Virus record (IMG/VR): IMGVR_UViG_3300030102_006934 | Coordinates: 186,001 to 250,000 of that record | Direction: 5' to 3' (one strand) | DNA: 64,000 nucleotides | Translations under genes and position numbers: made by a program | Notes under the pieces: generated by a model | The model's input: only the letters and a program-made list of their open reading frames with translations | Told to the model about the DNA's origin: nothing | Databases searched by the model: none | Shown here: positions 1 through 64,000 of the stretch, piece after piece | Layout of the letters: every line of letters begins with the position of its first letter | Numbering within the stretch: the stretch's first letter is position 1

Positions 1-221
1 CTTAATGATTTAGTCCAACAAAATGGTGTAAATTTTTGTGTTTTTATTTTTTTACCCTTTTTAGGGTCGTCAATAACAATATAAACTCTGTTTGTTTCGT
101 CAATTGACCAATCACCTGTTTGGTCTAACTCTATGGATACGATGTACTTTTCATCGTCATGACCCTCTAGAAATTTTTTAATGTCTTCGGGTGTTGCCTG
201 TTTTATTTCTCCTTCATTCAT
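1..221 (-). CDS. 5' part of a gene running off the window, probably phage family-B DNA polymerase N-terminus (not in ORF track)
   Basis: ATG at 221 opens MNEGEIKQATPEDIKKFLEGHDDEKYIVSIELDQ...KGKKIKTQKFTPFCWTKSL with no stop before the window edge. It resembles my recollection of PolB N-termini in related large phages; no catalytic motifs are visible. Confidence 0.5.
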   Translation of the reverse strand, partial: MNEGEIKQATPEDIKKFLEGHDDEKYIVSIELDQTGDWSIDETNRVYIVIDDPKKGKKIKTQKFTPFCWTKSL

Positions 222-362
222 AATTTTTGATTTTTTTGGACGGGTTAAATCTTAACCACTCGTATTGTTTGATTTTAATTATAGATAAAATAAGATTCAT
301 AGTAAAGACACATATTTAGAAAGATTAATAAATGTGGTGCATATTTATAAGAAAAAACAATA

Positions 363-1511
363 ATGAGTTTAATTATATCTGATTCTGAAAGAGAAAAATT
401 GTTTAGACAAGTAAAACACCGATTAGGTGCACCAATAAGAAAAATCGAGTTAGAGGATGAAATGTTGGAAACCTTATTAGAGATTTCAATAGAAGATCAT
501 TCGTCTTACATAAATGAGTGGTTAATAGAATCACAGTGGACTTCTTTATATGGTAAAGATTTGACCACAACAGATTTAACCAAAGCTTTAACAGTTAGAG
601 AAATGGCCTATGAAGATTCTTTTACTTATGCCTATTCTAAGATTGTTGGGTTACAGGCTAGAGGTCCTTGGGAACTTAAAAAAGATTATGTCACAGTTAA
701 AGCTGGGCAACAAGTTTATGAAATACCAGCAGGTAGAGAAATAAATGAAGTTTTATGGATTACACCACCTACAATAGATCACGCACTTTATGCTTCATAT
801 GGTTTTGGGGATGCAGGTTTTGGTGGTGGTTTTGGTCAACTACCCTTCGCTGGTGGGGGTGGAGGTTTGGGATATGGAGGATTCTTTTTAGGTTCTTCTT
901 ACGATATTTTAAGTAGAGACGCCGATTATAGTCTAAAACAAAGAATTATTTCTGGTGATTTAATTTATAAAATAACGGCTGGAGCAAATGGTACTAAATT
1001 ACTACATCTAATACCACCCCCAGGTTCAAGAATAATCTTTGGTACAATCGGTGGAGGAAGAAATGGTATTGATGTCACAGGTAGTAAGGTTTGGTACCAT
1101 TATTATGAAACTAAAGATGACGATGACAGAAAAAGATGTCTTAATGATAATAAGGATATAGTTAAATTACCTTCAGACGTTCCTATTGATGTTGTTGACT
1201 TTGATGAATTAAATACACCCTCCAAACAATGGGTTAGAGATTATTTTACGGCTATGTGTAAAGAAACCCTAGGTAGAGTTAGAGGTAAATTTAGTGGTTC
1301 TTTAGGTATAACTGACGCAGATGTTACTATGGATTATGATTCATTATTAAATGAGTCTAAAGAAGATAAAGATAAACTTTGGGAAAGACTGAAAGAAAGA
1401 TTAGAAAGACTAAGACCAGACAAGATGTTAGAAAGAAAGGCTTTAGAGGCAGAAAATTTAAACAAGTCATTACAATTTAGACCGTTGGGTCATCATTGGA
1501 ACGTTATTTAA
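363..1511 (+). CDS. Neck/head-completion protein (T4 gp13-like)
   Basis: N-terminal RLGAPIRKIEL matches the gp13 LGAPxIxVEL motif; C-terminal KETLGRVRGKF; TATTTATA upstream. Confidence 0.8.
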   Translation: MSLIISDSEREKLFRQVKHRLGAPIRKIELEDEMLETLLEISIEDHSSYINEWLIESQWTSLYGKDLTTTDLTKALTVREMAYEDSFTYAYSKIVGLQARGPWELKKDYVTVKAGQQVYEIPAGREINEVLWITPPTIDHALYASYGFGDAGFGGGFGQLPFAGGGGGLGYGGFFLGSSYDILSRDADYSLKQRIISGDLIYKITAGANGTKLLHLIPPPGSRIIFGTIGGGRNGIDVTGSKVWYHYYETKDDDDRKRCLNDNKDIVKLPSDVPIDVVDFDELNTPSKQWVRDYFTAMCKETLGRVRGKFSGSLGITDADVTMDYDSLLNESKEDKDKLWERLKERLERLRPDKMLERKALEAENLNKSLQFRPLGHHWNVI

Positions 1512-1513
1512 TT

Positions 1514-3154
1514 ATGTCAGGAATTTTTAATACAAGACCTAGGTTTCAAGATAGAGATATGAAACAAATGAGTGGTGACACTATGACACTTTCTGGTGAC
1601 ACCATAATCACAGGTAATTTAGCGTATAATAATGGCGCTACTATTGGTTATGTTTTAACAGCTATAGACACTAATGGTAATGTTGGTTGGTCACCATTAT
1701 CATCGGTAACACCAGGTATTTTTTGGACTTCTGGTTCAACTAACTTAAGTAATATAATTGCTGACAATGGTACTGGTACGGATGCTACAGGTCAGTTTGC
1801 GGTCTCTTGGGGTAAGGGTAATTTGTCTAGTGGATTTCTTTCTACCTCCATGGGTCAAGATAATTTAGCTTCTGGACCTACTTCTTTAGCTCAAGGTAGG
1901 GATACTATAGCTTCTGGTTTTTATTCACATTCACAAGGTTCTCTAACTAAGGCTAGTGGTGATAGTTCTCACGCGGAAGGTGATAATACTTTAGCTAGTG
2001 GTGGTAGTTCTCACGCGGAAGGTGATAATACTTTAGCTAGTGGTCAAGCATCACATGCTGAAGGTAATGGTTCAATCGCAGATGGTGAGGCATCACACGC
2101 AGAAGGTAGTGGTTCAACAGCTAGTGGTCCAGGATCACATGCTGAAGGTACATTGACTTTCTCCAAAGGTAGTTATTCTCACGCAGAAGGTATGTCCACA
2201 ACTGCAGCGACCCAATACTCACATTCAGAAGGTTTCACCACTTTAGCTACTGGTGAATCTTCTCATGCGGAAGGGGATGGTACTGTATCATCTGGTCAAG
2301 CATCACACGCTGAAGGTGTGGATACTCAAACCAATTCAAATTATTCCCACTCAGAAGGTGATGGTACTGAAACTAATGGTTTAGGTTCTCACACAGAAGG
2401 ACTTTCTACCGTAACCTATGGTAATTATGCACACGCAGAAGGGAGTGGTACTAGAGCAGGTATAAGTACTACTGTTGGTATAGCTTCACACGCTAGTGGC
2501 CTAGGAACCATAGCTTATGAGGATTATCAAACCGTTATGGGTAGATATAATACGACTGGTAATACAAATCAGTACTTAGTTGTGGGTAGAGGTACTTCTT
2601 CAGCGGCTAGAGCTAACGCTTTTAGGATTGACTCAGCTGGTGAAATATATGGTGCTGGAGCTACTTACAATTCTGGGGCTGATTACGCTGAATATTTTGA
2701 ATCTGTAGATGGTTCTTCCATTCCTTTTGGGACAGTTGTTGAATTAGACAATGGTAAAATTAAAGAATGTGTTGACCCAAATAACGCTATTGGTGTTGTT
2801 TCTTCTAAACCTTCAATCGTTGGTAACTGTGAAGATGGTACTTCTGATGAGTGGGTTGGTAAATATATAAAAGATGTTTGGGGCAATTACATATATGAAG
2901 ATTACGAGTACGATGTTGATGTGTATGTTGGTGAAAACGGAGAAGAGGTATTCGTAACAAAAGAGGGTAAAAGAAGAGTTTTAAATAAAGATTTTAACCC
3001 ATCGACACCTTACCAAACTAGAAAGGAAAGGGATGAGTGGAATGTAGTTGGGTTATTAGGTCAAATAAGAATTTTAAAGAATCAACAAATACCATCTAGG
3101 TGGATAAAAATTAAAGATATTAACAATGATATAGCTATTTATCTTGTTAGATAA
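1514..3154 (+). CDS. Trimeric fibre/adhesin with 14-aa SHAEG beta-roll repeats and C-terminal Peptidase_G2-like intramolecular chaperone
   Basis: About 13 tandem 14-aa SHAEG repeats; GADYAEYFES...EWNVVGLLGQI typical of the G2 autocleaving chaperone. ATG 1514 preferred over TTG 1496. Confidence 0.75.
   Translation: MSGIFNTRPRFQDRDMKQMSGDTMTLSGDTIITGNLAYNNGATIGYVLTAIDTNGNVGWSPLSSVTPGIFWTSGSTNLSNIIADNGTGTDATGQFAVSWGKGNLSSGFLSTSMGQDNLASGPTSLAQGRDTIASGFYSHSQGSLTKASGDSSHAEGDNTLASGGSSHAEGDNTLASGQASHAEGNGSIADGEASHAEGSGSTASGPGSHAEGTLTFSKGSYSHAEGMSTTAATQYSHSEGFTTLATGESSHAEGDGTVSSGQASHAEGVDTQTNSNYSHSEGDGTETNGLGSHTEGLSTVTYGNYAHAEGSGTRAGISTTVGIASHASGLGTIAYEDYQTVMGRYNTTGNTNQYLVVGRGTSSAARANAFRIDSAGEIYGAGATYNSGADYAEYFESVDGSSIPFGTVVELDNGKIKECVDPNNAIGVVSSKPSIVGNCEDGTSDEWVGKYIKDVWGNYIYEDYEYDVDVYVGENGEEVFVTKEGKRRVLNKDFNPSTPYQTRKERDEWNVVGLLGQIRILKNQQIPSRWIKIKDINNDIAIYLVR
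1790..2520 (+). repeat. 42-nt (14-aa) coding tandem repeat, SHAEG
   Basis: Periodic tc(t/a)ca(c/t)gc.gaaggt; near-exact 42-nt duplication at about 1952-2045. Confidence 0.9.
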
Positions 3155-3163
3155 AATAATGAT

Positions 3164-5809
3164 ATGGGAATAAGTAGTTACTATTTCAAAAATTTAGAAG
3201 GTAGGATAATACATAATAATTATTGGGATGCTCACATTACGTCTGATAATGAAGGTAGGTGTTTAAATTACGCTACTAGTAAAAAAAATATTTCTAATAA
3301 AGAGGTTGTATCAAATGACTTGGTTCTTTGGTTAGACGTTAATAACACAAATACTACCACCAATGGAGATTCACTTACATCTTTAGTTACATGGGATGAG
3401 GCGATAATCAAACCTTGTTCTGGTTTTACCACCTGTGACTTTGGCTTAACTGGTGTTGATAATGGTAGGTATGATAAACTATCTGGTATTACTGTTAGTT
3501 TTACCACAGCCGATACTAAAGTTATTCTATACCCTGTTACTGGTTATACAGTAAATGATACTACTTCTGTAGGTACCAAAGGAAAGTATGATTATCCATG
3601 GACTTATATAACTAATACAACTACTAACCAAAATTCTGGTACTTATTGTACTGAAAAAGATGATTCTGGTAAAACTTGTAATGTAGGTAACGTTATTTGT
3701 TTAGATGGTGGTTTTTATCAAGGATTTTTTAAACTAGACTTTGAAGACCCTAACCCTATAGAAGTTACCGCTACCACTACTGAATGTGATAAAGAAGTTA
3801 TCATTAATGAATATGTGGAAGTAGACCCAGACGCCACAAAATACGATTTAATACCAACTAACTTTAATATATCTAACAATGATTGTAGTACTGGTACAGG
3901 TGGTTGGACAATGGAGACTTGGGTGAAGTGGGATAATAGTTCTTGTTCTGGTTTAACAACAAATAATTTAAATAATAATTTTAGTGGTAATACTGGATTT
4001 TTCTTTTACATAGGTACTAGAGCTGAAAATAAATTTAGAAATGTTTTTTCTGGTGAAACAGGTTTATACACTTGTGATGGTATCATCCCACTTTCTCCAG
4101 ATGGGAAAGAACCTATTATATCTAATGAGGGTCAGGATTGGTTTAGTTTAAGTAATTTTAATTTTATTAATAATGATTGTTGTAATCCTTGTAGTGCGGA
4201 TACTGTTACAACAACCGCAACAACTTACTGTGATGAATTATCCGAAAATGCTTTAGGTCTTAGGATAAAACCAGATGGTCGTATAGGTTATAGAAAAATG
4301 ACTGTATCTGGTTATGAGTATTGGTGTGATGATGATGGAAATGAAATAGATGGTTGTTTACTAGACGTAAATGGTAATATAACTGGTTCGACAAATGGTG
4401 ATTGTTCTTATAGTAGTAATGGTAATAAAAGTTTTTTTATGACTGGCACCACAATGGAAGAGGGTTATTCTAAATACCCTGTTGTTTTAAGTGGTGATAA
4501 TTGGACACACATTACTGTTACTTGGAATCAGAATAGCGTTAAAAATAATTTACCAGCTGGAACTTTAAGGTTTTGGGTTAATGGTAGGATGGTTTATAGA
4601 GTAGATAATTTCATTGGTTTACAATTAAGGGCTTTAAATGAGTATAGTTCTAAACAGTTAGGGGTACCTTATAATATTTCATGGGGTGGTGGTTCTCAGG
4701 GATTATTAGAGTCACAAACTTTTGGTGGCCCAGACCCTAAAGACCAAAATTTAGATATAGCAAAATATTTTGCTGGTACTTTCGATGGGGAATTATCTCA
4801 ACTAAGATTTTATCAAAGGCCTTTAGATTTATTAGAAATAAGAAACAACATGTATGTAGATTCTAATAGATATTGTGTGAGAGAAACTTTTGGTGGTAGT
4901 TTAATTGTACAACCAGCCTTGGTGACTTACGGTGGTGTTTGTGTGGATGGTGAATTAATAACTAGTGATACATTGGGTGTTTCTGTTGACTTAACAGCTA
5001 TTTTAAGTCCTGGTTCGATTAATGTACAATATATTGCTAAATTAAATAAAGAACTTAAAGAAGACCTTACATACAATTTTGATTTTAATTTAGGGGTGGT
5101 AAGTGGTTCCCCCATAAATGTTGAAGGTATTGAAATAGTAATACCTAAAGGTAGTATTTCCGCTACCACACAGACTTCTATAGAAGAGGATTATGAAAGA
5201 ATAACTGATGAGTACAGTATTACTAGAGCACAACACACGTCTTTACAAAAAATAAAAGTAAATAGAAAGGATATTGTTGAACACTTAAAAACACCTAAAC
5301 CAAGAACTATCTTTGGTTGTACTGATTCTGAGGCTACTAATTACAATCCATTAGCAGTAGTAGATGATGGTTCTTGTAATTATGTGGTAGTTAGAGGTTG
5401 TACTAATCCAGACGCCAACAATTATAACCCTAATGCTACCGTAGATGATGGTTCTTGTACTTTCACCCCTACACCACCAGTGGTAAGTAACATTTATTAT
5501 GGTAAACTATTAGACGCAACATTTGACACATCTTCTTTAGGTGATTTAACAATTAAAAACAGTTTAAACGCGGTTAGTACTTATATAGGTATTGGTGAAG
5601 GTAATGGGTATGGTTATATTCTAATACCACAATCAATGCAACAACCATCGTTGTTTAGGAATAGTAATGAAGGGTGTGTAGGTTTTGCTATACCAATGAT
5701 AGATATGGGAGATATTTCTCTAACCATTGATAAGGAAGAAACTATTTATAAAATATACAGAACATTTGTCTCTACCCATTCAAACATTGATGTGTGGTTG
5801 TGTGATTAA
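3164..5809 (+). CDS. Cys-rich virion protein with LamG/ConA-like domain and two GCTD-NYNP-DDGSC repeats
   Basis: WTMETWVK, WTHITVTW, LRFWVNG and FDGELSQLRFYQRPL are LamG-like strands; repeats at 5315-5458. Confidence 0.65.
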   Translation: MGISSYYFKNLEGRIIHNNYWDAHITSDNEGRCLNYATSKKNISNKEVVSNDLVLWLDVNNTNTTTNGDSLTSLVTWDEAIIKPCSGFTTCDFGLTGVDNGRYDKLSGITVSFTTADTKVILYPVTGYTVNDTTSVGTKGKYDYPWTYITNTTTNQNSGTYCTEKDDSGKTCNVGNVICLDGGFYQGFFKLDFEDPNPIEVTATTTECDKEVIINEYVEVDPDATKYDLIPTNFNISNNDCSTGTGGWTMETWVKWDNSSCSGLTTNNLNNNFSGNTGFFFYIGTRAENKFRNVFSGETGLYTCDGIIPLSPDGKEPIISNEGQDWFSLSNFNFINNDCCNPCSADTVTTTATTYCDELSENALGLRIKPDGRIGYRKMTVSGYEYWCDDDGNEIDGCLLDVNGNITGSTNGDCSYSSNGNKSFFMTGTTMEEGYSKYPVVLSGDNWTHITVTWNQNSVKNNLPAGTLRFWVNGRMVYRVDNFIGLQLRALNEYSSKQLGVPYNISWGGGSQGLLESQTFGGPDPKDQNLDIAKYFAGTFDGELSQLRFYQRPLDLLEIRNNMYVDSNRYCVRETFGGSLIVQPALVTYGGVCVDGELITSDTLGVSVDLTAILSPGSINVQYIAKLNKELKEDLTYNFDFNLGVVSGSPINVEGIEIVIPKGSISATTQTSIEEDYERITDEYSITRAQHTSLQKIKVNRKDIVEHLKTPKPRTIFGCTDSEATNYNPLAVVDDGSCNYVVVRGCTNPDANNYNPNATVDDGSCTFTPTPPVVSNIYYGKLLDATFDTSSLGDLTIKNSLNAVSTYIGIGEGNGYGYILIPQSMQQPSLFRNSNEGCVGFAIPMIDMGDISLTIDKEETIYKIYRTFVSTHSNIDVWLCD

Positions 5810-5821
5810 TCTTTACGAAAT

Positions 5822-6322
5822 ATGAGTGATTTTAATTTAATAGGTGGTGTTGGTTTATTAGGGTATCTAAGCCCAATGGACACTAGAGATAGTTACGCCG
5901 TTATTGACCCTGTTTATGGAATAGACGGTTTAAGAAATGTCGGTACCGTTGGAGAATTAAATTTAATTACAGCTGAAAGAAGAAGAGCTGGTATGATAGT
6001 GGGTGTTAATGGTGGTGAGACTTACTATAAATTAAAAAATATTAATAATTGGGTTTTTGATATAACTGATTGGGATGAGTTAACCTTCAAACAAGATTAT
6101 TCGGATAAAGAAACACCAATAGGTGTGGTAGACGGTAAAAATACTATTTTTCATATAACTAACGTACCAGAACAAAATAGTGAACATATATATTTAAATG
6201 GTTTGTTACAGGACATAGGTGAAGATGAAGACTATACATTAGAAGGTAATGAAATTGTTTTTAGTGAAGCACCTGCACCCAAGACTAAGATTAGATGTAG
6301 TTATAGGTATAAAAATTTATAA
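5822..6322 (+). CDS. Virion structural protein with a YLNGLLQ-G-DY domain
   Basis: ETPIGVVDGKNTIF...IYLNGLLQDIGEDEDYTLEGNEIVFSEAP is a small module common in phage fibre and baseplate proteins; a related copy lies in 6886-11505. Confidence 0.6.
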   Translation: MSDFNLIGGVGLLGYLSPMDTRDSYAVIDPVYGIDGLRNVGTVGELNLITAERRRAGMIVGVNGGETYYKLKNINNWVFDITDWDELTFKQDYSDKETPIGVVDGKNTIFHITNVPEQNSEHIYLNGLLQDIGEDEDYTLEGNEIVFSEAPAPKTKIRCSYRYKNL

Positions 6323-6378
6323 ATTATTAGTCTTTTTTATAAATTTTAGCTATTTATAATAGTAAAAAGAAAGAATTA

Positions 6379-6612
6379 ATGGAACAAGATAATAAATACA
6401 GAACATCAGACTTATATTTAACAGCTTATTTAAAATTTAAAGGTTTTAAAATGGAAGTTGAAAAAAATAATAAAAAAGCGACTTTCGTATTTGAAAGAAC
6501 GGAAGAAATAATGAAAGAAGTTACTAATTATTTAAATGAGTCAGGTTCTTGTGAACCTCTTTTATATGCTAATTCTATTAAGAATTTAAAAAATTTATTA
6601 TATAATTTATAA
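6379..6612 (+). CDS. DUF5659-like small phage protein
   Basis: YRTSDLYLTAYL...ATFVFE pattern; has its own late-promoter motif. Confidence 0.6.
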   Translation: MEQDNKYRTSDLYLTAYLKFKGFKMEVEKNNKKATFVFERTEEIMKEVTNYLNESGSCEPLLYANSIKNLKNLLYNL

Positions 6613-6885
6613 TTTTTTTCATATTTTTTAGTCTTTTACTAAAAACCTACCTATTTATATAAAAAGAATGGAGTTAAACCATTCGAATATTAATATCAAA
6701 TATATAATATTTCCAATTTAAATTTATATTAAAATCTAGTGGGTAGTTTTGTTTTAACTTCAGAAATACCCAACATCAAATATTTTTATTAATCAACAAA
6801 ATTAAGATTTGAATAACAAATAAAAATCTATATTAGATTTTTAACACAAAAGAGTGTTTAATAATTTGTTAAAAAAAAAATAATT

Positions 6886-9800
6886 ATGGCAAATACTAAA
6901 ATAGTATTAAATAGACAGTCAGATTTAATTTTAAACAACGCTAAAATCGTTGATCCTTCAGGAATCGTAAAAGGAGATTTACCTGGATTAGTAGATGATT
7001 TAGCAAACTTAAACGCAGCAGACCTTACTGAAGCATCTTTTAGAGTAGCTAAAGATAACTCTTTAGAGGCGAAGATTGATTCTGATGTATCTTCTGCTAG
7101 GCAACAACTGAATTCAGCTAGAGAAGCTGGAGACAATTCATTAGAGGCTAAGATTAATGCTGATGTATCCACTGAGAAAGCTGCGAGAGAAGCTGGAGAC
7201 TTATCATTAACTACAAAAGTTGATGCTGATGTAGACGCTGAGAAATCTGCGAGAAAATCTGCAGACTTATCATTAGAAACTAAAGTAAATGTTGATATCT
7301 CTACTGAGAAATTAGCTAGAGAAACTGATGTATCCAATGAGAAAGCTGCTAGAGAAGCTGGAGACTTATCATTAACTACAAAAGTTGATGCTGATGTATC
7401 CACTGAGAAAGCTGCTAGAGAAGCTGCGGACTTATCATTAACAACTTTGGTTGAAACTGAGATGTCTAATGAGGTTGCTGCGAGAGAAGCTGGAGACTTA
7501 TCATTAACTACAAAAGTTGATGCTGATGTATCTAGTGAAAAATCAGAAAGAGAAGCAGCTGTTACAGCTGAAGCATCTGCTAGAGTAGCGGGTGACACTC
7601 TATTACAATCAAACATCGACACTTTTGAGTCAAGACATGACAGTGAAATGTCGTCTGAGATTTCAGCTAGAGAAGCTGCTGACCTTGCGGAAGCATCATC
7701 TAGATTAGCTGCAGATACAATTTTACAGTCTAACCTTGATACTGAAGAGGCTGAACGTCTTGCTGATGTTTCAACACTTCAGTTGAACATTGACAATGAG
7801 TCTAGTAGAGCTCAAGTACAAGAGGTTGCTAACGCTGATGCTATCGCAGCTGAAACATCTAATAGAATTGTAGATGTTAACGCTGAGGAAGCTAGAGCAA
7901 TTGCTGCTGAAGGTTCTTTAGATACTAAACTAGGTGTTGAAGAAAACGCTAGAATAGCTGGTGATGCTAACTTACAGTCTAACATCGATGTTGAGAAAGG
8001 TAGAATTGACGCTATCTTAAGTGCTTCAACTGCTGATGCTGATTCATTCGCTGAAATCGTTCAATTAATCAACGCTGTTGATACTGAGAATGACAACGCA
8101 TTTGCATCGTATGTATTATCAAATGACGCGGCATTATCTACCGCTATCGCTAACAGTGAGGACGCTGATGAGGAAATAGAATCATCACTTTCAAGTGAGG
8201 TTGCTAGAGCTGAAGCTGCTGAGTCTTCATTAGACGTAGCTTTAGCTGGTGAGGCATCTGCTAGATTAGCTGCTGACCAAGCACATGACGCAGCAATTTC
8301 ACAAGAGATTGTTGATAGAACTGCTGGTGACCAAGCTTTACAAAACAGTTTAAACAACGAAATCTCTGATAGAGTTGTTGCTGACCAAACACAAGCTGCT
8401 AACCTATCAACTGAGGTTGCTAGAGCTGAAGCTGCTGAGTCTTCATTAGACACAGCGTTAGTTAACGAAGTATCTTCAAGGATTGCTGATGTTAACGCTG
8501 AGGAAGCTAGAGCAATTGCTGCTGAAGGTTCTTTAGTTATTAAGATAGATTCAGATATCGCATCTGAAGCATCTACTAGATTAGCTGCTGATATTTCTTT
8601 AACAACTAAAGTTGATACTGAGATGTCATCTGAAGCTTCTTCTAGAGTAGCTGGAGACAATTCATTAGAAGCTAAGATTGATTCTGATATGTCATCTGAA
8701 ACTTCTTCTAGAGTAGCTGGAGACAATTCATTAGAAGCTAAGATTGATTCTGATATGTCTACTGAGAAGTTAGCTAGAGAAACTGCTGATTCTGACGAAG
8801 CTGCAGCTAGAGTAGCTGGGGACAATTCATTAGAAGCTAAAGTTAACACTGATATCTCTACTGAGAAGTTAGCTAGAGAAACTGCTGATTCTTCATTAAC
8901 GACTAAGATTGATACAGATATGTCAAACGAAGTTGTAGCTAGAGAAGCTGCTGATTCTTCATTAACGACTAAGATTGATGTGGATATGTCAAACGAAGTT
9001 GTAGCTAGAGAAGCTGCTGATTCTACCGAAGCTGCGGCTAGAGTAGCTGGAGACAATTCATTAGAGGCTAAGATTGACGCCGATATTTCTACTGAGAAAT
9101 TAGCTAGAGAAACTGCGGACAATTCATTAGAGGCTAAGATTGATACAGATATGTCAAACGAAGTTGTAGCTAGAGAAACTGCTGACCAATCATTGGTAAC
9201 TAAGATTGACACAGATATGTCAAACGAAGTTGTAGCTAGAGAAGCTGGAGATAACTCTTTAGAAGCTAAGATTGACGCTGATATGTCAGACGAGGTTGTA
9301 GCTAGAGAAGCTGGAGACAATTCATTAGAGGCTAAGATTGATGTGAGTATATCAAACGAAGTTGTAGCTAGAGAAACTGCTGATTCTTCATTAACAACTA
9401 AGATTGATTCTGATATCTCTACTGAGAAAGCTGCTAGAGAAACTGCTGATTCTTCATTAGTAACTAAGATTGACACAGATATGTCAAACGAAGTTGTAGC
9501 TAGAGAAGCAGAAGATAAAGCTTTAGAGGCTAAGATTGATTCTGATATCTCTACTGAGAAAGCTGCTAGAGAAGCTGCTGACTTATCATTAACAACTAAG
9601 ATTGACACTGATATGTCAAACGAAGTTGTGGATAGAAAAGCAGAAGATGACGCTTTAGAGGCTAAGATTAATGTTGAGAAAGGTAGAATTGACACTATCT
9701 TAGATGGATCTACGGTTGATTTAGATCAATTTAAGGAAGTTGTTAGCTTCGTAGAAGAAATTGATTTAGAAAACGATGCTAATTTATTAGCAGCTGTTAA

Positions 9801-11505
9801 TACAATCAATGATTCGATTACTGATGAAAGAAACAAAAGAACAACGGCAGATAACGCTTTAGAGTCTAAGATTAATTCTGATATCTCTACTGAAAAGTTA
9901 GCTAGAGAAACTGCTGACCAATCATTAGTAACTAAGATTGATTCTGATATCTCTACTGAGAAATTAGCTAGAGAAACTGCGGACAATTCATTAGAAGCTA
10001 AGATTGATTCTGATATCTCTACTGAGAAATTAGCTAGAGAAACTGCGGACAATTCATTAGTAACTAAGATTGACACAGATATGTCAAACGAAGTTGTAGC
10101 TAGAGAAACATTAGAAAAAACTTTAGATGCTAAGATTGATTCTGAGATCTCTACTGAGAAATTAGCTAGAGAAACTGCTGACCAATCACTAACAACTAAG
10201 ATTGATACAGATATGTCAAACGAAGTTGTAGCTAGAGAAGCATTAGAAAAGAACTTAGAGTCTAAGATTGACACTGAGATCTCTACTGAGAGATTAGCTA
10301 GAGAAACTGCTGATGCTGAATTAAATGGTAAAATCACTGATATAATCTCTAACACAGATGTAACAGCTTTAGATTCATTTAGTGAAGTAAACAACCACTT
10401 GAATAGACTAGAAGATAACCACTTACAATCAATCTCTGTAAATACAGTATCTAATGGTAATGGTGATCTAATAGGTTTATATTCTCAAGCTTGTTTAACT
10501 GGATTTAAACAAGGTACAGTACAAGTCTTTTTAAATGGTCAACTTCTTACTGAAGGGGTAGACTGGCAAGAGGCTGTGGCTTACACTGACTTAAATAGCT
10601 TACCTGGAGAAGGTGTAGCTGTAGGAGCTGTAAAATTACTGTATACTGGTAATGTAAACGATTCTCATGTTATCTACGCTGTAAAACATTCTGATGAAAT
10701 AGTGTATGGTGGAACACCAGTAGCTGAAGAACCTAAAAAGGATGAAGGTCCAGGTTATGAAACACCAGCAGGTCCAGGTTATGGAGCACCAGTAGAAAAA
10801 AATCCCACACCGGGAGCGGGAGCTGAAGTACCTAAAGGTCCAGGTTATGGAACAATAGTTGAGGAACCTAAAAAGGATGAAGGTCTTGGTTATGGATACG
10901 GATATGGATACGGATACGGATACGATTCAGTAAAACCTAAACTTTCAGCGGAAGAGGAAGTAAATCAGTGGATGTCAACGTCAATTAATGATTATAGTAT
11001 GAAACATGGTACTCTTCAAAGAGAACCTAACGCTAAAACTATGTTTGACGGAATCATCGATGCGGTAAACCAATCTAAAGGTTATGAAAACGCCAAAAGA
11101 TGGTTTGGATTCGTAGGTGTTGTACATGAAGCACTATCTGAAGGGTTAGAGCTAGGATACGATTGGGACACTTTCTTTGATTTATTCGCTGAAGCACTAG
11201 GACACCAGTGGAACGGTAGTTGGAGTAACCCAGGTAAGGCGTTAGCCGCGGATTTCTTTAATGTTGTTAACAATAAGGAAATTTTCAGTCCAAAATACGT
11301 GGAACAAGTTGGATCGAAGTGGAATGAGCAAGAGTTAATGAAAACAAATGCACAAAGCTACTTCATGATGACTCAACCTACTACTGGATGGTTTACTCAG
11401 GAAGGTCTAGATTACTGGAAACCAGGTTCGTTATATAAAACTCATATACAAAATACAGAAAGTACATGGGTTGACTTACCGATTCCATTTGATACTAAAG
11501 GATAA
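6886..11505 (+). CDS. Very long coiled-coil fibre protein (11/22-aa repeats) with C-terminal globular domains
   Basis: 22-aa units such as IDTDMSNEVVAREAADSSLTTK; three neck-like interruptions; VFLNGQLLTEGVDW module; GPGY/GY linker; aromatic tip domain. Confidence 0.8.
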   Translation: MANTKIVLNRQSDLILNNAKIVDPSGIVKGDLPGLVDDLANLNAADLTEASFRVAKDNSLEAKIDSDVSSARQQLNSAREAGDNSLEAKINADVSTEKAAREAGDLSLTTKVDADVDAEKSARKSADLSLETKVNVDISTEKLARETDVSNEKAAREAGDLSLTTKVDADVSTEKAAREAADLSLTTLVETEMSNEVAAREAGDLSLTTKVDADVSSEKSEREAAVTAEASARVAGDTLLQSNIDTFESRHDSEMSSEISAREAADLAEASSRLAADTILQSNLDTEEAERLADVSTLQLNIDNESSRAQVQEVANADAIAAETSNRIVDVNAEEARAIAAEGSLDTKLGVEENARIAGDANLQSNIDVEKGRIDAILSASTADADSFAEIVQLINAVDTENDNAFASYVLSNDAALSTAIANSEDADEEIESSLSSEVARAEAAESSLDVALAGEASARLAADQAHDAAISQEIVDRTAGDQALQNSLNNEISDRVVADQTQAANLSTEVARAEAAESSLDTALVNEVSSRIADVNAEEARAIAAEGSLVIKIDSDIASEASTRLAADISLTTKVDTEMSSEASSRVAGDNSLEAKIDSDMSSETSSRVAGDNSLEAKIDSDMSTEKLARETADSDEAAARVAGDNSLEAKVNTDISTEKLARETADSSLTTKIDTDMSNEVVAREAADSSLTTKIDVDMSNEVVAREAADSTEAAARVAGDNSLEAKIDADISTEKLARETADNSLEAKIDTDMSNEVVARETADQSLVTKIDTDMSNEVVAREAGDNSLEAKIDADMSDEVVAREAGDNSLEAKIDVSISNEVVARETADSSLTTKIDSDISTEKAARETADSSLVTKIDTDMSNEVVAREAEDKALEAKIDSDISTEKAAREAADLSLTTKIDTDMSNEVVDRKAEDDALEAKINVEKGRIDTILDGSTVDLDQFKEVVSFVEEIDLENDANLLAAVNTINDSITDERNKRTTADNALESKINSDISTEKLARETADQSLVTKIDSDISTEKLARETADNSLEAKIDSDISTEKLARETADNSLVTKIDTDMSNEVVARETLEKTLDAKIDSEISTEKLARETADQSLTTKIDTDMSNEVVAREALEKNLESKIDTEISTERLARETADAELNGKITDIISNTDVTALDSFSEVNNHLNRLEDNHLQSISVNTVSNGNGDLIGLYSQACLTGFKQGTVQVFLNGQLLTEGVDWQEAVAYTDLNSLPGEGVAVGAVKLLYTGNVNDSHVIYAVKHSDEIVYGGTPVAEEPKKDEGPGYETPAGPGYGAPVEKNPTPGAGAEVPKGPGYGTIVEEPKKDEGLGYGYGYGYGYGYDSVKPKLSAEEEVNQWMSTSINDYSMKHGTLQREPNAKTMFDGIIDAVNQSKGYENAKRWFGFVGVVHEALSEGLELGYDWDTFFDLFAEALGHQWNGSWSNPGKALAADFFNVVNNKEIFSPKYVEQVGSKWNEQELMKTNAQSYFMMTQPTTGWFTQEGLDYWKPGSLYKTHIQNTESTWVDLPIPFDTKG
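7040..10320 (+). repeat. 66-nt (22-aa) degenerate coding repeat array
   Basis: Recurrent gctagagaa(a/g)ctg...tcatta...ctaagattga units. Confidence 0.9.
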
Positions 11506-11561
11506 GGTAAATGAAACGTTAGTTTTTAATGTAATTATATTGTATAATTTACAACAAATGG

Positions 11562-11594
11562 TATGGGGGTGTGTAAACACCCCCATATTTATTT
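11562..11594 (+). terminator. Rho-independent terminator after the fibre gene
   Basis: TATGGGGGTGT-GTAA-ACACCCCCATA followed by TTTATTT. Confidence 0.8.
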
Positions 11595-11639
11595 ACCATT
11601 ACTAATTTAATAAATATTTATTGTTAAACACTTATAGAT

Positions 11640-12758
11640 ATGTCTACTCAAAAAGAAAATAAAATGAACCTTTTAATATGGACTAGAACTGGGGAAAGTC
11701 TAAAAATAATAAATGAGTCTTTGGAAAAAGAATTTAAAGAAAAATATAACCTTTTAAATTATACTAAAAGGGGTGATATATTGTTAATGCACCACATTCA
11801 TTTAGACGATTTATCTAAATTCAGTAGAAGAATACTTATTCAACCAATGGACGGAACTGTTATACATCCACATATTATAGAAAAAATTAATAATTTTCAT
11901 TACATAGTTACACCATCTAATATTGGTAAAGAATTATTAGAAAACAATGGAGTTACTAAGCCTATTAAAGTAATACCTAATTATTATGATGATAACTTAT
12001 TGGGTGATGACAATGGTTTCTTTTCTAGTTTATTTAATGAAAAAAAATATACTTTCTATACAGAATCTACTGCTACACATAGAAAGAATATTAATAGGAC
12101 ATTAAGAAATTTTTTAAAAGAATTTACTGAAAAAGATAATGTTAGGTTAGTGATAAAATTAAATGAGGTATCAAAAAGTAGAGTTTCAGTACTTAAAAAA
12201 CTATTAAAAAAATACCCAAATCACCCAGAAGTAATTATTATAAATAAAAAGTTACCTAAAGAATATCTATACTCAATAAAAAAAGGTATAGATTGTTATA
12301 TTTGTTTATCGTATATGGAAGGATTTTGTATTCCATTATTAGATGCTGTAGTGTTAAAAAAAGATATAATTACTTTAGATACTAAAATCAGTGGTTATAG
12401 GGATTTTATAAATAAAGATAACTCTATTTTATTACCAGTGAAAGAGATATCTACGTTTTTATCTCCAGGAGATGAATGGATTTATTCGAAAAATTCCAAA
12501 TGGGAGAACGTTGATTATGTCGAATATAGAAAAGCTTTAAGGACTGCATTTAATGGTGAATATACTTTCAATAAAAATCAAGACTATAGTCAATATAGTC
12601 AAAAAAATGTTATGAGCCAATACAATGAACTACTAGATGTTGTTTCCAATGAAGTACTAGAAAGGGAAATGAAAATTAAAGAATTAGCACAACTTAGATA
12701 TGATGAACATTTTAGTAAGTTTAGAATGAATCCTAATTTAAATAGAAGAATAGATTAA
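11640..12758 (+). CDS. GT-B glycosyltransferase (GT4-like)
   Basis: IVTPS, VIPNY, HRKNI and SYMEGFCIPLLDA (E-x7-D variant of the EX7E motif). Confidence 0.8.
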   Translation: MSTQKENKMNLLIWTRTGESLKIINESLEKEFKEKYNLLNYTKRGDILLMHHIHLDDLSKFSRRILIQPMDGTVIHPHIIEKINNFHYIVTPSNIGKELLENNGVTKPIKVIPNYYDDNLLGDDNGFFSSLFNEKKYTFYTESTATHRKNINRTLRNFLKEFTEKDNVRLVIKLNEVSKSRVSVLKKLLKKYPNHPEVIIINKKLPKEYLYSIKKGIDCYICLSYMEGFCIPLLDAVVLKKDIITLDTKISGYRDFINKDNSILLPVKEISTFLSPGDEWIYSKNSKWENVDYVEYRKALRTAFNGEYTFNKNQDYSQYSQKNVMSQYNELLDVVSNEVLEREMKIKELAQLRYDEHFSKFRMNPNLNRRID

Positions 12759-13573
12759 TTAAACACTCTTTTACCGTACCAAAGTTGGTGGTAGTGTGTA
12801 TTACCTCCATCGTATAATAAACTTTGGTGGTTATCAATTTTAGGTTTTCCTATTATTTCACCATTCCTTTCGTCAAAAATCATTTTTCTACCTATTTCAT
12901 CGAGTCTATAGTCTAAAATTAAAGAATCATTATTTTCTTTTAATCTAATCTCTTTTGGTGTATTACTTTTGTAAGTTTTAAGATTAATAGTAGTACCTTT
13001 AAAAACCCCCATAAACGCCTGACCTAAAGCTACTGGACCAGTTATACCCAAAGTAGAGTGAGTATAATTTTCTTCTTCTATATTTTTTTTAGCTATTTCC
13101 GTTACTCGATATACTACGGGGTCTAATGGTTTTACACACATTAATGCATTATATAAACCTAATTTATCACTCAAACTATCCCTACATAAAACCCTGTCAA
13201 AACCACTACATATATTATTATATGGTACATATATTTCTTGTGTCATATCACCATAACATCCCCCATATTTGTAGAGTAATAAGTACCTAAATAAATCGGC
13301 TTTGTAAGCAGTAGGTATTAATTTATTGTAGTGTAGTAAGTAACTGGGGTTAAAATCTTTAATGAAATTATAACAATCATCGTTATCAAAATAAACAAAA
13401 TCATAATCAGGGTTTAACTTAATGGTATCTTTGTAAACCCCCATAACTACGTTAGGTATATCTTCTATTGCCCACTTACCAGTTCTAAAAATTATTTTAG
13501 GTATCTCGTCAACAAATATATCTACTTTGTCATATTTTTTGATGAACTGTCTATATGTTATTAAACCTGACAT
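12755..13573 (-). CDS. GT32/OCH1-like glycosyltransferase (DxT variant)
   Basis: IPKIIF, AYKADLFRYLLLYKYGGCYGDMT, ITGP. Confidence 0.8.
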   Translation of the reverse strand: MSGLITYRQFIKKYDKVDIFVDEIPKIIFRTGKWAIEDIPNVVMGVYKDTIKLNPDYDFVYFDNDDCYNFIKDFNPSYLLHYNKLIPTAYKADLFRYLLLYKYGGCYGDMTQEIYVPYNNICSGFDRVLCRDSLSDKLGLYNALMCVKPLDPVVYRVTEIAKKNIEEENYTHSTLGITGPVALGQAFMGVFKGTTINLKTYKSNTPKEIRLKENNDSLILDYRLDEIGRKMIFDERNGEIIGKPKIDNHQSLLYDGGNTHYHQLWYGKRVFN

Positions 13574-14751
13574 TCATCGTACAAATTAGTTTTATAATTA
13601 TATACCATTTCACTATTTCCACCTTTCCATAAATTTTCTATTAAAGTATCGTAAGCTTCTATTATGTTTTCATTTTCAGTGTGGTATCTTTGTAACACTA
13701 AATCATTTTTCTCATTGTATGAATCTAAATTTTTATCATGATTCTCTAATATGTACGATAACATTTTAGCTCCCTCTATTGTGTCAGAACCTTCGTAATA
13801 ATAACCTAAGTCAGCACACATATAAGCGTTGTGTAAGACGGGATAACCTAAATAAACGGCATCTAAATAAAGGTAGTTTAATGGGTTTAAAATTTGATGG
13901 CATACTAATATATCTAGGTGTTGTGTTAGAACATACGCTGTCTGATATCTAGCTTCGGCAGATATTTTATCGTCCTTAAAAAGGTCAAAAGTTTTTATAA
14001 ATGACATAAAGAGTTTATCTTCTTTAAGTTTAGTAGCATTTGTTATTCTCAATTTATCTATATAATTCTTACCAACCAGACCACGATAACATTCCTCGAC
14101 TATCATAGTTGGTATTAAACAAAATTTTACGATATTTAAATTGGGTTCCATTATACCTATAATTTTCTTTTCTTTAGTATTATCGTATTGCCAACCTTTT
14201 TTATATATATTTTTTCTAAAACCAGACTCTATTTCAACAGTTTTTTCATGTAGGAATTTTTGGTTCCATAAAAAGGGTACCATTAAAGCATTCGTTCTAT
14301 GTAAAGTTTTATAATAACCGTTATTAACTTCATGTTGTTGCGGTACATACCATAATTCATCTAATTCTTGTTCAAACTCACCAGTATTACTACCTTCACT
14401 AAATAATATTTCTTCCATGGATAAAACATAGTTATTACCACATTTATATGAAACAACCTTTTTGTCACCACTTTCTCTGAATTTTTTTAAATCACTATCC
14501 AACATTTGGCCACCCATAGATATAATTAAATCCATTTCCATAAATTTGTTTTTAACATAAAAAATATCAATATCTTTTAAGTAGTATGGTTTTTTCGTGA
14601 AATCAACGTCAAATATGTTCAATATACATATTTCATATTTTTTTTTGGATCTTTTAAGTAGGTCCACTAACATTAGGACATTCTGTTTGATTCCGTTTGT
14701 CCAAATTGATTCGTCATTAGTTTTTAATCCTAAAGTTATACCTATTTTCAT
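13561..14751 (-). CDS. DUF2827-family protein (putative GT-B fold)
   Basis: MKIGIT..SIWTNGIKQN, GIMEPNLNIVK, HQILNPLNYLYLD, GYPVLHN, LGYYY. Confidence 0.75.
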   Translation of the reverse strand: MKIGITLGLKTNDESIWTNGIKQNVLMLVDLLKRSKKKYEICILNIFDVDFTKKPYYLKDIDIFYVKNKFMEMDLIISMGGQMLDSDLKKFRESGDKKVVSYKCGNNYVLSMEEILFSEGSNTGEFEQELDELWYVPQQHEVNNGYYKTLHRTNALMVPFLWNQKFLHEKTVEIESGFRKNIYKKGWQYDNTKEKKIIGIMEPNLNIVKFCLIPTMIVEECYRGLVGKNYIDKLRITNATKLKEDKLFMSFIKTFDLFKDDKISAEARYQTAYVLTQHLDILVCHQILNPLNYLYLDAVYLGYPVLHNAYMCADLGYYYEGSDTIEGAKMLSYILENHDKNLDSYNEKNDLVLQRYHTENENIIEAYDTLIENLWKGGNSEMVYNYKTNLYDECQV

Positions 14752-14774
14752 TTTTTAAATATTATTTTATTTGG

Positions 14775-15326
14775 TTATCTATTATTATTGCAAAATCTTA
14801 TAAATCTATCTACTATTTCTTTTTTCTCCCCCTCTGTTTTTGAATTTATCCAAATCCATATAAAAGATTCTTCTATCTTCTTAATTTCAGACTTTTTAAT
14901 TTCTATAAGTTTGTTGAACAAATCTAGTTCTAAATCAGATACCTCGACATCGATATCCAATTTTTCACAAATGATATATAACTCCAAAACATCATTTAAA
15001 TTATTAGCTCTCGTAGCTTCTAAATAATAATTATTTAATACCCCTGAATTTACTTTATCGGGGTGAGTTTGTTTAACAATTTCTCTATATATTTTTTTTA
15101 TTTTACTTTTGGTTTGGTTTGGTATATTTTCGTTTTTTATTTTAACCTCTTCTTTCTTAATAGGACCATTCTCCTGATTATCTTTTTTTTCCTTAGTGAA
15201 AGTTTCCTTTAGGAATTCTTCTCGATACTCATCTACCATATTATTCTTTAATTCATAATCGGTATTTAACAAGTTATACTCTTGTATTATTCTTTGTATT
15301 TGTAATTTTTTTATTTTATAGTTCAC
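14775..15326 (-). CDS. J-domain (DnaJ-like) protein
   Basis: IKKIYREIVKQTHPDK contains the HPD motif; GTG start. Confidence 0.7.
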   Translation of the reverse strand: MNYKIKKLQIQRIIQEYNLLNTDYELKNNMVDEYREEFLKETFTKEKKDNQENGPIKKEEVKIKNENIPNQTKSKIKKIYREIVKQTHPDKVNSGVLNNYYLEATRANNLNDVLELYIICEKLDIDVEVSDLELDLFNKLIEIKKSEIKKIEESFIWIWINSKTEGEKKEIVDRFIRFCNNNR

Positions 15327-15401
15327 GTCTATAAATATTTTAATAAAACTGAATATTCATTTTTTTTTAGATATTTATAGTATATATAAAAACAAATTAA
15401 A

Positions 15402-16034
15402 ATGGTAGAATTTAAATACGCTTGTCCCATAGGTAATTATTGTTTTTCAGCGGCTTTACTTAACATGATAAAGTCTAGGGAGATGGCCCTCCCCTTTGAT
15501 TGGTTATTTACTACACCAAAATTTACTACAGAAATATTAAAAAATGACTTCCAAGATTTTTTAGATCCTAAATATTATACAGATATAGCATTAAACGAAC
15601 CAGATAATGAAAGACAAGCGGGTCACACTTTGTATCATGAAAACTTTTTTAACCACAAAGATCCAAGACAAAAATTAGACTATGATTACTATGTTAGATG
15701 TGTTGATAGGTTTAGGGAATTCATAAAATTAAAGGGTAAAAAGTTATTTATATGTTCTTACAAAAATTTAGAAAGTAAGATGGATGATTCGGTAATGTCT
15801 GAGATTTTCGAATTAAACAAAACATTATCAGATATAACTCAAGATCACCACCTTTTATGTCATATTAATTACCCAAATAATGAAGATTTAAAACATGAAA
15901 TAACAAAAATGGGTAATATTACTTTTTTTGAATTGTACACAAAAGAGAATAATCATGGTTTAGGGTACGCTAACAATGAAGATAACGAATGCTTTTTTGA
16001 AGTATTTAATAGTTTGTTTAAACATAAAAAATGA
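15402..16034 (+). CDS. DUF1796-like (putative papain-like) protein
   Basis: CPIGNYC...ALPFDW...FNH...YYVRCVDRF. Confidence 0.65.
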   Translation: MVEFKYACPIGNYCFSAALLNMIKSREMALPFDWLFTTPKFTTEILKNDFQDFLDPKYYTDIALNEPDNERQAGHTLYHENFFNHKDPRQKLDYDYYVRCVDRFREFIKLKGKKLFICSYKNLESKMDDSVMSEIFELNKTLSDITQDHHLLCHINYPNNEDLKHEITKMGNITFFELYTKENNHGLGYANNEDNECFFEVFNSLFKHKK

Positions 16035-16762
16035 TACCAAAAATAATATATAAAACTGGTCCTTTTGAAAAATCAAATTTACCCAATGAAATAGAAACTA
16101 TTTTCAATAAAACCATAAAAGACAATCCAGAATGTGAATTAGTTTATTTTGATGACGTACAGTGTTTGGAATTTATTACAAAAAATTTTAATAGTAGAAT
16201 TTTAAAAACTTATAATTCATTAGTACCTACAGCTTACAAAGCAGATTTATTTAGATATTGTGTGCTTTACCAAAAAGGTGGGATTTGGAGTGACTTAACT
16301 CAGACATTTATTGAACCTATAAATAGTTTTATAGACTTTGAAAAAGATGATTTTATACTAGTTGAGGGTGGTTACATTCCTTGTGCTGAAAAAAGGGGGG
16401 TTGAGATAGCTTTTATGGCCTCTAAACCTAAAAATGAAATTTATTTAAAAGCAATAGAACAAATAATAAAAAACGTAGAATCTAATTATTATGGGTGTAG
16501 TTCATTTAACCCAACGGGACCCATTATGTTTAGGGAATTAATAGAGTCTGGTGGTGTCACTTATAAATTAGGTTTTAAATTTGAGAGACTTGATGATAAC
16601 TCTAGTAACAATGACTTTATTTGTTACGAAAATAGGTTTAACGGTGATAAGAAAATAATCATAAAAACTAGAACTATTAACCATAGTAAATATCTATATT
16701 ACGAAGCAAATAAACCACACTACTCTGAATTACATAGAGATAAAAAAATATACAAAAAATGA
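16031..16762 (+). CDS. GT32-like glycosyltransferase (DxT variant)
   Basis: MIPKIIY, AYKADLFRYCVLYQKGGIWSDLT, TGP; paralogue of 12755-13573. Confidence 0.8.
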   Translation: MIPKIIYKTGPFEKSNLPNEIETIFNKTIKDNPECELVYFDDVQCLEFITKNFNSRILKTYNSLVPTAYKADLFRYCVLYQKGGIWSDLTQTFIEPINSFIDFEKDDFILVEGGYIPCAEKRGVEIAFMASKPKNEIYLKAIEQIIKNVESNYYGCSSFNPTGPIMFRELIESGGVTYKLGFKFERLDDNSSNNDFICYENRFNGDKKIIIKTRTINHSKYLYYEANKPHYSELHRDKKIYKK

Positions 16763-17502
16763 TACCAAAAACAATATTTCAAACACATAAATCCATGACT
16801 TATGTTATGGATAATAATAGGTTATTCGATTGCTACCAATCTTGGGATGTAAAAGGTTATACCCATAAGTTTTTTGATGATAAAAAAGCTGATGATTTTA
16901 TGAAGGAAAATTTTAATGATATATATGAAATTTACCATAATCTACCTCTACCAGTGATGAAAGCTGATCTATGGAGGTATTGTGTTATATACCATTATGG
17001 GGGTATATATGCTGATATGGATACTATATTTATAGGGGATGACTTAGATTCCCTATTTCAAAAAGAATCAGATTTAATTTTAACACCAGAATATCCACGT
17101 AATGAGGCTTTATGTCAGTGGGTTTTTGCGGCACCTAAAGGAAGTCCTTTATTAAAAAGTGTGATTGATGAGTCTGTTAAAAGAATTAAAGAGTGTAATG
17201 ATTTCAAATATGAACACATGGTACATAACTTAACTGGACCTAAAGTTTTTACAGAGTCTATAGAAAACTATTTAAAAGAAAATAATTTAACGGTTTTTGA
17301 TGGAACTGATAAAAATCAGTATGTTAATGAGTATAAAAATAAAGTTATGTATGTACATGACTCTCATTGGTTGTATAATAATCATGTTGAACATGTCTAC
17401 AGTGGCCAATGGGAAGGTGGTTGGATAACTGATGTAAATGAATTTACTGGTATAGAACATATAAAAATAACCTTGGATAAAGAAGGCAAATCTAAAGAAT
17501 AG
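16759..17502 (+). CDS. GT32/OCH1-like glycosyltransferase
   Basis: MIPKTIFQT, KADLWRY..YGGIYADMD, CQW, TGP, H.YSGQW. Confidence 0.85.
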   Translation: MIPKTIFQTHKSMTYVMDNNRLFDCYQSWDVKGYTHKFFDDKKADDFMKENFNDIYEIYHNLPLPVMKADLWRYCVIYHYGGIYADMDTIFIGDDLDSLFQKESDLILTPEYPRNEALCQWVFAAPKGSPLLKSVIDESVKRIKECNDFKYEHMVHNLTGPKVFTESIENYLKENNLTVFDGTDKNQYVNEYKNKVMYVHDSHWLYNNHVEHVYSGQWEGGWITDVNEFTGIEHIKITLDKEGKSKE

Positions 17503-17506
17503 AAAA

Positions 17507-18412
17507 ATGGAGTTACCCAAAAAGATACATTTAACATGTCCTAATAAGAATAAAATAGAAAACCCTATATGGGTGGAGTGTTTAAATAAGTATTATGAAC
17601 TTTATGATGACTATGAAATAATTTTATATGATGACTCTGATATCTATGACATAATTGATGAGTATTACCCACTATTTTTAGAAAAAATTAAAAAAATAAG
17701 TGTCGGAGCTGTTTTATCAGATTTATTTAGATATCTAATACTTTATTTAGAAGGTGGTATTTATTCTGATTTAGATTGTTTACCACTAAAAAAAATAGAC
17801 CCTTTACTAGACGTAAATTATAGATACTTTCATGGAGATGAAAATAGGGGTAATAATTTATTTGTTTATGAAAATAATGAAAACATCATAGATAGTAGGT
17901 GGGATTTTTGTAGTAATGTATGTGATAATAGTGTTGAGTTAGATTATGACCATTATTTAGGGATGAAAACATTAAAATGTTTGGGTCATAATATAGACAT
18001 TAAAAATACATCGACTATTTTATCTTATGAAGTACATAATGATTGGCATCAAGTTGATCAAAATTTACTAAAAAATCAAAAAATTTGTTATAAAAATTTA
18101 GGAATAGCACAATGGTTTATTATAACAGAACCTAAACAAGAAATATTTTTAAAAATGTTTATGTCCTGCATGGATAATTTAGATGACCTAGTAGATATAA
18201 AAAAAAACATGGTTAACGTTAATAGAGATGATTATCATTACAATATTATATCTAAAACTGGTCCACTAGCTTTCACTAAAATGGTGGTTGATAATATGCA
18301 TGATAAAATTAAAATATTACCTTCTGATTTTTTTTGTGGGGGTTCTTGGAAGAAAGTTCCTTTTACAAAAAACTCTTACATATCACATAAATTCACATCT
18401 AGTTGGTTATAA
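17507..18412 (+). CDS. GT32/OCH1-like glycosyltransferase
   Basis: LPKKIH, SDLFRY..EGGIYSDLD, AQW, TGP, HKFTSSW. Confidence 0.85.
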   Translation: MELPKKIHLTCPNKNKIENPIWVECLNKYYELYDDYEIILYDDSDIYDIIDEYYPLFLEKIKKISVGAVLSDLFRYLILYLEGGIYSDLDCLPLKKIDPLLDVNYRYFHGDENRGNNLFVYENNENIIDSRWDFCSNVCDNSVELDYDHYLGMKTLKCLGHNIDIKNTSTILSYEVHNDWHQVDQNLLKNQKICYKNLGIAQWFIITEPKQEIFLKMFMSCMDNLDDLVDIKKNMVNVNRDDYHYNIISKTGPLAFTKMVVDNMHDKIKILPSDFFCGGSWKKVPFTKNSYISHKFTSSWL

Positions 18413-18427
18413 CACTTAATAAAAAAA

Positions 18428-19126
18428 ATGAAAAAAGAAGTGGGTAATAGGGTTATAATTGTTGGTGATAGTCACGCTTTACATGGTTGGGTTGATTTCC
18501 AATCTGATACAAATAAACACACTTATGATGAAAGTAGTGGGTTAGACTTAAATGAACAGTGGGTGGATAATGTATTTATAAAATCACATTCTTTCGCTGG
18601 TACTTTATGTTATACTTTTAATAAAGAAGATTTTGATAGGTTTGATATTCGTAAGTTTGCTATATCTGACGGTGATATTTTAATTTTTAGTTTTGGTGAG
18701 ATAGATTGTAGGTCTCACATACACAAATATATTAATAATGAAAAATCTTACAAAGAAATTATTACACCTATTGTTACTAATTATTTTTCCACTATAAAAA
18801 GAGAAGTAAATAAATTAAATAAAAATTTAAAGAAGATTTGTGTATATAATATTATACCACCGACAGAAAAAAAATATTTAGATATTGCTGGTCATGTGTC
18901 TTGTATTGGTTCGGATGAAGAGAGGAAAAATTACTACCAATACTTTAATAAATTAATTAAAAATAAATGTTTAGAAAATAATTTTATTTTTATTGATGTT
19001 TATAAAGAACATTCAAATGTGAAAGGTTATTTGGATAGGAAATATTCTGATGGTGGTGATTTTGGTGATTTTCACCTAAAAAAATCAGAACATATTTTTA
19101 ATTTTTTAAAAAATAATATACTTTAA
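18428..19126 (+). CDS. SGNH/GDSL hydrolase-like protein (possible sugar acyl esterase/transferase)
   Basis: IVGDSH block I, FGEIDCR, C-terminal D-F-H. Confidence 0.7.
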   Translation: MKKEVGNRVIIVGDSHALHGWVDFQSDTNKHTYDESSGLDLNEQWVDNVFIKSHSFAGTLCYTFNKEDFDRFDIRKFAISDGDILIFSFGEIDCRSHIHKYINNEKSYKEIITPIVTNYFSTIKREVNKLNKNLKKICVYNIIPPTEKKYLDIAGHVSCIGSDEERKNYYQYFNKLIKNKCLENNFIFIDVYKEHSNVKGYLDRKYSDGGDFGDFHLKKSEHIFNFLKNNIL

Positions 19127-19136
19127 ATAAAAAAAA

Positions 19137-19568
19137 ATGAGAAAAGTAGTTATAGTTAGTGGGTACTTTAACCCAATTCATAAAGGACATTTAGAACTTT
19201 TAAGAAAGGCAAAAGAATTTAGTGATGATTATGTCATAGCCATAGTTAATTCAGACTTACAGAGAGAACTTAAGGGTTCAAAAGAATTCCAAGAAGAGAA
19301 CGAAAGACTAGAAATAGTTAGTTCAATAAAATACGTTGGCCACGCTTTAATTTCTATTGATAAAGATAGAACACAAATAGAAACTTTAAAACATATTCAC
19401 AATGAATATGGTAAGGTATGGGAACTTTATTTCGCGAATGGTGGGGACCAAGATAATAATTCAATACCAGAAAGCTCAATTTGTGGTGAACTAGGGATAA
19501 ATCTTTTAGATGGCCTTGGTGATAAAATACAATCTAGTAGTTGGTTACTAAAAAATAAAAACAAATAA
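19137..19568 (+). CDS. Cytidylyltransferase-family nucleotidyltransferase (RfaE/TagD-like)
   Basis: SGYFNPIHKGH (HxGH), FANGGD, KIQSSS. Confidence 0.85.
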   Translation: MRKVVIVSGYFNPIHKGHLELLRKAKEFSDDYVIAIVNSDLQRELKGSKEFQEENERLEIVSSIKYVGHALISIDKDRTQIETLKHIHNEYGKVWELYFANGGDQDNNSIPESSICGELGINLLDGLGDKIQSSSWLLKNKNK

Positions 19569-19569
19569 A

Positions 19570-19914
19570 ATGGAACAAAACGAGAGTAGACCTTGGGGTA
19601 AGTATGAGATACTTCTATCAAGTGATAATTGTAAAGTAAAAAAAATAACAGTAAGTCCAGGTGGTAGACTTAGTTATCAATACCACCATAAAAGAAGTGA
19701 AGTTTGGACAATAACTTCTGGTGTTGCCACAATAACTTTAGATGATGATGTTCAAGACTACAATTATGGAGAAACGGTTTTAATTCCTCAAGGAACAAAA
19801 CATAGGGTTGAAAATAGGGGAGAAGAAGATTTAAACTTCATAGAAGTTCAGTATGGGTCTTACTTTGGTGAGGACGACATAGTTAGAATTGAAGATGATT
19901 ATGATAGAAAATAA
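19570..19914 (+). CDS. Type II mannose-6-phosphate isomerase cupin (ManC C-terminal-like)
   Basis: RPWG, LSYQYHHKRSEVW, KHRVEN, IEVQYGSYFGEDDIVRIEDDY. Confidence 0.9.
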   Translation: MEQNESRPWGKYEILLSSDNCKVKKITVSPGGRLSYQYHHKRSEVWTITSGVATITLDDDVQDYNYGETVLIPQGTKHRVENRGEEDLNFIEVQYGSYFGEDDIVRIEDDYDRK

Positions 19915-19935
19915 CACACTGTAAATAAAATAAGA

Positions 19936-20298
19936 ATGAAAAAAGAAAGAATTGAAAGATTATTGGTCAAACACCCAAGTGGGTATAAAAAAATAAGAAG
20001 AATATTATTTAATTTATACAGACCTATTGTACACCCAAAAAAAAATAAAAAATTTTTTATGTTTAAATTACACCCAATAACTTATATTATGGTAATTGCG
20101 TTTATAACATCTTTTATTTTATATTCAGTGGGTAATGAAAATTGGGCCGTACCTTTTATTACTTGTTGGGCTTTTATACCTACTACTTGGATTTATTTTA
20201 AAATAACCCCACAAACTTGGGATGAGATGGACGATTATGAAAAAGAAATTTTTAGAGGTTTAAATAATAAATCTAGGGATTGGGAACCTATTTTATAG
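19936..20298 (+). CDS. Hypothetical membrane protein
   Basis: Two hydrophobic segments. Confidence 0.6.
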   Translation: MKKERIERLLVKHPSGYKKIRRILFNLYRPIVHPKKNKKFFMFKLHPITYIMVIAFITSFILYSVGNENWAVPFITCWAFIPTTWIYFKITPQTWDEMDDYEKEIFRGLNNKSRDWEPIL

Positions 20299-20335
20299 GT
20301 TTATTAATCACATTAATATTTATAATAAAAAGGTT

Positions 20336-20719
20336 ATGATATACATTGGATTTATATTGTTTTTAATTTCTGGGATTTGTGAAGCGGTTATGGATAAAAT
20401 ACAGTTCCATTACGATAGTTCTATATTTAAAAGAAAAAAGAATCAGCTATTTTGGGACCCTAGGGAGTCTTGGAGAAATAAGTATAAAAATGGTGACCCT
20501 TTAGCTGGTGAAAAATTTTTTTTATCTAAGAGCCTTCTTGTTGGGTTTACCGATGCTTGGCATCTATTTAAACTATTAAGAACTTTTTGTATGTTCTCTG
20601 GTATATTTTTTTTATTTATACCTTGTAACACTAAAATGACTTGTTTAATGTTTGTTATCATAGCTAGGGTTGTGTTTGGTTTATCTTTCACATTCTTCTT
20701 TAATAAGTTCGATAATTAA
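20336..20719 (+). CDS. Hypothetical membrane protein
   Basis: Hydrophobic termini; SWRNKYKNGD and FTDAWHLFK motifs; TATTTATA upstream. Confidence 0.65.
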   Translation: MIYIGFILFLISGICEAVMDKIQFHYDSSIFKRKKNQLFWDPRESWRNKYKNGDPLAGEKFFLSKSLLVGFTDAWHLFKLLRTFCMFSGIFFLFIPCNTKMTCLMFVIIARVVFGLSFTFFFNKFDN

Positions 20720-20750
20720 TATTTGAAACATATTTATATAAAAACAATAA

Positions 20751-21146
20751 ATGGCACAAAACTTCTTTATTAGAAAAAACTCACAACTACCAGTACTACA
20801 AATGAAAATCATTAACGATGGTAGAAACGACTATAAGAAAATATTCGAGGAACTAGAGAATGCGGCTATAACATTTTCAATGTTAAACATAGAAACAGGT
20901 AGGTATAAGGTTTTTAATCAACCCGCTCTAATAATACCAGTTGAAAATGATAATTGTTTAACAATACAACAAGAATATTATTTAGGGTACCAATTTAAAA
21001 AAAGAGAGGTAAATACGGCTGGTGTATATAAAGGTGAATTTAAAATAGATACTTTCAGTGATGGTTGTTCATTGATATTGCCAATATACGAGGAACTATT
21101 TATAAACGTAATAGATAGTTTTGTTAATTCTAAGATAGTTTGTTAA
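20751..21146 (+). CDS. Putative structural protein (BppU N-terminal-like Ig fold)
   Basis: FFIRKNSQLP, TAGVYKGEFKI; late motif upstream. Confidence 0.5.
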   Translation: MAQNFFIRKNSQLPVLQMKIINDGRNDYKKIFEELENAAITFSMLNIETGRYKVFNQPALIIPVENDNCLTIQQEYYLGYQFKKREVNTAGVYKGEFKIDTFSDGCSLILPIYEELFINVIDSFVNSKIVC

Positions 21147-22970
21147 TTAAAAATAACCACTAAGTAATTCACCAAACAAATCATTTTCTATATCCATAGA
21201 TACGTGTTCATCACCTATTACAGTGTCTATTATTTTTCTTTTCTTTTCTAGTATTTTAAACATCATCTCATCAATAGTACCTACGGCTATAGGGTAATAC
21301 ACATTGGTTGTTGACGTACTACCTATCCTATGAGCTCTATCTTCCGCTTGTGAGTGGTTTGAGGGTACAAAATCTAAATCATTCATAATAACTGTTTCAG
21401 CTTTGGTTAGGGTTATGGCTGTACCAGCTGAAATAAGATTACCAACAAAAACTTTAACATTATCGTCTTCTTGAAATCTATCTATCGAATTTTGTTTACT
21501 GTTTGCATTCATTTTACCGTTATGACCAACCGCTAACCCACCAAAATGGTTCATTAAATAATCAAAGGAGTGGGTAAAGTTAGTGAATATAATAACTTTT
21601 TGACCATTTTCTACCGCTTGTTCAGCTAATTCAATGGTTAATTTAGTTTTTTCTAGAGAGAGGTACTTTCTTAAAACTATTAACTCTACCATATGTCTAC
21701 CCGAACCTAATTTTTTACCCTCTGATTTGGCCCAAGCCAAGTACTCATCAAAAACTTTATGATACTGATTCATATCCTCTATTTCTACGTAGTATGGTGC
21801 CACTATTTTAGGTGGTAAATCTAAATGGTCTTCTTTTTTTCTTCTAAGTATTAAGTTTTTAGTTCTATCATGTAGTTCTTCTAAGTTAGAAGCCCCATCA
21901 GTTATCCATATATCTTTATATGCACCAGACTTCAACCTCTTTTTAAATTTTTTACCATCACAATATCTAAACGCGAATTGTTTCCAACTAGCTGTAACTG
22001 GTGAATCACATATATTTAATAGGTTAAAGAAGTCCATGGGTCTATTTGCTATGGGGGTACCCGTTAGTAACCAACGTTTTTTAATTTTCTCCGTTACTTG
22101 ATTCATTATTTTAGTTCTATTAGCTTTTGGGTTTTTCACCATGTGTGCTTCATCCATTATAACTAAATCGAAACCTTCTTCTACTAGTTCTCTACGTATT
22201 TCATGTTCTTTATATTTTTTTCTACCATCTGTGATGGTGTGAAAATTTTTTAGAATATCATAATTTATGATAGTATACTTTTTAGGGTTCCAATGTCCAG
22301 ACTTGATAATTGATATCTCATCCTCTGGTATATAAGCATTGATTTCACGAAACCAATTTATTTTAGCATTAGCTGGACAAACGATTAATATTTTCTCCGA
22401 TTTAGATTCTATAGAAGCTATAGTAGACATTAATGTCTTACCCAAACCCATATCATCCCCTAAAATACGATTATTCTTACTTAACAAAAACTTAATACCA
22501 GATTCTTGGTGTGGGAAAACACGCCAACCTCTTTTATCTAACTTTTGGTATTTATCGAAATCTACCTCAACCTCTACCTCAACATCTAGTAAATTTTCAT
22601 AAACTTGTGTTTTAGATAAATAAAAGGTTGGTGAATACTTTTGATTTTTAAATAATTTTCCTTTGACGTGATAACTTTTTTCAGTTTCACCTAAAACCCA
22701 TTCTACCAAAACTTTTTGTGGTATGTGACTTAGTTCGAACTTAGTTTGTAATTGTTTACCCTGAAATTCGTTTATATCTACGACTTTGTTTATTTCTACT
22801 GGGTCTCTATCGAAATTTAATTCTATATATTCTGCTGTACTGGGTGATATTGGAAAGTCTCCTTCTTTTTCTATTCTATCTCTTAGAGATAATAAATATT
22901 CATTAATGCCACTATAACTCTTAAGTTTAACCAGAGCTTTTCTGTTTTTCAACTTACTAATATCTAACAT
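21147..22970 (-). CDS. SNF2-family (SMARCAL1/HARP-like) helicase/translocase
   Basis: DDMGLGKT, DEAH, LTGTP, QAEDRAHRIG. Confidence 0.92.
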   Translation of the reverse strand: MLDISKLKNRKALVKLKSYSGINEYLLSLRDRIEKEGDFPISPSTAEYIELNFDRDPVEINKVVDINEFQGKQLQTKFELSHIPQKVLVEWVLGETEKSYHVKGKLFKNQKYSPTFYLSKTQVYENLLDVEVEVEVDFDKYQKLDKRGWRVFPHQESGIKFLLSKNNRILGDDMGLGKTLMSTIASIESKSEKILIVCPANAKINWFREINAYIPEDEISIIKSGHWNPKKYTIINYDILKNFHTITDGRKKYKEHEIRRELVEEGFDLVIMDEAHMVKNPKANRTKIMNQVTEKIKKRWLLTGTPIANRPMDFFNLLNICDSPVTASWKQFAFRYCDGKKFKKRLKSGAYKDIWITDGASNLEELHDRTKNLILRRKKEDHLDLPPKIVAPYYVEIEDMNQYHKVFDEYLAWAKSEGKKLGSGRHMVELIVLRKYLSLEKTKLTIELAEQAVENGQKVIIFTNFTHSFDYLMNHFGGLAVGHNGKMNANSKQNSIDRFQEDDNVKVFVGNLISAGTAITLTKAETVIMNDLDFVPSNHSQAEDRAHRIGSTSTTNVYYPIAVGTIDEMMFKILEKKRKIIDTVIGDEHVSMDIENDLFGELLSGYF

Positions 22971-23047
22971 AACTTATTAAATATACAAACATTTTTAATA
23001 AAATAAATGAAATGGTATTTAATAGATATTTATATAAAAAAACATTT

Positions 23048-23566
23048 ATGAGTAAAAAGAAATTCCCTATTTCAAGATTACATAGATTCTATGACTACAC
23101 TGATTTTAATCTAGAGGATGAGATGGCTCGTGAATTCGTTGAGGGTGATTTAAATTTTACTGTGGTCTTATTTAGAGTTGATAGGATTAAAAGTCAAACA
23201 GATGATGTTTATGGTGAATCTAGTACTCAAGAAATAAGGTTTAAACCACCTATTGAAATAAAAGTTAGACCACTATTAGAAAAATCAGAGTCAAAAGCCT
23301 ATTCTGAAGGTTTTGGTAGAATAGAAGAGTATGGTAATTTTACTTTTACTGTGTTCGTTACCCATTTAGAAGAACTCAATGTGGATATAACCTATGGTGA
23401 CTATATAGGTTACTCAGATAGAGAAGATAATATTAAGTATTTTACTGTTGTAGATGATGGTAAAATATTTTCAGATAACCAACATACTAGACTTGGGTAT
23501 AAAGGTTATTATAGAACTGTTGTTTGTACTACAGCTGATGAAAATGAATTTAATCCAAACTACTAA
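23048..23566 (+). CDS. Neck/head-closure protein (gp14-like)
   Basis: TDDVYGE motif; lies before the terminator and sheath genes. Start moved to ATG 23048 because TATTTATA sits at 23027-23034. Confidence 0.6.
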   Translation: MSKKKFPISRLHRFYDYTDFNLEDEMAREFVEGDLNFTVVLFRVDRIKSQTDDVYGESSTQEIRFKPPIEIKVRPLLEKSESKAYSEGFGRIEEYGNFTFTVFVTHLEELNVDITYGDYIGYSDREDNIKYFTVVDDGKIFSDNQHTRLGYKGYYRTVVCTTADENEFNPNY

Positions 23567-24606
23567 TGTCTTTACCTAAAAAAATAAAAAAAGATATAGA
23601 TATAAAGGTTACAGACCCATATGATGGTCCTCAAAATTGGTCTGAACAGTTTTTAGAACAAAACAAACAGTTTTTACCTAGGGAAGTTGCTATTGATGAT
23701 CTGGATAAAGGTTTTGTTGATTTTGTAAATAATGATTTAGAAATAACAATAGAGGGTAAGAAAATACCAATACACTTTTTGACATTACAAAGATGGAATG
23801 AGTTCGCTAAAACTTGGAGAACCAGTGATAAGTATAAAAACATAAAAATACCATTCATGTCCATTGTTAGAAGACCTAACCCAGAACAAGGTACTAATCC
23901 AGCCGATTTCAAGATACCTGTCAGAAAAGAGTTCCCTTATATGCAAATACCTATTTGGGATGGTAACCGAAAGGGAGCTGACATATACGGGATACCCAAC
24001 CCAGTTGGTGTGGATATGTATTACACTGTTAGGTTTTTTACTTTTAGAATGAGAGAGTTAAATAAATTAACTAAAAAAATATTACAAACCTTTGCTTCGG
24101 CTCAAGCTTATGTTAATATTAAAGGACACTATTTCCCAATAATGTTGGAGAGTATAGGTGATGAAAGTCAGGTTGATGATATAAACGGTAAGAGATATTA
24201 TGTTCAAAGTTACGAAATGAAGTTAATGGGTTATTTGGTTGATACTGAAGAGTTCGAGGTTAAACCAGCTATTAGTAGAGTGTTTTTAACTACAGAGTTA
24301 GATTCTAAAAAACCTAAAAATATAACTAAGTTTATTAAAGATGATACATCTGATAACCAAAGTTTAAAATGTGTGATACAATTTTTACCTGGAGCAGGTA
24401 CTAGTATAAAATTTAATGTTGATAATAAAACTGATTTTACAACTATAGATACTAATAATATAACTACTTACACTATTTATAAAAACGGTTCGGTAGTTAA
24501 CGTACCTTTTAGTGTAGAACCTAGTGACGTTATTGAGATAACTGTGGTAAAGGTAGATTCCAATAAAACGGCTGAAATAATAATAAATGGTTTAATAACG
24601 GTATAA
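23566..24606 (+). CDS. Tail terminator/sheath-stabiliser (gp15-like)
   Basis: IDDLDKGF, KIPFMSIVR, PVGVDMYYTV; gene position. Confidence 0.55.
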   Translation: MSLPKKIKKDIDIKVTDPYDGPQNWSEQFLEQNKQFLPREVAIDDLDKGFVDFVNNDLEITIEGKKIPIHFLTLQRWNEFAKTWRTSDKYKNIKIPFMSIVRRPNPEQGTNPADFKIPVRKEFPYMQIPIWDGNRKGADIYGIPNPVGVDMYYTVRFFTFRMRELNKLTKKILQTFASAQAYVNIKGHYFPIMLESIGDESQVDDINGKRYYVQSYEMKLMGYLVDTEEFEVKPAISRVFLTTELDSKKPKNITKFIKDDTSDNQSLKCVIQFLPGAGTSIKFNVDNKTDFTTIDTNNITTYTIYKNGSVVNVPFSVEPSDVIEITVVKVDSNKTAEIIINGLITV

Positions 24607-25025
24607 TGAATAAGAATTGTGGTCCTGATATTATAAAATATTTTATTGTAGAAAGTGGTTCTACAAATTCTAACTTTACTACTGTAAGTTACACATCAAC
24701 CAATATATTAAACAATGATTTGGTAACCGTTCTACCAACCCCAAACCCAAATGAATATTACCAAATCTTAGGAGTTTTTAAATATGTATATGGTACTACA
24801 CCCTATATTGTTGGTGGTATGGATTTTTTAAGGTTAAATAATGTTGCTGGTGGTACGATGGTTACCGCTCCAATACCAACGGGTAGTAGTAATGAGGTAA
24901 TAACAGGTTTTAATGCTGTAACAGAATTAGGTCAACCTTTAACTATGGATTTAAGGATTGGTGTAATTACTGGTGGAGATGGTTTTGTAAATGTTGATGT
25001 GACTTATGAATTGTTAACTTTTTAA
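24606..25025 (+). CDS. Hypothetical virion protein
   Basis: Translationally coupled (TAATG overlap); beta-rich. Confidence 0.55.
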   Translation: MNKNCGPDIIKYFIVESGSTNSNFTTVSYTSTNILNNDLVTVLPTPNPNEYYQILGVFKYVYGTTPYIVGGMDFLRLNNVAGGTMVTAPIPTGSSNEVITGFNAVTELGQPLTMDLRIGVITGGDGFVNVDVTYELLTF

Positions 25026-25030
25026 AATAT

Positions 25031-25192
25031 TTATTGTAATATTTCATCACCGTATATATCTATTTTAGTTTTACATTTATCTTTTATTAACTTTTCGACA
25101 AAAGCGAACATTTTTAAACCATTTTTGTCACAATAGTCTTTTAATATTTTATGTGTTTGAGGTGTAATTTTCAAGTTTTTATCTCTTTTCAT
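25031..25192 (-). CDS. Small ribbon-helix-helix-like DNA-binding protein (53 aa, not in ORF track)
   Basis: MKRDKNLKITPQTHKILKDYCDKNGLKMFAFVEKLIKDKCKTKIDIYGDEILQ: short strand, helix, G turn, helix. Confidence 0.65.
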   Translation of the reverse strand: MKRDKNLKITPQTHKILKDYCDKNGLKMFAFVEKLIKDKCKTKIDIYGDEILQ

Positions 25193-25205
25193 ATGGCTTT
25201 TCTCT

Positions 25206-25266
25206 ATAAGTATGATAAAAGTATCTTTTTTTTCATACTTATTTTATGGTATATACCATAAAATAA
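25206..25266. promoter_or_regulatory. Two adjacent inverted repeats, candidate operator
   Basis: ATAAGTATGA (25206-15) / TCATACTTAT (25233-42), and a perfect 28-bp palindrome TTATTTTATGGTATATACCATAAAATAA (25239-66). Confidence 0.55.
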
Positions 25267-25331
25267 ATTTTTTGAGTTTTTATCTAATATTTATTATTAG
25301 AAAATAACATAAAAAGAAAAAACATTTTTCA

Positions 25332-28148
25332 ATGGCAGACAATAAAGTATATGTATCACCAGGTGTGTTTACATCAGAAAAAGATTTAACATTTGTAGCA
25401 CAACAAGTTGGTGTTACAACATTAGGTATAGTTGGTGAGACTGTTAAAGGTCCAGCTTTCGAACCTATTTTTATAACAAATTATGAAGAGTATACCACAA
25501 TATTCGGTGGACTAAATCCTAGAATATTTTTAAATGGTAAACCTCAGTTTGAAGCTTCTTATATAGCTAAACAGTATTTAACAGAATCTAATCAATTATT
25601 TGTAACTAGAATATTAGGTTTAACTGGTTATGATGCTGGAGCGGCTTGGGCAATTGTAGCTGATGCTGATTACGACCCTAGTACAATAGTAACTGCTTCT
25701 ACTGGTACGTTCACAGCTTCTTTCTCAGGAGCGGGAGCTACATTAGAGTTCTTTGGATTTGCTGGAGCGGGAGCTACTGAAGCCGAAAACTTAATAGACG
25801 ATAACGCTGGTATCAACGTAAATCCTTACACAGGTGTTGGTACTGATTTTTCATTACCAGGTGGTGGTGAGATATCATTCACTAAAAATGTTGGTGGTGG
25901 TTTTGATGGTTCTGCTATTGTAGGTGAGGTTACATCAGCTAACTCAACAGGACTTACTGGTACAATAAGTGGTGTAACAAGTACATTTACGGCGGACGCT
26001 TATGATTGTGAGAACAAAGTATTAGCGATGGTAAGGTCTAGAGCTGACGTTATTAGTGACATTCTTTATTGGAGAACGGACCAATCAGCAACTGGTTTAG
26101 TGGGTGACTTTAGTTTAACATCAACCGATCCTTTAGGTAATTTTACTCTATCAGCTTCTAGTTCTGGATTTACTAGTGTAGAAACTTATGAAGCTTCTTT
26201 AGATTCCACTAAAAGAAATTATTTACCTAGGGTTATTGGTCAGAATTGTTCTGATAGAGATACTAGAGTATGGGTGGAAGAAATTTACCCTAACATGTTA
26301 TCTGATTTGATTACTAACGGTAAAATTTTAGGTTTAAAATCACAATTATTACATTTTGATAGTTTTGATAATTATCAACAACAATGGCAAACACCTGAGA
26401 CTCCTTGGATTGTTTCAGAATTACGAGGTAACCAAGTAGATAAACTATTTAAGTTTATTTCTATTTCAGACGGTAGTGGAGCAAATAAAGAAATAAAAAT
26501 ATCAATACAAAGAATTAATTTAGAAGATAAGACTTTTGATGTTGTTGTTAGAGAATTCTACGATTTAGATTCTAGACCACAAATATTAGAAAGATTCTCT
26601 AGATGTTCGTTAGACCCTAACGATAATTCATTTATCGGTGAAAGAATAGGTACAGCAGATGGTGAGTATCCACTTAGAAGTAGATTTATCATGTTAGTAC
26701 TTAATCCTGACGCACCAACAGACGCTTTCCCATCAGGATTTGAGGGGTATAGAGTTAGGGATTATGTAACTAGTGATTCTTTAACTACGGCTTTAGCACC
26801 AGAATTAGAGTACAAAAGTTCTTATGACTTAACTAATGATAAATTAAGAAAAGTTTATTTAGGTATATCTAACACTGTAGGAATCGACCAAGACATGTTT
26901 GATTGGAAGGGTTATACTAATGATTCATCACCAAATCCATGGACAGCCACTACTAAAGGTTTCCATATGGACAGTGGAGCTACTGTAGCTGGTGAGTTTA
27001 TTGTTGGTTGTTGTCCATTTACTGACGCTTTAGCGATACAAGATACTGTTTATGAAAGTGTTAACGCTAGAAAATTCACATTAGTACCTTACTTAGGTTT
27101 TGATGGTTGGAATTGCCATAGAGAGTCTGGTACTACACCAAGAACAAACACTGATAGATATAGAATAGGTAAGGCTGGTTTTACAGCTGGTTTAACATCA
27201 TCTGAATTTAGTCAATTAAGTAATACTATTGGTACTTCAGATTACTACGCTTATTTAGAGGCTATACAAACTTTCCAAAATCCAGAGAGTGTTAATATAA
27301 ATGTGTTTACAACACCAGGTATAGATTATCAATCTAACTTAAGTTTAGTTGAGGAGACTATTGATATGATAGAGGAAGATAGAGCTGACTCAATCTATTT
27401 AGTTACTTCTCCAGACGGAGCTGTTCAAGAAGATTCTTCATTTGACTTAAATGGTTTAGGTTTTAACACAATAGATAAGTTATCACCAGATGCTATAGTA
27501 GACATCTTAAGTGACGCTGATTTAGATTCTAACTATACAGCCACTTACTGGCCTTGGATTCAAATGAAAGATAGTGAGAACTCTGTAAACATATTTTTAC
27601 CACCAACACTAGAAGTGGTAAAAGATATAGCACTTACGGATAATATATCTTTCCCATGGTACGCAACAGCAGGTTATACAAGAGGTAGAACTGTAGCTAT
27701 TCAACCAAGAACTAAATTAACTGAATCACAAAGAGATACACTTTATGAAGGTAGAATTAACCCAATGGCGTTCTATTCTGATGAAGGTACTTTAATTTGG
27801 GGTAACAAGAACCTACAAGTTGCTGATTCAGCATTAGATAGATTAAATATTAGAAGATTGTTACTACAAACTAGAAAATTAATTTCAGCAGTAGCGGTAA
27901 GATTGTTATTTGAACAAAACGACCAAATAGTTAGAAATCAATTCTTAAACTTAGTAAATCCAATTTTAGATAATATTAGAAGAGAAAGAGGTTTATCAGA
28001 CTTTAGAGTTCAACTTTCTAGTGACCCTGAAGAAATTGATAGAAATGAAATGAGAGGTAAGATATTCTTAAAACCAATTCCTACCTTAGAATTTATAATC
28101 TTAGAGTTTAATGTAACTCCTACTGGAGCGTCATTCGATGATATCTAA
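25332..28148 (+). CDS. Contractile tail sheath protein (gp18-like)
   Basis: VSPGVFTSEKD, KGPAFEP, YWPW, PWYATAGYTRG, RDTLYEGRINP, LNIRRLL, LLFEQND. Confidence 0.95.
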   Translation: MADNKVYVSPGVFTSEKDLTFVAQQVGVTTLGIVGETVKGPAFEPIFITNYEEYTTIFGGLNPRIFLNGKPQFEASYIAKQYLTESNQLFVTRILGLTGYDAGAAWAIVADADYDPSTIVTASTGTFTASFSGAGATLEFFGFAGAGATEAENLIDDNAGINVNPYTGVGTDFSLPGGGEISFTKNVGGGFDGSAIVGEVTSANSTGLTGTISGVTSTFTADAYDCENKVLAMVRSRADVISDILYWRTDQSATGLVGDFSLTSTDPLGNFTLSASSSGFTSVETYEASLDSTKRNYLPRVIGQNCSDRDTRVWVEEIYPNMLSDLITNGKILGLKSQLLHFDSFDNYQQQWQTPETPWIVSELRGNQVDKLFKFISISDGSGANKEIKISIQRINLEDKTFDVVVREFYDLDSRPQILERFSRCSLDPNDNSFIGERIGTADGEYPLRSRFIMLVLNPDAPTDAFPSGFEGYRVRDYVTSDSLTTALAPELEYKSSYDLTNDKLRKVYLGISNTVGIDQDMFDWKGYTNDSSPNPWTATTKGFHMDSGATVAGEFIVGCCPFTDALAIQDTVYESVNARKFTLVPYLGFDGWNCHRESGTTPRTNTDRYRIGKAGFTAGLTSSEFSQLSNTIGTSDYYAYLEAIQTFQNPESVNINVFTTPGIDYQSNLSLVEETIDMIEEDRADSIYLVTSPDGAVQEDSSFDLNGLGFNTIDKLSPDAIVDILSDADLDSNYTATYWPWIQMKDSENSVNIFLPPTLEVVKDIALTDNISFPWYATAGYTRGRTVAIQPRTKLTESQRDTLYEGRINPMAFYSDEGTLIWGNKNLQVADSALDRLNIRRLLLQTRKLISAVAVRLLFEQNDQIVRNQFLNLVNPILDNIRRERGLSDFRVQLSSDPEEIDRNEMRGKIFLKPIPTLEFIILEFNVTPTGASFDDI

Positions 28149-28162
28149 GATGTGAAATTAAT

Positions 28163-28195
28163 AAATGGGGATTACTAAACAGTTTTCCCCATTTT
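28163..28195 (+). terminator. Probable terminator hairpin after the sheath gene
   Basis: AAATGGGGA...TCCCCATTTT. Confidence 0.55.
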
Positions 28196-28222
28196 AACAT
28201 ATTTATATTAAAAAAGAATATT

Positions 28223-29005
28223 ATGTCAAAAATTGTAACAAAAAAACAACTAGACTTAGTTATGGAAAATACCATGAGTGAAATGAATAATGTGGTAGAG
28301 TCTAAAGAAGAAATGAAAATCACCAAAGATCAAATGGATGAACTACATAAAGAAGGTCATTGTATGTGTGGTGATAAGTGTTTAGTATACACCGAAGATA
28401 TTAAAGGTGATGATAAAAAAATGACTGAACTATTAGAAAAATTAGCTTCAGAGAAAATGGACTGTGTCGTTGTTTCTAAAGAACAAATGGATATGTTACA
28501 TAAAGATGGTAAATGTGATTGTAACAATAATGTTACCCTTTCTTACGAAGATGAGATGAAGGAAGGTGATTATATGAACGATATGAGTGACCATATGGGT
28601 GATGATATGAAGTCTGAAGGCGACCATATGGATGACCATATGACCGAAGAAATGTGTAACGAATGTGGTGGTACTATGAAAGAAGGAATTTGTGAAGGTT
28701 GTGGTAGTATGAAAGAAGGAGATGTGGATGAAAATTTTGTTTTAGCCGCTGACGAAGCTAAAGACAAGGGAGATGATGAATTTGAATATCCTAAAGGTAG
28801 TGGTAAGATGCATCCCGTAACAATTAAAGCCGATATAAAAAATGAAGAAAAAGAAGTAACTGAAATTACTGTGGGTGAAAAAAAATATAAAGTTGTGGAA
28901 GAGTCAGTAAATAAATTAACTGAAGCTTTATCTAACACAACTAATAAAGAAATTATAAAAGAAGATATGGATTTCTTTAATAAAATGGTAAATTATAAAA
29001 AATAA
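28223..29005 (+). CDS. Acidic Met/Cys-rich protein, putative scaffold or internal head protein
   Basis: Many [MLI]xE sites; duplicated QMDxLHKxGxCxC; CNECG/CEGCG; late motif upstream. Confidence 0.55.
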   Translation: MSKIVTKKQLDLVMENTMSEMNNVVESKEEMKITKDQMDELHKEGHCMCGDKCLVYTEDIKGDDKKMTELLEKLASEKMDCVVVSKEQMDMLHKDGKCDCNNNVTLSYEDEMKEGDYMNDMSDHMGDDMKSEGDHMDDHMTEEMCNECGGTMKEGICEGCGSMKEGDVDENFVLAADEAKDKGDDEFEYPKGSGKMHPVTIKADIKNEEKEVTEITVGEKKYKVVEESVNKLTEALSNTTNKEIIKEDMDFFNKMVNYKK

Positions 29006-29012
29006 TATTAAA

Positions 29013-29597
29013 ATGAAAAGAAGGTATAAAGTAACAAAAGAACAATTAGAGATGGTAGTTGAGTCTCTAGTATCTGACAATTCTTTAGTGGAAAACAAAG
29101 AAGGTGTTTTGGAAGAAGGTATTTTTGACAGACTTAGAATGAAATTTAAAGCTAAAGTAGAAGCATTTTTAGATAAATTAAGTCAATCTGACGACCCAGA
29201 AGTACAAGATGCTTTAGCTACTGTTAAAGCAACAGCTTCTAAAGTAGATGCAGAAGATGTACCTACTGAAGAAATAGAGGCCAATAATGAAGTTATGGAA
29301 GCCATTTTAAGTATGGGTAACTTAATTAACGAATCTGTAAAAGGTAAAATGAGTAAGGTGGATAGAGCTATCAATAGAGTTAAAGAGATTGGTGGATGGG
29401 GTACTGCTGGTGCAGCCTTTGTAACTGCGGTAGGTGTTTTACTTAAAGCGGCTATAGGAGCAGGTATGTATACACTTGGTTTACCAGTTGGTTTAGTGGT
29501 TATGATAATGTTAGCTATATTAGTACCTGGGGCTGTTATAGGTGGTTCAGCTACTAATAAAAGAACAAGAGATAAAACTGGTGATATTAGGTATTAA
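29013..29597 (+). CDS. Putative head-packaged protein with C-terminal hydrophobic hairpin
   Basis: Leader MKRRYKVTKEQLEMVVES; two TM-like helices. Confidence 0.55.
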   Translation: MKRRYKVTKEQLEMVVESLVSDNSLVENKEGVLEEGIFDRLRMKFKAKVEAFLDKLSQSDDPEVQDALATVKATASKVDAEDVPTEEIEANNEVMEAILSMGNLINESVKGKMSKVDRAINRVKEIGGWGTAGAAFVTAVGVLLKAAIGAGMYTLGLPVGLVVMIMLAILVPGAVIGGSATNKRTRDKTGDIRY

Positions 29598-29618
29598 TAA
29601 AAACCTTAAATATTAATT

Positions 29619-29650
29619 AAACCCTCACAGTAATGTGGGGGTTTTTATTT
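29619..29650. terminator. Terminator between convergent genes
   Basis: AAACCCTCACA-GTAA-TGTGGGGGTTT then TTATTT. Confidence 0.8.
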
Positions 29651-29911
29651 TTTAATCTCTTCTGATAATGATTTTATCATTAGTGTAATTTCACTATTTT
29701 CTTCTTTCATTTCATTTTTATTGATGAACTTATCACTAATAAAAATCCATATTAAGTAGTGCCCTACTAATTGAAATATCGGTGGGTTGTCTACTAAGTA
29801 ACCAAAAAACAAAGTTAAACTTAGGGTTAAAATAAAGAAAAATATTTCAGTATTAAAAAATCTGATTAGTTTTAGAAATAATATTTTTTTTATGATTTGG
29901 GTTTTTTTCAT
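29645..29911 (-). CDS. Small membrane protein (early/middle)
   Basis: Hydrophobic; TATATTTG upstream at 29941-29934. Confidence 0.55.
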   Translation of the reverse strand: MKKTQIIKKILFLKLIRFFNTEIFFFILTLSLTLFFGYLVDNPPIFQLVGHYLIWIFISDKFINKNEMKEENSEITLMIKSLSEEIKK

Positions 29912-29951
29912 TTTTTTCTTTAGTGTTTAATTACAAATATAATAATTATTT

Positions 29952-30320
29952 TTAATCATACAGTGGATCTATTACAAAATTTTCTATTTTATGTAAATTA
30001 TCCTTGTTTAAGACACCTTGTTCCTTGTATTTTAGAACTGAAAACCAATAATTAGATATTCCCTCCCTTCTTTTGTTAGCGTGATACCCAGAAGAAAGGA
30101 AAGAGAAAAAAGAAGCTACACCAAATAATAATGGTATTAAATAGTATAAACCAAAAAAGAAAGTGATTAAAGTACCTAAAATTTGTAGTTTAAAATGTGT
30201 TATGTTTTTTTTAACTTTCTTACTAGATAGGTTTATGTCTTCCACTAAATTAGATATATTTTTTATCATTTCTTCTTCAGTAAATCCTCTATCTTCTACT
30301 ATGTATCTTAAATCTGACAT
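29952..30320 (-). CDS. Small membrane protein (early/middle)
   Basis: Hydrophobic core; TATATTTG upstream at 30339-30332. Confidence 0.6.
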   Translation of the reverse strand: MSDLRYIVEDRGFTEEEMIKNISNLVEDINLSSKKVKKNITHFKLQILGTLITFFFGLYYLIPLLFGVASFFSFLSSGYHANKRREGISNYWFSVLKYKEQGVLNKDNLHKIENFVIDPLYD

Positions 30321-30424
30321 AATGTTTTTTACAAATATAAAAAATTATCACAAAAAAACCTAATAATAGTGATTTTTTTTTATTAAAAGCGGTGATATTT
30401 ATATAATAAATATAAATATTTTAC

Positions 30425-31285
30425 ATGAAAAAGTACATTATCACTGAACCTCAACTAAATTTAATTAAAACTAAGTTAAATGAGAGTAATCTTAGATCAT
30501 ACGTATTTGATTGGGATGATAATATACTTTACATGCCTACCACCATTAAAATGGATGTTAAAACCTCTGGTGGTTGGGAACCTATTGATGTATCTACGGA
30601 GGATTACTCTAAGGTTAGAACTGATTCTAATTATAGACTTAGGGATAACGACCCTAATATAGCTTTCAAGGATTTTAGAGATTCTAAATCATTTATCAGA
30701 GATATTAAAAAAGCTTTAAAAAATAAAATGTTCGCTCCTAGTTATGATAAATTTAAAGAAGCTCTTATTTTCGCTAATCCTTTCGGTATAAATACGGCTA
30801 GGTCACACAAACCACAAACTTTAAGGAACGGTGTTAAGTTTTTCATAGATGAAGTTTTTACTGAAGAAGAAAAAGAAGAAATGGTTAGTAATATAAATAA
30901 AAGTATGAGAAGTACTAAAAATTTAAATAGAGAACAAACTATTGATTTTTATTTAGATGAAATGGGTGAATACTATCCAGTATCATCTAAAGAATTTGGT
31001 AAAAGATTCGGTATTGATACGTCTCTCACAGCTTCTAATCCAGAACACGCTAAAAAAATAGCTATTGAACATTTCATAAAAAAGGTATTTGATAATGTAA
31101 AAACTTTGGTTAATAGTGATTATAAAAAAATGTCTTTGGGGTTTTCTGATGATGATGTTAGAAATGTTAGGTCTATGGAACTATTTATTGAAGAAGAACT
31201 TAATAAAATGTATCCAGAATTTCATTTTGTGGTTTACGATACCTCTGAGAAGGGTAAGAGAAAAATGGTAATAGAAAAAGAATGA
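30425..31285 (+). CDS. HAD-superfamily phosphatase-like protein with xxE leader
   Basis: FDWDDN (motif I), NTAR (motif II), GFSDDD..N (motif IV); leader MKKYIITEPQL..KLNES. Confidence 0.65.
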   Translation: MKKYIITEPQLNLIKTKLNESNLRSYVFDWDDNILYMPTTIKMDVKTSGGWEPIDVSTEDYSKVRTDSNYRLRDNDPNIAFKDFRDSKSFIRDIKKALKNKMFAPSYDKFKEALIFANPFGINTARSHKPQTLRNGVKFFIDEVFTEEEKEEMVSNINKSMRSTKNLNREQTIDFYLDEMGEYYPVSSKEFGKRFGIDTSLTASNPEHAKKIAIEHFIKKVFDNVKTLVNSDYKKMSLGFSDDDVRNVRSMELFIEEELNKMYPEFHFVVYDTSEKGKRKMVIEKE

Positions 31286-31803
31286 AAAATTTAATACGTA
31301 AAATATTGAAAGAAGAAACAGAAGATTTTGATTGGGTTAGTGAGGTGGACACTGAACAAGATTTTGAAGATTACTTTTATGGTAAAGGTGAATACTATCA
31401 TAATAGAAGAAATGCACCAGGTATATACATCGCGAGAGATATAAAATGGTGGAAAAATTGGATTATGAATGTGTATGGAGCTCATGCGGTAATTGAAGAA
31501 GATGTTGAGGAGTTTGCGGAGATGGTAAAAGAATTGGTTAATCCAATAGATGGGGGTAAGAAAGAATATACAATATTAGCTAATGATGTTTATGACTATG
31601 TTAGATCTCATAAAGGTAAAACTACTTTTCAAGAAAGTACTGGTGATATAAAGGATGCTTATGATTCTTTTGGTCTTTACGCTAATAATAATAATTTAAA
31701 CATCTTACAGGTAATGGATGTATTTGATAGGTGGTTAAATAAAAGAAAAAAAGAGGGGAGACCACTACATGTTGAAGATGGTCAAAGTTTTAATATAGAT
31801 TAG
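31282..31803 (+). CDS. Hypothetical protein with ILKEE..FDW leader
   Basis: MKNLIRKILKEETEDFDW; ATGA overlap with the upstream gene. Confidence 0.65.
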   Translation: MKNLIRKILKEETEDFDWVSEVDTEQDFEDYFYGKGEYYHNRRNAPGIYIARDIKWWKNWIMNVYGAHAVIEEDVEEFAEMVKELVNPIDGGKKEYTILANDVYDYVRSHKGKTTFQESTGDIKDAYDSFGLYANNNNLNILQVMDVFDRWLNKRKKEGRPLHVEDGQSFNID

Positions 31804-31814
31804 AGAACGGACTA

Positions 31815-33608
31815 ATGGGTAAAATAAATTACATATTAAAGGATTTGATACTTGAATCACGTAGAAAAGATTTAATGAATAAGTATCGTGAATTGTATGA
31901 AAAGGATTTTGATACAGTTGGTGGTATAGAGATTCGTGATGGTGATTATGATGATTTCGATTCTTTCATAAACGTACTTGAAGAGGAAATACCACACCCA
32001 AAGTATTTAGAGTTTGCTTTGAAAAATATGTGTTGTGGTGTAAAATGGGACATACCTAACTCAATACTTAATATGTTGGTTGATTTCCATGAATTATCGG
32101 AAAAAGGTTTTATTAAAAATAAAGACATATACTCTAAGGAATATAGGAATGATACTGATTTTAAATTTTTAATATCAGTAATAGAAGGAGCTAAAGAACT
32201 AGAAAGAAAAAAAGAGTTAAAAACAAAGTTAACTAGTGAGAGAGATGTTATATATGACGGTGATAGATGGGTCGTGATAGTACCTAAATCACATTTAGCC
32301 TCTTGTAAGTATGGTGCTGGAACTAAGTGGTGTACCGCCAGTAAAAACAACCCAGAACATTTCGGTGATTACACAGATGATGCATTATTGTTTTATATTT
32401 TAGATAAAAATGAAATACCAACTACACAATCTATGGGTGAGGTGGATGATAATCTCATGTATAAAATAGCTATTAATTGGAGGTATGATTTCGATAGTGA
32501 TAAAAACAAATACTTAGGTTATTCTATTTTAGATAGGAAGGAGGTAGAAATGTATGATGTTAAAGATAATAGAATAAAAATATCACATGTAATACCCTTA
32601 CTACCGAAAGATATGGTTGATTCGATGGAGGATTATTATAAACAAACCATCCAATCTAAAAACAAAGAACATTTAAAAAAGGAGTTAAGTCTTAAACTTA
32701 TATTGAATGATTTTCAACAAAAATTAGTTGACAGTGGATTAGTTAGTAAGTTTATGAGTAAATTAGAAAGGGATTTACCTAAAGAACAAGTGGTTAAACT
32801 TAATGGTGGTATTGATGATATGGAAACAGATGTTTCAACACACACATTTTACTTTACGTTAAATGATAACACTTCAATGGAAGATTCGATGGACTTGAAT
32901 AGTAAACCCATATATAGTGGTTTTGTTTTAGGTACTCAGGAATTTACTGGTAAGGAACAATTTTTAGAGTTAATGTTAATGGATGAAGAGGGTGTTACTG
33001 TAGATAGTGAAGAGTTGGTGATGGATATAACAGGGTTTAGAAATATATTTGGATATAAATTCGTAAAACCTTCAGCTTTAGATGATTCTGTTAAATGGGA
33101 AAATTGGTTAAGGTTTTTAAATTTGAAAAAAGATACATTTTTTAATACTAAACCAGAGATAATAATCAACAAGTTATATAAAAAAGTTATAGACTTTATT
33201 AGAGATAATTCTTGGATGAGACAGTGGCAAGGTGAAAATTCTAAAAAAACTTATCATACAACATCTAATGGTGAAGTTTATTGGGTGCCATCTAATTGTT
33301 CTTCAACATACGTATTTAAATATCCACTAAAAGAGGGTACAATAAGTTCTAATTTTATAGAATATATTAAAGAAAATCCAGGTTCCACATCTAAACAATT
33401 TTATTGGGACGTTTATCAAAAAGATTATTTCCCAGGTTTAAATAGTGCATTAACACCTAGTTTAAAGGCTGCTGGTATTATTAAAACTAAAAAAGGAAGA
33501 TACGGTGAATTAAAATATTATTTAGGTCCTAATTATATAAAATGGACTCAGGGTAGAGTACATAGATATAGATTACAGTGTATACCCATGAAATGGAAAA
33601 GAAGATAA
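31815..33608 (+). CDS. Protein with a PcfJ-like motif and LILE leader
   Basis: WVVIVPKSHLASCKYGAGTKWCTAS; leader MGKINYILKDLILES. Confidence 0.55.
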   Translation: MGKINYILKDLILESRRKDLMNKYRELYEKDFDTVGGIEIRDGDYDDFDSFINVLEEEIPHPKYLEFALKNMCCGVKWDIPNSILNMLVDFHELSEKGFIKNKDIYSKEYRNDTDFKFLISVIEGAKELERKKELKTKLTSERDVIYDGDRWVVIVPKSHLASCKYGAGTKWCTASKNNPEHFGDYTDDALLFYILDKNEIPTTQSMGEVDDNLMYKIAINWRYDFDSDKNKYLGYSILDRKEVEMYDVKDNRIKISHVIPLLPKDMVDSMEDYYKQTIQSKNKEHLKKELSLKLILNDFQQKLVDSGLVSKFMSKLERDLPKEQVVKLNGGIDDMETDVSTHTFYFTLNDNTSMEDSMDLNSKPIYSGFVLGTQEFTGKEQFLELMLMDEEGVTVDSEELVMDITGFRNIFGYKFVKPSALDDSVKWENWLRFLNLKKDTFFNTKPEIIINKLYKKVIDFIRDNSWMRQWQGENSKKTYHTTSNGEVYWVPSNCSSTYVFKYPLKEGTISSNFIEYIKENPGSTSKQFYWDVYQKDYFPGLNSALTPSLKAAGIIKTKKGRYGELKYYLGPNYIKWTQGRVHRYRLQCIPMKWKRR

Positions 33609-34144
33609 TGAAAAATGTAATATTAAAAATATTAAAAGAGTCTGGTGATTTTGATTGGGCTGGTGATATACCTAGTTTCTTGGAGGTTTTACAACCAGTA
33701 AGTAATAGAAATCCGAAAGATGTGTGGAGGTTACACTTTAATTTAGGTTATGGTGAAAGTTCTCATAGATGGTCTTCGGATTGGGCTCAATTTAATAATG
33801 ATGAAAAATCTACAAAAAATTTACAATGGTTAATTAATTTAATTGAGTTTCAAGAAGATGATAAAGGTACTTTTGATTCGAGTGCTTTAGCTTCAGCATT
33901 TTTGAGCGGTCAGGAATGGATTATGGGTCCATACTTGAAAGATTGGAAAGCTAAGGATTATGATAAATTGGATTCAGTTGAACAAAAAGATACAGCCGAA
34001 GAATGGATAGAGGAAATATTACAAGATTACGGTTTATGGGATTTAGATGATTATTCGGGTAGACCAGCACCAATTGAGGATTGGAAAGTAACCTATTTCG
34101 ATAAAAATGGTGTGGAACATATTGTTAAGGTAAATAATATTTAA
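33608..34144 (+). CDS. Hypothetical protein with ILKES..FDW leader
   Basis: MKNVILKILKESGDFDW; start at the TAATG overlap (33608) rather than 33578. Confidence 0.65.
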   Translation: MKNVILKILKESGDFDWAGDIPSFLEVLQPVSNRNPKDVWRLHFNLGYGESSHRWSSDWAQFNNDEKSTKNLQWLINLIEFQEDDKGTFDSSALASAFLSGQEWIMGPYLKDWKAKDYDKLDSVEQKDTAEEWIEEILQDYGLWDLDDYSGRPAPIEDWKVTYFDKNGVEHIVKVNNI

Positions 34145-34175
34145 AAAAAAGGGACTAAAAAGTCCCTTTTTTTTT
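34143..34175. terminator. Bidirectional intrinsic terminator
   Basis: AAAAAAAAGGGACT-AAAA-AGTCCCTTTTTTTTT between convergent genes. Confidence 0.9.
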
Positions 34176-34848
34176 ATCCAATAACCTCATCTATAATACC
34201 ATAGTCTAAAGCTTCTTTTGAACCTAACCACAAATCTCTTTGTGCGTCTTTTTCAACTCTTTTAGCTGTTTTACCACAGTACTTACCTAATAACTCAAAT
34301 AAAGTTTTATTAACCTTTTCCCACTCATCAAACTGTATTCTAGCGTCTTGTATGTTACCACCCGCTCCACCACTAGATTGATGTAACATAGTTCTTGAGT
34401 GTGGTAAAGAAGCTCTCATACCTTTTGTACCAGCACCTAATAATACTGAGCCCATTGAAGCGGCCATACCAGTATTAATTGTTTGTATTTTTGTTGGAAT
34501 ATAATTCATAACATCTACCATAGATAGACCAGCTTTCACACTACCACCAGGACTATCTATATGCATTGTTATAGTTTTCTTTGGATCTTGTTGTGATAAA
34601 TAAAGTAATTGTGCTTGTACTGTTATAGCCATTCTATCATCTACTGGACCAGCACACCAGATAATTCTATCCATCATTAGTCTATCAAATACAGACATTA
34701 CAGCCATATTTAATTGTCTCTCTTCTATAATAGTTGGGGTAACTGAAGCTGAAACGTTTGGTGCTACAGATTGTAACTCTTGATATGAGTTAATCATTTT
34801 TTCGTTTAAACCTAGGTGTTTTTTTGCGTACTTATTAAATTCTGACAT
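34174..34848 (-). CDS. clpP: ATP-dependent Clp protease proteolytic subunit (Bacteroidota-like)
   Basis: IDSPGGSV, AASMG (Ser), MLHQ (His), RDLW (Asp); N-terminus FNKYAKKHLG...PTIIEERQLN..VFDRLMMDRII. Confidence 0.95.
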   Translation of the reverse strand: MSEFNKYAKKHLGLNEKMINSYQELQSVAPNVSASVTPTIIEERQLNMAVMSVFDRLMMDRIIWCAGPVDDRMAITVQAQLLYLSQQDPKKTITMHIDSPGGSVKAGLSMVDVMNYIPTKIQTINTGMAASMGSVLLGAGTKGMRASLPHSRTMLHQSSGGAGGNIQDARIQFDEWEKVNKTLFELLGKYCGKTAKRVEKDAQRDLWLGSKEALDYGIIDEVIG

Positions 34849-34948
34849 GTCTTTTGAAATTTATTGTTTTTTATAACTATAGTTTAATTATTATAATAAG
34901 TCAAATTAATTTTTTATAAAAAACCTAATATTTATATAAAAAAGATTT

Positions 34949-37321
34949 ATGTCACTAAACAGGGATAACAACGCTTTATTAGATTTACTAGATAATAAGA
35001 TTGATTTAATAAAAATAGATTTAATAGAAACCATTGATGAACTAGATGGTTTGGAAAATAAGTTAATACCAGAAAGTCATTTATTATTAGAGAAGGTATC
35101 TTTATGGAGTAAGGTTAAGTACGGACTATCAAAATTAGGTAGGTATAAAGCTGGGGGTAAGATTTTAGGTAAAAGAAAAATAGACCAAGAGACCGCGGCT
35201 AAAATAGTTAGAATACTAGATAAAAAGGGTAATGAGTCTTTAAAAGAATTAGATTCTTTAATAAAACAACAAAGTTCTAAGGGTAAGGGTGATTTCCCAA
35301 ATAACCAAGACCCAGAGATATTTCTAAATATAATAGAGTCAATAGCGGCTGTTTACGATTCGATAGTGGAAGCTACTAAAAAGAATTCTGAAGAAAAAGG
35401 ATTTTTACCAATAGATGCTGCTAATTCAATTATACTAGATTTAAGAGAATATGTTAAGAAATTTTTAGATGTTGATTTATCAGCTGCCTATTCTGTTATG
35501 GATTCTGAAGAAGAAAAAGAAAGTGAATTAATAGTTGATAATACCATTGAAGAAGATAGGTCTAAGGATGTTAGGAAAAAATTACAGGCTAAAGTAGGTA
35601 AGGACGCCGAAAAAATAGATTCTCAAAGAATGAAGACTTTGAAGTCTTGGAAATTACCGTTAGCTTTATTAGGTACAGGAGCTTCTTTTGGGGCTTTAAG
35701 TTGGTTAATTCATTATCTTTTTGACCCTCAAGAAATTACTCAAATGTCACCTGAAGAAATAAGGTCGGCTAGTGAGGGTACTTTGGGGAATATTCAACCA
35801 GGTGAAGGATTTACTCAAATAATGAACAGAACAATGGATATGGATTTAGGACCAGGTTCAGACCCTAATGATGTTGTTGCTGGTTTATCTAAATTAGGTG
35901 ATGGTGATCCAAACGTGGGTATAGATATAATCACACAAAAAGGTGGTATATTTCAAGACCCAGTTGCGGCTAAAGCAACATTAAGTGAGATAGTTAGTAA
36001 CCCAAATGGTCATGGTGATAATTTAGGAGAAGTATTTAAAGGTGATTGGGCTGGTACTGGAAAAAATGCTGGTGATACTTTAGTTACTGTACCAGGTGGT
36101 ACTTTGAAGGGTATGATTGTTAAAAGTATTATTAGGTGGACAACCAAAAAAACTATTGTTGGTGGTAGTAAAATGTTAATAGCTGCACCAATACTTAAGA
36201 TATTAGGTATTGCTTTATTTGGTGGGGGTGTTGCTGTTAAATTAATGAGGGAAAAAGGTAAGAGACAATCTAGATCTAAAACCTTAGATGATTTATTACA
36301 ATCACTACAATTGGTTAAACCTACAAAAGAGAACCCACCTATCATAGATATTAAACCAGAAGATGAAGAAGACCCAGATGAAATTATAGATGACCCTAAA
36401 GGAGGTGAAGGAGATGACCCTAAAGGAGATGACCCTAAAGGAGATGACCCTAAAGGAGGCGAAGGAGATGACCCTAAAGGAGGCGAAGGAGATGACCCTA
36501 AAGGAGGTTCTGGTGGTGGAACAACAGGTGGGGGTACTGATGATCCTAGTATACCTAAAGATTTCCTAGATGGTAATAGAAACATGCAGTTAGCTTATTT
36601 ATCTAAAAACTTTTTACCTGGTGGTAAAAGTTTGTGGGATAGACTTGGATTAAAAGAGGGTACTGTTTTACCTTCTGGACTTTTTGACGCAGCTTTAGGA
36701 CAAGGTAAAGTAGACCAAGAAAAGTATTTAAAAGCCTTTTTCAATAAACTAAAAAAAGATGGTGACTTACTTAAGGACACTAGTTTTGATAAATGGAAGA
36801 AGGGTTTATTTAAGAAAGATAATTTAGCTTTAGTAGCGTGGATTAGGAATACTAGAAAAGGTATTGGTTCTTTCTTTAAAAAACTTAAGGACGCTTTCCC
36901 AGAGTTTGAAATTAGTACTAGAGCTAAAGCAGGTATCTCAAAACCTGGTCAAAGAGGTAAGGGAGCTGGAACAGCGGGTAGTATAAACAATTCAACAGAT
37001 ATTAGATATGATTTAATAATAGAAGCAGGTTTAGGTAGTACGGCTAATCAAGCTGGTTTTGACGAGTCTACTTTTATGAAAAATTTACCACAATTTATGA
37101 AAATGTTAGCTTCAATGTACTTTGGAGCTAAAGGTAGTAAGTTATACTATAATGAAAAGGCTGTATTAGATAAGTGTAAGAAATATGGTTGTAAAGCAAC
37201 ATCTTCAAAAGAGTTCGATAAAAGTGTTTCCGATGATTACTATTTAATAGATGATCAAAAAATGAAACAAGAAAAGACTTTAAACGAAGAAATAATGAGA
37301 ATAAGACAATTAATGAAATAA
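34949..37321 (+). CDS. Large putative head-packaged/ejected protein with two TM segments and DDPKG repeats
   Basis: Late motif upstream; LLLE/LIIE/LNEE sites; C-terminal LNEEIMRIRQLMK. Confidence 0.55.
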   Translation: MSLNRDNNALLDLLDNKIDLIKIDLIETIDELDGLENKLIPESHLLLEKVSLWSKVKYGLSKLGRYKAGGKILGKRKIDQETAAKIVRILDKKGNESLKELDSLIKQQSSKGKGDFPNNQDPEIFLNIIESIAAVYDSIVEATKKNSEEKGFLPIDAANSIILDLREYVKKFLDVDLSAAYSVMDSEEEKESELIVDNTIEEDRSKDVRKKLQAKVGKDAEKIDSQRMKTLKSWKLPLALLGTGASFGALSWLIHYLFDPQEITQMSPEEIRSASEGTLGNIQPGEGFTQIMNRTMDMDLGPGSDPNDVVAGLSKLGDGDPNVGIDIITQKGGIFQDPVAAKATLSEIVSNPNGHGDNLGEVFKGDWAGTGKNAGDTLVTVPGGTLKGMIVKSIIRWTTKKTIVGGSKMLIAAPILKILGIALFGGGVAVKLMREKGKRQSRSKTLDDLLQSLQLVKPTKENPPIIDIKPEDEEDPDEIIDDPKGGEGDDPKGDDPKGDDPKGGEGDDPKGGEGDDPKGGSGGGTTGGGTDDPSIPKDFLDGNRNMQLAYLSKNFLPGGKSLWDRLGLKEGTVLPSGLFDAALGQGKVDQEKYLKAFFNKLKKDGDLLKDTSFDKWKKGLFKKDNLALVAWIRNTRKGIGSFFKKLKDAFPEFEISTRAKAGISKPGQRGKGAGTAGSINNSTDIRYDLIIEAGLGSTANQAGFDESTFMKNLPQFMKMLASMYFGAKGSKLYYNEKAVLDKCKKYGCKATSSKEFDKSVSDDYYLIDDQKMKQEKTLNEEIMRIRQLMK
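36389..36507 (+). repeat. Six copies of GATGACCCTAAAGGAG (15/24-nt units; DDPKG or DDPKGGEG)
   Basis: Read directly from the sequence. Confidence 0.95.
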
Positions 37322-37377
37322 AACAAAATTGTCGCATATTTATAATAAAAGATAATAAAAAAGTAAAAACATAAACA

Positions 37378-37866
37378 ATGGCAGATTTATTGATGAGAAT
37401 GCCTGTTCCTTACGAACCAAAGAAAAAGAACAGGTTTATATTTAGATTCCCTACACCTCTTGGAATTCAAGAGTGGTTTGTAGCTTCTGGTTCTAGACCA
37501 GCAATTACTATAGAAGAGGTGCCTATTCAATTCTTAAACACCGAAACATACGTAGCGGGTAGATTTAATTGGGAGAGTATTGATGTAACATTTCGTGACC
37601 CTATTGGTCCTTCAGCGGCTCAGGCTCTTATGGAATGGGTTCGTTTACACGCGGAATCGGTAACAGGTCGTATGGGTTATGCAGCGGGTTATAAGAAAGA
37701 TATTGAGTTAGAATTATTAGACCCTACAGGTGTTGTCATTGAAAAATGGATACTACAAGGAACTATGTTAACAAACGTTAACTTTAACGATTTAGATTAT
37801 GGTTCATCTGATATTGCTGACATCAACGCTACTTTAAGATTTGATAGAGCTATACACGTATTCTAA
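37378..37866 (+). CDS. Tail tube protein (gp19-like)
   Basis: YEPKKKNRF, YVAGRFNW, YKKDIELELLDPTGVVIEKWILQG, LDY. Confidence 0.92.
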   Translation: MADLLMRMPVPYEPKKKNRFIFRFPTPLGIQEWFVASGSRPAITIEEVPIQFLNTETYVAGRFNWESIDVTFRDPIGPSAAQALMEWVRLHAESVTGRMGYAAGYKKDIELELLDPTGVVIEKWILQGTMLTNVNFNDLDYGSSDIADINATLRFDRAIHVF

Positions 37867-37882
37867 TAAAAAAATTAATTAT

Positions 37883-37911
37883 AAAAACCCTCTTTACTGG
37901 AGGGTTTTTTT
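37883..37911. terminator. Bidirectional terminator
   Basis: AAAAACCCTC-N7-GAGGGTTTTTTT. Confidence 0.85.
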
Positions 37912-38676
37912 ATGCTTTGAATCGAACCAAAAAGTTCTACCATTTCTATCTTTAATTTTTTCCTTTTTAGTATAACACCTCATCCATTCTCTAAATGTTA
38001 ATTTATCATCAAAGTATGGATTCATCCATTGTGATAGTTGTCCACCTCCTAGTTGGTAAGCTTCTTCAACCACAGTATCACACAAAGATAACATTTTTTT
38101 ATTTTTAATAGCTTCTCTAGAGGATACAAATGGGTCTTGGTCAGCTCTATCTAAAATCTCAGCTCTAAGGTAGTTACCCATTCCGTTGAAGTATTTTTGA
38201 TCTAACATTAATTCGTAAATTGGTTTGTCGAATATTTTTTTATGAGAATTATTATGTAAGTTGTCTACAAAATCATCCCATTCAGTTAACATACAAGGAC
38301 CTCTATTATCAGACCATCCATTACTTTCCTTCCATCTAGAAAATCTTCTAACATCATACATACATAATTTACCACCACTTAATGATTCAAAAATTATATG
38401 TGAGTGTTTAGGTACATTACCCTTCTCAATAAAAACCCAATTACCAGACATACCCATACCCATTAAAAACCTTTTCTCTTTTTTAGTTTTTACATCTTCA
38501 ATGACCAACATTAACTCTTTACCTCTACTAAAAGAATAAATTTTAAACTCTTTATAAGGTACACTTATATTTGGGTTTTTATTCTTTTCAGATTTTTTAA
38601 CGTCAACATAAGTTTCGTCTTTACTAACATAATTAATGTATTCAGACATAATTTTGACTTCTGCTAATTCAGGCAT
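37894..38676 (-). CDS. nei: Fpg/Nei DNA glycosylase, NEIL1-like (zincless finger)
   Basis: MPELAEV (Pro2-Glu3), RGKEL, GMSG, DVRRF, H2TH LDQKYFNGMGNYLRAEIL, DRNGRTFWF; no Cys4 zinc finger. Confidence 0.9.
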   Translation of the reverse strand: MPELAEVKIMSEYINYVSKDETYVDVKKSEKNKNPNISVPYKEFKIYSFSRGKELMLVIEDVKTKKEKRFLMGMGMSGNWVFIEKGNVPKHSHIIFESLSGGKLCMYDVRRFSRWKESNGWSDNRGPCMLTEWDDFVDNLHNNSHKKIFDKPIYELMLDQKYFNGMGNYLRAEILDRADQDPFVSSREAIKNKKMLSLCDTVVEEAYQLGGGQLSQWMNPYFDDKLTFREWMRCYTKKEKIKDRNGRTFWFDSKHKKTLQ

Positions 38677-38678
38677 TA

Positions 38679-38870
38679 TTATCTATTTTTATTGATTATT
38701 TTTTCTATTTTTTCAACCGTAGAGTCATCCAACTTCATTCTACCACCAAATTCCATTTTTATGATTAGTAGCTCGTTACTTATTGATGATATATCCGAGG
38801 TGTTCTTCCTTAATTTTGTTAACTCTCCTTTTAATTCTAATAAAAGGTCTAATCCTTTATTGATTGTCAT
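38679..38870 (-). CDS. Small hypothetical protein
   Basis: Sits between the peptidase and nei genes with tight spacing. Confidence 0.55.
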   Translation of the reverse strand: MTINKGLDLLLELKGELTKLRKNTSDISSISNELLIIKMEFGGRMKLDDSTVEKIEKIINKNR

Positions 38871-38879
38871 CTTTTTGAT

Positions 38880-39719
38880 TTAATTTTCGTCACCACCCTC
38901 CTCTAAAATAGTAGAGTAGTTAGGTTTATTTGTTAATAATTCACTTTTGGAACCTTCATAAAAGTTTTCACCGAGAATACTATGAAGTTTAATACCTAGA
39001 TTAAAAGCGTTTTGTACTTCTTCAACAACAACATATTCATCATCTGTATGATATCTATGGTAACCAGCCGCTAAATTAAGACAAGCGAAGTTGAATTTTT
39101 CCATTAAAGGCCAAATGTCCGTATATGGATGTCTTTCCCAACTAGTAACACCATGTTCTAATATTGGTTCGGAAACTTTTTCAGCGAAATCACTATTTTC
39201 AGAGAATAACCTTTTACCCATTAAAGTTAAACTCATTGAATTACCTTTGGGTGAATCATATTGAATAGCGTAACCCACATCTTTAAAAAAGTTAGGGTCT
39301 GCTTGATTTGAACCTATACAACCTATTTCTTCGGAAACAAAAAAGGCGACTTTAACATTATCTAATTTGTCTAACATCTCCAAACAAAGGTAAACACCAC
39401 ATTTATCATCCCCACCAATTCCTGAAGGTCTCATTGTTGTAGAATCAATACCAGTTAATATGGTCTTACCTTCTTCTTCTAGTTGAATGACTTTAAGATT
39501 TTTATTCACTCTATGAACTGTATCTGTGTGCGACACAAAACAAGGAAAATTATCAGTTTTACCTTTAGTAACATATATATTACCTATTTCATCTATATGA
39601 TGTTTGTAATTCTTTTGTGTTAGAACTTCTTTCAGATAATCTATCATCAATCCTTCATCTCTAGAGAATGTAGGTACCGATAATACTTCTTTCAATCTGT
39701 TTAAATTAGGGTCTTTCAT
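38880..39719 (-). CDS. M28/M20/M42-clan metallopeptidase
   Basis: SHTDTVH, GGDDKCG, SEEIG, YHTDDE. Confidence 0.85.
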   Translation of the reverse strand: MKDPNLNRLKEVLSVPTFSRDEGLMIDYLKEVLTQKNYKHHIDEIGNIYVTKGKTDNFPCFVSHTDTVHRVNKNLKVIQLEEEGKTILTGIDSTTMRPSGIGGDDKCGVYLCLEMLDKLDNVKVAFFVSEEIGCIGSNQADPNFFKDVGYAIQYDSPKGNSMSLTLMGKRLFSENSDFAEKVSEPILEHGVTSWERHPYTDIWPLMEKFNFACLNLAAGYHRYHTDDEYVVVEEVQNAFNLGIKLHSILGENFYEGSKSELLTNKPNYSTILEEGGDEN

Positions 39720-39742
39720 TTTAAAATCTTTTAATATTTAGA

Positions 39743-39774
39743 CAAATATAAAGACTTTTTTCCTATTAAACAAA
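39743..39774 (-). promoter_or_regulatory. Bacteroidota sigma-A type promoter
   Basis: TTTG (39774-71)-N20-TATATTTG (39750-43), an exact match to the -33/-7 consensus. Confidence 0.75.
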
Positions 39775-39941
39775 TTTTTTGTGATTTTTTTTGCTAGCGA
39801 AAGCTTTTCTTTGAGCTTATATGTATATTATATTAAGTAAAAGCATATTAATAATAATGATCTAAAAGCTGCTTAAAAAAATAAAAACAAAATATTTATG
39901 AATGTAAATAGTATAATAAAAGTTTTATAAAAAAAATATTA

Positions 39942-40715
39942 ATGGACGTACAAAATCAAACAATAGAAAACAAAAGTGTACAAGTAGAAGTACCTTATGA
40001 TATAATACCGTTACCTTCAAAAGGTTTATTATATCCAGGTAGAAAACCTAATTTAGAGGTTGAATACTTAACCGCTATGGATGAAAACATTCTAACATCT
40101 CCTAATCTTTTACAGTCAGGTAAATTTATAGAGGTTTTAATGAAAAGAAAAATAAGAAAAGGCCAAGTATCTCACGATGATTTGTTACTCGGTGACAGGA
40201 ATTCTATCTTAATATGGTTAAGAGCTACTGGTTATGGTGAAAAATATCCAGTAACAATACAAACACCAGAAGGACTAGAAATAGAAACAGAGGTAGATTT
40301 AACAAAATTGAAACAAAAAGAATTAGGAGCAGAACCAGACGATAATGGATTATTCGATTTTACCTTACCCCAATCTAAGAAAAGAATTAAATTTAGGTTA
40401 TTAACGGTAAAAGATGAAGATGAATTAACAAAAAGAGAAAAAGCTCAAGAAAAAAGAAAGGCTGAATTTTCAGACAGCTTAACACACAAGTTAGGTACAC
40501 ATATCATGAGTATTGATGGTCGTAATGATAAAGAATGGATACATAATTTTGTTAGAGTTATGCCGGCTAGAGATTCATTAGCTTTAAGAAGATATATAAA
40601 TGATATCGAACCAGGTGTCGATTTATCTATCACAGTGGAGGGTCCTGGAGGTGACCCTATAGACACATTTCTTGTCCTTGGACCAGACTTTCTTTGGCCT
40701 GAGTTCGGAGTATAA
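39942..40715 (+). CDS. Baseplate hub assembly / tail assembly chaperone (gp26-like)
   Basis: IPLPSKGLLY, LTAMDENIL, LLLGDR, LRATGYG, FTLP, FRLLT, FLWP terminus. Confidence 0.8.
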   Translation: MDVQNQTIENKSVQVEVPYDIIPLPSKGLLYPGRKPNLEVEYLTAMDENILTSPNLLQSGKFIEVLMKRKIRKGQVSHDDLLLGDRNSILIWLRATGYGEKYPVTIQTPEGLEIETEVDLTKLKQKELGAEPDDNGLFDFTLPQSKKRIKFRLLTVKDEDELTKREKAQEKRKAEFSDSLTHKLGTHIMSIDGRNDKEWIHNFVRVMPARDSLALRRYINDIEPGVDLSITVEGPGGDPIDTFLVLGPDFLWPEFGV

Positions 40716-40920
40716 ACCTTATTTAACCAATGAAATATTTATATGTACCAAACATATAGGATTTACTAGAGCAGACATAATGTCAATGCCTATTTGGGAA
40801 AGAAGGAATTATATAACTCAACTTTTAGAAGAAAAAGAAGAAGAAAAAAAACAAATGGATAGAGTTAATAGTACATCATCTAGTAGTGGTGGAAAAAGAA
40901 CTAGGAGAGTGACTACTTAA
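40696..40920 (+). CDS. +1-frame extension of the tail chaperone (gpT-like), probably made as a frameshift fusion
   Basis: Overlapping +1 ORF without a good start; MPIWERR-type motif; slippery TTT CTT TGG at 40689-40697. Confidence 0.6.
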   Translation, partial: GLSSEYKPYLTNEIFICTKHIGFTRADIMSMPIWERRNYITQLLEEKEEEKKQMDRVNSTSSSSGGKRTRRVTT

Positions 40921-40934
40921 GTCACTCTTTTTTT
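40906..40934 (+). terminator. Intrinsic terminator
   Basis: AGAGTGACT-ACTTA-AGTCACTCT-TTTTTT. Confidence 0.8.
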
Positions 40935-40965
40935 CTTTCTCGTATATTTATAATAAAAAGAAAGT

Positions 40966-42573
40966 ATGGACTTAAAATTAGGGAGTGTACTGAATTCAAG
41001 TGTTGATGATTTATTAATAAAAGAATTCTTCACTATAGGTAAGGGTGAAATATTCAAAGACTATATACCGATACAATTTTTTAATGAACCAGTAAAGACA
41101 AGAATGGTCCTTGACGGTCTTGAGACAGAAGGAGAAATGACTTTAACTGATAGTGATTACAGTTCACACGAACAAGGTGAAGGTAAACCTTTAGAAACAT
41201 ATACTTTTAATTACATACCAATCAGAACTTTAGACGGTAAAATAAAAAAGGGTGATAGGTTTATAATTAAAATTAAGGGTAGTGATATGTACAACCCAAA
41301 AATTAAAACTCCAGCACTTGAAATGGATAGAGGTTATACTACATTAACCGATAAGGTAGGTAATGGTAGTGATGGTACAACCGAAAAAGAACAAGAAGGA
41401 AGTGGTGATGAACAAAATGTATCTACAGACGAAGAAACTTTTAAAGATTTAGACTCTAGTTTAAAAAATATAAAATCACAAACACCAAATCTAAAATCAC
41501 TAGATATAAGTGGTAGGGGTGATAAAGACCCAAGTTTTAGAAGAAATGTGGTTTTAAATTTCGCTAATTCTAGTAAAACAAATATTAAAATACAAGGAAA
41601 GTCTTTATTCGACATGTTAAAAAAACTTTCTGACGATAAAATAGTTGAGAAAGATGAGGTAAAATGGACAGACGAGGTATCAAAATTTTTCAATGATTTA
41701 CTAAAACTATTTAGTGAACTACATAAATGTTGTAAAGAAAATAAATTATATATAAGAATAAAAAAATTCTTAAAAGAATTATATGACGCTTTAAAAAATG
41801 TCAGAGGTAAATACAAAGATGAAAAACAAAGAGACTTAGCTTATACTAAAATAATTATGTCAATGAGCGATATTATAAATTACATATCTAAAGCTAGTAA
41901 TTTCAGTAATCAAGGACAAAAAACAGAAAATATAATAAAAGAAGAACCTAAAGTTACAAAAATAACTTTCAAAGACTTTAATGTGAATACACCAAAAACA
42001 GCTACTGATGCAAAGGAAAAAATTTTTGATGACGATAATTTAAGTCAAAGAGAAATGGAAAGATTAGCTTTTAAACTGTATGGTAAAGATGCTGGTAAGT
42101 TTTTCCCTAAATTGTCTTTAAAATTTAAAGATATACCAAGTTTATTTGGTCTTGTTGGTTCTGGTGGTATAGAAACGAGACAGGACAAGTTAGCTGATAA
42201 ATATGGTATATATAACCTAGACCGTATGGTTGGTGATAGTAGCTCTAAGAGTATGGATAACACACCCCAATACAAATTACGATTCGATAAAGATGTAAAA
42301 ATCGCAGACGCTAAAAGTGGGATTAAATTAGAAATTAAAAAGGACGAAGAAAAAATATTTAATTATGATCAATCTAATAAAGTTTTAATACACAAGACCA
42401 GTAGTAAAAGTCAAAATGTTAGTCAAATTTTTATAGAAATAGATGAAGAACCAAAAAAAGGTAAATCTTATGATGAAAAAATAACTAAAATAATACCTAT
42501 AAGAGGTGGGGTACTAGAGAATAACCCAAACTACAAAGTTAAATTTACGGTAGTAGACGGCCCAAATAAATAA
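40966..42573 (+). CDS. Hypothetical late protein
   Basis: Long Lys-rich ORF with TATTTATA upstream; no recognised domain. Confidence 0.7.
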   Translation: MDLKLGSVLNSSVDDLLIKEFFTIGKGEIFKDYIPIQFFNEPVKTRMVLDGLETEGEMTLTDSDYSSHEQGEGKPLETYTFNYIPIRTLDGKIKKGDRFIIKIKGSDMYNPKIKTPALEMDRGYTTLTDKVGNGSDGTTEKEQEGSGDEQNVSTDEETFKDLDSSLKNIKSQTPNLKSLDISGRGDKDPSFRRNVVLNFANSSKTNIKIQGKSLFDMLKKLSDDKIVEKDEVKWTDEVSKFFNDLLKLFSELHKCCKENKLYIRIKKFLKELYDALKNVRGKYKDEKQRDLAYTKIIMSMSDIINYISKASNFSNQGQKTENIIKEEPKVTKITFKDFNVNTPKTATDAKEKIFDDDNLSQREMERLAFKLYGKDAGKFFPKLSLKFKDIPSLFGLVGSGGIETRQDKLADKYGIYNLDRMVGDSSSKSMDNTPQYKLRFDKDVKIADAKSGIKLEIKKDEEKIFNYDQSNKVLIHKTSSKSQNVSQIFIEIDEEPKKGKSYDEKITKIIPIRGGVLENNPNYKVKFTVVDGPNK

Positions 42574-42593
42574 TAAACTAAAAAAGTAAAAAG

Positions 42594-45449
42594 TTGGCAT
42601 TTAATCCTAAAGATCTTAACGCTTATAAAGAGTTTCTAAACACACAACAGAAAATTTCGGAGACAATTAGTAAAGGAACTAAATCTTTTGCTGTTGGAGC
42701 TAAAGATGCCATAAAAGCTTCTAGAGATTTAAATAAAATAAAAAAAGATTTAAATAGGTTAGAAAAAGAAGAGAAGGAACTTTTAGAAAGGAAAAAAGAC
42801 CTTTCAGGAGAAGAATTAAGAATAGCTGAAGAAAAACTAAAAGTAATTCAGGCAGAAAAGAAAGCCACTGAAGATATACTCAAAAAACAAGAAGCCTTAT
42901 CTAAAGCTCTATCTAGTCAAGTAACTAGTGTTAAAAATTTAGCAGTAGCCTTAGGTAGAGATACATACAAAGCTTTAAGTAAAGTAACTGTAAAAGCTAA
43001 AGAACTAGGTAAAGAATTCTCAGAGTATGATGATGCTATGAGAAGAACCGCTGTCAACATCGGTGTTGTTGGTAAACAGTTTAATCAAATGCGTAAAGAA
43101 GCTTATAAAGCTTCCTTGATGACACAAAGAATAGGTGTTAGTGCAAAAGAACTCGTACAAAATTATGGTGAATATGTAGATGAGATAGGTAGATTAGTAC
43201 CCTTATCTAGAAGTGCTGGTAAAGCATTAGCTTACATGGGACAAGGTACAGCTTTAGGAGCTCAAGGAGCTGCTCAAATGGCAGCTAGTTTAGATAACTT
43301 TGGTATGTCTATTGAAACTAGTGCTAAATTCGTGGAAGACATAGTTAATATGTCTGAAAAGATGGGTGTTAATTCTGGTAAAACATTAAAAATGTTAAAT
43401 CAGAATTTATCTAAAGCGGCTACTATGAACTTTAATGGTGGTGTGAACGCAATGGCTAAAATGGCAGCAACCGCCGTCAAGTTAAAAGGGGACATGGCTA
43501 GTACACTAAGTTTCGCAGAAAGAATGTACCAACCCGAAGAAGCTATTAAAACCGCTGCTAGTTTCCAAATGTTAGGTGGAGCTATTGCTGGTATTGGTGA
43601 TGGTTTACAACTAATGTCTAAATCAATGTTTGACCCAGAAGGTCTTCAAAAAGATATAGCGAAAGCTGCTGCTTCTTTATTCAAAATGGAAGACGGACAA
43701 GCTAAAATATCTGGTGTAGTGGCATCGAATAAGTTAAGGGTAATGGCTGAACAACTTAACATGTCCAAAGAGGAACTAGCCGCTCAAGGTCAAATATATA
43801 AAAAACAAGAACAAATAGGTAAATCACTTTCTCGTAGAATGGACCCTGAAACTAGAGAGTTTATTAAAACAATCGCGACTTATGATGAAAAATCTGGTGG
43901 GTTTGTAGTTAAAGCGGATGGTAAAACTATACAAGTTGCTAATCTACAACAGTCTACAGCTCAGATGTTAATGTCTGAGAACAAAACCTTAGAAAAAAGA
44001 GCAGAAGATGCACAAGGGTTTATGACTAGGATTAAAAATCTAATGGAGTCTTTAAAGAACTTAGGTTTCGCTTTCTTTGCTGGTTTAGATAAAACTATAG
44101 GGCCTATGTTAGACCGTTTAACGGGTAGAGGTGAAGGTACTTTAACTAGTTTCGCTGAGAAGTTCGAGAGTTGGGGTGAACAATTAGGTACTTGGCTTAG
44201 TACTGGATTGGTACCATTAATGGAAACTGGAATACCTATGGTTCAAAAATCCGCTAAGTTTGTTGTTTCTACAATACAACAAGGAATTAATTTTATAAAA
44301 TCAATTTATAAATCAGCTGAAGAGTTAATGGTTAAACATGTAATTCCTTTCGTAAAGGATGTCGCTGAATATGTAAAACAATTTTGGGCAGATAATGGTT
44401 CCTCCATAAAAGAACTTGGTGCAGCGATGGCAAATGCTACTACAGCAATGTTACCAGTATTAGTTAAGGTGGCTAAATTTTTAGGACCTGGTGGTATATT
44501 TGCTATATTATTAATGAAAAAATTCCCAGGACTTATGGGTGGTTTATTCCGAGGGTTAGCTAATAGTACCAAAGGTGTATTTAACAGATTATTTGGAATG
44601 CCTGGATCTAGTCCCGCTAGACCTAGTTATGTAGTACCCATGGGTGGTGGAGCTATGGGCGGTGGAGCTATGGGTGGTAGAGGTGGACCAATGATGGGAC
44701 CAATGGGAGCAACGGGAGCTAGAGGAGCCGCCACAACAGGAAAATTCGCTTCGGGACCTAGAGCTGGACAAAGGTATTATCAAGTAGGTGGACAATTTGC
44801 TTCTGCGGCACAATACAAAGCCGCTGGGGGGTTGTCGGCTGCGGGTAGACTTGGTAACATGATGGGTGCTGCTTCACCCTACATGATGTTAGGTGGTTTA
44901 GCTTTAGGAATTGGTAGACAATTCTTGGATAATACTAATTCTGCTGCTGGAAAAGCGATGGGAATGGGTGCTGGTATTCTAGGTGGTGCTGGTACTGGAG
45001 CAATGTTAGGTAGTATGATAGGACCAGTAGGTACCTTAGTTGGAGGTATTGTAGGTGGTTTAATTGGTGGTGTTAATTCTTATATGAATGAATACGTTAC
45101 AAAAGAAGTACCTAAAATGTCTAACGACAAAGCCATTTCAAAACTAGATAATATGACCTTCGCGTCAAATAAAACTGGTTACATGGCAGATGGACAAATT
45201 GCTGGTGGTGGTTCTGTAATTTTTTCCCCTGCAGGTACTTATTTTACAGATAAAAAGGATTACGTCACCGCATCAACAAACAACCCTCTAAATGGAAATG
45301 GCGGAACCACTAACGGTAATATCACAGTCAACGGTACAATAAAATTAGATACAGGAAACTCGTCAATGCAAGTTGACTTCGAGAAAATGAGTGCTTCTGA
45401 AAAACAACAATGGGTACAAATAGTTGTGGCGGGAATGAAAAATATGTAA
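42594..45449 (+). CDS. Tape measure protein
   Basis: Helical and Ala/Gly/Met-rich, with hydrophobic and glycine-zipper segments; downstream of tube and chaperone; TTG start. Confidence 0.8.
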   Translation: MAFNPKDLNAYKEFLNTQQKISETISKGTKSFAVGAKDAIKASRDLNKIKKDLNRLEKEEKELLERKKDLSGEELRIAEEKLKVIQAEKKATEDILKKQEALSKALSSQVTSVKNLAVALGRDTYKALSKVTVKAKELGKEFSEYDDAMRRTAVNIGVVGKQFNQMRKEAYKASLMTQRIGVSAKELVQNYGEYVDEIGRLVPLSRSAGKALAYMGQGTALGAQGAAQMAASLDNFGMSIETSAKFVEDIVNMSEKMGVNSGKTLKMLNQNLSKAATMNFNGGVNAMAKMAATAVKLKGDMASTLSFAERMYQPEEAIKTAASFQMLGGAIAGIGDGLQLMSKSMFDPEGLQKDIAKAAASLFKMEDGQAKISGVVASNKLRVMAEQLNMSKEELAAQGQIYKKQEQIGKSLSRRMDPETREFIKTIATYDEKSGGFVVKADGKTIQVANLQQSTAQMLMSENKTLEKRAEDAQGFMTRIKNLMESLKNLGFAFFAGLDKTIGPMLDRLTGRGEGTLTSFAEKFESWGEQLGTWLSTGLVPLMETGIPMVQKSAKFVVSTIQQGINFIKSIYKSAEELMVKHVIPFVKDVAEYVKQFWADNGSSIKELGAAMANATTAMLPVLVKVAKFLGPGGIFAILLMKKFPGLMGGLFRGLANSTKGVFNRLFGMPGSSPARPSYVVPMGGGAMGGGAMGGRGGPMMGPMGATGARGAATTGKFASGPRAGQRYYQVGGQFASAAQYKAAGGLSAAGRLGNMMGAASPYMMLGGLALGIGRQFLDNTNSAAGKAMGMGAGILGGAGTGAMLGSMIGPVGTLVGGIVGGLIGGVNSYMNEYVTKEVPKMSNDKAISKLDNMTFASNKTGYMADGQIAGGGSVIFSPAGTYFTDKKDYVTASTNNPLNGNGGTTNGNITVNGTIKLDTGNSSMQVDFEKMSASEKQQWVQIVVAGMKNM

Positions 45450-45482
45450 CATAAAGAATATTTATTAAAAAAGTTAGACAAT

Positions 45483-48400
45483 ATGCCTTCTATAAATCCC
45501 GAAAATTACAACATAAACAGTTTCAATAGTCAAACATTAGGACCAATTACAGTCCAAGACTTTAGGGATTATGTGTTAAAACACAACCTCCCTGGTTTAG
45601 ACCCAGTTTTAGCTAGTAACGGAATAGATAATTACGGCTTAAATATTTACGCACCTTTATTATTTAACCCATCAGATACGGTGAACGATTTACCTAATTT
45701 ATCTGAAGTAGCTTTTATACCTAGCCCAATAAACGATAATACCTCACCTAGACCAGACAATAAAAAAAGAAATTTATTCACCAACGAAGAACCTTTCATT
45801 GGTTCTGAAACAGAGGAAGAGATTTTTTCTGTAACAACAAGGTCTCTGGAAGATCCAGGTTCTATAGATTCTTGGGTAGAGGGAGCTGGTTTTTCAACAG
45901 ATGTATTTTCGGTTAGAAATTTTAACAACTTAACTAACAATGAGTACGGACCAGAATACGTAGAAACTTATAATGACCCTGACCAACCATTAGAATCTAC
46001 AGGTTATAAACAATATCCATCAGACGCTGGTGGAGATGTAATAGGACCAGTAATAGCTAGAAGTTTAGGTTTTAGTCCTGAGAATTTTATTAATTTCCCA
46101 TCACCACTACAAGATACAGCTAAGGAAAGAAGAATTGAAGAATTAACAAATAGAGTTAAATTAAACTTTGTTGATGATACTGTTGGTAGATTAAATTTAG
46201 ACCCTTTAGGTTTATTAGCTGGACAAAGCATTTTTCTACCAGATTATACAATAACTAAAAGAAAAGGTATACTTGGTAAAGCGGCTCAATTCGCAGCTAG
46301 TTTAGGTGGTTTCAATTGGCCTAGAAGTCCACTAAAAGGTGGCAAAAATCCTGACTTAGGGAGTAACGCTTTCCAAGCAGACTTATTAGACTTCACTGGT
46401 AAAGCACAAAGGAAAATTTTATATAAAAATGTTTACTCTAGTAAGTACACACCAGAATTACTAACAAAAGGTTATGATTTAGAAAATGCGGGAGCCGATA
46501 CTTTAAGTGCTGGTGGAGCCGAATCTTTAGGTGAGGGAAAGAAAACACCTAACAACTATTTAAAATTAAATAAAAAATTAAATAAAGACGAATCTACTAG
46601 AGAACGTAGAGTAGGTAATTGGTTAAGGGATTTAACAACTAAAGGAGATCAAACATTACAACCAGATAGTGATAGACTAACCACACCATCGGACCCATTT
46701 GTAACCATGGGTGTAACAGGACAATATCCATCAATAGATAATCTTGATCCCGAATCTACATTTGTTGAATTAGATTTTATAACACCACCATCTTATCAAT
46801 ATGGGGATGAAAACTACTACCCAAACAAAACCACATTAAAACCATCACAAGAGGATAGTGATAGTGGTCTAAATAGTTTTACTCACACAACACCTGGTAC
46901 AAAAAACTTATTCTATTGGCAGAATAGGGACAGAAGTGTCGCTAAAAGAGGTTTATTAGATTTTACTCAAAAAATGATTAATAATACAGACGCGAATGGA
47001 TATAGAGGTGGAGCTAAATTTATTGGTCGTTTTGATAGTGATAGTAATCTAAAGGATGTACAAGTTGATGTGGGTGATGGAGATGTAAGAAACGTACCTA
47101 GGTCGAAAGATGTCTCCAAAGGTAACTTACTTCGAGGAGCAGATGGTGACCATTATTGTCGTTCATGGACAACTAGAAATCCATACCAAAACCATTATGA
47201 TTTAATTAGAAGAAGTAGGTTATACAGAGCGGGTGGTGGTTCGGATACAGGACCATTCCCAGGGCCATACCAAAGTACATTAGAAGATAATGGACATGTT
47301 AAGATAGCACCTTATTCGTCAGATGACTTTGATATTGATGCCGATGTAACAAATGCTAGAGGAATATTTAACTCTGGTAATGATGTTAAAAGATATATGT
47401 TCTCCATAGAAAATTTAGCTTGGGCTGATGCAACAGAAAAAATAGCATTAGAAACTTGTGAAATAGGCCCAAATGGTGGTAGAATAATGTGGTTCCCACC
47501 TTATGATATTAACTTTACAGATAATACAACGGCTAATTGGGACTCAACCGTATTCTTGGGTAGAGCTGAACCAGTCTACACATATAATCATACAGAAAGA
47601 AAAGGTACTTTAAGTTGGTCTATAATTACAGATCACCCATCCGTTTTAAATAAACTAAAAAGTCCATTAGAGGGTAAAATATTAGAATTTTTTGCTGGAT
47701 GTGGTGTAGATGTTACTAAATTTTATGAAGAAATAAAAGAAGAAATTTTAAGGATAGAAATACCAGTAATCGAAGATGAGGATGAAGATGATGATGAAGA
47801 TGAAGTTATTACACCAACTCCAGTAATAAAAAAAGAACCACCCGTTAAAAAGTTAAGTTTTTATTTTAGGAATGCTGGACCAGGAGATGGTAGTGCTAAA
47901 GGTAGACCTGGTGTGGGTAGAACTATCGAGAAAGAAATTGCCGTAAATTATGATACGGGTAAATTTAGTAGTGATGGTGTTGGAAAGAATCAAATATCTA
48001 AAACTAAAACAGGTGATTATTTAATGTTGAATGAAAATCGTTGGTTTACAACGGAAGGTGATGAGAGTAAGGGTATAGATGCTTTAATAGACTTTTTAGC
48101 AACAGAAGACGGTCAAGAATGGTCTATTAAATTAGAGGGTTTCTGTAGTGCCGCTTCAACCGACACATATAATCAAATGTTATCCATAGATAGGGTACAA
48201 CGTGTTTATGAGTATATGGCTAAAGCCGTAAAAGAAAGAGGTGAAACTGGTGGTTCTGGTTATACATATATACCTGAAAACTTTAAAAAGGCACATTTTG
48301 GTTATAAGTGTACTGATGGTACCGATGATAAAAGAACTTCTTATCGAAAACAAAAAGATGCTGAACTAGGTATGGATTCTAGGAAATGTGCAGAATGTTT

Positions 48401-50789
48401 TTCGGTTGGTAGAAAATACGGTTACTACCCTTACGTGGGGTCAATCAAAGATATTGGTACGCCTAAATCTGAAAATATAACTGAGGAAGAACTATCTAAA
48501 TTAGGGAGATGGATTACAGTTGCTAAAAGTGAGGATTACGCGGCCCAAGTTGATGAAGATGGGTTGCCTTTGGAAAGTGAACAATTAGACGGTACAGTAA
48601 TATCCGTGGGTACTCTATCTAATAAAGCTAAAGAAGATAGAAAAGTAGTGGTAACTTTATTTAGAAACCATGAGTATGTTGCACAAAATACAAAAGTTGA
48701 AGATGACCCATCTTTATCTTCTGAATTAGAATTAACTAGATTACCAATTCAACCCTTACCAGAAAGAATAGGACCAGAACCACCAGGAACACCCAAAACC
48801 ATCTTGATACCAGACGCGATAGATTTTCCTTCCGATTCCATCACCTTCTCACCAAACGGTGACTTGTTACAAGATGGATTACCAGTCATGGAATACCGTG
48901 AAGAACCTAAAAAAACTAGAAAACAAAGAAGGTTAGAAAAAAAGAAAAATAAAAACCAAGAGTACGAAAAAGAAGTTGTTACTTCGGCTGGTACAAAAAC
49001 TATAATGACAAAATACGGTGAAATAATAGAACTACCAACTACTGAAGCTTTATTGAAACAAAAAGCTGTAGAAGACCAGATTCGAACAACTGAAGAGATA
49101 GCTAGAAGAGCGGCAGATGGTGGTGTCTCTGAAAACGTAAACGATGATGAAATTAGTGAAAACCCTATTATCACTGAAAAAGTTGTTAAGAGAGTAGTTC
49201 AAAAATTATTTAGGGAGTGTGAATACTTTGAAAAAATAAAAGTATCAGATCCTTTTTTATATGAAACTATAGAAGAAAAAGTTAAATTTTTTCATCCAGC
49301 TTTTCATTCTATCACACCAGAGGGGTTAAATAGTAGGTTAACTTTCTTACAACAATGTATGAGACAAGGGCCAAGTTTAAGAGACTCAAACAATATTACA
49401 CAAAACATGGCTTTTGGTAAACCACCCGTTTTAGTACTAAGAATAGGTGATTTTTATTACACTAAAATAATACCAGATTCATTAAACATAAATTACGAAC
49501 CACTACAATGGGATATGAACCCTGAAGGTGTTGGTGTACAACCTATGATTGCCAAAGTAGATTTAAACTTTAGTATGGTGGGGGGCTCTAGTTTAGACGG
49601 ACCAATAAATAGATTACAAAACGCAGTATCTTTTAACTTTTTCGCCAATACTTCTGTTTATAACCCTAGAAGATATTATGATGGTAATATAGCTAATAGA
49701 AGTGCTTTCAGTACGATGGAAGAAAAACTAGAGGAAGATGCTAATAAAATAGAGTTGAATAATCAAAATATAGGATTTGGGGCTTTCAAAACACAAGACC
49801 AAGCCTCCTTAGAATTCTATGGTAAAGATACGGGTGGTCAACAAAGTAATGTTAAAACAGACGATAAAGATAAAGGTGATAAAAATGAAGATGAAGAAAT
49901 TAAAGCAACATTCTATTTTAATGATTTAGGGATATCACCTAAAGGAGCTTCAATACCAGAAGAACAAAAAATAAAAACTAATATTTTAATAGACCCTAAT
50001 CAACCAAATAAACCAATAGATGAAGCGTTATTAATGGGTACCACTGGTGAGGTTGAAGTTGAGGGTGTAGACCCAACAACTAGTGTTTTTTACGCTGGTG
50101 GATTTATGGGGACTGAATCTGACCAAGAAGAAATATCTAATATGTATCCAGGTTCAACCACACCACTAATAGAGTTAAGGTCAGATTTGTTTTATAGAGT
50201 TCAGTACAAAGAAGTGGTGGAACTACCATTGGGTGAAGAAGTTTTAACAGGTAATATAAACCCACAAGTTAATATTAATGAATCCAATATAAAAGCAAAA
50301 TACCCAGATGGGTCTGGTGGTATTTTATTAGATACAATAACATTCGGTATAACTAACGAGGGTAGAAAACAAGGTTGGTATGTATCCCCAAGAGTTGAGC
50401 TTAAAATGACTTATCCAGATGGTGAAGTTAAAACTCTACAAGATAAGGCTTATATTGTATCCACCACATCATCAATCGAAAGTTTAGGTAAACCATATAC
50501 TGATAATACGGTTATCACTACAGACGTAGCAATGGTATTAACTTTTGAAGTTCAAAGATACTACTTAGATTGGTTTGATTTAGATGGTTTTGAAAATGGT
50601 AATTACAAATTAGACATTACTTGGATATATGCTAGAGAAGTTACAGAAGAAACACAAGGAATAGACCCTACTAAAAACGTTGGTGACTTAGTGATTAAGG
50701 AGTATACAGAAAGTTTAGTATATGACTTGTATAGTGAAGATTATGTTGACACAACCCTAATAGGACCACAACCAAACCCAACACCTTAA
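45483..50789 (+). CDS. Baseplate/tube-initiator-like protein with inserted OmpA-like peptidoglycan-binding domain
   Basis: Tube-like halves FPPYDINFTD..ANWDS..LGRAEPVYTY and KPPVLVLRIGD..SLNINYE flank IKLEGFCS...YNQMLSIDR...DRKV. Confidence 0.6.
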   Translation: MPSINPENYNINSFNSQTLGPITVQDFRDYVLKHNLPGLDPVLASNGIDNYGLNIYAPLLFNPSDTVNDLPNLSEVAFIPSPINDNTSPRPDNKKRNLFTNEEPFIGSETEEEIFSVTTRSLEDPGSIDSWVEGAGFSTDVFSVRNFNNLTNNEYGPEYVETYNDPDQPLESTGYKQYPSDAGGDVIGPVIARSLGFSPENFINFPSPLQDTAKERRIEELTNRVKLNFVDDTVGRLNLDPLGLLAGQSIFLPDYTITKRKGILGKAAQFAASLGGFNWPRSPLKGGKNPDLGSNAFQADLLDFTGKAQRKILYKNVYSSKYTPELLTKGYDLENAGADTLSAGGAESLGEGKKTPNNYLKLNKKLNKDESTRERRVGNWLRDLTTKGDQTLQPDSDRLTTPSDPFVTMGVTGQYPSIDNLDPESTFVELDFITPPSYQYGDENYYPNKTTLKPSQEDSDSGLNSFTHTTPGTKNLFYWQNRDRSVAKRGLLDFTQKMINNTDANGYRGGAKFIGRFDSDSNLKDVQVDVGDGDVRNVPRSKDVSKGNLLRGADGDHYCRSWTTRNPYQNHYDLIRRSRLYRAGGGSDTGPFPGPYQSTLEDNGHVKIAPYSSDDFDIDADVTNARGIFNSGNDVKRYMFSIENLAWADATEKIALETCEIGPNGGRIMWFPPYDINFTDNTTANWDSTVFLGRAEPVYTYNHTERKGTLSWSIITDHPSVLNKLKSPLEGKILEFFAGCGVDVTKFYEEIKEEILRIEIPVIEDEDEDDDEDEVITPTPVIKKEPPVKKLSFYFRNAGPGDGSAKGRPGVGRTIEKEIAVNYDTGKFSSDGVGKNQISKTKTGDYLMLNENRWFTTEGDESKGIDALIDFLATEDGQEWSIKLEGFCSAASTDTYNQMLSIDRVQRVYEYMAKAVKERGETGGSGYTYIPENFKKAHFGYKCTDGTDDKRTSYRKQKDAELGMDSRKCAECFSVGRKYGYYPYVGSIKDIGTPKSENITEEELSKLGRWITVAKSEDYAAQVDEDGLPLESEQLDGTVISVGTLSNKAKEDRKVVVTLFRNHEYVAQNTKVEDDPSLSSELELTRLPIQPLPERIGPEPPGTPKTILIPDAIDFPSDSITFSPNGDLLQDGLPVMEYREEPKKTRKQRRLEKKKNKNQEYEKEVVTSAGTKTIMTKYGEIIELPTTEALLKQKAVEDQIRTTEEIARRAADGGVSENVNDDEISENPIITEKVVKRVVQKLFRECEYFEKIKVSDPFLYETIEEKVKFFHPAFHSITPEGLNSRLTFLQQCMRQGPSLRDSNNITQNMAFGKPPVLVLRIGDFYYTKIIPDSLNINYEPLQWDMNPEGVGVQPMIAKVDLNFSMVGGSSLDGPINRLQNAVSFNFFANTSVYNPRRYYDGNIANRSAFSTMEEKLEEDANKIELNNQNIGFGAFKTQDQASLEFYGKDTGGQQSNVKTDDKDKGDKNEDEEIKATFYFNDLGISPKGASIPEEQKIKTNILIDPNQPNKPIDEALLMGTTGEVEVEGVDPTTSVFYAGGFMGTESDQEEISNMYPGSTTPLIELRSDLFYRVQYKEVVELPLGEEVLTGNINPQVNINESNIKAKYPDGSGGILLDTITFGITNEGRKQGWYVSPRVELKMTYPDGEVKTLQDKAYIVSTTSSIESLGKPYTDNTVITTDVAMVLTFEVQRYYLDWFDLDGFENGNYKLDITWIYAREVTEETQGIDPTKNVGDLVIKEYTESLVYDLYSEDYVDTTLIGPQPNPTP

Positions 50790-50844
50790 ATAGTTTGTAA
50801 AAAAAGTTTACATTTGAGATATTTATCTAATAATTAAGTAAGAT

Positions 50845-51168
50845 ATGGGAACTAGTTATTTTGATAGGTACGGTAATTTTAAAAATAAGGATAAATTTAG
50901 TTTTATACCCTTTATAAAGTTATCAAAAAAACCAACAGATTTAAATATAAAATGGAAAGAAACCAAAAGACTAGATAAAGTTTCAAATGACGTTTATGGG
51001 TCACCCTTTTATGGGTGGTTAATATTACTAGCCAACCCAAAGTATGGTGGGTTGGAGTTTGATATTCCAGATGGTGTTTCACTAAGGATACCATTCCCAT
51101 TAATGGAAAGTTTACAAGACTACCAAAAAAAAGTAGATAATTATATTTTACAAAATGGCAGAGAGTAG
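50845..51168 (+). CDS. Baseplate wedge protein (gp53/LysM-like)
   Basis: RLDKVSNDVYGSPFYGWLILLANP...LRIP. Confidence 0.8.
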   Translation: MGTSYFDRYGNFKNKDKFSFIPFIKLSKKPTDLNIKWKETKRLDKVSNDVYGSPFYGWLILLANPKYGGLEFDIPDGVSLRIPFPLMESLQDYQKKVDNYILQNGRE

Positions 51169-54100
51169 TACACAGTTTGGTTGTAATGACTTAGCTAAAA
51201 ATGTTTCTGGTTGTGAGGAGAATGGTAACATAAGACTAATCAACCCAAACGCACAAATAGATGAGGAAGGTGTTAAAAATGAAGACCTAGTCATGTATGC
51301 GACATTAAGAGCTAGAGTAAAAAACAAAAGTTTATTATTAGACAAAGACGATGAGTTATGGAATGAATTGACTTTTATAAAAGCCAAGTCAAACGCTCCA
51401 GGCCAAGCCGCTGAAGGTTCTGCAAACGCTACACCAGAAAATACTAGTTTTTTAACCACTAATTGGACCGACATAGGTTCATCAGATATGTTATTTGAAA
51501 AAGATCATGAAACTTTTGGTATAACTAATATAAATGTGGATATACAGGCAGACTTTATACCAAAAATAAGTATAGATTTCGTAGATTTAAGAGGAGCCAC
51601 TTTATTTGAACAAGGATCTTGTTCACCTTATGCTAGTTTCTTTCACCAACCGTACCCAGTATTTGAGTTAGTACTTAAAGGTTATTATGGTAGTCCGATA
51701 AAATATCAGTTGATGGTCCAAGACTTTAAAACATCTTTTGATGCTAGTACTGGTAATTACGTTTCTAAAGCTGAAATGATAGGTTTTAACTACGCCTTCT
51801 TAGGTGATATTATGTTAGCTTACGTTTTAGCTGTACCCTATATAGAAGGGTCAGATGAGATACTAACATCAATATACCAAGACTATTTAAATTATTATAA
51901 AGAAAGAGGTTTTAATGAGGGTAGGAATAAATTCGAACCCTTAAGTGCTGATGATAACTCACCATTAACACTTTATAATTACGTAAGAAAATTACAAGAA
52001 CTAGAAGGCCAAGGTAATTCAGACAAAGGACCTATTGCAGAAATACAAAGTTCATCTGAGTTATTTACCATAGAAAACCTAGATAAGTTCCAAGAGATAT
52101 TAAATGATATTGATGAATTTATAGATAAAGATTTTGATGAGTCTTGGAAAAAAAAGGGTGGTAAGAATGTAAATAATTTATATTACTATGGTGATGGTTC
52201 AGTTGGTGATACTGGTGTAAACACTGATAATTTATTGGACGTTTATAGTAATTTTTTTGGTTCGGTTGGTAAGATAACCACCTCAATAGCTGTTTATAAT
52301 GATTTAGTCGGTGATTCTGGTTCTTCATCTTTAACACCAATAATATCAAACCCAAAAGTAGAAAAAACATCTACTTACTTGTTAAGTTTAGATTTAGAAG
52401 GTCTAAAGAATGAAATGAATAATAAGTTGGATGAAATTTCTTTGGACTTAAAGACTAAAAGAAAAGAATTTATAGATTTAGCTAATGCTAAAATAAAGTC
52501 TTCCGTAGGTTTCGTACCCACTATAAGAAGTTTTTTTACTACTTTAATCGCTAACACAGAATTATTTTTAGAACTACTTAGGACCACGTCTTACGATGCA
52601 GAACAATATCATCAAAAAAACAAAGATTCTGATAAAATAAGGTTTAAAAATGAGGAGGACGTTCCAGTATCGGATATTGTTTATGCTTGGCCTACATATA
52701 CAGAAATAAGACAAAGTGGGACTAGAGATGAAACGGAAGTAGAAGTTTACCCAGGAACTAACCCAAAGTTCCAAAATTGGCCTGAAGTAATATTCGTAGA
52801 AAACCTATTAAAAGCTCTCACTGAAATGAACAGAAAGTTACAAGAAGGTGATGGAGAGGAAGTTAATCCAGAAGTAGATCCATATGATGGTATACCAGGT
52901 AGAGATAACTATTTCCCAGTCAATGCCATGGAAACACCTCTAGGTGCTAGAGACGCTAATAATAGTTATTATAACCTAAACTCAAAAGATGCTGTCATAA
53001 GGTCTTTGGGTGAAAGATTTATACTATACAGTAATGTTACAGGTGTTAACTCTAATTTTTTAAATACATCGGTGATAGCTTCAGCTAAAAATAGTTTTAA
53101 CGAAACACTATTATTAAGGGGTAAATATGCTATACAACCCGTAGAATTTAACTTAAATAAATCCTTTAATCCCTCTAAAAAATATCAGATATTTCCAGGT
53201 ATAGAAAAATTAAATAACGGCGTTTTAACACCTTATTTTAGTGCTGGACATTATTTTAAACCTAAAAAGTTTGGTGGTGAAGATTTAAACATTAATACAA
53301 ATCTAACTTATAGCCAAAACTATAAAAAAATAGGTGGTATCAAAGGTTACCCATATATAGATGATAGAAAATTCTTCGGAAACTACGTAAGTCCTATGGG
53401 TTTACCTTTATCTAGAGAAGCTAGTGAAACTGAAGATACTTATAACAATGATTGGAATAATATTGGTTATTTAATGGAAGGTGATGGTGAGGTTAAAAGT
53501 AGTAATAACCTAACTTACGAAGAATTAACACCATCATCTGAATTACGTACACATGTAATTAGTTTCAAAATACCTAAAATAACCCAAACAGATTTTAGAA
53601 CAAAATTTGAAAAAAGTTTTAAATATGAGGGTAATTTAGGTAATAAAAAAAGTTTTACTAACGATGAAAATGTGGTTGTTCTAGAACCACTTTATTACAC
53701 TAAAAAAATGGTAATAATATTTGTTGATAAGAATACCACAAAACCAGGTTACAGTATTGAAAATCACATATCACAGGTACCAAAAAATGTTAGAGACAAA
53801 GCGTGGATTATATTATGTACTAATTATGTTGGTTACGATTATAAGGGTAAAAATAAATCTGCTAGAGCAGAGTTTTTAAGTAATTATCTTGAGACTGACA
53901 ATTATCTACAACTAGTAAACATAGTTGTAGAAATACTTTATAAAGCAAAAGGAAACCCAACCCGAAAGCTGACTTCAGAAGAAATAGACTTATCATCAGG
54001 TATAGATTCATTTTTTGATATAACCTTATTAGGGTATGGATCTGGTTCTCTTGAAGCCTTTTTATATGGAGACACCCAAGAAACTTTAGACAATGTAGAA

Positions 54101-57100
54101 ATAGTTGGTTTAGCTGACCCTAATCTATTTGGTGTTTCTGGGACAAGTTATGCTGATATAAGTGGAGACCTTACTATAATTAATGAATTTGGAGTTGCCA
54201 ACCGTTTTGAAAAACAAACATTAGAAACAGTAAAACAACATTTAAATTTTCCACAAAAAGGGTTTAGAATGGTTTGGGGTAGTGATACCCAAGTAAATGT
54301 ATTTGGGGGTGATGAAACACCCAATCAGTACCAAAAATTAGAAAATTATATAAAAAATACTTCATCTACGGGTAAGTCTGGAAAATCTTCTAAAATAAGT
54401 GGATTAAATAAAAGTGAGGCGCTGAAATCTTGGTTTGAAAATTACGGTGAAGAAATAGTGGAAGATATACAAAAAACAGACACTTTACTGTTCCCTTCCG
54501 AAACCACTGTTTCAAAATCAAAACCTAGTTCAGAAAACAACTTTGAAGTTGGTAGAGAATTTATACCAGAAAAAGAATTTGCAATTTGGGCAGGCCTCGG
54601 TTTAACCGAAAGACTATCAAAAAATTGGGAGTATCTAGGTAAATTAGAGGCACACAATATGTATAACTCTTTAAGTAATCAAAATTTAATTGGTAATTTA
54701 CTCAGTTCTCTAGATAACGTTAAGGAATTACATAAACAAATAATAGAGAAATTAGGTATCACCACATCAGACATATATGACAACAATTACTACAATCAAT
54801 TATATAGATATAACAAACCAATTACGATAAATAGAGTTTCAAAAGAAAAGGGTGGTGCTATAAAAGTTCTACCTAATATTCATGACATGAAAGGATCTGA
54901 CTTAGTTAGGCTAACTAGGTTTGACAACATAGCTGGTTCAGGTTGGGATTTCGGTAAGGAATCACCTGTCTATTTTTGGTATAAAAATGCATCTGGTAGA
55001 AGAGGTTTCGGTATCGACCCAGAATCTACTTTTATCACGTCTAGTGTTTTCGAAGATTTAAATAAATATTATGGGTCAGAACCTAAAGGTGATAATAAGT
55101 TAGATGTTAGTAAAAATAGCACACAATACGTGGATGGTTTGTTAGCTAGAGATTTTAATATAAGAGAAGGTACACAAACATTAATGCATAGGTATTCTAA
55201 GGGTATGGCCAGAACAGGTTTATTCAATACAGAGGGCACCTTTTTAACAAACGGTTCTAGAGCTGGTATAGATGGTTCTGTTGACAATTTCGGTGAACCC
55301 ATGATAAACACGTTTACACAAACAAATAATACTATTAGGGATAAATTATTAAGTTTGGACGTATGGCCTAATAATAACTTTTCTTATAGTAGTTTTGACA
55401 ATATAGGTGGTAGATTTTTGAAAATAGGTGGTGAGTTTACTAGAAAATACATGAAAACACCGAGTGAATTCACACTTACTACTACTGGTGATAACCACAA
55501 ACCCACAAATGTAAGAGCTAAAAAATCTGGGTTAAACCCTTTAGGAACCACCAATATAACTTGGAATACACTAAATTTAAATACACCAATATATGAAACA
55601 TACACCTCAGAGTCGGCTAAATTAAGAGATAGTTTAGGTAAAGATGAGGATTCTAGTCCAAATTGGAGGAATTATAGAGCATCCGTATTATCTTACAGTA
55701 ATTGGGCCAGCAGTGAAATAACTAAAGTGGAAGAAGCAAAAGAATCTGCTAATGCTGAAGGTAATAATGATAAATTAAAGGTATCTTCTGGTTTTGGTTT
55801 AAACGCTTCTCTTTCACCATTCTTTAATGCACCCATGAGTAGAAAACTAGAAAATTTAAATTTCTTTAATCAAGGTGCTACCATAACTGAGTCACCGTGG
55901 TGGAGACACAATATGCCATCTAATCAATCAGGTTCAAATTATTGGAGTGATAATAAAACTTATTACTCATTCTTTGGGGCTGGTGTATTCAATGAAGTAG
56001 AAGGTGATGATTTTGTTAATAACGCAAACGATGGTAGTACCTATAATAGACAACCTTCTGTAACCAATAAACTTAAAGGTGATGGTGATAGTGGTGGACA
56101 AGCAAAGTTTATCAGTAAGGCACCTCTTTTTGTTGGTATTGGTAATGACTTAGATAGTTACAACACTACTTCTAAATTTTTTCCATCTGGTAATGGGTCT
56201 CAATTTAATTATTTTGGTACATTGGGAACATCTGAAGATAAAATATATAAGGTAGAAAATGGTGATAATGGTTTTGTTGACCAAGGTACTTTAAGTCCAG
56301 TCGCTCAACAAAATTACTATGGCAGTTCCGTTGACTGGTCAGTAAAACTAAATAGAAAAAATCAATATTTAGGTAGAAAATACCAATTAACAAATCATAA
56401 CAAAGATGATTTTAGTATCACAAGAGATTCAAACTCTGGAACTTTTGGTGCAGATGGAGAAATAGATTTAGGTAATATAACGGTAGACCCAAACTTAACT
56501 AGTTATAATAAAACTAAAGCTTGGAAAGGGTCTTTAGCTTATTTATTCCTATCCAACCAATTCCACAAACCATGGACAGGTTTATACACTAATACTAATA
56601 AAAATTTAGGACCCCAAGGTTATTTTGGGATGGCATCTTTCAACGCTCAAATGCCTAGACATTCCGTATTAATGTTAGGAGCAGTATTATGGAGAATGAG
56701 AGAGTCAGGATTATTAGAATCTGATGATAATAAATGGAATTTACCACCAGAAATAACAAATGGTTTAGACCCAGTTAATTACCCTATAACACCTAACAAG
56801 CTTGATTTAGCATATAGTAATACCAGTATAGGTATAGACACTAAACAATTTTTATTGAGATCAATAAATAAGAACAGTTCCATAACCACAGAAGAATATG
56901 TGGATGCAATAAACACAGAATTAAATCCATTAGATTCTGTTTGGCCAACAAATCATAATGTCAGACCACCACAGATATCTCTAGTATCCAATCCAAGTGG
57001 TGATAATAACGGAGGTTATTTATTTGGAAATAATAAATTCATGACCTTCCCTAGAGCTGATGAGTGGCCAGTACCTAATTTAGGTATGATTGGAGCCTAT

Positions 57101-60100
57101 GATTTTTTCGCTGACAAAAAGGCTAAAAATCCATTTAAAAATCAATACAGAATATTTACTCCAATATTAGCTAATTCAGGCATGAACGCTTTAAGGTATA
57201 ACACACAAGATTTTAGGTTTAGAAACACCCAAAAACAGGTAGACGCATTTAAACAACAAATCTTAGAAGTATTAAAAGCACAAGAATCAGAATTGAACGC
57301 TGTGGCAAATGAAGCTGCAGATAATACAGCACATAATGCTAGGGTAGCTGGTCAAACTGACGAAGCTGCAGAAGCCGCAGGACAATCACAGGTTAAAAAA
57401 GCTGAAGAATTATTAAATGAGGTTAAAGAGAAAGCTGATAAGAAAGCTTTAGAAGCTGCTGTTGTGACAATGGATAGTATATTAAAAAAGATACCTAATT
57501 TAGCTGGAACTGAAGAAAGTTTTACTAGATTAACCTCTTTAGTTTTCGAGGGTAGAGAATTTATTAATGGTGCACTACTCAATACCGTAGATAATAGTAT
57601 ACTTGAACAAGATATATACCTAAAAAATGATACTATTAAAAGAATTATAGATCCATCTTTTGGTGTTGAAATCGCTGATTTCAGTACTATGACTTATTTT
57701 AGGATGGATCAAGTGGATGATGGTAGAAGTTCATTATGGAAACAAACCGATGATGTGGCAGCTTACAACGAAAGTTCTTCAGCTTTTCCTACAATTCGTA
57801 ATCTATATAAGTCTAATGAAGGAATCAACACACAGATTAATGGTGAAGAGGAGGCAATTGTCGCCAAATTAGCTGGTGCTGAAGTACCGAGTACACAAAA
57901 TGTTATTAAAACGGTTATAGATACACCAATGGAATTGTTAAATATTACAGAAAATGGTGTATTCATTAGGCAGGTTGAGGGTCAGTTAATAAAAGCTTCA
58001 GTAATTAATATAGAGGAGGTTATTGGTACTGAAAAAACCGTTATATATAGAACTTACGAAGGTAAGGCTACTTTTGATTTATACGCCAATAGAACGGGTG
58101 AACTACTAAAAAAAGGTGAAACAGATACACCCTACTTTCTAACCCAAGATTTACTAGATTCAGACGGAGATGTTTTGTATGAAGCTGGTACAGGGTATAA
58201 GGAATGGCCTATAACAGAAGGTGAAGTAAATATAACACAAGATAGTGAAAACAAGTGGAAATTAGTAACCCCAAGAGTATTAGAAATACAAGGATATACC
58301 CCAGTTAGTGGTTCTAGAAAATTAACCAATGAATTTGATCAAAAAAGATACATTGGTAAAAGCTCAAATATAAAAATGCCAAATGGTGTATCAGTCCCTG
58401 GGGGTAATACTTATATTGGTGATAGAAGTATAGAAGCACAATTGAATATATGGCGAGACAATTCTTGGGGTATTGATTGGATTGAAAGTGATGGCTCTCC
58501 AAATGGTAGTTCAGAGACGGTGAGGTCGGGTTACCATAAATATAGTGGATATTATAAAGTATTTACAGATGGATCTTATGTGGTTTACAAGTCGGGTAAA
58601 GTAAGAGCAGTTGGTTCCTCCGATTTTGATGGTGTAACTATTAAAGCCACTAAATCTAGAGCTTTAAAGTTAACATTAGAAGGTTTAACTTCGGGGGAAA
58701 AGACTTTATTAAATTTAGAGACAGCTTATGCTTATGGTGATAATGACGATGCAGTAGATACAGTAGATTTAGTAAAAAGTGAGCTTACTTTATTAAATGA
58801 CCCAGAAATAGACCAAGATACTTATAAAGATTCTTTAACAAGAAGGATACAAAGAAGAAGTTCTTATAGGGGGTATCTAAGGGGTTACCTACCTATGGGA
58901 CCAGAAATATGGTTTATGCCCACAGAAGTTAAAAAAATATTTATAAAAGAGTTTGAAGATTATGTGGGTGACATGAATAATTGGGTAGACCCAAACGAAT
59001 CAACCGATAATTTTGATTACGCATTACAAACTATAGACCCATTAAACTTCCCAAGATACGAGAATAATAATAAATTCGGTGTTTTTAAAAATGAAATCAT
59101 ATACCCAACAGCTTTTGAGGAGATAGGGACAGTTGGAACTGACGCTCCATCAGTATTGAGGTTAAGTACAAATAAGATAAGAGAAGCTTATGGTGATGGT
59201 TTAGATTTAACCAAAGATAAAATGCCTTTAATCCCTCAACCACTATTAGATTTTTATAATTTATTCGAAATTAATAAGGCAACAATACCAATAAATCAAT
59301 TACGAAAATACAGTAAATTCCAAACCCAAATAACAAGAGATTTTAATAAAGGAGATACTCCTGAAATATACCCTTTTATTGAACAAAGAACTAAATCATT
59401 TGATTCCAAAGGATTACCAGCAAATTCAAAGTTAAATGATGTATATAACTCTTTGTTTGGATCTTATTATTTTGTAACATCTACCACCCCTAGAACTTTT
59501 AGTGGTGAGTTTCCACTACAGGAAATAGATGGCGAAATGGTAGAAACCACACATGATTATTTTACCTTTAATAAAAGAGAAATGTTTGCCTTCTTAAAGG
59601 GGTTCGTCAAAGAATTGTCGTCACCAGAAATAAAAGGAGCTTTCGAGCAGTCTTTAAAAGATGATTATATGAACGAAATACAAGGTGAAGTATTAGGTGC
59701 TGGACAAGATGATGATATTAGACTATCTATTTATAGGTCACTTAAAACATTATATGATAAATATATTTCAGGTTCTGCCGCGGGACAATCAAGTGGAAAG
59801 GGTGAAGATAAAACAAGAATGTTTTACAACCCAATAGGTAGGAATAGATTATTTATCGATCATTTTGTTTTTGTTAATAGAGTGAATGCTGACATTGGGG
59901 ACGTAGCTTTAGTTAAATTAGAAACAGTGAACAACCTTTTCCAAAATACACAAAATAGTATTTTCGAAATTTCATCAGATGTTTTAAGTAGTAGTAATTT
60001 TATATTTTTACCTTTACCTGGTTACGTAGATTTAAGTGCTGGTTTAACTAAAACTAATGTCGATAGAAATACTGAATTTCCTAACTTTGTGGCTGAACAA

Positions 60101-63100
60101 GCTAACAACATGTTTAGACCTATATCAGACCAAGGAACATTTAGTGATATAGATAGTAAGTTAGGCTCACCAATGTGGTACTCTATGTATATAGGTGGTG
60201 TTTCTAGACAACTAAAATTAAAAAATGATGATAACCAACCAGGGTGCTTAACAGAACTAAATATCAACGGTAAAAAAGATCAGTCAGATGATGGATTCTT
60301 AATGAGCCCATTTCCAAACTCAAAACCAGCTCCACCAGATTTTGTTAGTACTACTAATCCAGACAATACCCTAACTAATAGTAATTCCACCTCAAAAGGT
60401 ATTACAGCTTTCAAAGTAAGGTTTGGAGCGGAAAATCAAAGTCACTTCACTGGGATAAATTTAGACCAGTTAGAATTTAAGGATACTAATGAAAGTATTG
60501 TAGCAACACAAGCAATAGCTGAAAGAGCTTCCAATGGTGGTGCTGGTGGTTTTATCGCTAAAGGACAAGACCTATATCAAATATTCTTAAATAGAAGTTA
60601 TACCGCTAAAGTAGAGTCATTGGGTAATGCGATGATTCAACCATTCCAATATTTTCAATTAGAAAACGTACCGATGTTCTTTGGTAGTTATCTTATAACT
60701 AAAGTTTCTCATAATATTAGACCTAATCACATGAAAACTAGTTTTGAGGGGGTAAGAATGAGTCACGCAACAGTACCAATAGTAGAAGACTTTATTTCTA
60801 CATTTAACATTAAACCTTCTAAAGAGGGAGCTAAAAGAAAATCTTTAAAGGGTACTGGTAGTAATTCTAACAAAGCTAGTAATTATAGTTATAGTTCCTC
60901 ATCAAGTTCAACAACAGGTATGAAATCAGTTAGTGGTTTATATAGTCCAATAGAAATAGCGACAACCACTGTAACAGACGAGCAAGGTAACACAAAAAAT
61001 ATAACCAAGAAAATAAGGGAAGGTTTAGTAGCTAGAGGTTTTAATTTGAATCAAGTACTCACAAAAGGTGATTCTAGAAAATATACAGATGCAAATGGAA
61101 ATGTAATAGATGTTAAACAAATAAAAGATGGTTCTTTTTATAATGAAGTTACTAGAATAAATGGTAAGAACTGGATGGCTGGAGATTGGCCTAAATATTC
61201 AGGTAGTGAAGAAAGAGGGCCTAAAGGTATTCAAATACATTGGACCGCTGGTTGGACTTTAAAACAAACAACTACTGTCTTAGCTAATAGAGGTTTAGCC
61301 TATAGTATATTAATAGGTGAGGATGGTAAGGCTTATCAAATCACCAATCTAGATAAAAAAGGTGCCCACGCTGGTTGTGTTAGTGACACAGTAGCTTGTC
61401 ATAGAGGAATGAACTCTAAATCTTTAGGTATTTCTTATGTAGGTGGTATTGAAGGAGGTACTGAAAGATCAATAAATAATGGTTATTTAAGAACTTGGGA
61501 AGATTGGCAGACAGAAAGTAAAACAGTACCTTTTTGTCCGAAAGGTACTAAAAAGAACAAAGAGGGTATTGCTAGTTGTTCCGATACTGAAGCAACAGAC
61601 CCATATGACGTAGTATCTTCTAGGGGTAGGGTATTCAAACCAAAAGGCCAATGGGAATCTTTAGTAGATTCTATATTAATGATGAAAGTTAAGTTCCCCA
61701 GAATGCAGTGGATTACTGGACACAACTTTACCAACGCTGGTAAAGCAGACCCTGGTATAGGGTTTCCATGGGACAAATTAGTTAGAGACCTAAAAACAAG
61801 GGGATGGAACAAGGAAGACGCTGACGATGACCCAATTATCGTTACTGAATGGCCAATCACCAGAGGAAAAGGTAATAAGGCAGGTCAAACAATAGTGGAC
61901 GGTGGACTTTACCAACAAGATAGTATTGATGCTTTAGGGGAAGAATTAAAATCTGCTGGTGTAGAGTATGGTGCCGCACAAAATGAATATGACATAGATG
62001 ATGTCTTAGTAGCTCAAGAAGAAAGGGAAGATGACGCTCAAGAAGGCCAAACAGTAGACCAAATAGCTTGTAGAATATTAAATGGACCATTTAAATATGG
62101 ACCTAACGATACTGGTAAAGGTTTAATAGAAGATTTAGGTTTAACAAAACAGCAAGCAGCAGGTGTTGTTGGTAATCTACAAGGTGAGTCAGGATTAATA
62201 CCAGATAGAATACAAGGAGCTGGTACTAAAACGGGCACTATTGACCAATCTGGAAAAGGTGGATATGGTTGGGCTCAATGGACCTTCCCTAAATTAAAAG
62301 AAGATTTTATTGCTAGTGCGAAAGCGGTAGGTGTTGACCTAAATAAAACACCAGCTGATATGGATATCAATTATAAGTATTTGGTTGAGTTCATACAATC
62401 AAGTGGTAAGTTAGCGATACAAAAAGATAAATACGGTAATATAGCTACAGAACTGGGCATAGATAAATGTGGTGGTTTGGAAGGGTTTAAAAAAACAAAA
62501 ACAGTAAGAGAAGCTACAGTTTATTTTATGGGATGTTATGAAAGACCAGCAGTTCAAGACGAAAAAGAAATAGTAAAAAGAACAACCTTTGCTAATCAAG
62601 CCTACCAAACTTGTGAATCATCAAATACGGCGGTGACAAATGATGATACTGAAACCGTAACTGAAAATAGTATTATAGTACATTCTAATGTTAAAAACTT
62701 AAATGAGGCATTAGGTATAGAGGGTCCTTACACAGCTAACTACCCACCACCAGCTGGAGCAATACCACAAAGTACGATAGACAAATTAGTTCTATTGAAT
62801 GTTGAATATAAAAATCATTTAGGACAAGAGTGTAGGGGACAATTAGTTACTTATAAAGTTGCGGAAGAGAAAATGAAAAATATATTTAAAAAACTCAAAC
62901 AAATAGAGTACCCAATAGAAAAATGTGATCTACCAGTTAAATATAATTGGAATGACGAAGACTTAATGAATAAAAACATAACGAATAGTTTTAACTATAG
63001 AGCAATAACGGGTGGAAACGGTATAAGTCCACATGGTACAAAACCAGTTTTAGATTTAAACCCACTATTTAATCCATACTTTAAACCAGGGTATATCAAC

Positions 63101-63451
63101 AACGATAAGTCCCAAGGGGTATCACCAGGACCATATAGTGAATTAACACCATCTAAAACACCTTATAAAACTGTTGAATCTTATTGGAAAAATACAATAC
63201 CACCCACTTTTGGGTTATTTGGTAGTTCATACCCAGTAGCCTTTAACTCAGTTACCAAGACAATGAATGTGGTAGATAAAAAATGGATACCAAATGGTGA
63301 AGAAATAACTACAACAGGACCCAACGCGGCAGGTAAAAAATCTAAAATAGTACAAATATTTAAAGAAAATGGTTTTAATAGATGGGGTGGAGCTTGGACA
63401 GACCAAATAGATGGACAACATTTTGAGATTGCTAACACTGGTAATATATAA
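51155..63451 (+). CDS. Giant baseplate hub (gp27/VgrG-like) with C-terminal amidase, tail lysozyme and M15 peptidase domains
   Basis: Hub N-part (FGITNINV..IDFVDLRG..LKGYYG) and C-part (SYTAKVESLGNAMIQP..GSYLITKVSH); Amidase_2 about 61220-61790; Phage_lysozyme2 about 62130-62610; M15 about 62780-63430. Confidence 0.8.
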   Translation: MAESSTQFGCNDLAKNVSGCEENGNIRLINPNAQIDEEGVKNEDLVMYATLRARVKNKSLLLDKDDELWNELTFIKAKSNAPGQAAEGSANATPENTSFLTTNWTDIGSSDMLFEKDHETFGITNINVDIQADFIPKISIDFVDLRGATLFEQGSCSPYASFFHQPYPVFELVLKGYYGSPIKYQLMVQDFKTSFDASTGNYVSKAEMIGFNYAFLGDIMLAYVLAVPYIEGSDEILTSIYQDYLNYYKERGFNEGRNKFEPLSADDNSPLTLYNYVRKLQELEGQGNSDKGPIAEIQSSSELFTIENLDKFQEILNDIDEFIDKDFDESWKKKGGKNVNNLYYYGDGSVGDTGVNTDNLLDVYSNFFGSVGKITTSIAVYNDLVGDSGSSSLTPIISNPKVEKTSTYLLSLDLEGLKNEMNNKLDEISLDLKTKRKEFIDLANAKIKSSVGFVPTIRSFFTTLIANTELFLELLRTTSYDAEQYHQKNKDSDKIRFKNEEDVPVSDIVYAWPTYTEIRQSGTRDETEVEVYPGTNPKFQNWPEVIFVENLLKALTEMNRKLQEGDGEEVNPEVDPYDGIPGRDNYFPVNAMETPLGARDANNSYYNLNSKDAVIRSLGERFILYSNVTGVNSNFLNTSVIASAKNSFNETLLLRGKYAIQPVEFNLNKSFNPSKKYQIFPGIEKLNNGVLTPYFSAGHYFKPKKFGGEDLNINTNLTYSQNYKKIGGIKGYPYIDDRKFFGNYVSPMGLPLSREASETEDTYNNDWNNIGYLMEGDGEVKSSNNLTYEELTPSSELRTHVISFKIPKITQTDFRTKFEKSFKYEGNLGNKKSFTNDENVVVLEPLYYTKKMVIIFVDKNTTKPGYSIENHISQVPKNVRDKAWIILCTNYVGYDYKGKNKSARAEFLSNYLETDNYLQLVNIVVEILYKAKGNPTRKLTSEEIDLSSGIDSFFDITLLGYGSGSLEAFLYGDTQETLDNVEIVGLADPNLFGVSGTSYADISGDLTIINEFGVANRFEKQTLETVKQHLNFPQKGFRMVWGSDTQVNVFGGDETPNQYQKLENYIKNTSSTGKSGKSSKISGLNKSEALKSWFENYGEEIVEDIQKTDTLLFPSETTVSKSKPSSENNFEVGREFIPEKEFAIWAGLGLTERLSKNWEYLGKLEAHNMYNSLSNQNLIGNLLSSLDNVKELHKQIIEKLGITTSDIYDNNYYNQLYRYNKPITINRVSKEKGGAIKVLPNIHDMKGSDLVRLTRFDNIAGSGWDFGKESPVYFWYKNASGRRGFGIDPESTFITSSVFEDLNKYYGSEPKGDNKLDVSKNSTQYVDGLLARDFNIREGTQTLMHRYSKGMARTGLFNTEGTFLTNGSRAGIDGSVDNFGEPMINTFTQTNNTIRDKLLSLDVWPNNNFSYSSFDNIGGRFLKIGGEFTRKYMKTPSEFTLTTTGDNHKPTNVRAKKSGLNPLGTTNITWNTLNLNTPIYETYTSESAKLRDSLGKDEDSSPNWRNYRASVLSYSNWASSEITKVEEAKESANAEGNNDKLKVSSGFGLNASLSPFFNAPMSRKLENLNFFNQGATITESPWWRHNMPSNQSGSNYWSDNKTYYSFFGAGVFNEVEGDDFVNNANDGSTYNRQPSVTNKLKGDGDSGGQAKFISKAPLFVGIGNDLDSYNTTSKFFPSGNGSQFNYFGTLGTSEDKIYKVENGDNGFVDQGTLSPVAQQNYYGSSVDWSVKLNRKNQYLGRKYQLTNHNKDDFSITRDSNSGTFGADGEIDLGNITVDPNLTSYNKTKAWKGSLAYLFLSNQFHKPWTGLYTNTNKNLGPQGYFGMASFNAQMPRHSVLMLGAVLWRMRESGLLESDDNKWNLPPEITNGLDPVNYPITPNKLDLAYSNTSIGIDTKQFLLRSINKNSSITTEEYVDAINTELNPLDSVWPTNHNVRPPQISLVSNPSGDNNGGYLFGNNKFMTFPRADEWPVPNLGMIGAYDFFADKKAKNPFKNQYRIFTPILANSGMNALRYNTQDFRFRNTQKQVDAFKQQILEVLKAQESELNAVANEAADNTAHNARVAGQTDEAAEAAGQSQVKKAEELLNEVKEKADKKALEAAVVTMDSILKKIPNLAGTEESFTRLTSLVFEGREFINGALLNTVDNSILEQDIYLKNDTIKRIIDPSFGVEIADFSTMTYFRMDQVDDGRSSLWKQTDDVAAYNESSSAFPTIRNLYKSNEGINTQINGEEEAIVAKLAGAEVPSTQNVIKTVIDTPMELLNITENGVFIRQVEGQLIKASVINIEEVIGTEKTVIYRTYEGKATFDLYANRTGELLKKGETDTPYFLTQDLLDSDGDVLYEAGTGYKEWPITEGEVNITQDSENKWKLVTPRVLEIQGYTPVSGSRKLTNEFDQKRYIGKSSNIKMPNGVSVPGGNTYIGDRSIEAQLNIWRDNSWGIDWIESDGSPNGSSETVRSGYHKYSGYYKVFTDGSYVVYKSGKVRAVGSSDFDGVTIKATKSRALKLTLEGLTSGEKTLLNLETAYAYGDNDDAVDTVDLVKSELTLLNDPEIDQDTYKDSLTRRIQRRSSYRGYLRGYLPMGPEIWFMPTEVKKIFIKEFEDYVGDMNNWVDPNESTDNFDYALQTIDPLNFPRYENNNKFGVFKNEIIYPTAFEEIGTVGTDAPSVLRLSTNKIREAYGDGLDLTKDKMPLIPQPLLDFYNLFEINKATIPINQLRKYSKFQTQITRDFNKGDTPEIYPFIEQRTKSFDSKGLPANSKLNDVYNSLFGSYYFVTSTTPRTFSGEFPLQEIDGEMVETTHDYFTFNKREMFAFLKGFVKELSSPEIKGAFEQSLKDDYMNEIQGEVLGAGQDDDIRLSIYRSLKTLYDKYISGSAAGQSSGKGEDKTRMFYNPIGRNRLFIDHFVFVNRVNADIGDVALVKLETVNNLFQNTQNSIFEISSDVLSSSNFIFLPLPGYVDLSAGLTKTNVDRNTEFPNFVAEQANNMFRPISDQGTFSDIDSKLGSPMWYSMYIGGVSRQLKLKNDDNQPGCLTELNINGKKDQSDDGFLMSPFPNSKPAPPDFVSTTNPDNTLTNSNSTSKGITAFKVRFGAENQSHFTGINLDQLEFKDTNESIVATQAIAERASNGGAGGFIAKGQDLYQIFLNRSYTAKVESLGNAMIQPFQYFQLENVPMFFGSYLITKVSHNIRPNHMKTSFEGVRMSHATVPIVEDFISTFNIKPSKEGAKRKSLKGTGSNSNKASNYSYSSSSSSTTGMKSVSGLYSPIEIATTTVTDEQGNTKNITKKIREGLVARGFNLNQVLTKGDSRKYTDANGNVIDVKQIKDGSFYNEVTRINGKNWMAGDWPKYSGSEERGPKGIQIHWTAGWTLKQTTTVLANRGLAYSILIGEDGKAYQITNLDKKGAHAGCVSDTVACHRGMNSKSLGISYVGGIEGGTERSINNGYLRTWEDWQTESKTVPFCPKGTKKNKEGIASCSDTEATDPYDVVSSRGRVFKPKGQWESLVDSILMMKVKFPRMQWITGHNFTNAGKADPGIGFPWDKLVRDLKTRGWNKEDADDDPIIVTEWPITRGKGNKAGQTIVDGGLYQQDSIDALGEELKSAGVEYGAAQNEYDIDDVLVAQEEREDDAQEGQTVDQIACRILNGPFKYGPNDTGKGLIEDLGLTKQQAAGVVGNLQGESGLIPDRIQGAGTKTGTIDQSGKGGYGWAQWTFPKLKEDFIASAKAVGVDLNKTPADMDINYKYLVEFIQSSGKLAIQKDKYGNIATELGIDKCGGLEGFKKTKTVREATVYFMGCYERPAVQDEKEIVKRTTFANQAYQTCESSNTAVTNDDTETVTENSIIVHSNVKNLNEALGIEGPYTANYPPPAGAIPQSTIDKLVLLNVEYKNHLGQECRGQLVTYKVAEEKMKNIFKKLKQIEYPIEKCDLPVKYNWNDEDLMNKNITNSFNYRAITGGNGISPHGTKPVLDLNPLFNPYFKPGYINNDKSQGVSPGPYSELTPSKTPYKTVESYWKNTIPPTFGLFGSSYPVAFNSVTKTMNVVDKKWIPNGEEITTTGPNAAGKKSKIVQIFKENGFNRWGGAWTDQIDGQHFEIANTGNI

Positions 63452-63460
63452 CCTACCAAT

Positions 63461-63492
63461 ATTGAATTAATTAATTAATTTGTCTATCTTTG
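63461..63492 (+). promoter_or_regulatory. Bacteroidota-type promoter
   Basis: ATTG-N20-TATCTTTG, ending 5 nt before ATG 63498. Confidence 0.6.
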
Positions 63493-63497
63493 TTGAT

Positions 63498-64000
63498 ATG
63501 ATAAAAGTTATAACAAATAATAGAGATGTTGTTGAAAAGTATCTAGATTCTAACTTTTCTTTTGAAAATGGGTTTATCACAGTTTACATAGGTTGGGATT
63601 TAGCTAAAGAAAATGGGGCTTCAATTTTAAATCATAAAATAGATGAAAGAACTTATTGGACTTTTTTACCCACAGAAAAAAGAAAAGTTTTTCAAGAATC
63701 ATTAGAAGAATTTAAAAGTATTGTTTTTAATAAGATTAAAAGTGAGATAAAATTCTATAATATAAACCCATTAGACCACAACACCAAAGAAGAAGTACTC
63801 TCTTTTATTTTAGACAAACTTATCGATTTTATTGGATATTTATATAAAGAAAAAATCTATTTTTATAAAAATAAAACAGTTTATCATTTAGATTTAGGTT
63901 TTTTAGATTTTATGAACTGGAACATAATTGATGAAATTACGAGTAAAATAAGTATCAGACCTTTAGAAGTGACTGATAATAACTTGGAAATAAAATATAT
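63498..64000 (+). CDS. Hypothetical protein, truncated by the window end (not in ORF track)
   Basis: MIKVITNNRDVVEKY...VYIGWDLAK...YWTFLPTEKR... stays open to the edge. Confidence 0.7.
   Translation, partial: MIKVITNNRDVVEKYLDSNFSFENGFITVYIGWDLAKENGASILNHKIDERTYWTFLPTEKRKVFQESLEEFKSIVFNKIKSEIKFYNINPLDHNTKEEVLSFILDKLIDFIGYLYKEKIYFYKNKTVYHLDLGFLDFMNWNIIDEITSKISIRPLEVTDNNLEIKY

What the first reader, a model, noticed from the sequence alone, without database searches (positions are those of the whole stretch)
37894..38676. Phage DNA glycosylase that resembles eukaryotic NEIL1 more than bacterial Fpg/Nei
Seen motifs track human NEIL1 as I recall it: RGPCMLTEWDDF (RGPCVLQEYQQF), IFDKPIYELMLDQKYFNGMGNYLRAEIL (AFDRPICEALLDQRFFNGIGNYLRAEIL), QLGG, FREWMRCY (FRAWLRCY) and DRNGRTFWF (DRHGRTIWF). 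It has a zincless finger instead of the bacterial Cys4 finger. Inference: a phage clade close to NEIL1, relevant to NEIL1 origin or cross-domain transfer. It may repair oxidised bases in ssDNA or at forks; it sits in an operon driven by a host-type promoter.
Basis: partly seen in the sequence, partly recalled or inferred. Interest (0 to 1): 0.65.

Follow-up and report, generated by a model that had tools for sequence, protein, structure and literature searches.

The report
NEIL1-type DNA glycosylase in marine jumbo phage
A 380-kb marine tailed phage encodes a compact DNA-repair glycosylase that groups with animal NEIL1, not with bacterial Fpg/Nei; its family is found here almost only in large phages, which makes the origin of NEIL1 testable.

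Summary
Window 37894-38676 (-) is an intact 260-aa ORF. It matches human NEIL1 at E 2.7e-47, against 6e-7 for Mimivirus Nei1, 5e-4 for E. coli Fpg and 0.77 for E. coli Nei. It passes Pfam's NEIL1 zincless-finger model and has no Cys4 finger. Its AlphaFold model (pLDDT 91) superposes on human NEIL1 at TM 0.85-0.88.

The genome is a 380-kb T4-like tailed phage from marine metagenomes. The protein belongs to a large family: over 1,400 clusters at 90% identity and 426 IMG/VR contigs, mostly fragments of phages of about 250-340 kb. A motif scan of 185,579 prokaryotic species genomes found two hits, and both are phage-like contigs inside MAGs.

In a site-heterogeneous ML tree, phage and eukaryotic NEIL1 sequences form one clade (100/99) that excludes bacterial Fpg/Nei. 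The direction of transfer is not resolved. AU tests do not reject the two alternative arrangements tested. One sequence character argues against a eukaryote-to-phage origin: phages keep the Fpg-type GGxxLKD[FW] loop that eukaryotic NEIL1 lacks.

The most likely function is a bifunctional glycosylase/AP lyase that repairs oxidised bases in phage DNA. The "host-type promoter" claim is not supported.

The parts
37894..38676 (-). CDS of the 260-aa NEIL1-type Fpg/Nei DNA glycosylase (P0001)
   Evidence: ORF. PDB phmmer gives E 2.7e-47 to human NEIL1. Pfam finds Fapy_DNA_glyco, Neil1-DNA_bind and H2TH. The AF2 model has pLDDT 91. The top 50 Foldseek hits are all human NEIL1.
38668..38673 (-). Codons for Pro2 and Glu3, the N-terminal catalytic pair
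   Evidence: The protein starts MPE, aligned to MPE of NEIL1. M1, P2, E3 and E6 are invariant in alignment A1. All 110 unique viral homologues start MPE.
38518..38520 (-). Codon for Lys53, the equivalent of NEIL1 Lys54
   Evidence: SRGKEL aligns to ARGKEL of NEIL1. G52, K53 and E54 are invariant in A1.
38152..38199 (-). H2TH DNA-binding motif (residues 160-175)
   Evidence: It aligns to the NEIL1 H2TH block. Q160, Y162, F163, G165, G167, N168, Y169, L170 and R171 are invariant in A1. Pfam H2TH scores 24.2 bits, below its cut-off of 34.7.
38026..38049 (-). Post-H2TH loop (residues 210-217), the Fpg-type GGxxLKD[FW] motif; family consensus GGGQLKDW
   Evidence: 103 of 110 viral homologues carry the strict motif. 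None of 51 eukaryote-clade sequences does. E. coli, Neisseria and Geobacillus Fpg have GGTTLKDF, GGSTLRDF and GGSTVRTY. This is the lowest-confidence part of the model, pLDDT 64-71.
37918..37998 (-). Zincless finger (residues 227-253), including Arg247, the equivalent of NEIL1 Arg277
   Evidence: PF09292 matches residues 227-253 at 30.4 bits against a cut-off of 25. D243, R247 and W250 are invariant in A1. The model has a beta-hairpin at 239-242 and 248-251. There is no Cys4 pattern.
38679..38870 (-). 63-aa ORF of unknown function, 2 nt upstream of the glycosylase start
   Evidence: ORF list and sequence. No PHROG or Pfam match.
38880..39719 (-). 279-aa peptidase-like gene, first gene of the minus-strand three-gene unit
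   Evidence: phrog_4191 'peptidase', E 3.6e-46. Conserved next to the glycosylase in the closest relatives L106 and L109.
39720..39941 (.). AT-rich divergent intergenic region, the presumed promoter region of the three-gene unit
   Evidence: Sequence. It holds weak sigma-70-like matches. It also holds one TTTG-N20-TATATTTG match at 39743-39774, which is not enriched in the window (5 found against 2.5 expected).
37883..37909 (.). 11-bp-stem hairpin with T/A runs on both sides, between the convergent tail-tube and glycosylase genes; a terminator-like site
   Evidence: Terminator scan.
37378..37866 (+). Context: gp19-like tail tube gene, convergent with the glycosylase
   Evidence: phrog_4542, E 1.1e-28. 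Covered by metatranscriptome contigs at 100% identity.

Best explanation
The ORF encodes a functional, minimal NEIL1-type DNA glycosylase/AP lyase of a marine T4-like jumbo phage. By homology, Pro2 forms a Schiff base with C1' of a flipped-out damaged nucleotide. Glu3 and Lys53 assist base excision and beta,delta-elimination. Met76, Arg110 and Phe112 fill the gap left in the helix. The H2TH motif and the zincless-finger Arg247 hold the lesion phosphates. The enzyme most likely removes oxidised or ring-opened bases from phage DNA during infection of a bacterium in oxidising, sunlit sea water. It would leave a one-nucleotide gap that host enzymes finish. It is one member of a large family found here in phage contigs only, and that family forms a single clade with eukaryotic NEIL1. 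Shown: sequence, fold, conserved residues, phage context, distribution and the joint clade. Inferred: activity, substrates, timing and the direction of transfer.
For: Similarity to NEIL1: E 2.7e-47, and 33-38% identity across the whole catalytic core. Fold: pLDDT 91, and the top 50 PDB hits are all human NEIL1 at TM 0.85-0.88. Residues: P2, E3, E6, K53, M76, R110, F112, the H2TH motif and R247 are invariant or nearly so across 31 family members; 110 of 110 viral homologues start MPE and none has a Cys4 finger. Selection: the family is diverse (40-50% identity between members) yet keeps these residues. Phage context: tail tube, baseplate hub, tape measure and ClpP in the window; a T4-like TerL nearest to Flavobacterium and Microcystis phages; 9 of 40 related IMG/VR records carry Terminase_6N and none had a match to the NCLDV capsid model, though that search had no positive control; the ESM Atlas labels the nearest clusters 89-95% viral, mostly Uroviricota. 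Repair and replication context: in other family members the gene lies beside PolB, topoisomerase II, a DinG/XPD-like helicase, RNR, ThyA, dCMP deaminase and a sigma-70 factor. UvdE is adjacent in one lineage, and the window's own genome also has a UvdE. Joint clade with eukaryotic NEIL1: 100/99 support.
Against: No biochemical data exist. The lesion-recognition loop differs from NEIL1: the query has S-Q-W and the family K-D-W where NEIL1 has K242-G-Y244, and this loop is the least confident part of the model. Substrate range may therefore differ. The C-terminal interaction tail of NEIL1 is absent. No RNA contig covers the gene in two metatranscriptomes that do cover the neighbouring tail-tube gene. 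With the Pfam models tried, the phage's own genome shows no ligase and no 3'-phosphatase to complete repair.
Confidence: 0.8

Rival explanations
1. Eukaryote-to-phage capture. The phage family descends from a eukaryotic (holozoan or protist) NEIL1 that an ancestral large phage picked up and that then spread among phages.
For: In the best ML tree (LG+C20+F+G4 PMSF, 78 rows) the outgroup attaches among protist sequences. The short (phage plus metagenome) sequences, together with the Salpingoeca sequence, are sister to Metazoa at 91/72. Eukaryotes form one clan in 0 of 200 bootstrap trees.
Against: The AU test does not reject eukaryote monophyly (p 0.344). The basal protist rows have long branches (about 1.0) and the outgroup stem is long, so long-branch attraction is likely. 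Phages keep the Fpg-type GGxxLKD[FW] loop (103 of 110), and no eukaryote-clade sequence has it (0 of 51). They also keep the bacterial-length 37-44-residue segment after H2TH, which is expanded to 47-61 in nearly all Metazoa. A eukaryotic origin would need reversals of both. These phages carry sigma-70 factors and T4-like modules, which points to bacterial hosts.
Confidence: 0.25
2. Phage-to-eukaryote origin. Eukaryotic NEIL1 descends from this phage family or its stem. The family itself evolved from a bacterial Fpg by loss of the zinc finger.
For: The family is absent from cellular prokaryotes in the scans made. The only two hits among 185,579 species genomes are phage-like contigs in MAGs, and 200 other Bacteroidota genomes hold only canonical Fpg/Nei at E 2.8e-12 or weaker. 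Phage proteins combine the Fpg-type loop with the NEIL1-type zincless finger, an intermediate state. FastTree and the 110-row quick tree put short sequences at the base. The AU test does not reject basal short lineages lying outside a (eukaryote plus core phage) group (p 0.417).
Against: The careful ML tree does not show this topology. The short sequences form one clan in 64% of bootstrap trees. Rooting depends on very distant outgroups. An unsampled bacterial donor to both groups cannot be excluded.
Confidence: 0.35
3. The enzyme is not a general oxidative-damage repair enzyme. It acts instead on a phage-specific or host-specific base, for example in base hypermodification, host-DNA degradation or counter-defence.
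For: In many family members the gene lies among nucleotide-metabolism genes typical of phages that modify their DNA: dCMP deaminase, ThyA-like, guanylate kinase and RNR. The lesion-recognition loop differs from NEIL1.
Against: All catalytic and helix-invading residues of a damage glycosylase are conserved. UvdE, a damage endonuclease, is adjacent in one lineage and present in the window's own genome. No specific modification pathway was identified here.
Confidence: 0.12
4. The gene is a eukaryotic contaminant or an assembly chimera, not part of the phage.
For: None found.
Against: Independent IMG/VR contigs L106 and L109 show the same gene order: tail tube, glycosylase, peptidase, baseplate hub. 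Their glycosylase is 86% identical and their neighbouring genes 84-99% identical. DNA contigs from 8 studies other than the possible source hold the stretch. GC content and coding density match the surroundings.
Confidence: 0.01

Closest known systems
Metazoan NEIL1 (human NEIL1; PDB 1TDH, 5ITX, 6LWA-6LWR)
   Same: Same fold: TM 0.85-0.88 and 34-36% identity. The phage protein has the same N-terminal Pro-Glu catalytic pair. It has equivalents of Lys54 and of Met81, Arg118 and Phe120. It shares the H2TH motif and the zincless finger with the Arg277 equivalent. The two fall in one clade against bacterial Fpg/Nei.
   Different: The phage protein is 260 aa and ends just after the zincless finger, so it lacks the roughly 100-residue disordered C-terminal tail. 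It lacks the insertion of about 20 residues after H2TH. In place of the K242-G-Y244 recognition loop it has the Fpg-type GGxxLKD[FW] loop. It is encoded by a bacteriophage.
Mimivirus Nei1 (MvNei1; PDB 3A42, 3A46, 3VK8) and other giant-virus Fpg-like proteins
   Same: Virus-encoded Fpg/Nei glycosylases. MvNei1 has a zincless finger and has been called a viral NEIL1 ortholog (title of ref 72, quoted in PMC3188539).
   Different: They are much more distant from this protein than human NEIL1 is: E 6e-7 against 2.7e-47. Giant-virus entries in BFVD reach only 16-20% identity and TM 0.51-0.75. PMC3188539 places MvNei1 outside the metazoan Neil1 clade. Their hosts are eukaryotes, not bacteria.
Bacterial Fpg/MutM (E. 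coli 1K82, Geobacillus 1R2Y)
   Same: Same superfamily and the same N-terminal MPE catalytic start. They share the GG[ST]T[LV][KR][DT][FY]-type loop after H2TH.
   Different: Fpg has a Cys4 zinc finger, which is absent here. Identity is only 27%, at E 1e-8. In the tree Fpg lies across a 100/99 branch.
E. coli endonuclease VIII (Nei; 1K3W)
   Same: Same superfamily, and an expected similar substrate class (oxidised pyrimidines).
   Different: 22% identity over the N-terminal 184 columns only, at E 3e-7. Nei has a zinc finger. It is the most distant outgroup in the tree.
Bacillus phage G gp292 and a Staphylococcus phage Fpg-like ORF
   Same: Phage-encoded members of the Fpg/Nei superfamily.
   Different: Identity is only 20% (TM 0.72) and 26% over 62% of the query. 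They are not NEIL1-type.
T4 endonuclease V (DenV) - functional analogue, from general knowledge
   Same: A phage-encoded DNA glycosylase/AP lyase that repairs damage in the phage genome.
   Different: Unrelated fold and a different lesion (pyrimidine dimers). The DenV family PF03013 is absent from this genome. This phage has UvdE instead.

Membership tests
NEIL1 subfamily of Fpg/Nei glycosylases | N-terminal Pro2 nucleophile with Glu3, directly after the initiator Met | tested here: met
   The protein starts MPE, aligned to NEIL1 MPE. These residues are invariant in A1. 110 of 110 viral homologues start MPE.
NEIL1 subfamily of Fpg/Nei glycosylases | Catalytic Lys54 equivalent | tested here: met
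   K53 in SRGKEL aligns to ARGKEL. It is invariant in A1.
NEIL1 subfamily of Fpg/Nei glycosylases | Helix-two-turn-helix DNA-binding motif | tested here: met
   The block is nearly identical to that of NEIL1 and is helical in the model. The Pfam H2TH score is below its cut-off, 24.2 against 34.7 bits.
NEIL1 subfamily of Fpg/Nei glycosylases | Zincless finger: a beta-hairpin with no Cys4, carrying the Arg277 equivalent | tested here: met
   PF09292 scores 30.4 bits against a cut-off of 25. R247 is invariant. The hairpin spans 239-251 in the model. None of 110 viral sequences has CxxC...CxxC.
NEIL1 subfamily of Fpg/Nei glycosylases | Void-filling residues Met81, Arg118, Phe120 | tested here: met
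   M76, R110 and F112 align to them. R110 and F112 are invariant in A1 and M76 is nearly invariant.
NEIL1 subfamily of Fpg/Nei glycosylases | Lesion-recognition loop with K/R242 and Tyr244 | tested here: not met
   The query has GGGQLSQW and the family consensus is GGGQLKDW, which is the Fpg-type loop. K-D-W may be homologous to K-G-Y, but that was not established.
NEIL1 subfamily of Fpg/Nei glycosylases | Disordered C-terminal protein-interaction tail (a metazoan feature) | tested here: not met
   The protein ends 7 residues after the Pfam-matched zincless-finger stretch (260 aa in all). Family members are 250-290 aa.
NEIL1 subfamily of Fpg/Nei glycosylases | Groups with NEIL1 and apart from bacterial Fpg/Nei in a phylogeny | tested here: met
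   The branch separating 65 phage and eukaryote rows from 13 bacterial Fpg/Nei rows has 100/99 support. Plant and fungal Fpg, NEIL2, NEIL3 and MvNei1 could not be included.
NEIL1 subfamily of Fpg/Nei glycosylases | Glycosylase plus beta,delta-lyase activity on oxidised pyrimidines, Fapy lesions and hydantoins | not testable with these tools
   Needs enzyme assays.
Bacterial Fpg/MutM | C-terminal Cys4 zinc finger | tested here: not met
   There is a single Cys in the C-terminal 60 residues and no CxxC pairs. BLASTP against E. coli MutM aligns nothing beyond residue 219.
Bacterial Fpg/MutM | GG[ST]T[LV][KR][DT][FY] loop after H2TH | tested here: met
   The loop aligns directly to GGTTLKDF of E. 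coli MutM. 103 of 110 viral homologues carry the strict motif.
Tailed bacteriophage (Caudoviricetes), T4-like | Tail, baseplate and large terminase genes on the same contig | tested here: met
   A gp19-like tail tube, gp26-like baseplate hub and tape measure lie in the window. TerL lies at G000:C1:145-146 kb and matches T4-like terminases.

The most novel reading that the evidence does not exclude
Eukaryotic NEIL1 was acquired from a lineage of large T4-like phages. On this reading the phage family is the surviving 'missing link' between bacterial Fpg and NEIL1: it has already lost the zinc finger but still carries the Fpg-type GGxxLKD[FW] loop and the short post-H2TH segment. This would add a nuclear and mitochondrial base-excision repair enzyme to the short list of eukaryotic DNA-maintenance proteins of phage origin.
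Probability: 0.35. Interest if true: 0.85.

Novelty: new member of a known kind. Interest (0 to 1): 0.68.

Why it matters
Published Fpg/Nei phylogenies treat NEIL1 as a metazoan clade ('MeNeil1' in PMC3188539) with no close prokaryotic counterpart. Here its nearest relatives outside eukaryotes form a large and diverse family: over 1,400 clusters at 90% identity and 426 IMG/VR contigs. In the collections searched, the family occurs in large aquatic phages and not in bacterial genomes. Three things follow.

1. NEIL1's origin becomes testable, through dense phylogeny and ancestral character states.

2. The family offers a natural minimal NEIL1 core of 260 aa, without the tail and the insertion, for structural and mechanistic work. 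Its recognition loop is naturally different.

3. Large marine phages appear to carry their own oxidative-damage repair alongside UvdE.

I found no paper describing phage NEIL1 homologues. Only automatic JGI labels ('endonuclease VIII-like 1') exist.

Tried and rejected
1. FastTree on 161 rows put eukaryotic NEIL1 (99* clade) inside a grade of phage-like sequences. That result is not robust. The PMSF quick tree moved the root, and the careful tree with more Fpg outgroups moved it again. I do not rely on the FastTree topology.

2. Sigma-70 promoter scan of 37300-40100: 12 sites found against 14.1 expected, so no support for a host-type promoter. The Bacteroidota-type pattern TTTG-N18-21-TAnnTTTG gives 5 matches against 2.5 expected in the window. 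Genome-wide, TAnnTTTG occurs 55 times upstream of ORFs against 35 expected, and TATAAT 95 against 52. The host phylum is not settled.

3. GenBank phages (INPHARED): tblastn found only a 26%-identity Staphylococcus phage ORF, and megablast of 16 kb found nothing.

4. Contexts of metagenomic representatives: most sit on contigs of 1-3 kb and are uninformative. P0157 lies beside an NAD-dependent ligase. P0167 lies beside UvdE.

5. Searches of the window's own genome for LigA, ATP-dependent ligase, PNK3P and DenV were all negative.

6. NCLDV capsid search in 40 related records was negative, but nothing matched anywhere, including the control genomes, so there is no positive control. It is weak evidence on its own.

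7. Scanning IMG/VR with a eukaryotic NEIL1 alignment found no eukaryote-type copies in viral contigs; the best segments reach 34-46% identity.

8. No tRNA genes in the window.

9. Not possible: adding MvNei1, NEIL2, NEIL3 and plant or fungal Fpg to the tree. No tool gave me their sequences by reference, and I did not type them in.
Full report
**Observation.** Window 37894-38676 on the minus strand runs from ATG to stop and encodes 260 aa. In the HMMER alignment to PDB chains each one faces the matching human NEIL1 segment. The similarity is specific to NEIL1:
- human NEIL1: E 2.7e-47
- Mimivirus Nei1: 6e-7
- E. coli Fpg: 5e-4
- E. coli Nei: 0.77 (all)

Pairwise BLASTP gives 33% identity over 284 columns to a primate NEIL1 (E 1e-57). 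It gives 27% to E. coli MutM (E 1e-8) and 22% to E. coli Nei (E 3e-7). Pfam finds Fapy_DNA_glyco (E 1.5e-12). It also finds the NEIL1-specific zincless-finger domain PF09292, above its curated cut-off. H2TH falls below its cut-off.

**What the genome is.** The window is bases 186001-250000 of a 380,343-bp IMG/VR virus record rated complete. The record has 31% GC and about 92% coding density.
- Around the gene lie a gp19-like tail tube, a gp26-like baseplate hub, a tape-measure-like protein and a ClpP-type protease.
- The large terminase is T4-like. Its nearest matches are Flavobacterium phage immuto (31% identity), Microcystis phage Mel-JY01 and an uncultured 484-kb phage.
- The stretch occurs in marine metagenomes from 8 studies other than the possible source.

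The gene is therefore phage-borne, in a marine jumbo myovirus-like phage. The host is unknown. Hints toward Bacteroidota are weak: the TerL neighbours, the two MAG bins described below, and one TTTG-N20-TATATTTG site upstream of the cassette.

**Local anatomy.** The glycosylase is the last gene of a tightly packed minus-strand unit of three genes:
- a peptidase-like gene at 39719-38880;
- a 63-aa ORF at 38870-38679;
- the glycosylase at 38676-37894.

The gaps between them are 9 and 2 nt. The unit sits inside a plus-strand structural module. Upstream lies a 222-nt AT-rich divergent intergenic region. Downstream, a hairpin with an 11-bp stem (37883-37909) lies between the glycosylase and the convergent tail-tube gene. 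Sigma-70-like sites are not enriched (12 found against 14.1 in shuffles), so the 'host-type promoter' stays unsupported.

Two marine metatranscriptomes carry 100%-identical RNA contigs over the tail-tube gene and part of the baseplate hub gene. None covers the three-gene unit. Contigs show presence, not absence, so this says only that transcription of the glycosylase is not shown. The closest relatives (86% identity, L106 and L109) keep the same gene order.

**The family.**
- A word-indexed search found 1,405 clusters at 90% identity. The best 120 are all 163-288 aa, and most are 250-285 aa.
- The exhaustive HMMER search over 1.84 billion representatives found 939 hits at E <= 1e-3 and 153 at E <= 1e-30.
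- IMG/VR holds 426 contigs that encode a relative.
- In 40 of those records, CheckV completeness figures imply parent genomes of mostly 250-340 kb. Nine records carry Terminase_6N. None matches the NCLDV capsid model, but that search had no positive control.
- The ESM Atlas labels the nearest clusters 89-95% viral, mostly Uroviricota.
- In more distant family members the gene lies among replication and nucleotide-metabolism genes: PolB, topoisomerase II subunits, a DinG/XPD-like helicase, RNR, ThyA, dCMP deaminase, guanylate kinase and a sigma-70 factor. In one lineage it lies next to UvdE.

The family looks absent from cellular prokaryotes. Motif scans of one genome for each of 185,579 prokaryotic species found only two loci. 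One is 97-100% identical at the protein level to an IMG/VR contig for nearly every gene across 12.7 kb. The other shares gene order with viral loci. Both are therefore phage contigs binned into MAGs. Among 201 Bacteroidota genomes only that MAG scored (3e-100). All the others had ordinary Fpg/Nei at 2.8e-12 or weaker. GenBank phages and UniProt viral structures hold no member. The only hits there are giant-virus Fpg proteins and Bacillus phage G gp292, at 16-20% identity.

**Structure and residues.** AlphaFold2 with the family alignment gives pLDDT 91.1 and pTM 0.85. The top 50 Foldseek hits in the PDB are all human NEIL1, at TM 0.85-0.88 and 33-36% identity.

Residues conserved across 31 family members include:
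- M1, P2, E3 and E6;
- G52, K53 and E54 (K53 matches NEIL1 K54);
- M76 (NEIL1 M81);
- D108, R110, R111 and F112 (NEIL1 R118 and F120);
- the H2TH block;
- D243, R247 and W250 of the zincless finger (R247 matches NEIL1 R277).

No viral, short metagenomic or eukaryote-type sequence has a CxxC...CxxC finger. Ten of the 18 bacterial outgroups do.

The protein differs from NEIL1 in three ways:
- it has no C-terminal tail;
- it lacks the insertion of about 20 residues after H2TH;
- it has a different loop after the QLGG motif.

**Phylogeny.** The long hits in the exhaustive search are eukaryotic NEIL1. They come from tuatara, primates, a barnacle, a ctenophore, a coral, molluscs and the choanoflagellate Salpingoeca rosetta (on a 1.9-Mb genomic scaffold). 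Transcriptome sequences from a euglenid, an archamoeba and an MMETSP protist also fall there.

I built trees from four sets of sequences: IMG/VR proteins, metagenomic short representatives, eukaryotic sequences, and bacterial Fpg/Nei outgroups. The outgroups were taken by reference from E. coli K-12 and Bacteroidota genomes.

The careful IQ-TREE run (LG+C20+F+G4 PMSF, 78 rows by 265 columns) separates phage plus eukaryote sequences from the 13 bacterial outgroups with 100/99 support. Metazoa get 98/98. Inside that clade the order is unstable:
- FastTree nests eukaryotes within a short-sequence grade.
- A 110-row quick tree gives a polytomy.
- The careful tree roots among long-branched protist sequences. 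It makes the short sequences plus Salpingoeca sister to Metazoa (91/72). The short sequences form one clan in 64% of bootstrap trees.

AU tests reject neither eukaryote monophyly (p 0.344) nor a tree in which basal short lineages lie outside a (eukaryote plus core phage) group (p 0.417). The direction of transfer is therefore unresolved by likelihood.

**Discrete characters.** These give some polarity.
- The zincless finger is shared by phages and eukaryotes. The segment is 10-12 residues in nearly all of them, against 20 in the outgroups.
- The loop after H2TH is of Fpg type in phages. 103 of 110 carry GGxx[LIV][KR][DET][WFY], with consensus GGGQLKDW. E. coli, Neisseria and Geobacillus Fpg have GGTTLKDF, GGSTLRDF and GGSTVRTY. 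None of 51 eukaryote-clade sequences has the motif.
- The segment between H2TH and this loop is 39-41 residues in bacteria and 37-44 in nearly all phage and short metagenomic sequences. It is 40-51 in protists and 47-61 in nearly all Metazoa.

The phage proteins thus look like an intermediate state. This fits a common ancestor or a phage-to-eukaryote route better than capture from a eukaryote. It rests on a few characters only.

**Mechanism (inferred).** The enzyme is most likely a bifunctional glycosylase/AP lyase. Pro2 would be the nucleophile, and Glu3 and Lys53 would assist. Met76, Arg110 and Phe112 would plug the helix. H2TH and Arg247 would grip the lesion strand. The product would be a one-nucleotide gap.

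The phage genome also encodes UvdE (E 5e-71) and a PolB. The Pfam models tried found no LigA, ATP-dependent ligase, PNK3P or DenV. Gap processing and sealing would then fall to host enzymes or to unrecognised phage proteins. Genomes of several hundred kilobases exposed to oxidising, sunlit water are a plausible selective reason. The replication-module context in relatives fits replication-associated repair, as proposed for NEIL1. That remains inference.

**Comparison and novelty.** The protein meets the sequence and fold criteria of the NEIL1 subfamily, except for the recognition-loop residues and the metazoan tail. It fails the zinc-finger criterion of Fpg and Nei. Published work treats NEIL1 as a metazoan clade and places MvNei1 outside it (PMC3188539). 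My literature searches found nothing on phage NEIL1 homologues. JGI's automatic annotation already labels many family members 'endonuclease VIII-like 1'. I therefore rate it a new, phage-borne member and subfamily of a known enzyme kind. The open and interesting question is where NEIL1 came from.

**Limits.**
- There is no biochemistry.
- The tree lacks MvNei1, NEIL2, NEIL3 and plant or fungal Fpg, because no tool supplied their sequences by reference and I did not type any.
- The outgroups are distant and several Bacteroidota ones are atypical.
- The origin of many 'short' metagenomic representatives is inferred from family membership, not from their contigs.
- Three protist sequences come from transcriptomes.

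Noticed in passing
window 51155-63451 (+); 45483-50789 (+); 6886-11505 (+): Three giant ORFs of 4098, 1768 and 1539 aa lie in the structural region. Only the largest has any PHROG hit, a weak amidase-like stretch at residues 3361-3434. The other two have none.
   Followed up: partly
window 34949-37321 (+): A 790-aa protein with a run of tandem DDPKG(G/E)-type repeats and hydrophobic segments, just upstream of the tail tube gene. No Pfam or PHROG match.
   Followed up: no
window 34174-34848 (-): A ClpP-family protease (Pfam E 2.9e-60; PHROG 'head maturation protease') encoded on the opposite strand to the surrounding structural genes.
   Followed up: no
window 38880-39719 (-) and 38679-38870 (-): A peptidase-like gene (phrog_4191, no Pfam hit) and a 63-aa ORF form one tight unit with the glycosylase. 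The pairing of a peptidase with a repair glycosylase is unexplained. The peptidase-glycosylase pairing is conserved in the closest relatives L106 and L109.
   Followed up: partly
window 37191-37834 and 40186-40701: Marine metatranscriptome contigs (runs X15, X17) match the tail-tube gene and part of the baseplate-hub gene at 100% identity. This suggests the phage was active in those samples. No RNA contig covers 37894-39719.
   Followed up: partly
window 37895-37898; 37879/37913; 39679/39910: DNA contigs of related strains show a 3-nt deletion at the 3' end of the glycosylase gene. They also stop matching at both borders of the three-gene unit, which hints at mosaicism at the cassette edges.
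   Followed up: no
G000:C1:122741-123532 (-), outside the window: The same phage encodes a UvdE UV-damage endonuclease (E 5e-71). In another family lineage (L244) UvdE lies next to the NEIL1-like gene, along with SmpB, HNH, HD and sulfotransferase genes.
   Followed up: partly
L002 (Saprospirales MAG contig CALAZP010000278.1) and L003 (Flavobacteriaceae MAG contig PAUJ01000027.1): Two contigs binned into Bacteroidota MAGs are phage sequence. L002 is 97-100% identical at the protein level to IMG/VR contig L221 for nearly every gene across 12.7 kb. This is either a binning artefact or a hint to the host.
   Followed up: partly
L101/L102 (metagenome contigs carrying P0157): In this lineage the NEIL1-like gene overlaps the start of an NAD-dependent DNA ligase gene by 8 nt, a possible glycosylase-ligase repair pair.
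   Followed up: no
whole genome G000: TAnnTTTG (the Bacteroidota -7 consensus) occurs 55 times within 100 nt upstream of 431 ORFs against 35 expected, mostly 10-40 nt from the ATG. TATAAT is also enriched, 95 against 52. The promoter type and host phylum remain open.
   Followed up: partly

Follow-up and report, generated by a model that had tools for sequence, protein, structure and literature searches.

The locus analyzed here raises the question of whether an open reading frame that overlaps the 3' end of a tail gene in the +1 frame is a small gene in its own right or the second part of a single, recoded gene. It lies in the window, i.e., the whole stretch of 64,000 nucleotides under study (G+C content of 32%), which corresponds to positions 186001-250000 in an IMG/VR phage record of 380 kb originating from marine metagenomes. 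Tail assembly chaperone genes are a textbook case of conserved recoding by programmed frameshifting, and the shift in them is almost always in the -1 direction; the conserved tail assembly chaperone frameshift of long-tailed phages is reportedly the subject of work by Xu, Hendrix and Duda from 2004. A preliminary description of the window had proposed a rarer variant of this arrangement, namely, a +1 shift that would join two overlapping frames into a fusion protein of about 325 amino acids (aa).

The two overlapping frames and the families they belong to

The putative chaperone pair follows a tail tube gene and precedes a tape-measure-like gene. In Flavobacterium phage Immuto, Bacillus phage SP-15 and the metagenomic contig L093, the gene order is sheath, tube, pair, tape measure. 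The features of the locus are as follows.

37378-37866, plus strand: tail tube gene (phrog_4542, E = 1.1e-28), given for context
39942-40715, plus strand: ORF1, 257 aa, matched by PF12322 and phrog_150; predicted short form of the chaperone
40663-40715, plus strand: overlap of ORF1 with the open +1 frame, within which the shift must fall
40689-40698, plus strand: proposed +1 shift site TTT CTT TGG C, with the conserved T-run at the aligned position
40696-40920, plus strand: +1-frame part of the predicted fusion, 74 aa and the stop codon; a domain like the C-terminal one of gp51, then a basic tail
40903-40941, plus strand: terminator-like hairpin (12 pairs) and T-run across the ORF2 stop, from a consensus scan only
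40966-42573: 535-aa ORF with no assigned function, between ORF2 and the tape-measure-like gene
42594-45449, plus strand: tape-measure-like gene (phrog_167, E = 3.1e-19), given for context

ORF1 ends with GAC TTT CTT TGG CCT GAG TTC GGA GTA TAA, so that the protein's C-terminus is ...GPDFLWPEFGV. From 40663, immediately after a TAG codon (40660-40662), to the TAA at 40918-40920, the +1 frame is uninterrupted; it contains TTG codons at 40672, which the preliminary description had named as a possible initiation site, and at 40678, the earliest ATG in this frame being at 40780. Its translation reads THFLSLDQTFFGLSSEYK...MSMPIWERR..., and the domain that it encodes (hereafter, the ORF2 domain) reads GLSSEYK...MPIWERRNYITQLLEE... 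and is followed by the basic tail. The end of ORF1, the +1 overlap and the position of the first ATG are thus as given in the preliminary description. The same holds for the placement of the terminator after ORF2 rather than after ORF1: the hairpin, at 40903-40931, spans the ORF2 stop, and the consensus scan detected no terminator-like hairpin between the ORF1 stop and ORF2.

A nucleotide search of the region against cultured phages yielded no match. The same junction is present without indels in an independent metagenome contig (L002) whose ORF1 is 94% identical, as well as in contigs from DNA and RNA libraries of other samples; an assembly error can therefore be excluded. Among the RNA libraries, metatranscriptome contigs of related strains span the junction without indels (40386-40881, 40627-40822 and 40536-40701) and show no differences between 40665 and 40721. 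Given that contigs hide rare variants and that RNA libraries can contain DNA, these contigs argue only against a fixed RNA-level change; they fit a single transcript that covers both ORFs.

ORF1 is a member of the T4 gp26/gp51 family, as judged from profile matches. The PF12322 profile (T4_baseplate, the gp26 family) matches it with an E-value of 5.4e-7 and a score of 29.9 bits (cut-off, 24.5), with the alignment confined to residues 77-127, and phrog_150 ('baseplate hub') matches it with an E-value of 3.5e-9. Sequence searches against solved structures produced no match for either ORF1 or ORF2. The AlphaFold2 model of ORF1, built from 45 input sequences, has a pLDDT of 90. A Foldseek search of the PDB with this model gave no match; in an exhaustive structural alignment with VIA-align against 48,161 chains, the top three matches were 3fgx (Z = 6.1, model residues 14-107), 3klu (Z = 5.3, residues 134-224) and 2ob9 (Z = 4.8, residues 135-225), with the chaperone-like structures 3pes and 3d8l placed below them. 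All three of the top-ranked structures are phage tail assembly chaperones (PMC9603447). The Z-scores of 4.8-6.1 are modest, but it is very unlikely that chaperones would occupy all three top ranks by chance. ORF1 therefore looks like a tandem of two chaperone-like domains.

The +1 frame appears to encode the C-terminal domain of T4 gp51, with profile matches of moderate strength. The gp51 profile phrog_634 ('baseplate hub assembly catalyst') matches ORF2 with an E-value of 7e-4 over profile positions 72-118 and also matches 13 of 41 ORF2 homologs (best E-value, 1.2e-8). DUF6760 (PF20546, 89 positions) yields 21.4-21.9 bits (E = 2e-4), below its cut-off of 27, and is matched by 8 of the 41 homologs at E <= 0.01. 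A direct BLASTP comparison of ORF2 with T4 gp51 gave no significant match, and a profile of the fused proteins aligned with gp51 only weakly, although colinearly through the junction (E = 0.076 in a two-sequence search), so the likeness to gp51 comes from the PHROG and Pfam profiles and not from direct alignment. These gp26- and gp51-like parts, together with the tube and tape-measure-like neighbors, agree with the earlier assignment of the locus as a tail assembly chaperone upstream of a tape measure gene. A search of 1.84 billion representative proteins with a profile built from 41 ORF2 products retrieved 1032 clusters, nearly all of them of 40-120 aa with inconsistent N-termini; the start positions of such ORFs are called inconsistently by gene callers. 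In the few long proteins among these clusters, the ORF2 domain is at the C-terminus.

Conservation of the junction and the proposed slip

A profile scan of viral contigs revealed more than 578 relatives of ORF1, of which the best 80, with 34-94% identity, were retained. A gp51-like ORF detected with the ORF2 profile overlaps the end of ORF1 in the +1 frame in all 84 loci in which the ORF1 stop is present, a count that, the sampled loci being related, overstates the number of independent observations. Once duplicates had been removed and three isolated phages added, the set amounted to 64 distinct junctions, which fall into 22 clusters at 60% identity. In the alignment of the +1-frame proteins, the conserved part extends from FF(G/V/S)L.S.Y to MP..ERR.Y(I/L), and no conservation of this frame between clades is seen upstream of FF in the 64-junction alignment.

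At the aligned position, 61 of the 64 junctions contain an in-frame TTT_Y or CTT_T. The most common forms of the site are TTT TTT TGG CCT (16 junctions), TTT TTT CGT CCT (12) and TTT CTT TGG CCT (9), the last one being the form found in the window. CTT is present at the site in 12 junctions and TTT in the others, and the codon after the T-run is TGG in 33 junctions and CGN in 21. The preliminary description had pointed to conservation of a TTTYTT site and of both frames in homologs as a check; both are observed, and the conservation of the site is at the nucleotide level, synonymous positions included. The motif is missing at the aligned place in three junctions (L006, L079 and L085), and the shift site may accordingly differ between clades.

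The T-run is also where the two frames begin to share the sequence. The shortest overlap windows (29-32 nt, in L052, L073 and L058) start right at the T-run, and the earliest ORF1 stops lie 2-4 codons past it, so that the stretch common to all junctions amounts to about six codons. Among cluster representatives, the third positions of frame 0 carry 0.06-0.58 bits upstream of the T-run (1.06 bits in a single column), jump at the two T-run codons to 1.73 bits and remain elevated as far as the ORF1 stop; at the shift site, the information content peaks at all three codon positions. This pattern is the signature, at the level of aligned sequences, of a second reading frame that begins at the T-run and not upstream of it. 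No ATG precedes the conserved E(I/L) column in 42 of the 64 junctions, and in seven there is no ATG, GTG or TTG. An alternative site further upstream, the TTT CTT of a TFL motif at 40668-40673, was considered as a universal shift site and rejected: it has no counterpart in many clades, and the 29-32-nt windows of L052, L058 and L073 do not include it. It is a possible shift site for the clade of L006, L079 and L085.

Taken together, it is probable that ORF1 and the overlapping +1 ORF are joined by a programmed +1 frameshift and constitute one recoded chaperone gene, with the long form of the chaperone most likely made by a one-base forward slip at the T-run. A -1 slip on an X_XXY_YYZ heptamer does not fit the locus: the frame of ORF2 is +1 both in the window and in all 84 close relatives, and the -1 form occurs only in other lineages. 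Judged by sequence, the GAC TTT CTT of the window allows no -2 re-pairing.

Under the +1 scheme, the majority of ribosomes would stop at 40713-40715 and release the short form of 257 aa, which would correspond to gp26 or lambda gpG. The remaining, smaller share would slip forward by one base on TTT CTT T (40689-40695) and read on to 40920, yielding a long form, the equivalent of gp51 or lambda gpGT, with a predicted length of 325 aa (251 + 74), in agreement with the size proposed originally. The P-site codon would be either TTT (40689) or CTT (40692). In the former case, tRNA-Phe would re-pair from UUU to UUC with 40689-40691 in the P site, giving the junction ...GPDF-FGLSSEYK...; in the latter case, tRNA-Leu would re-pair from CUU to UUU with 40692-40694 in the P site and UGG in the A site, giving ...GPDFL-GLSSEYK.... 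After the slip, base 40695 would be skipped and reading would resume at GGC (40696). The predicted junction peptides of the fusion are ...GPDFLGLSSEYK or ...GPDFFGLSSEYK.

The slip would probably be aided by a slowly read next codon, that is, CUU or UGG in the window and CGN in relatives; a slowly decoded codon is a plausible helper. In the ORFs of the window, CTT accounts for 9% of the Leu codons, and all three Leu codons among the last 17 codons of ORF1 are CTT; CGN codons are very rare, and UGG is not. In-frame TTT_Y occurs 164 times in the 20,118 codons of these ORFs, so the core motif is unspecific and a context signal must exist. Neither RNA folding nor inspection for SD-like elements in the window revealed a context signal or stimulator that would mark the shift site: the region 40686-40800 folds no better than shuffled sequence (z = -0.79), and the upstream sequence GGACCAGACTTT contains no SD-like run. 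By analogy with lambda G/GT and T4 genetics, both forms would act transiently on the tape measure and the hub, and the extra domain of the long form might recruit a further partner.

Putative long forms in cultured phages, T4 and tandem paralogs

The +1 arrangement is also found in several isolated phages. The site in Immuto, TTT CTT TGG CCT GAC, is the same as in the window; in SP-15 it is TTT TTT CAC and in Streptococcus phage GXN1 it is TTC TTT CGT CCC, and the ORF is likewise in the +1 frame in Microcystis phage Mel-JY01. The pair is also present in three other phages, again with a T-run at the FF position and with no start codon ahead of the conserved part of the second ORF, but these differ from the window in the frame of ORF2, which is -1, and in having a canonical X_XXY_YYZ heptamer as the site. 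In the T4-like cyanophage Syn9, a Synechococcus phage, only one PF12322 gene is present ('gp26-like', with ASFFG at its end), and the 'gp51-like' ORF that follows it (annotated as 47 aa) is in the -1 frame and open back to TCT TTT TTC GGG, which contains the canonical T_TTT_TTC heptamer. In Agrobacterium phage Atu_ph07, the sequence is CAT TTT TTC GCA (T_TTT_TTC, -1 frame), and in Xanthomonas phage XacN1, it is GCT TTT TTT ATT (T_TTT_TTT, -1 frame). Slippage is annotated in none of these three records. A search of viral contigs for relatives of the Atu_ph07 gene returned only the gene itself. A one-base deletion downstream of the U-run would turn the -1 arrangement into the +1 one.

In T4, the two forms appear to be held by two genes. 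T4 gp51 (249 aa) is covered by the complete PF12322 profile from residue 1 to residue 201 (E = 3.9e-52) and aligns with gp26 (208 aa) at an E-value of 2e-6; phrog_150 reaches profile position 235 on gp26 and 280 on gp51, and phrog_634 positions 2-103 match gp51 residues 147-246. By these profile matches, gp51 is a paralog of gp26, with a full gp26-family domain and an ORF2-like extension in frame. The spans of phrog_150, phrog_634 and PF12322 indicate that T4 holds the short and the long form as two paralogous genes, which suggests that genes 26 and 51 correspond to this short/long pair, divided between two genes. The statement in the preliminary description that gp26 and gp51 are separate genes in T4 is correct, and this paralogy makes them a key control.

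Elsewhere, too, the long form is found as a single polypeptide: P0086, P0059 and P0104 each end in the ORF2 domain, which is in frame with the rest of the protein. In P0086 (331 aa), the PF12322 match covers residues 55-260 and is followed by ...NFFGLPDNYRENLMDEIF..., the ORF2 domain; the DNA at this junction, AAT TTC TTC GGA, is neither slippery nor a homopolymer error. Each of the metagenomic contigs L091, L092 and L093 has a gene for the short form and, in tandem downstream of it, a paralog that encodes the long form in frame. In L093, the sheath and tube genes are followed by a 46-aa ORF, then by a gene of 265 aa, P0104 (289 aa) and two ORFs of 349 and 859 aa. The gene of 265 aa is the ORF1 ortholog (44% identity, E = 3e-72) and P0104 is its paralog (35% identity, E = 5e-25), in which the ORF2 domain is in frame. 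L092 has the same tandem arrangement, and in L091, the upstream gene is present only as a C-terminal fragment that ends, like the short form, with ...KLFWPNADI. The short gene of L093 ends with SLFWPQFKR, written AGT TTG TTC TGG CCT, and its +1 frame is closed. Thus, L093, the one tandem contig whose short-gene end was examined and differs, has kept the residues LFWP and lost the slippery bases where a frameshift would no longer be needed, and is the best natural control.

Alternative explanations, known systems and implications

The most obvious alternative is that ORF2 is a separate small gene, starting from the TTG at 40672 or 40678 (80-82 aa) or from the ATG at 40780 (46 aa), with the overlap reflecting compact packing. 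These three start codons do exist in frame, hundreds of family members with lengths of 40-120 aa are listed by public gene callers, the stand-alone Pfam family DUF6760 weakly matches ORF2 (E = 2e-4, below the cut-off), and a host of the Bacteroidota type would need no Shine-Dalgarno sequence. A start at 40780, however, would cut the domain, given that the conserved FFxLxSxY...E(I/L) lies upstream of the conserved Met, and starts further upstream are at odds with the unconstrained frame-0 third positions there, which imply that the +1 frame is not coding ahead of the T-run. An independent start is also hard to reconcile with the seven junctions that lack ATG, GTG and TTG ahead of the conserved part and the 42 that lack ATG, with the invariance of the frame across 22 clusters, with the loss of the T-run exactly where a long-form paralog is present (L093), and with the fusion of the domain to a gp26-like body in T4 gp51 and P0086. 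Such a separate gene is therefore improbable.

Two other explanations dispense with a slip of the ribosome. Ribosomes that finish ORF1 at 40713-40715 might begin again close by, using a non-canonical codon of the +1 frame; the location of both ORFs in one transcript-like unit with the terminator after ORF2 is compatible with such reinitiation, as is the fairly constant placement of the ORF1 stop relative to the +1 frame, often inside the conserved (E/D)-Y-(K/R) codons. The +1 codons around the stop in the window are GAG TAT AAA CCT, however, none of them start-like, and between clades the ORF1 stop moves by 2-9 codons whereas the T-run is fixed. Reinitiation, which leaves unexplained the nucleotide conservation of the T-run, the in-frame fusions and the -1 heptamers of the sister lineages, appears highly improbable. 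Slippage of the RNA polymerase on the T-run, with bases dropped or added, would be suggested by the six or seven consecutive T's in many relatives, homopolymer runs being known slippage sites (Atkins 2016, PMC5009743). The TTTCTTT of the window contains no run longer than three, an interrupted form of this kind occurs in 12 of the 64 junctions, and the RNA-library contigs across the site are free of indels, although contigs hide rare variants, which makes transcriptional slippage barely credible. The proposed +1 slip by the ribosome is compared below with the systems that it resembles.

The closest parallel in gene organization is lambda G/GT. As in lambda, the pair in the window lies between the tube and tape-measure genes, a single start would serve both a short product and one extended at the C-terminus, no reliable start belongs to the second ORF itself, and the slippery site is conserved; the fold of the ORF1 model may also be tail-assembly-chaperone-like, with Z-scores of only 4.8-6.1 and no match by Foldseek. 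The differences are the direction of the shift, +1 compared to -1 in lambda (and -2 in Mu), the size of ORF1, which is about twice that of gpG and is modeled as two chaperone-like domains, the lack of sequence similarity between the ORFs of the window and lambda gpG or gpT, and the 535-aa ORF between the pair and the tape measure.

T4 gp26/gp51 share with the window the Pfam family PF12322 and the logic of a short and a long form. In T4, the two forms are separate, divergently transcribed paralogs made without a frameshift, and the identity of the window's proteins to gp26 and gp51 is low. G-T frameshifting has been described as conserved in long-tailed phages 'except T4' (Atkins 2016, PMC5009743).

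A +1 shift has been considered before: the chaperone frameshift of the halovirus HSTV-2 has been described as 'very likely +1' (PMC5009743). Like the window, this myovirus (KC117376, annotated as a two-piece join) has the order sheath, tube, pair, tape measure and a T part in the +1 frame, and the overlap contains an in-frame TTT CGC, as in many relatives of the window. The HSTV-2 G part has no Pfam match, and homology of the chaperones is not established, the T part yielding a non-significant E-value of about 0.08 against ORF2 in a four-sequence search.

The +1 site of E. coli prfB is CUU UGA C, with an SD-like element upstream. The CUU UGG C of the window (40692-40698) is one base off, and the re-pairing from CUU to UUU would be alike. 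The earlier designation of the site as prfB-type is thus apt for the CUU_U slip (CTT TGG C) but does not extend to the stop codon in the A site or to the SD-like element: the A-site codon is a sense codon (UGG) in the window and a stop in prfB, and the SD-like element located three bases upstream in prfB has no counterpart in the window. Most relatives have UUU in place of the CUU of prfB.

In the literature searched, the coverage of which was incomplete, no description of a frameshift in the gp26/gp51 family was found. What appears to be new here, as far as sequence comparison goes, is the +1 variant, within this family, of a lambda G/GT-like recoding that is itself known.

With regard to the family as a whole, the balance tips slightly toward the view that gp26/gp51 are the contractile-tail counterpart of lambda G/GT, an ancient obligatory pair whose long form is made in three interchangeable ways at one FF/T-run site. 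These would be the +1 shift (this phage, a large marine and freshwater clade, Immuto, SP-15 and Mel-JY01), the -1 shift (Syn9, Atu_ph07 and XacN1) and duplication (T4 and L091-L093). If so, the apparent status of T4 as the sole long-tailed phage without a chaperone frameshift would be explained, and T4 genes 26 and 51, known as a hub assembly 'chaperone' and 'catalyst', would be a duplicated equivalent of G/GT, which amounts to a concrete hypothesis on their function. The small ORFs that are now 36-47-aa 'hypothetical' or 'gp51-like' proteins in the public annotations of Immuto, SP-15 and Syn9 would have to be corrected. In bacteria, few +1 sites on sense codons are known and they are little understood; the long chaperone would be made by such a slip in hundreds of metagenomic myoviruses as well as in several cultured phages, which would provide a large natural series of sites (UUU_Y or CUU_U followed by UGG or CGN). 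A single site that switches between +1, -1 and duplication would then represent a natural experiment on the evolution of recoding signals.

Overlap edge and proposed shift sites among viral relatives

At the upstream edge of the overlap between ORF1, the short chaperone form, and the +1-frame ORF2 (window 40660-40664), two substitutions, A>T at 40661 and C>T at 40664, are seen in related strains (locus L002 and RNA-library contigs). These variants abolish the +1-frame TAG, and the overlap window grows to 95 nt; hence this edge is not under selection.

In the clade of relatives represented by loci L006 (3820-3890), L079 and L085, the aligned position holds GTT or ATT TTC rather than the T-run motif; approximately 7 codons upstream, TTT CTT is followed by AGG, AGA or GGA. 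Because CUU AGG is the +1 site of yeast Ty1, the members of this clade may shift at the upstream TTT CTT site instead. In one large clade (L054, L059, L062, L069, L075, L076 and L083), the site is GGG GTG GAG/GAA TTT TTT CGN, with one codon between the purine-rich, SD-like run and the second TTT, a spacing identical to that in prfB of E. coli. This run is absent from the window's own clade.

The sole annotated +1 chaperone join among the records examined is that of halovirus HSTV-2:
L094:14982-15813, HSTV-2 (KC117376), +1 chaperone join
This join resembles many junctions of the ORF1/ORF2 family in having the in-frame codon pair TTT CGC in the overlap. The HSTV-2 proteins show no detectable homology to that family.

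Sister lineages with the second frame at -1

Three phages encode an ORF1/ORF2-type pair with ORF2 in the -1 frame:
L100:1477-2390, Syn9
L095:1462-2528, Atu_ph07
L096:1501-2546, XacN1
At the homologous FF position, all three contain the canonical heptamer U_UUU_UUY. Their second ORF is entered in the public records as a separate gene of 40-60 aa (47 aa and 'gp51-like' in Syn9), and slippage is annotated in none of the three.

Gene neighbourhood and a second pair in the record

The usual adjacency of the tail tube and chaperone genes is broken by two minus-strand genes, and two very large ORFs lie downstream of the tape-measure-like gene:
37894-39719, minus strand, two genes: a 260-aa ORF (phrog_21295, function unknown) and a 279-aa peptidase-like ORF (phrog_4191; weak M28/M42 Pfam matches)
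45483-50789, 1768-aa ORF, no PHROG match
51155-63451, 4098-aa ORF

A second, diverged pair is found outside the window, at the start of the 380-kb record:
G000:C1:1-499 (locus L104), ORF1/ORF2 pair truncated by the contig end
Its ORF1 ends in PRFFWPNSRI before the stop (DNA AGG TTT TTT TGG CCT AAC), and its ORF2 is in the +1 frame. The phage may carry two ORF1/ORF2 modules, or two related phages may have been joined in the record.

Relationship to T4 gp26 and gp51

The respective T4 genes are separate:
L090:7803-9229 (T4 NC_000866 115802-117228), gp26 and gp51
The match of T4 gp51 spans the entire PF12322 profile, and beyond it the protein is extended at the C-terminus by about 45 aa. T4 gp26 and gp51 are paralogs and resemble a short and a long chaperone form that arose by duplication.

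What the first reader, a model, noticed from the sequence alone, without database searches (positions are those of the whole stretch)
51155..63451. 4098-aa baseplate hub ending in three peptidoglycan hydrolases of different chemistry
Seen: hub-like N- and C-terminal segments separated by more than 2000 aa of insertions. These are followed by an amidase (IHWT, AHAG, SLGISYVGG, ITGH, KADPG), a tail lysozyme (QAAGVVGNLQGESG, GYGWAQWT, YERPA) and an M15 peptidase (SFNYR, SPHG, LDLNP, WGGAW, DGQHFE). Known: T4 gp5 carries one lysozyme, and evolved VgrGs usually carry one effector. Inference: one chain cuts the glycan, amide and peptide bonds of peptidoglycan, and is among the largest hub proteins I know of. 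The domains are candidate enzybiotics.
Basis: partly seen in the sequence, partly recalled or inferred. Interest (0 to 1): 0.75.

Follow-up and report, generated by a model that had tools for sequence, protein, structure and literature searches.

The report
Giant phage hub with three lysins
A marine jumbo phage encodes a 4098-residue tail-tip (baseplate hub) protein ending in three different cell-wall-cutting enzymes; it is an extreme member of a large, unstudied family of giant hubs that swap such enzymes.

Summary
Window 51155-63451 (+) is one uninterrupted 4098-aa ORF. Full-length collinear homologues of about 70% identity occur in independent assemblies, and identical sequence occurs in several marine metagenomes, so it is not an assembly artefact.

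The hub reading is supported by predicted structure.
- Residues 46-213 form a tail-tube-like barrel.
- Residues 2894-3204 match the C-terminal two thirds of gp27/gpD/VgrG-type hubs. In an unbiased scan of 48,161 PDB chains, the best 29 matches and 32 of the best 33 are hub or tail-tip proteins.
- About 2,680 residues of unknown function lie between the two parts.
- Synteny fits: tape-measure-like gene, a 1768-aa gene, a gpX/gp53-like small gene, then the hub.

After the hub core come three domains, all above Pfam thresholds and with their catalytic motifs present:
- Amidase_2
- a phi29-gp13-like tail lysozyme
- an M15 peptidase

There is no gp5-like OB fold or beta-helix. The nearest known kind is therefore a Tal-type hub (gp27-like core plus C-terminal lysin), not T4 gp5 or VgrG.

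The family is large: 1648 clusters at 50% identity and at least 540 IMG/VR contigs. It has no match in deposited phage genomes. Its C-terminal lysins are swapped among members. Only this small clade carries three. Enzyme activity and virion location are untested.

The parts
50845..51168 (+). 107-aa small baseplate protein of the gpX/gp53 (LysM-like) type. Its end overlaps the start of the giant gene by 14 nt.
   Evidence: PHROG 7145 'baseplate wedge subunit', E 6e-7. Atlas feature search scores 0.94-0.95 to Phage_tail_X, Phage_gp53 and LysM clusters. The same 107-aa gene precedes the hub in homologue contigs.
51155..63451 (+). The giant hub gene, 4098 aa.
51290..51793 (+). Hub domain I, aa 46-213: a tail-tube-like beta-barrel.
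   Evidence: AF2 model, overall pLDDT 79.5. VIA-align Z 7-8.8 to tube, Dit and hub N-terminal domains, e.g. Mu gp44 3-93, Pvc8 2-135, VgrG1 5-126.
51794..53074 (+). Helical-bundle insertion, aa 214-640, conserved across the family at about 410-630.
   Evidence: AF2 secondary structure. Only unspecific helical matches such as flagellin and YaxA. Conservation.
53075..59833 (+). Insertion of unknown fold and function, aa 641-2893. It has a few islands conserved among larger family members, no internal repeats, and an Ala/Glu-rich stretch near aa 2140-2230.
   Evidence: No Pfam, PHROG, NCBIfam, PDB-sequence or Atlas match. Conserved islands. Self-comparison.
59834..60766 (+). Hub core, aa 2894-3204: the rest of the gp27/gpD-like fold, including the second tube-like barrel at aa 3082-3204.
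   Evidence: AF2 model, pLDDT 67 overall and about 90 for the last barrel. Hub-dominated top matches in Foldseek, VIA-align and the unbiased scan. AFDB names GPD, Vgr, gp44/GpP and tip attachment J.
60830..61201 (+). Ser/Thr/Gly-rich linker and a short unassigned segment, aa 3226-3349.
   Evidence: Read from the sequence.
61202..61849 (+). Amidase_2 domain (N-acetylmuramoyl-L-alanine amidase type), aa 3350-3565, carrying an insertion of roughly 60 residues relative to the shorter family members. The motif residues H3362, H3523, K3530 and D3532 are present.
   Evidence: Pfam above cut-off. The family profile matches AmpDh2, AmpD and T7 lysozyme over both halves.
62105..62608 (+). Phage_lysozyme2 domain (tail lysozyme), aa 3651-3818, with Glu3678 in the GNLQGES motif.
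   Evidence: Pfam 74-77 bits. Aligns to the N-terminal lysozyme domain of phi29 gp13 (3csr), with Glu3678 opposite chain residue 45.
62762..63442 (+). M15-type zinc peptidase, aa 3870-4096. It has the H3960-x6-D3967 and D4086-x2-H4089 motifs and a long internal insertion.
   Evidence: Pfam Peptidase_M15_4, 39-45 bits against a cut-off of 25. Motifs read from the sequence.
42594..45449 (+). Tape-measure-like gene, 951 aa. Context.
   Evidence: PHROG 167, E 3e-19.
45483..50789 (+). 1768-aa protein of unknown role between the tape measure and the hub. It is conserved in synteny and has a weak OmpA-like region. Context.
25332..28148 (+). Tail sheath gene. Context showing a contractile tail.
   Evidence: PHROG 23, E 5e-50. 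tblastn to T4-like sheaths.

Best explanation
The gene encodes the central baseplate hub of a roughly 380-kb marine myovirus distantly related to T4. The hub fold (gp27/gpD-like, two tube-like barrels per chain) is split. Barrel I lies at residues 46-213. The remainder lies at residues 2894-3204. An insertion of about 2,680 residues of unknown function sits between them. By analogy with solved hubs, the protein should form a trimer that caps the tail tube below the tape measure (inferred). After the hub core the chain continues through flexible linkers into three peptidoglycan hydrolase domains: an Amidase_2, a phi29-gp13-like lysozyme and an M15 metallopeptidase. On sheath contraction these tethered enzymes would be carried into the periplasm and open the cell wall locally for the tail tube by attacking the glycan strand, the MurNAc-L-Ala amide bond and a peptide bond. 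This is the role of a tail-associated lysin (Tal) rather than of an endolysin. Shown here: the ORF, the fold similarity, the synteny, the domain identities, the presence of the catalytic motifs, and the swapping of lysin modules among relatives. Inferred: trimer formation, virion location, enzyme activity and bond specificity, and use at entry.
For: The ORF is real and recurs in other assemblies. Hub fold: in the unbiased VIA-align scan of 48,161 chains, the best 29 matches and 32 of the best 33 (Z 5.1-8.4) are hub or tail-tip proteins, aligned over their residues of about 125-350. The same result comes from Foldseek and VIA re-alignment and from AFDB cluster names. The N-terminal barrel matches residues of about 2-130 of the same hubs. 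Synteny is sheath, tube, T4_baseplate-like gene, tape-measure-like gene, 1768-aa gene, gpX/gp53-like gene, hub. It is identical in a homologue contig. No other gp27, gpD or gp5 Pfam match exists in the 380-kb genome. All three enzyme domains score above Pfam cut-offs and show the expected motifs. Across 126 complete family members, 60 carry a recognised peptidoglycan hydrolase behind the hub core (lysozyme2, Amidase_2, M23, VanY, M74, M15_4). Twenty carry two and 4 carry three. In three relatives the hub ORF stops just after the core and a separate Amidase_2 gene follows about 15 nt later. A separate 233-aa ORF with weak similarity to the giant's amidase region lies elsewhere in the genome and could serve as the endolysin.
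Against: Fold-match Z scores (up to 8.4) are in the range the tool calls middling, and the C-core model has only moderate confidence (pLDDT 67). The case rests on the near-uniformity of the matches and the ranges covered, not on any single score. No sequence-level match to hub families was found. The N-terminal barrel alone cannot distinguish hub from tube, Dit or tube initiator. No spike (gp5-like) protein was identified; the only lead is a weak 17.8-bit OB-fold hit in a 384-aa ORF outside the window. The 535-aa ORF at the position T4 gives to gp27 was not folded, so a second hub-like protein cannot be excluded. Amidase_2 and M15 both carry long insertions, and no activity data exist.
Confidence: 0.8

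Rival explanations
1. The hub-like parts are real, but the enzyme domains are mainly peptidoglycan-binding anchors or degenerate modules, so the chain does not cut three bond types.
For: The Amidase_2 and M15 Pfam matches cover only part of each model because of long insertions. PGRP-type Amidase_2 domains that bind without cutting appear among the PDB matches. The neighbouring tail proteins carry weak OmpA-like, possibly wall-binding, regions.
Against: The motif residues are all present (H3362, H3523, K3530, D3532; E3678; H3960, D3967, D4086, H4089), and the amidase set is conserved across relatives. Relatives replace these modules with other catalytic hydrolase families such as M23, VanY and M74.
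Confidence: 0.1
2. The protein is not the hub proper. It would be another tail-lumen or tail-tip component (tape-measure-like, tube initiator, or ejected protein) that merely contains tube-like barrels, and the true gp27 equivalent is a different gene, for example the 535-aa ORF at 40966-42573.
For: Tube-like barrels occur in many tail proteins. T4 places gp27 between gp26/gp51 and gp29, which is where the 535-aa ORF sits (T4 gene order from my own knowledge). phiKZ-type phages have giant tail proteins with lytic domains (my own knowledge).
Against: The C-core matches not just a barrel but residues of about 125-350 of hubs, covering several domains, and hubs dominate the top of an unbiased scan. 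A separate tape-measure-like gene lies upstream. The 535-aa ORF shows no profile similarity to either hub segment.
Confidence: 0.08
3. The giant ORF is an assembly or gene-calling artefact that joins separate genes.
For: In three relatives the amidase is a separate gene immediately after the hub gene, so hub and lysin can exist apart.
Against: There is no stop in 12.3 kb. Full-length collinear homologues at about 70% identity come from independent assemblies. One 33x contig and identical fragments from runs of two other studies cover the stretch without alternative joints. An IMG/VR relative at 85% identity also has all three domains in one ORF (L008).
Confidence: 0.02

Closest known systems
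Tal-type hubs (tail-associated lysins) of siphophages and some myophages, e.g. Staphylococcus phage 80alpha gp59
   Same: Both have an N-terminal gp27-like hub module with two tail-tube folds, forming a quasi-sixfold trimer, followed by a C-terminal cell-wall hydrolase domain (PMC7048315, read). The gene lies after the tape measure. 80alpha Tal (6v8i_AE) and NF5 tail-associated lysin (9m7n_A) appear among the fold matches.
   Different: 80alpha Tal has 633 residues and one hydrolase domain. This protein has 4098 residues, the hub fold is interrupted by about 2,680 residues, and three different hydrolases follow. The phage has a contractile tail and is distantly T4-like.
T4 gp27-gp5 cell-puncturing device
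   Same: The gp27-like fold is shared (T4 gp27 residues 137-371, Z 8.3). Both place a lysozyme at the tail centre. The phage's sheath and gp25, gp6 and gp26-like genes are T4-related.
   Different: In T4 the lysozyme sits on a separate protein, gp5, with an OB fold and a beta-helix. Here there is no Gp5_OB, Gp5_C or T4 gp27 Pfam match. The enzymes are fused to the gp27-like protein, and the lysozyme is of the phi29-gp13 type.
phi29 gp13 tail-knob lysin
   Same: The lysozyme domain aligns to the gp13 N-terminal domain (3csr) with the Glu of the E-S motif conserved. From my own knowledge, gp13 combines a glycosidase with a metallopeptidase, so multi-activity tail lysins are known.
   Different: gp13 is a small protein that is not a hub and has two activities (lysozyme plus M23). 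This protein has three, and they are fused to the hub.
Evolved VgrG spikes of type VI secretion
   Same: Both have a gp27-like module followed by a C-terminal enzymatic extension. VgrG1 and VgrS appear among the fold matches.
   Different: VgrG has the gp5-like OB fold and beta-helix between hub module and effector. No match to the Phage_base_V OB-fold model falls inside this ORF.
Large tail-tip hubs with solved structures: T5 pb3 (949 aa), lambda gpJ, vB_DshS-R4C (1420 aa)
   Same: Each has the hub fold embedded in a much longer chain with added domains. All are matched over the hub part.
   Different: They are three- to four-fold smaller, come from non-contractile tails, and carry no triple lysin cassette.

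Membership tests
gp27/gpD-like baseplate hub (tail hub fold) | Two tail-tube-like beta-barrel domains in one chain. | tested here: met
   Barrel I is aa 46-213 (Z 7-8.8 to tube and hub N-domains). Barrel II is aa 3082-3204 (model 343-465, matched to hub second barrels and to tail tube proteins). Both rest on predicted structures.
gp27/gpD-like baseplate hub (tail hub fold) | Overall similarity to solved hubs beyond a single barrel. | tested here: met
   Between 110 and 160 residues align to hub residues of about 125-350. In the unbiased scan of 48,161 chains, the best 29 matches and 32 of the best 33 (Z >= 5.1) are hubs or tail-tip proteins. Z values are at most 8.4, which is moderate.
gp27/gpD-like baseplate hub (tail hub fold) | Sequence-profile match to Phage_GPD or the T4 gp27 Pfam families. 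| tested here: not met
   PF05954, PF09096 and PF09097 find nothing in the genome at E <= 1. The similarity is at fold level only.
gp27/gpD-like baseplate hub (tail hub fold) | Gene placed in the tail module after the tape measure, next to a gpX/LysM-type small protein. | tested here: met
gp27/gpD-like baseplate hub (tail hub fold) | Trimer forming a pseudo-hexameric ring at the tube tip. | tested here: inconclusive
   The complex prediction of three copies each of the two barrels gave no verdict because the pieces did not fold.
T4 gp5 / VgrG-type spike | OB-fold domain and triple beta-helix after the hub module. | tested here: not met
   PF06714 and PF06715 give no match in the genome. The single weak PF04717 hit lies in another gene. 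After aa 3204 come a linker and the enzymes.
Amidase_2 (PF01510) | Pfam score above the gathering cut-off, with the zinc-binding His, His and Asp/Cys motifs present. | tested here: met
   33.9-39.7 bits against a cut-off of 26. H3362 (IHWT), H3523 (ITGH) and K3530/D3532 (KADPG) align with AmpDh2, AmpD and T7 lysozyme. The assignment of residue roles is from my knowledge of AmpD and T7 lysozyme.
Phage_lysozyme2 (PF18013) | Pfam score above cut-off, with the catalytic Glu of the E-S motif present. | tested here: met
   74-77 bits against a cut-off of 28.2. E3678 aligns with residue 45 of phi29 gp13.
Peptidase M15 (PF13539) | Pfam score above cut-off, with the H-x6-D and D-x2-H zinc motifs present. 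| tested here: met
   39.3-44.6 bits against a cut-off of 25, covering only the C-terminal half of the model. SPHGTKPVLD and DGQH are read from the sequence. The meaning of these motifs is from my own knowledge.
All three enzymes | Measured hydrolytic activity and bond specificity. | not testable with these tools
   Needs recombinant domains with zymograms and muropeptide analysis.
Tape measure protein | Long helical protein whose length sets the tail length; one per tail module. | tested here: not met
   A separate 951-aa tape-measure-like gene lies upstream. The only tape-measure PHROG hit in the giant protein is a weak one on its lysozyme domain.

The most novel reading that the evidence does not exclude
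The roughly 2,680-residue insertion may be more than decoration. It could build a large, so far unseen structure at the centre of the baseplate. As a trimer of about 1.35 MDa, the hub might take over roles that T4 divides among many proteins, such as inner baseplate, receptor contact or envelope penetration. The three tethered enzymes would then act in series to bore through an unusual marine cell envelope. This would make the family a new baseplate architecture rather than a merely enlarged Tal.
Probability: 0.2. Interest if true: 0.75.

Novelty: new variant of a known kind. Interest (0 to 1): 0.55.

Why it matters
Hubs that carry a lysin are known, but three things here are new. First, the size: it is about three times the largest solved hub among the matches. 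Second, the hub fold is split by roughly 2,700 residues of unknown function. Third, three different wall-cutting enzymes sit on one tail-tip chain.

The protein also belongs to a very large family that is absent from the deposited-phage collection searched here. I found 1648 clusters at 50% identity and at least 540 IMG/VR contigs, several from phages of 320-370 kb. In this family the hub core stays constant while lysin modules (lysozyme, amidase, M23, VanY, M74, M15) are swapped, stacked, or split off as a neighbouring gene.

That makes the family a natural experiment on how phages match entry enzymes to host walls. It is also a catalogue of compact hydrolase domains that could be expressed and tested, and a clear target for cryo-EM of jumbo-phage baseplates.

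Tried and rejected
- **Sequence searches on the non-enzyme 3,300 residues.** Pfam, PHROGs, NCBIfam, PDB sequences (single sequence and profiles A1, A2) and the protein Atlas gave nothing usable.
- **Deposited phage genomes.** megablast of the gene and tblastn of the N-core and C-core found no match.
- **Complex prediction.** A job with three copies each of the two hub barrels, meant to test ring formation, returned no verdict because the pieces were not folded (pLDDT 34-38). It is evidence neither for nor against.
- **Separate spike gene.** Gp5_OB and Gp5_C found nothing. A 384-aa ORF outside the window has one weak OB-fold hit and no PHROG or PDB support.
- **The 107-aa upstream ORF as gp25.** Rejected. 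A gene with clear gp25-family matches is the 127-aa ORF about 9 kb downstream, next to a gp6-like gene.
- **The 535-aa ORF at T4's gp27 position.** It shows no profile similarity to the hub segments.
- **Internal repeats.** None were found in the giant protein.
- **tRNAs.** None in the window. The host was not identified.
Full report
**1. The observation**

Window 51155-63451 on the + strand is a single ORF of 4098 codons without a stop. It starts at the first possible start codon and overlaps the end of a 107-aa ORF by 14 nt.

Pfam finds three domains in the last 750 residues, all above the curated cut-offs:
- Amidase_2 at 3355-3447
- Phage_lysozyme2 at 3657-3818
- Peptidase_M15_4 at 4054-4092

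Nothing is recognised by Pfam, PHROGs, NCBIfam or PDB sequence search in the first 3,300 residues.

**2. Not an artefact**

The window is bases 186001-250000 of a 380,343-bp IMG/VR virus record rated 100% complete. Three proteins of 4092-4102 aa from other assemblies are collinear with the query over residues 1-4095 at 70-71% identity and have the same three domains. An IMG/VR relative at 85% identity also has all three domains in one ORF (L008).

The 3' 5 kb is held by 20 marine or seawater DNA runs from 10 studies. One run holds it in a single contig at 33x without differences. Runs from two other studies hold identical fragments without alternative joints, including pieces that bridge the amidase-lysozyme and lysozyme-M15 junctions.

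**3. Genomic context**

Upstream genes, in order:
- tail sheath (25332-28148)
- tail tube (37378-37866)
- a T4_baseplate/"baseplate hub" protein (39942-40715)
- a 535-aa unknown ORF
- a tape-measure-like protein of 951 aa (42594-45449)
- a 1768-aa unknown protein
- the 107-aa protein, then the giant gene

The 107-aa protein hits a PHROG called "baseplate wedge subunit". By language-model features it resembles Phage_tail_X, Phage_gp53 and LysM clusters. From my own knowledge, small LysM-type proteins sit next to the hub gene in R-pyocin and PBSX-type clusters.

Downstream lie replication genes (gp32-like SSB, UvsX, exonuclease, DnaB, RNR), and only then a gp25-like gene (127 aa) and a gp6-like wedge gene (606 aa). 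The same order, gene for gene, is found around a 2804-aa homologue on a 152-kb contig.

The sheath is about 30% identical to those of an uncultured 484-kb phage, a Microcystis phage, Flavobacterium phages and T4-like cyanophages. The phage is therefore a distant member of the T4 superfamily.

**4. The family**

A full HMMER scan with residues 1-640 finds 1648 cluster representatives at 50% identity with E <= 1e-3. A pattern scan finds at least 540 IMG/VR contigs encoding the C-terminal core, the largest of 318-372 kb.

Complete members range from about 1350 to 4102 aa. All share an N-core (query residues about 25-230 and 410-630) and a C-core (about 2856-3222). What lies between varies.

No deposited phage genome in the INPHARED collection matches either core by tblastn. 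BFVD holds two uncultured-phage members, one of them named only "Lysozyme".

**5. What the cores are**

Both cores were folded with AlphaFold2 using family alignments A1 and A2.

*N-core* (pLDDT 79.5). Residues 46-213 form a beta-barrel that aligns (Z 7-8.8) with tail tube proteins, Dit, tube initiators and the first domain of hubs, for example Mu gp44 3-93, Pvc8 2-135 and VgrG1 5-126. It is followed by long helical bundles. On its own this shows a tail-tube fold, not specifically a hub.

*C-core* (pLDDT 67, about 90 in the last barrel). Protein residues 2894-3204 align over 110-160 residues with the C-terminal two thirds of many hubs:
- pyocin R2 hub, residues 126-325, Z 8.4
- T4 gp27, residues 137-371, Z 8.3
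- Mu gp44, residues 120-338, Z 7.1
- P1, Pam3, AlgoCIS, Anabaena CIS, PVC, AFP, VgrG1, T5 pb3, lambda J, phi812 and others

In a scan of 48,161 PDB representatives that does not depend on Foldseek, the best 29 matches and 32 of the best 33 (Z 5.1-8.4) are hub or tail-tip proteins. AFDB cluster matches carry the names late control D, Vgr, gp44/GpP, tip attachment J and YqbQ.

The two query segments thus tile the hub fold: N-core onto hub domain I, C-core onto the rest. The insertion of about 2,680 residues sits after domain I. Individual scores are moderate. The argument rests on the near-uniformity of the matches, the ranges covered and the synteny.

No Pfam model of gpD, T4 gp27 or gp5 matches anywhere in the genome. 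The relationship is therefore at fold level, and no separate spike was identified.

**6. The enzymes**

After the hub core comes a Ser/Thr/Gly-rich linker (around aa 3236-3260), then the three domains separated by an acidic and a polar linker.

*Amidase.* The amidase profile built from 16 family members matches AmpDh2, AmpD, T7 lysozyme and PGRPs over both halves. H3362, H3523, K3530 and D3532 stand in the conserved positions.

*Lysozyme.* The lysozyme domain aligns with the N-terminal domain of phi29 gp13, with Glu3678 opposite chain residue 45. From memory this is the catalytic glutamate.

*M15 peptidase.* The M15 domain shows H3960-x6-D3967 and D4086-x2-H4089. The meaning of these motifs is from my knowledge of M15 peptidases.

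Which glycosidic and which peptide bond are cut cannot be told from sequence.

A separate 233-aa ORF with weak similarity to the giant's amidase region lies near 15.5 kb of the genome and is a candidate endolysin. This fits an entry role, not a lysis role, for the hub enzymes.

**7. Module swapping**

I examined 126 complete family members; modules were labelled from Pfam scans plus cluster representatives, so the counts are approximate.
- 60 carry at least one recognised peptidoglycan hydrolase behind the core.
- The Pfam tally over 108 tails is lysozyme2 28, Amidase_2 19, M23 14, VanY 13, DUF2272 5, M15_4 5 and M74 3, plus one each of Hydrolase_2, SLT and GH19.
- 20 members carry two modules: lysozyme + VanY 11, amidase + lysozyme 8, lysozyme + M23 1.
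- Only the query and its three 70% relatives carry three.

In three IMG/VR relatives the hub ORF ends 31-44 residues after the core. For two of them the ORFs were listed, and a separate Amidase_2 gene of 233-249 aa starts about 15 nt later. The lysin can therefore be fused or free.

**8. Mechanism proposed**

The protein should form a trimeric hub at the tip of the tail tube, with the three enzymes hanging from the distal face on flexible linkers. On contraction the tip crosses the outer membrane and the enzymes digest the wall locally.

This is inferred by analogy with T4 gp27-gp5 and with Tal proteins. In 80alpha gp59, residues 1-350 are gp27-like, with two tube folds in a quasi-sixfold trimer, followed by a hydrolase domain (PMC7048315).

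An attempt to test ring formation by complex prediction gave no verdict.

**9. Comparison and novelty**

It works like a Tal-type hub. It is not a gp5- or VgrG-type spike, because the OB fold and beta-helix are absent. Two-enzyme tail lysins are known: phi29 gp13 from my own knowledge, and staphylococcal virion hydrolases described as having one or two catalytic domains (PMC5784253).

Three things stand out:
- the size, about three times the largest solved hub among the matches (1420 aa)
- the split of the hub fold by a huge unknown insertion
- three different hydrolases on one chain, within a very large uncharacterised family with modular lysin cassettes

I rate it a new variant of a known kind, with interest 0.55.

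**10. Limits**

The host was not identified. It is marine and probably Gram-negative, judging only from weak OmpA-like regions in neighbouring tail proteins. Activity, processing, copy number and virion location are untested.

Noticed in passing
L029:3319-4020, L066:3308-4057; also L028: In three IMG/VR relatives the hub gene stops 31-44 residues after the hub core. In L029 and L066, where the ORFs were listed, a separate Amidase_2 gene of 233-249 aa starts about 15 nt later. This is a fusion/fission counterpart of the fused amidase in the window.
   Followed up: partly
window 45483-50789 (+): A 1768-aa protein lies between the tape-measure-like gene and the hub and is conserved in synteny (1573 aa in L005). 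It has no family match except a weak OmpA-like stretch at aa 850-914. To my eye some segments look like tail-tube or tube-initiator sequence, but this is untested.
   Followed up: partly
window 6886-11505 (+): A 1539-aa ORF contains several dozen copies of a 66-nt (22-aa) tandem repeat, probably a fibrous or coiled structural protein. The repeat creates long antisense ORFs (8061-9695 and 9726-10394 on the - strand) that are probably not genes.
   Followed up: partly
L004:2123-9144 (G000:C1 about 251.5-258.5 kb), just beyond the window end: The tail and baseplate module is interrupted. gp32-like SSB, UvsX, an exonuclease, DnaB and ribonucleotide reductase lie between the hub gene and the gp25-like (L004:9323-9706) and gp6-like (L004:9708-11528) wedge genes. 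A homologue contig has the same arrangement.
   Followed up: partly
L007:523-1677 (-), G000:C1 about 163-164 kb: A 384-aa ORF has a weak hit (17.8 bits, below cut-off) to the spike OB-fold family Phage_base_V. It is the only lead to a separate spike protein and has no PHROG or PDB support.
   Followed up: partly
L002:1183-1884 (+), G000:C1 about 15.4-16.1 kb: A 233-aa ORF is weakly similar to the giant's amidase region (E 4e-6 and 4e-5). It is a candidate endolysin of the phage.
   Followed up: no
window 42594-45449 (+): The tape-measure-like protein has weak hits near aa 600-860 to a 'tail associated lysin' PHROG and to an OmpA-like family (PdsO). It may carry a wall-binding region.
   Followed up: no
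window 40966-42573 (+): A 535-aa ORF sits where T4 has gp51, gp27 and gp28. It has no family match and no profile similarity to the hub cores. It was not folded.
   Followed up: partly
window 58500-63500: Near-identical sequence occurs in 20 marine or seawater DNA runs from 10 studies dated 2014-2025, so this phage or close relatives are recurrent in the sea. The metatranscriptome runs listed from the same samples held next to none of it.
   Followed up: partly
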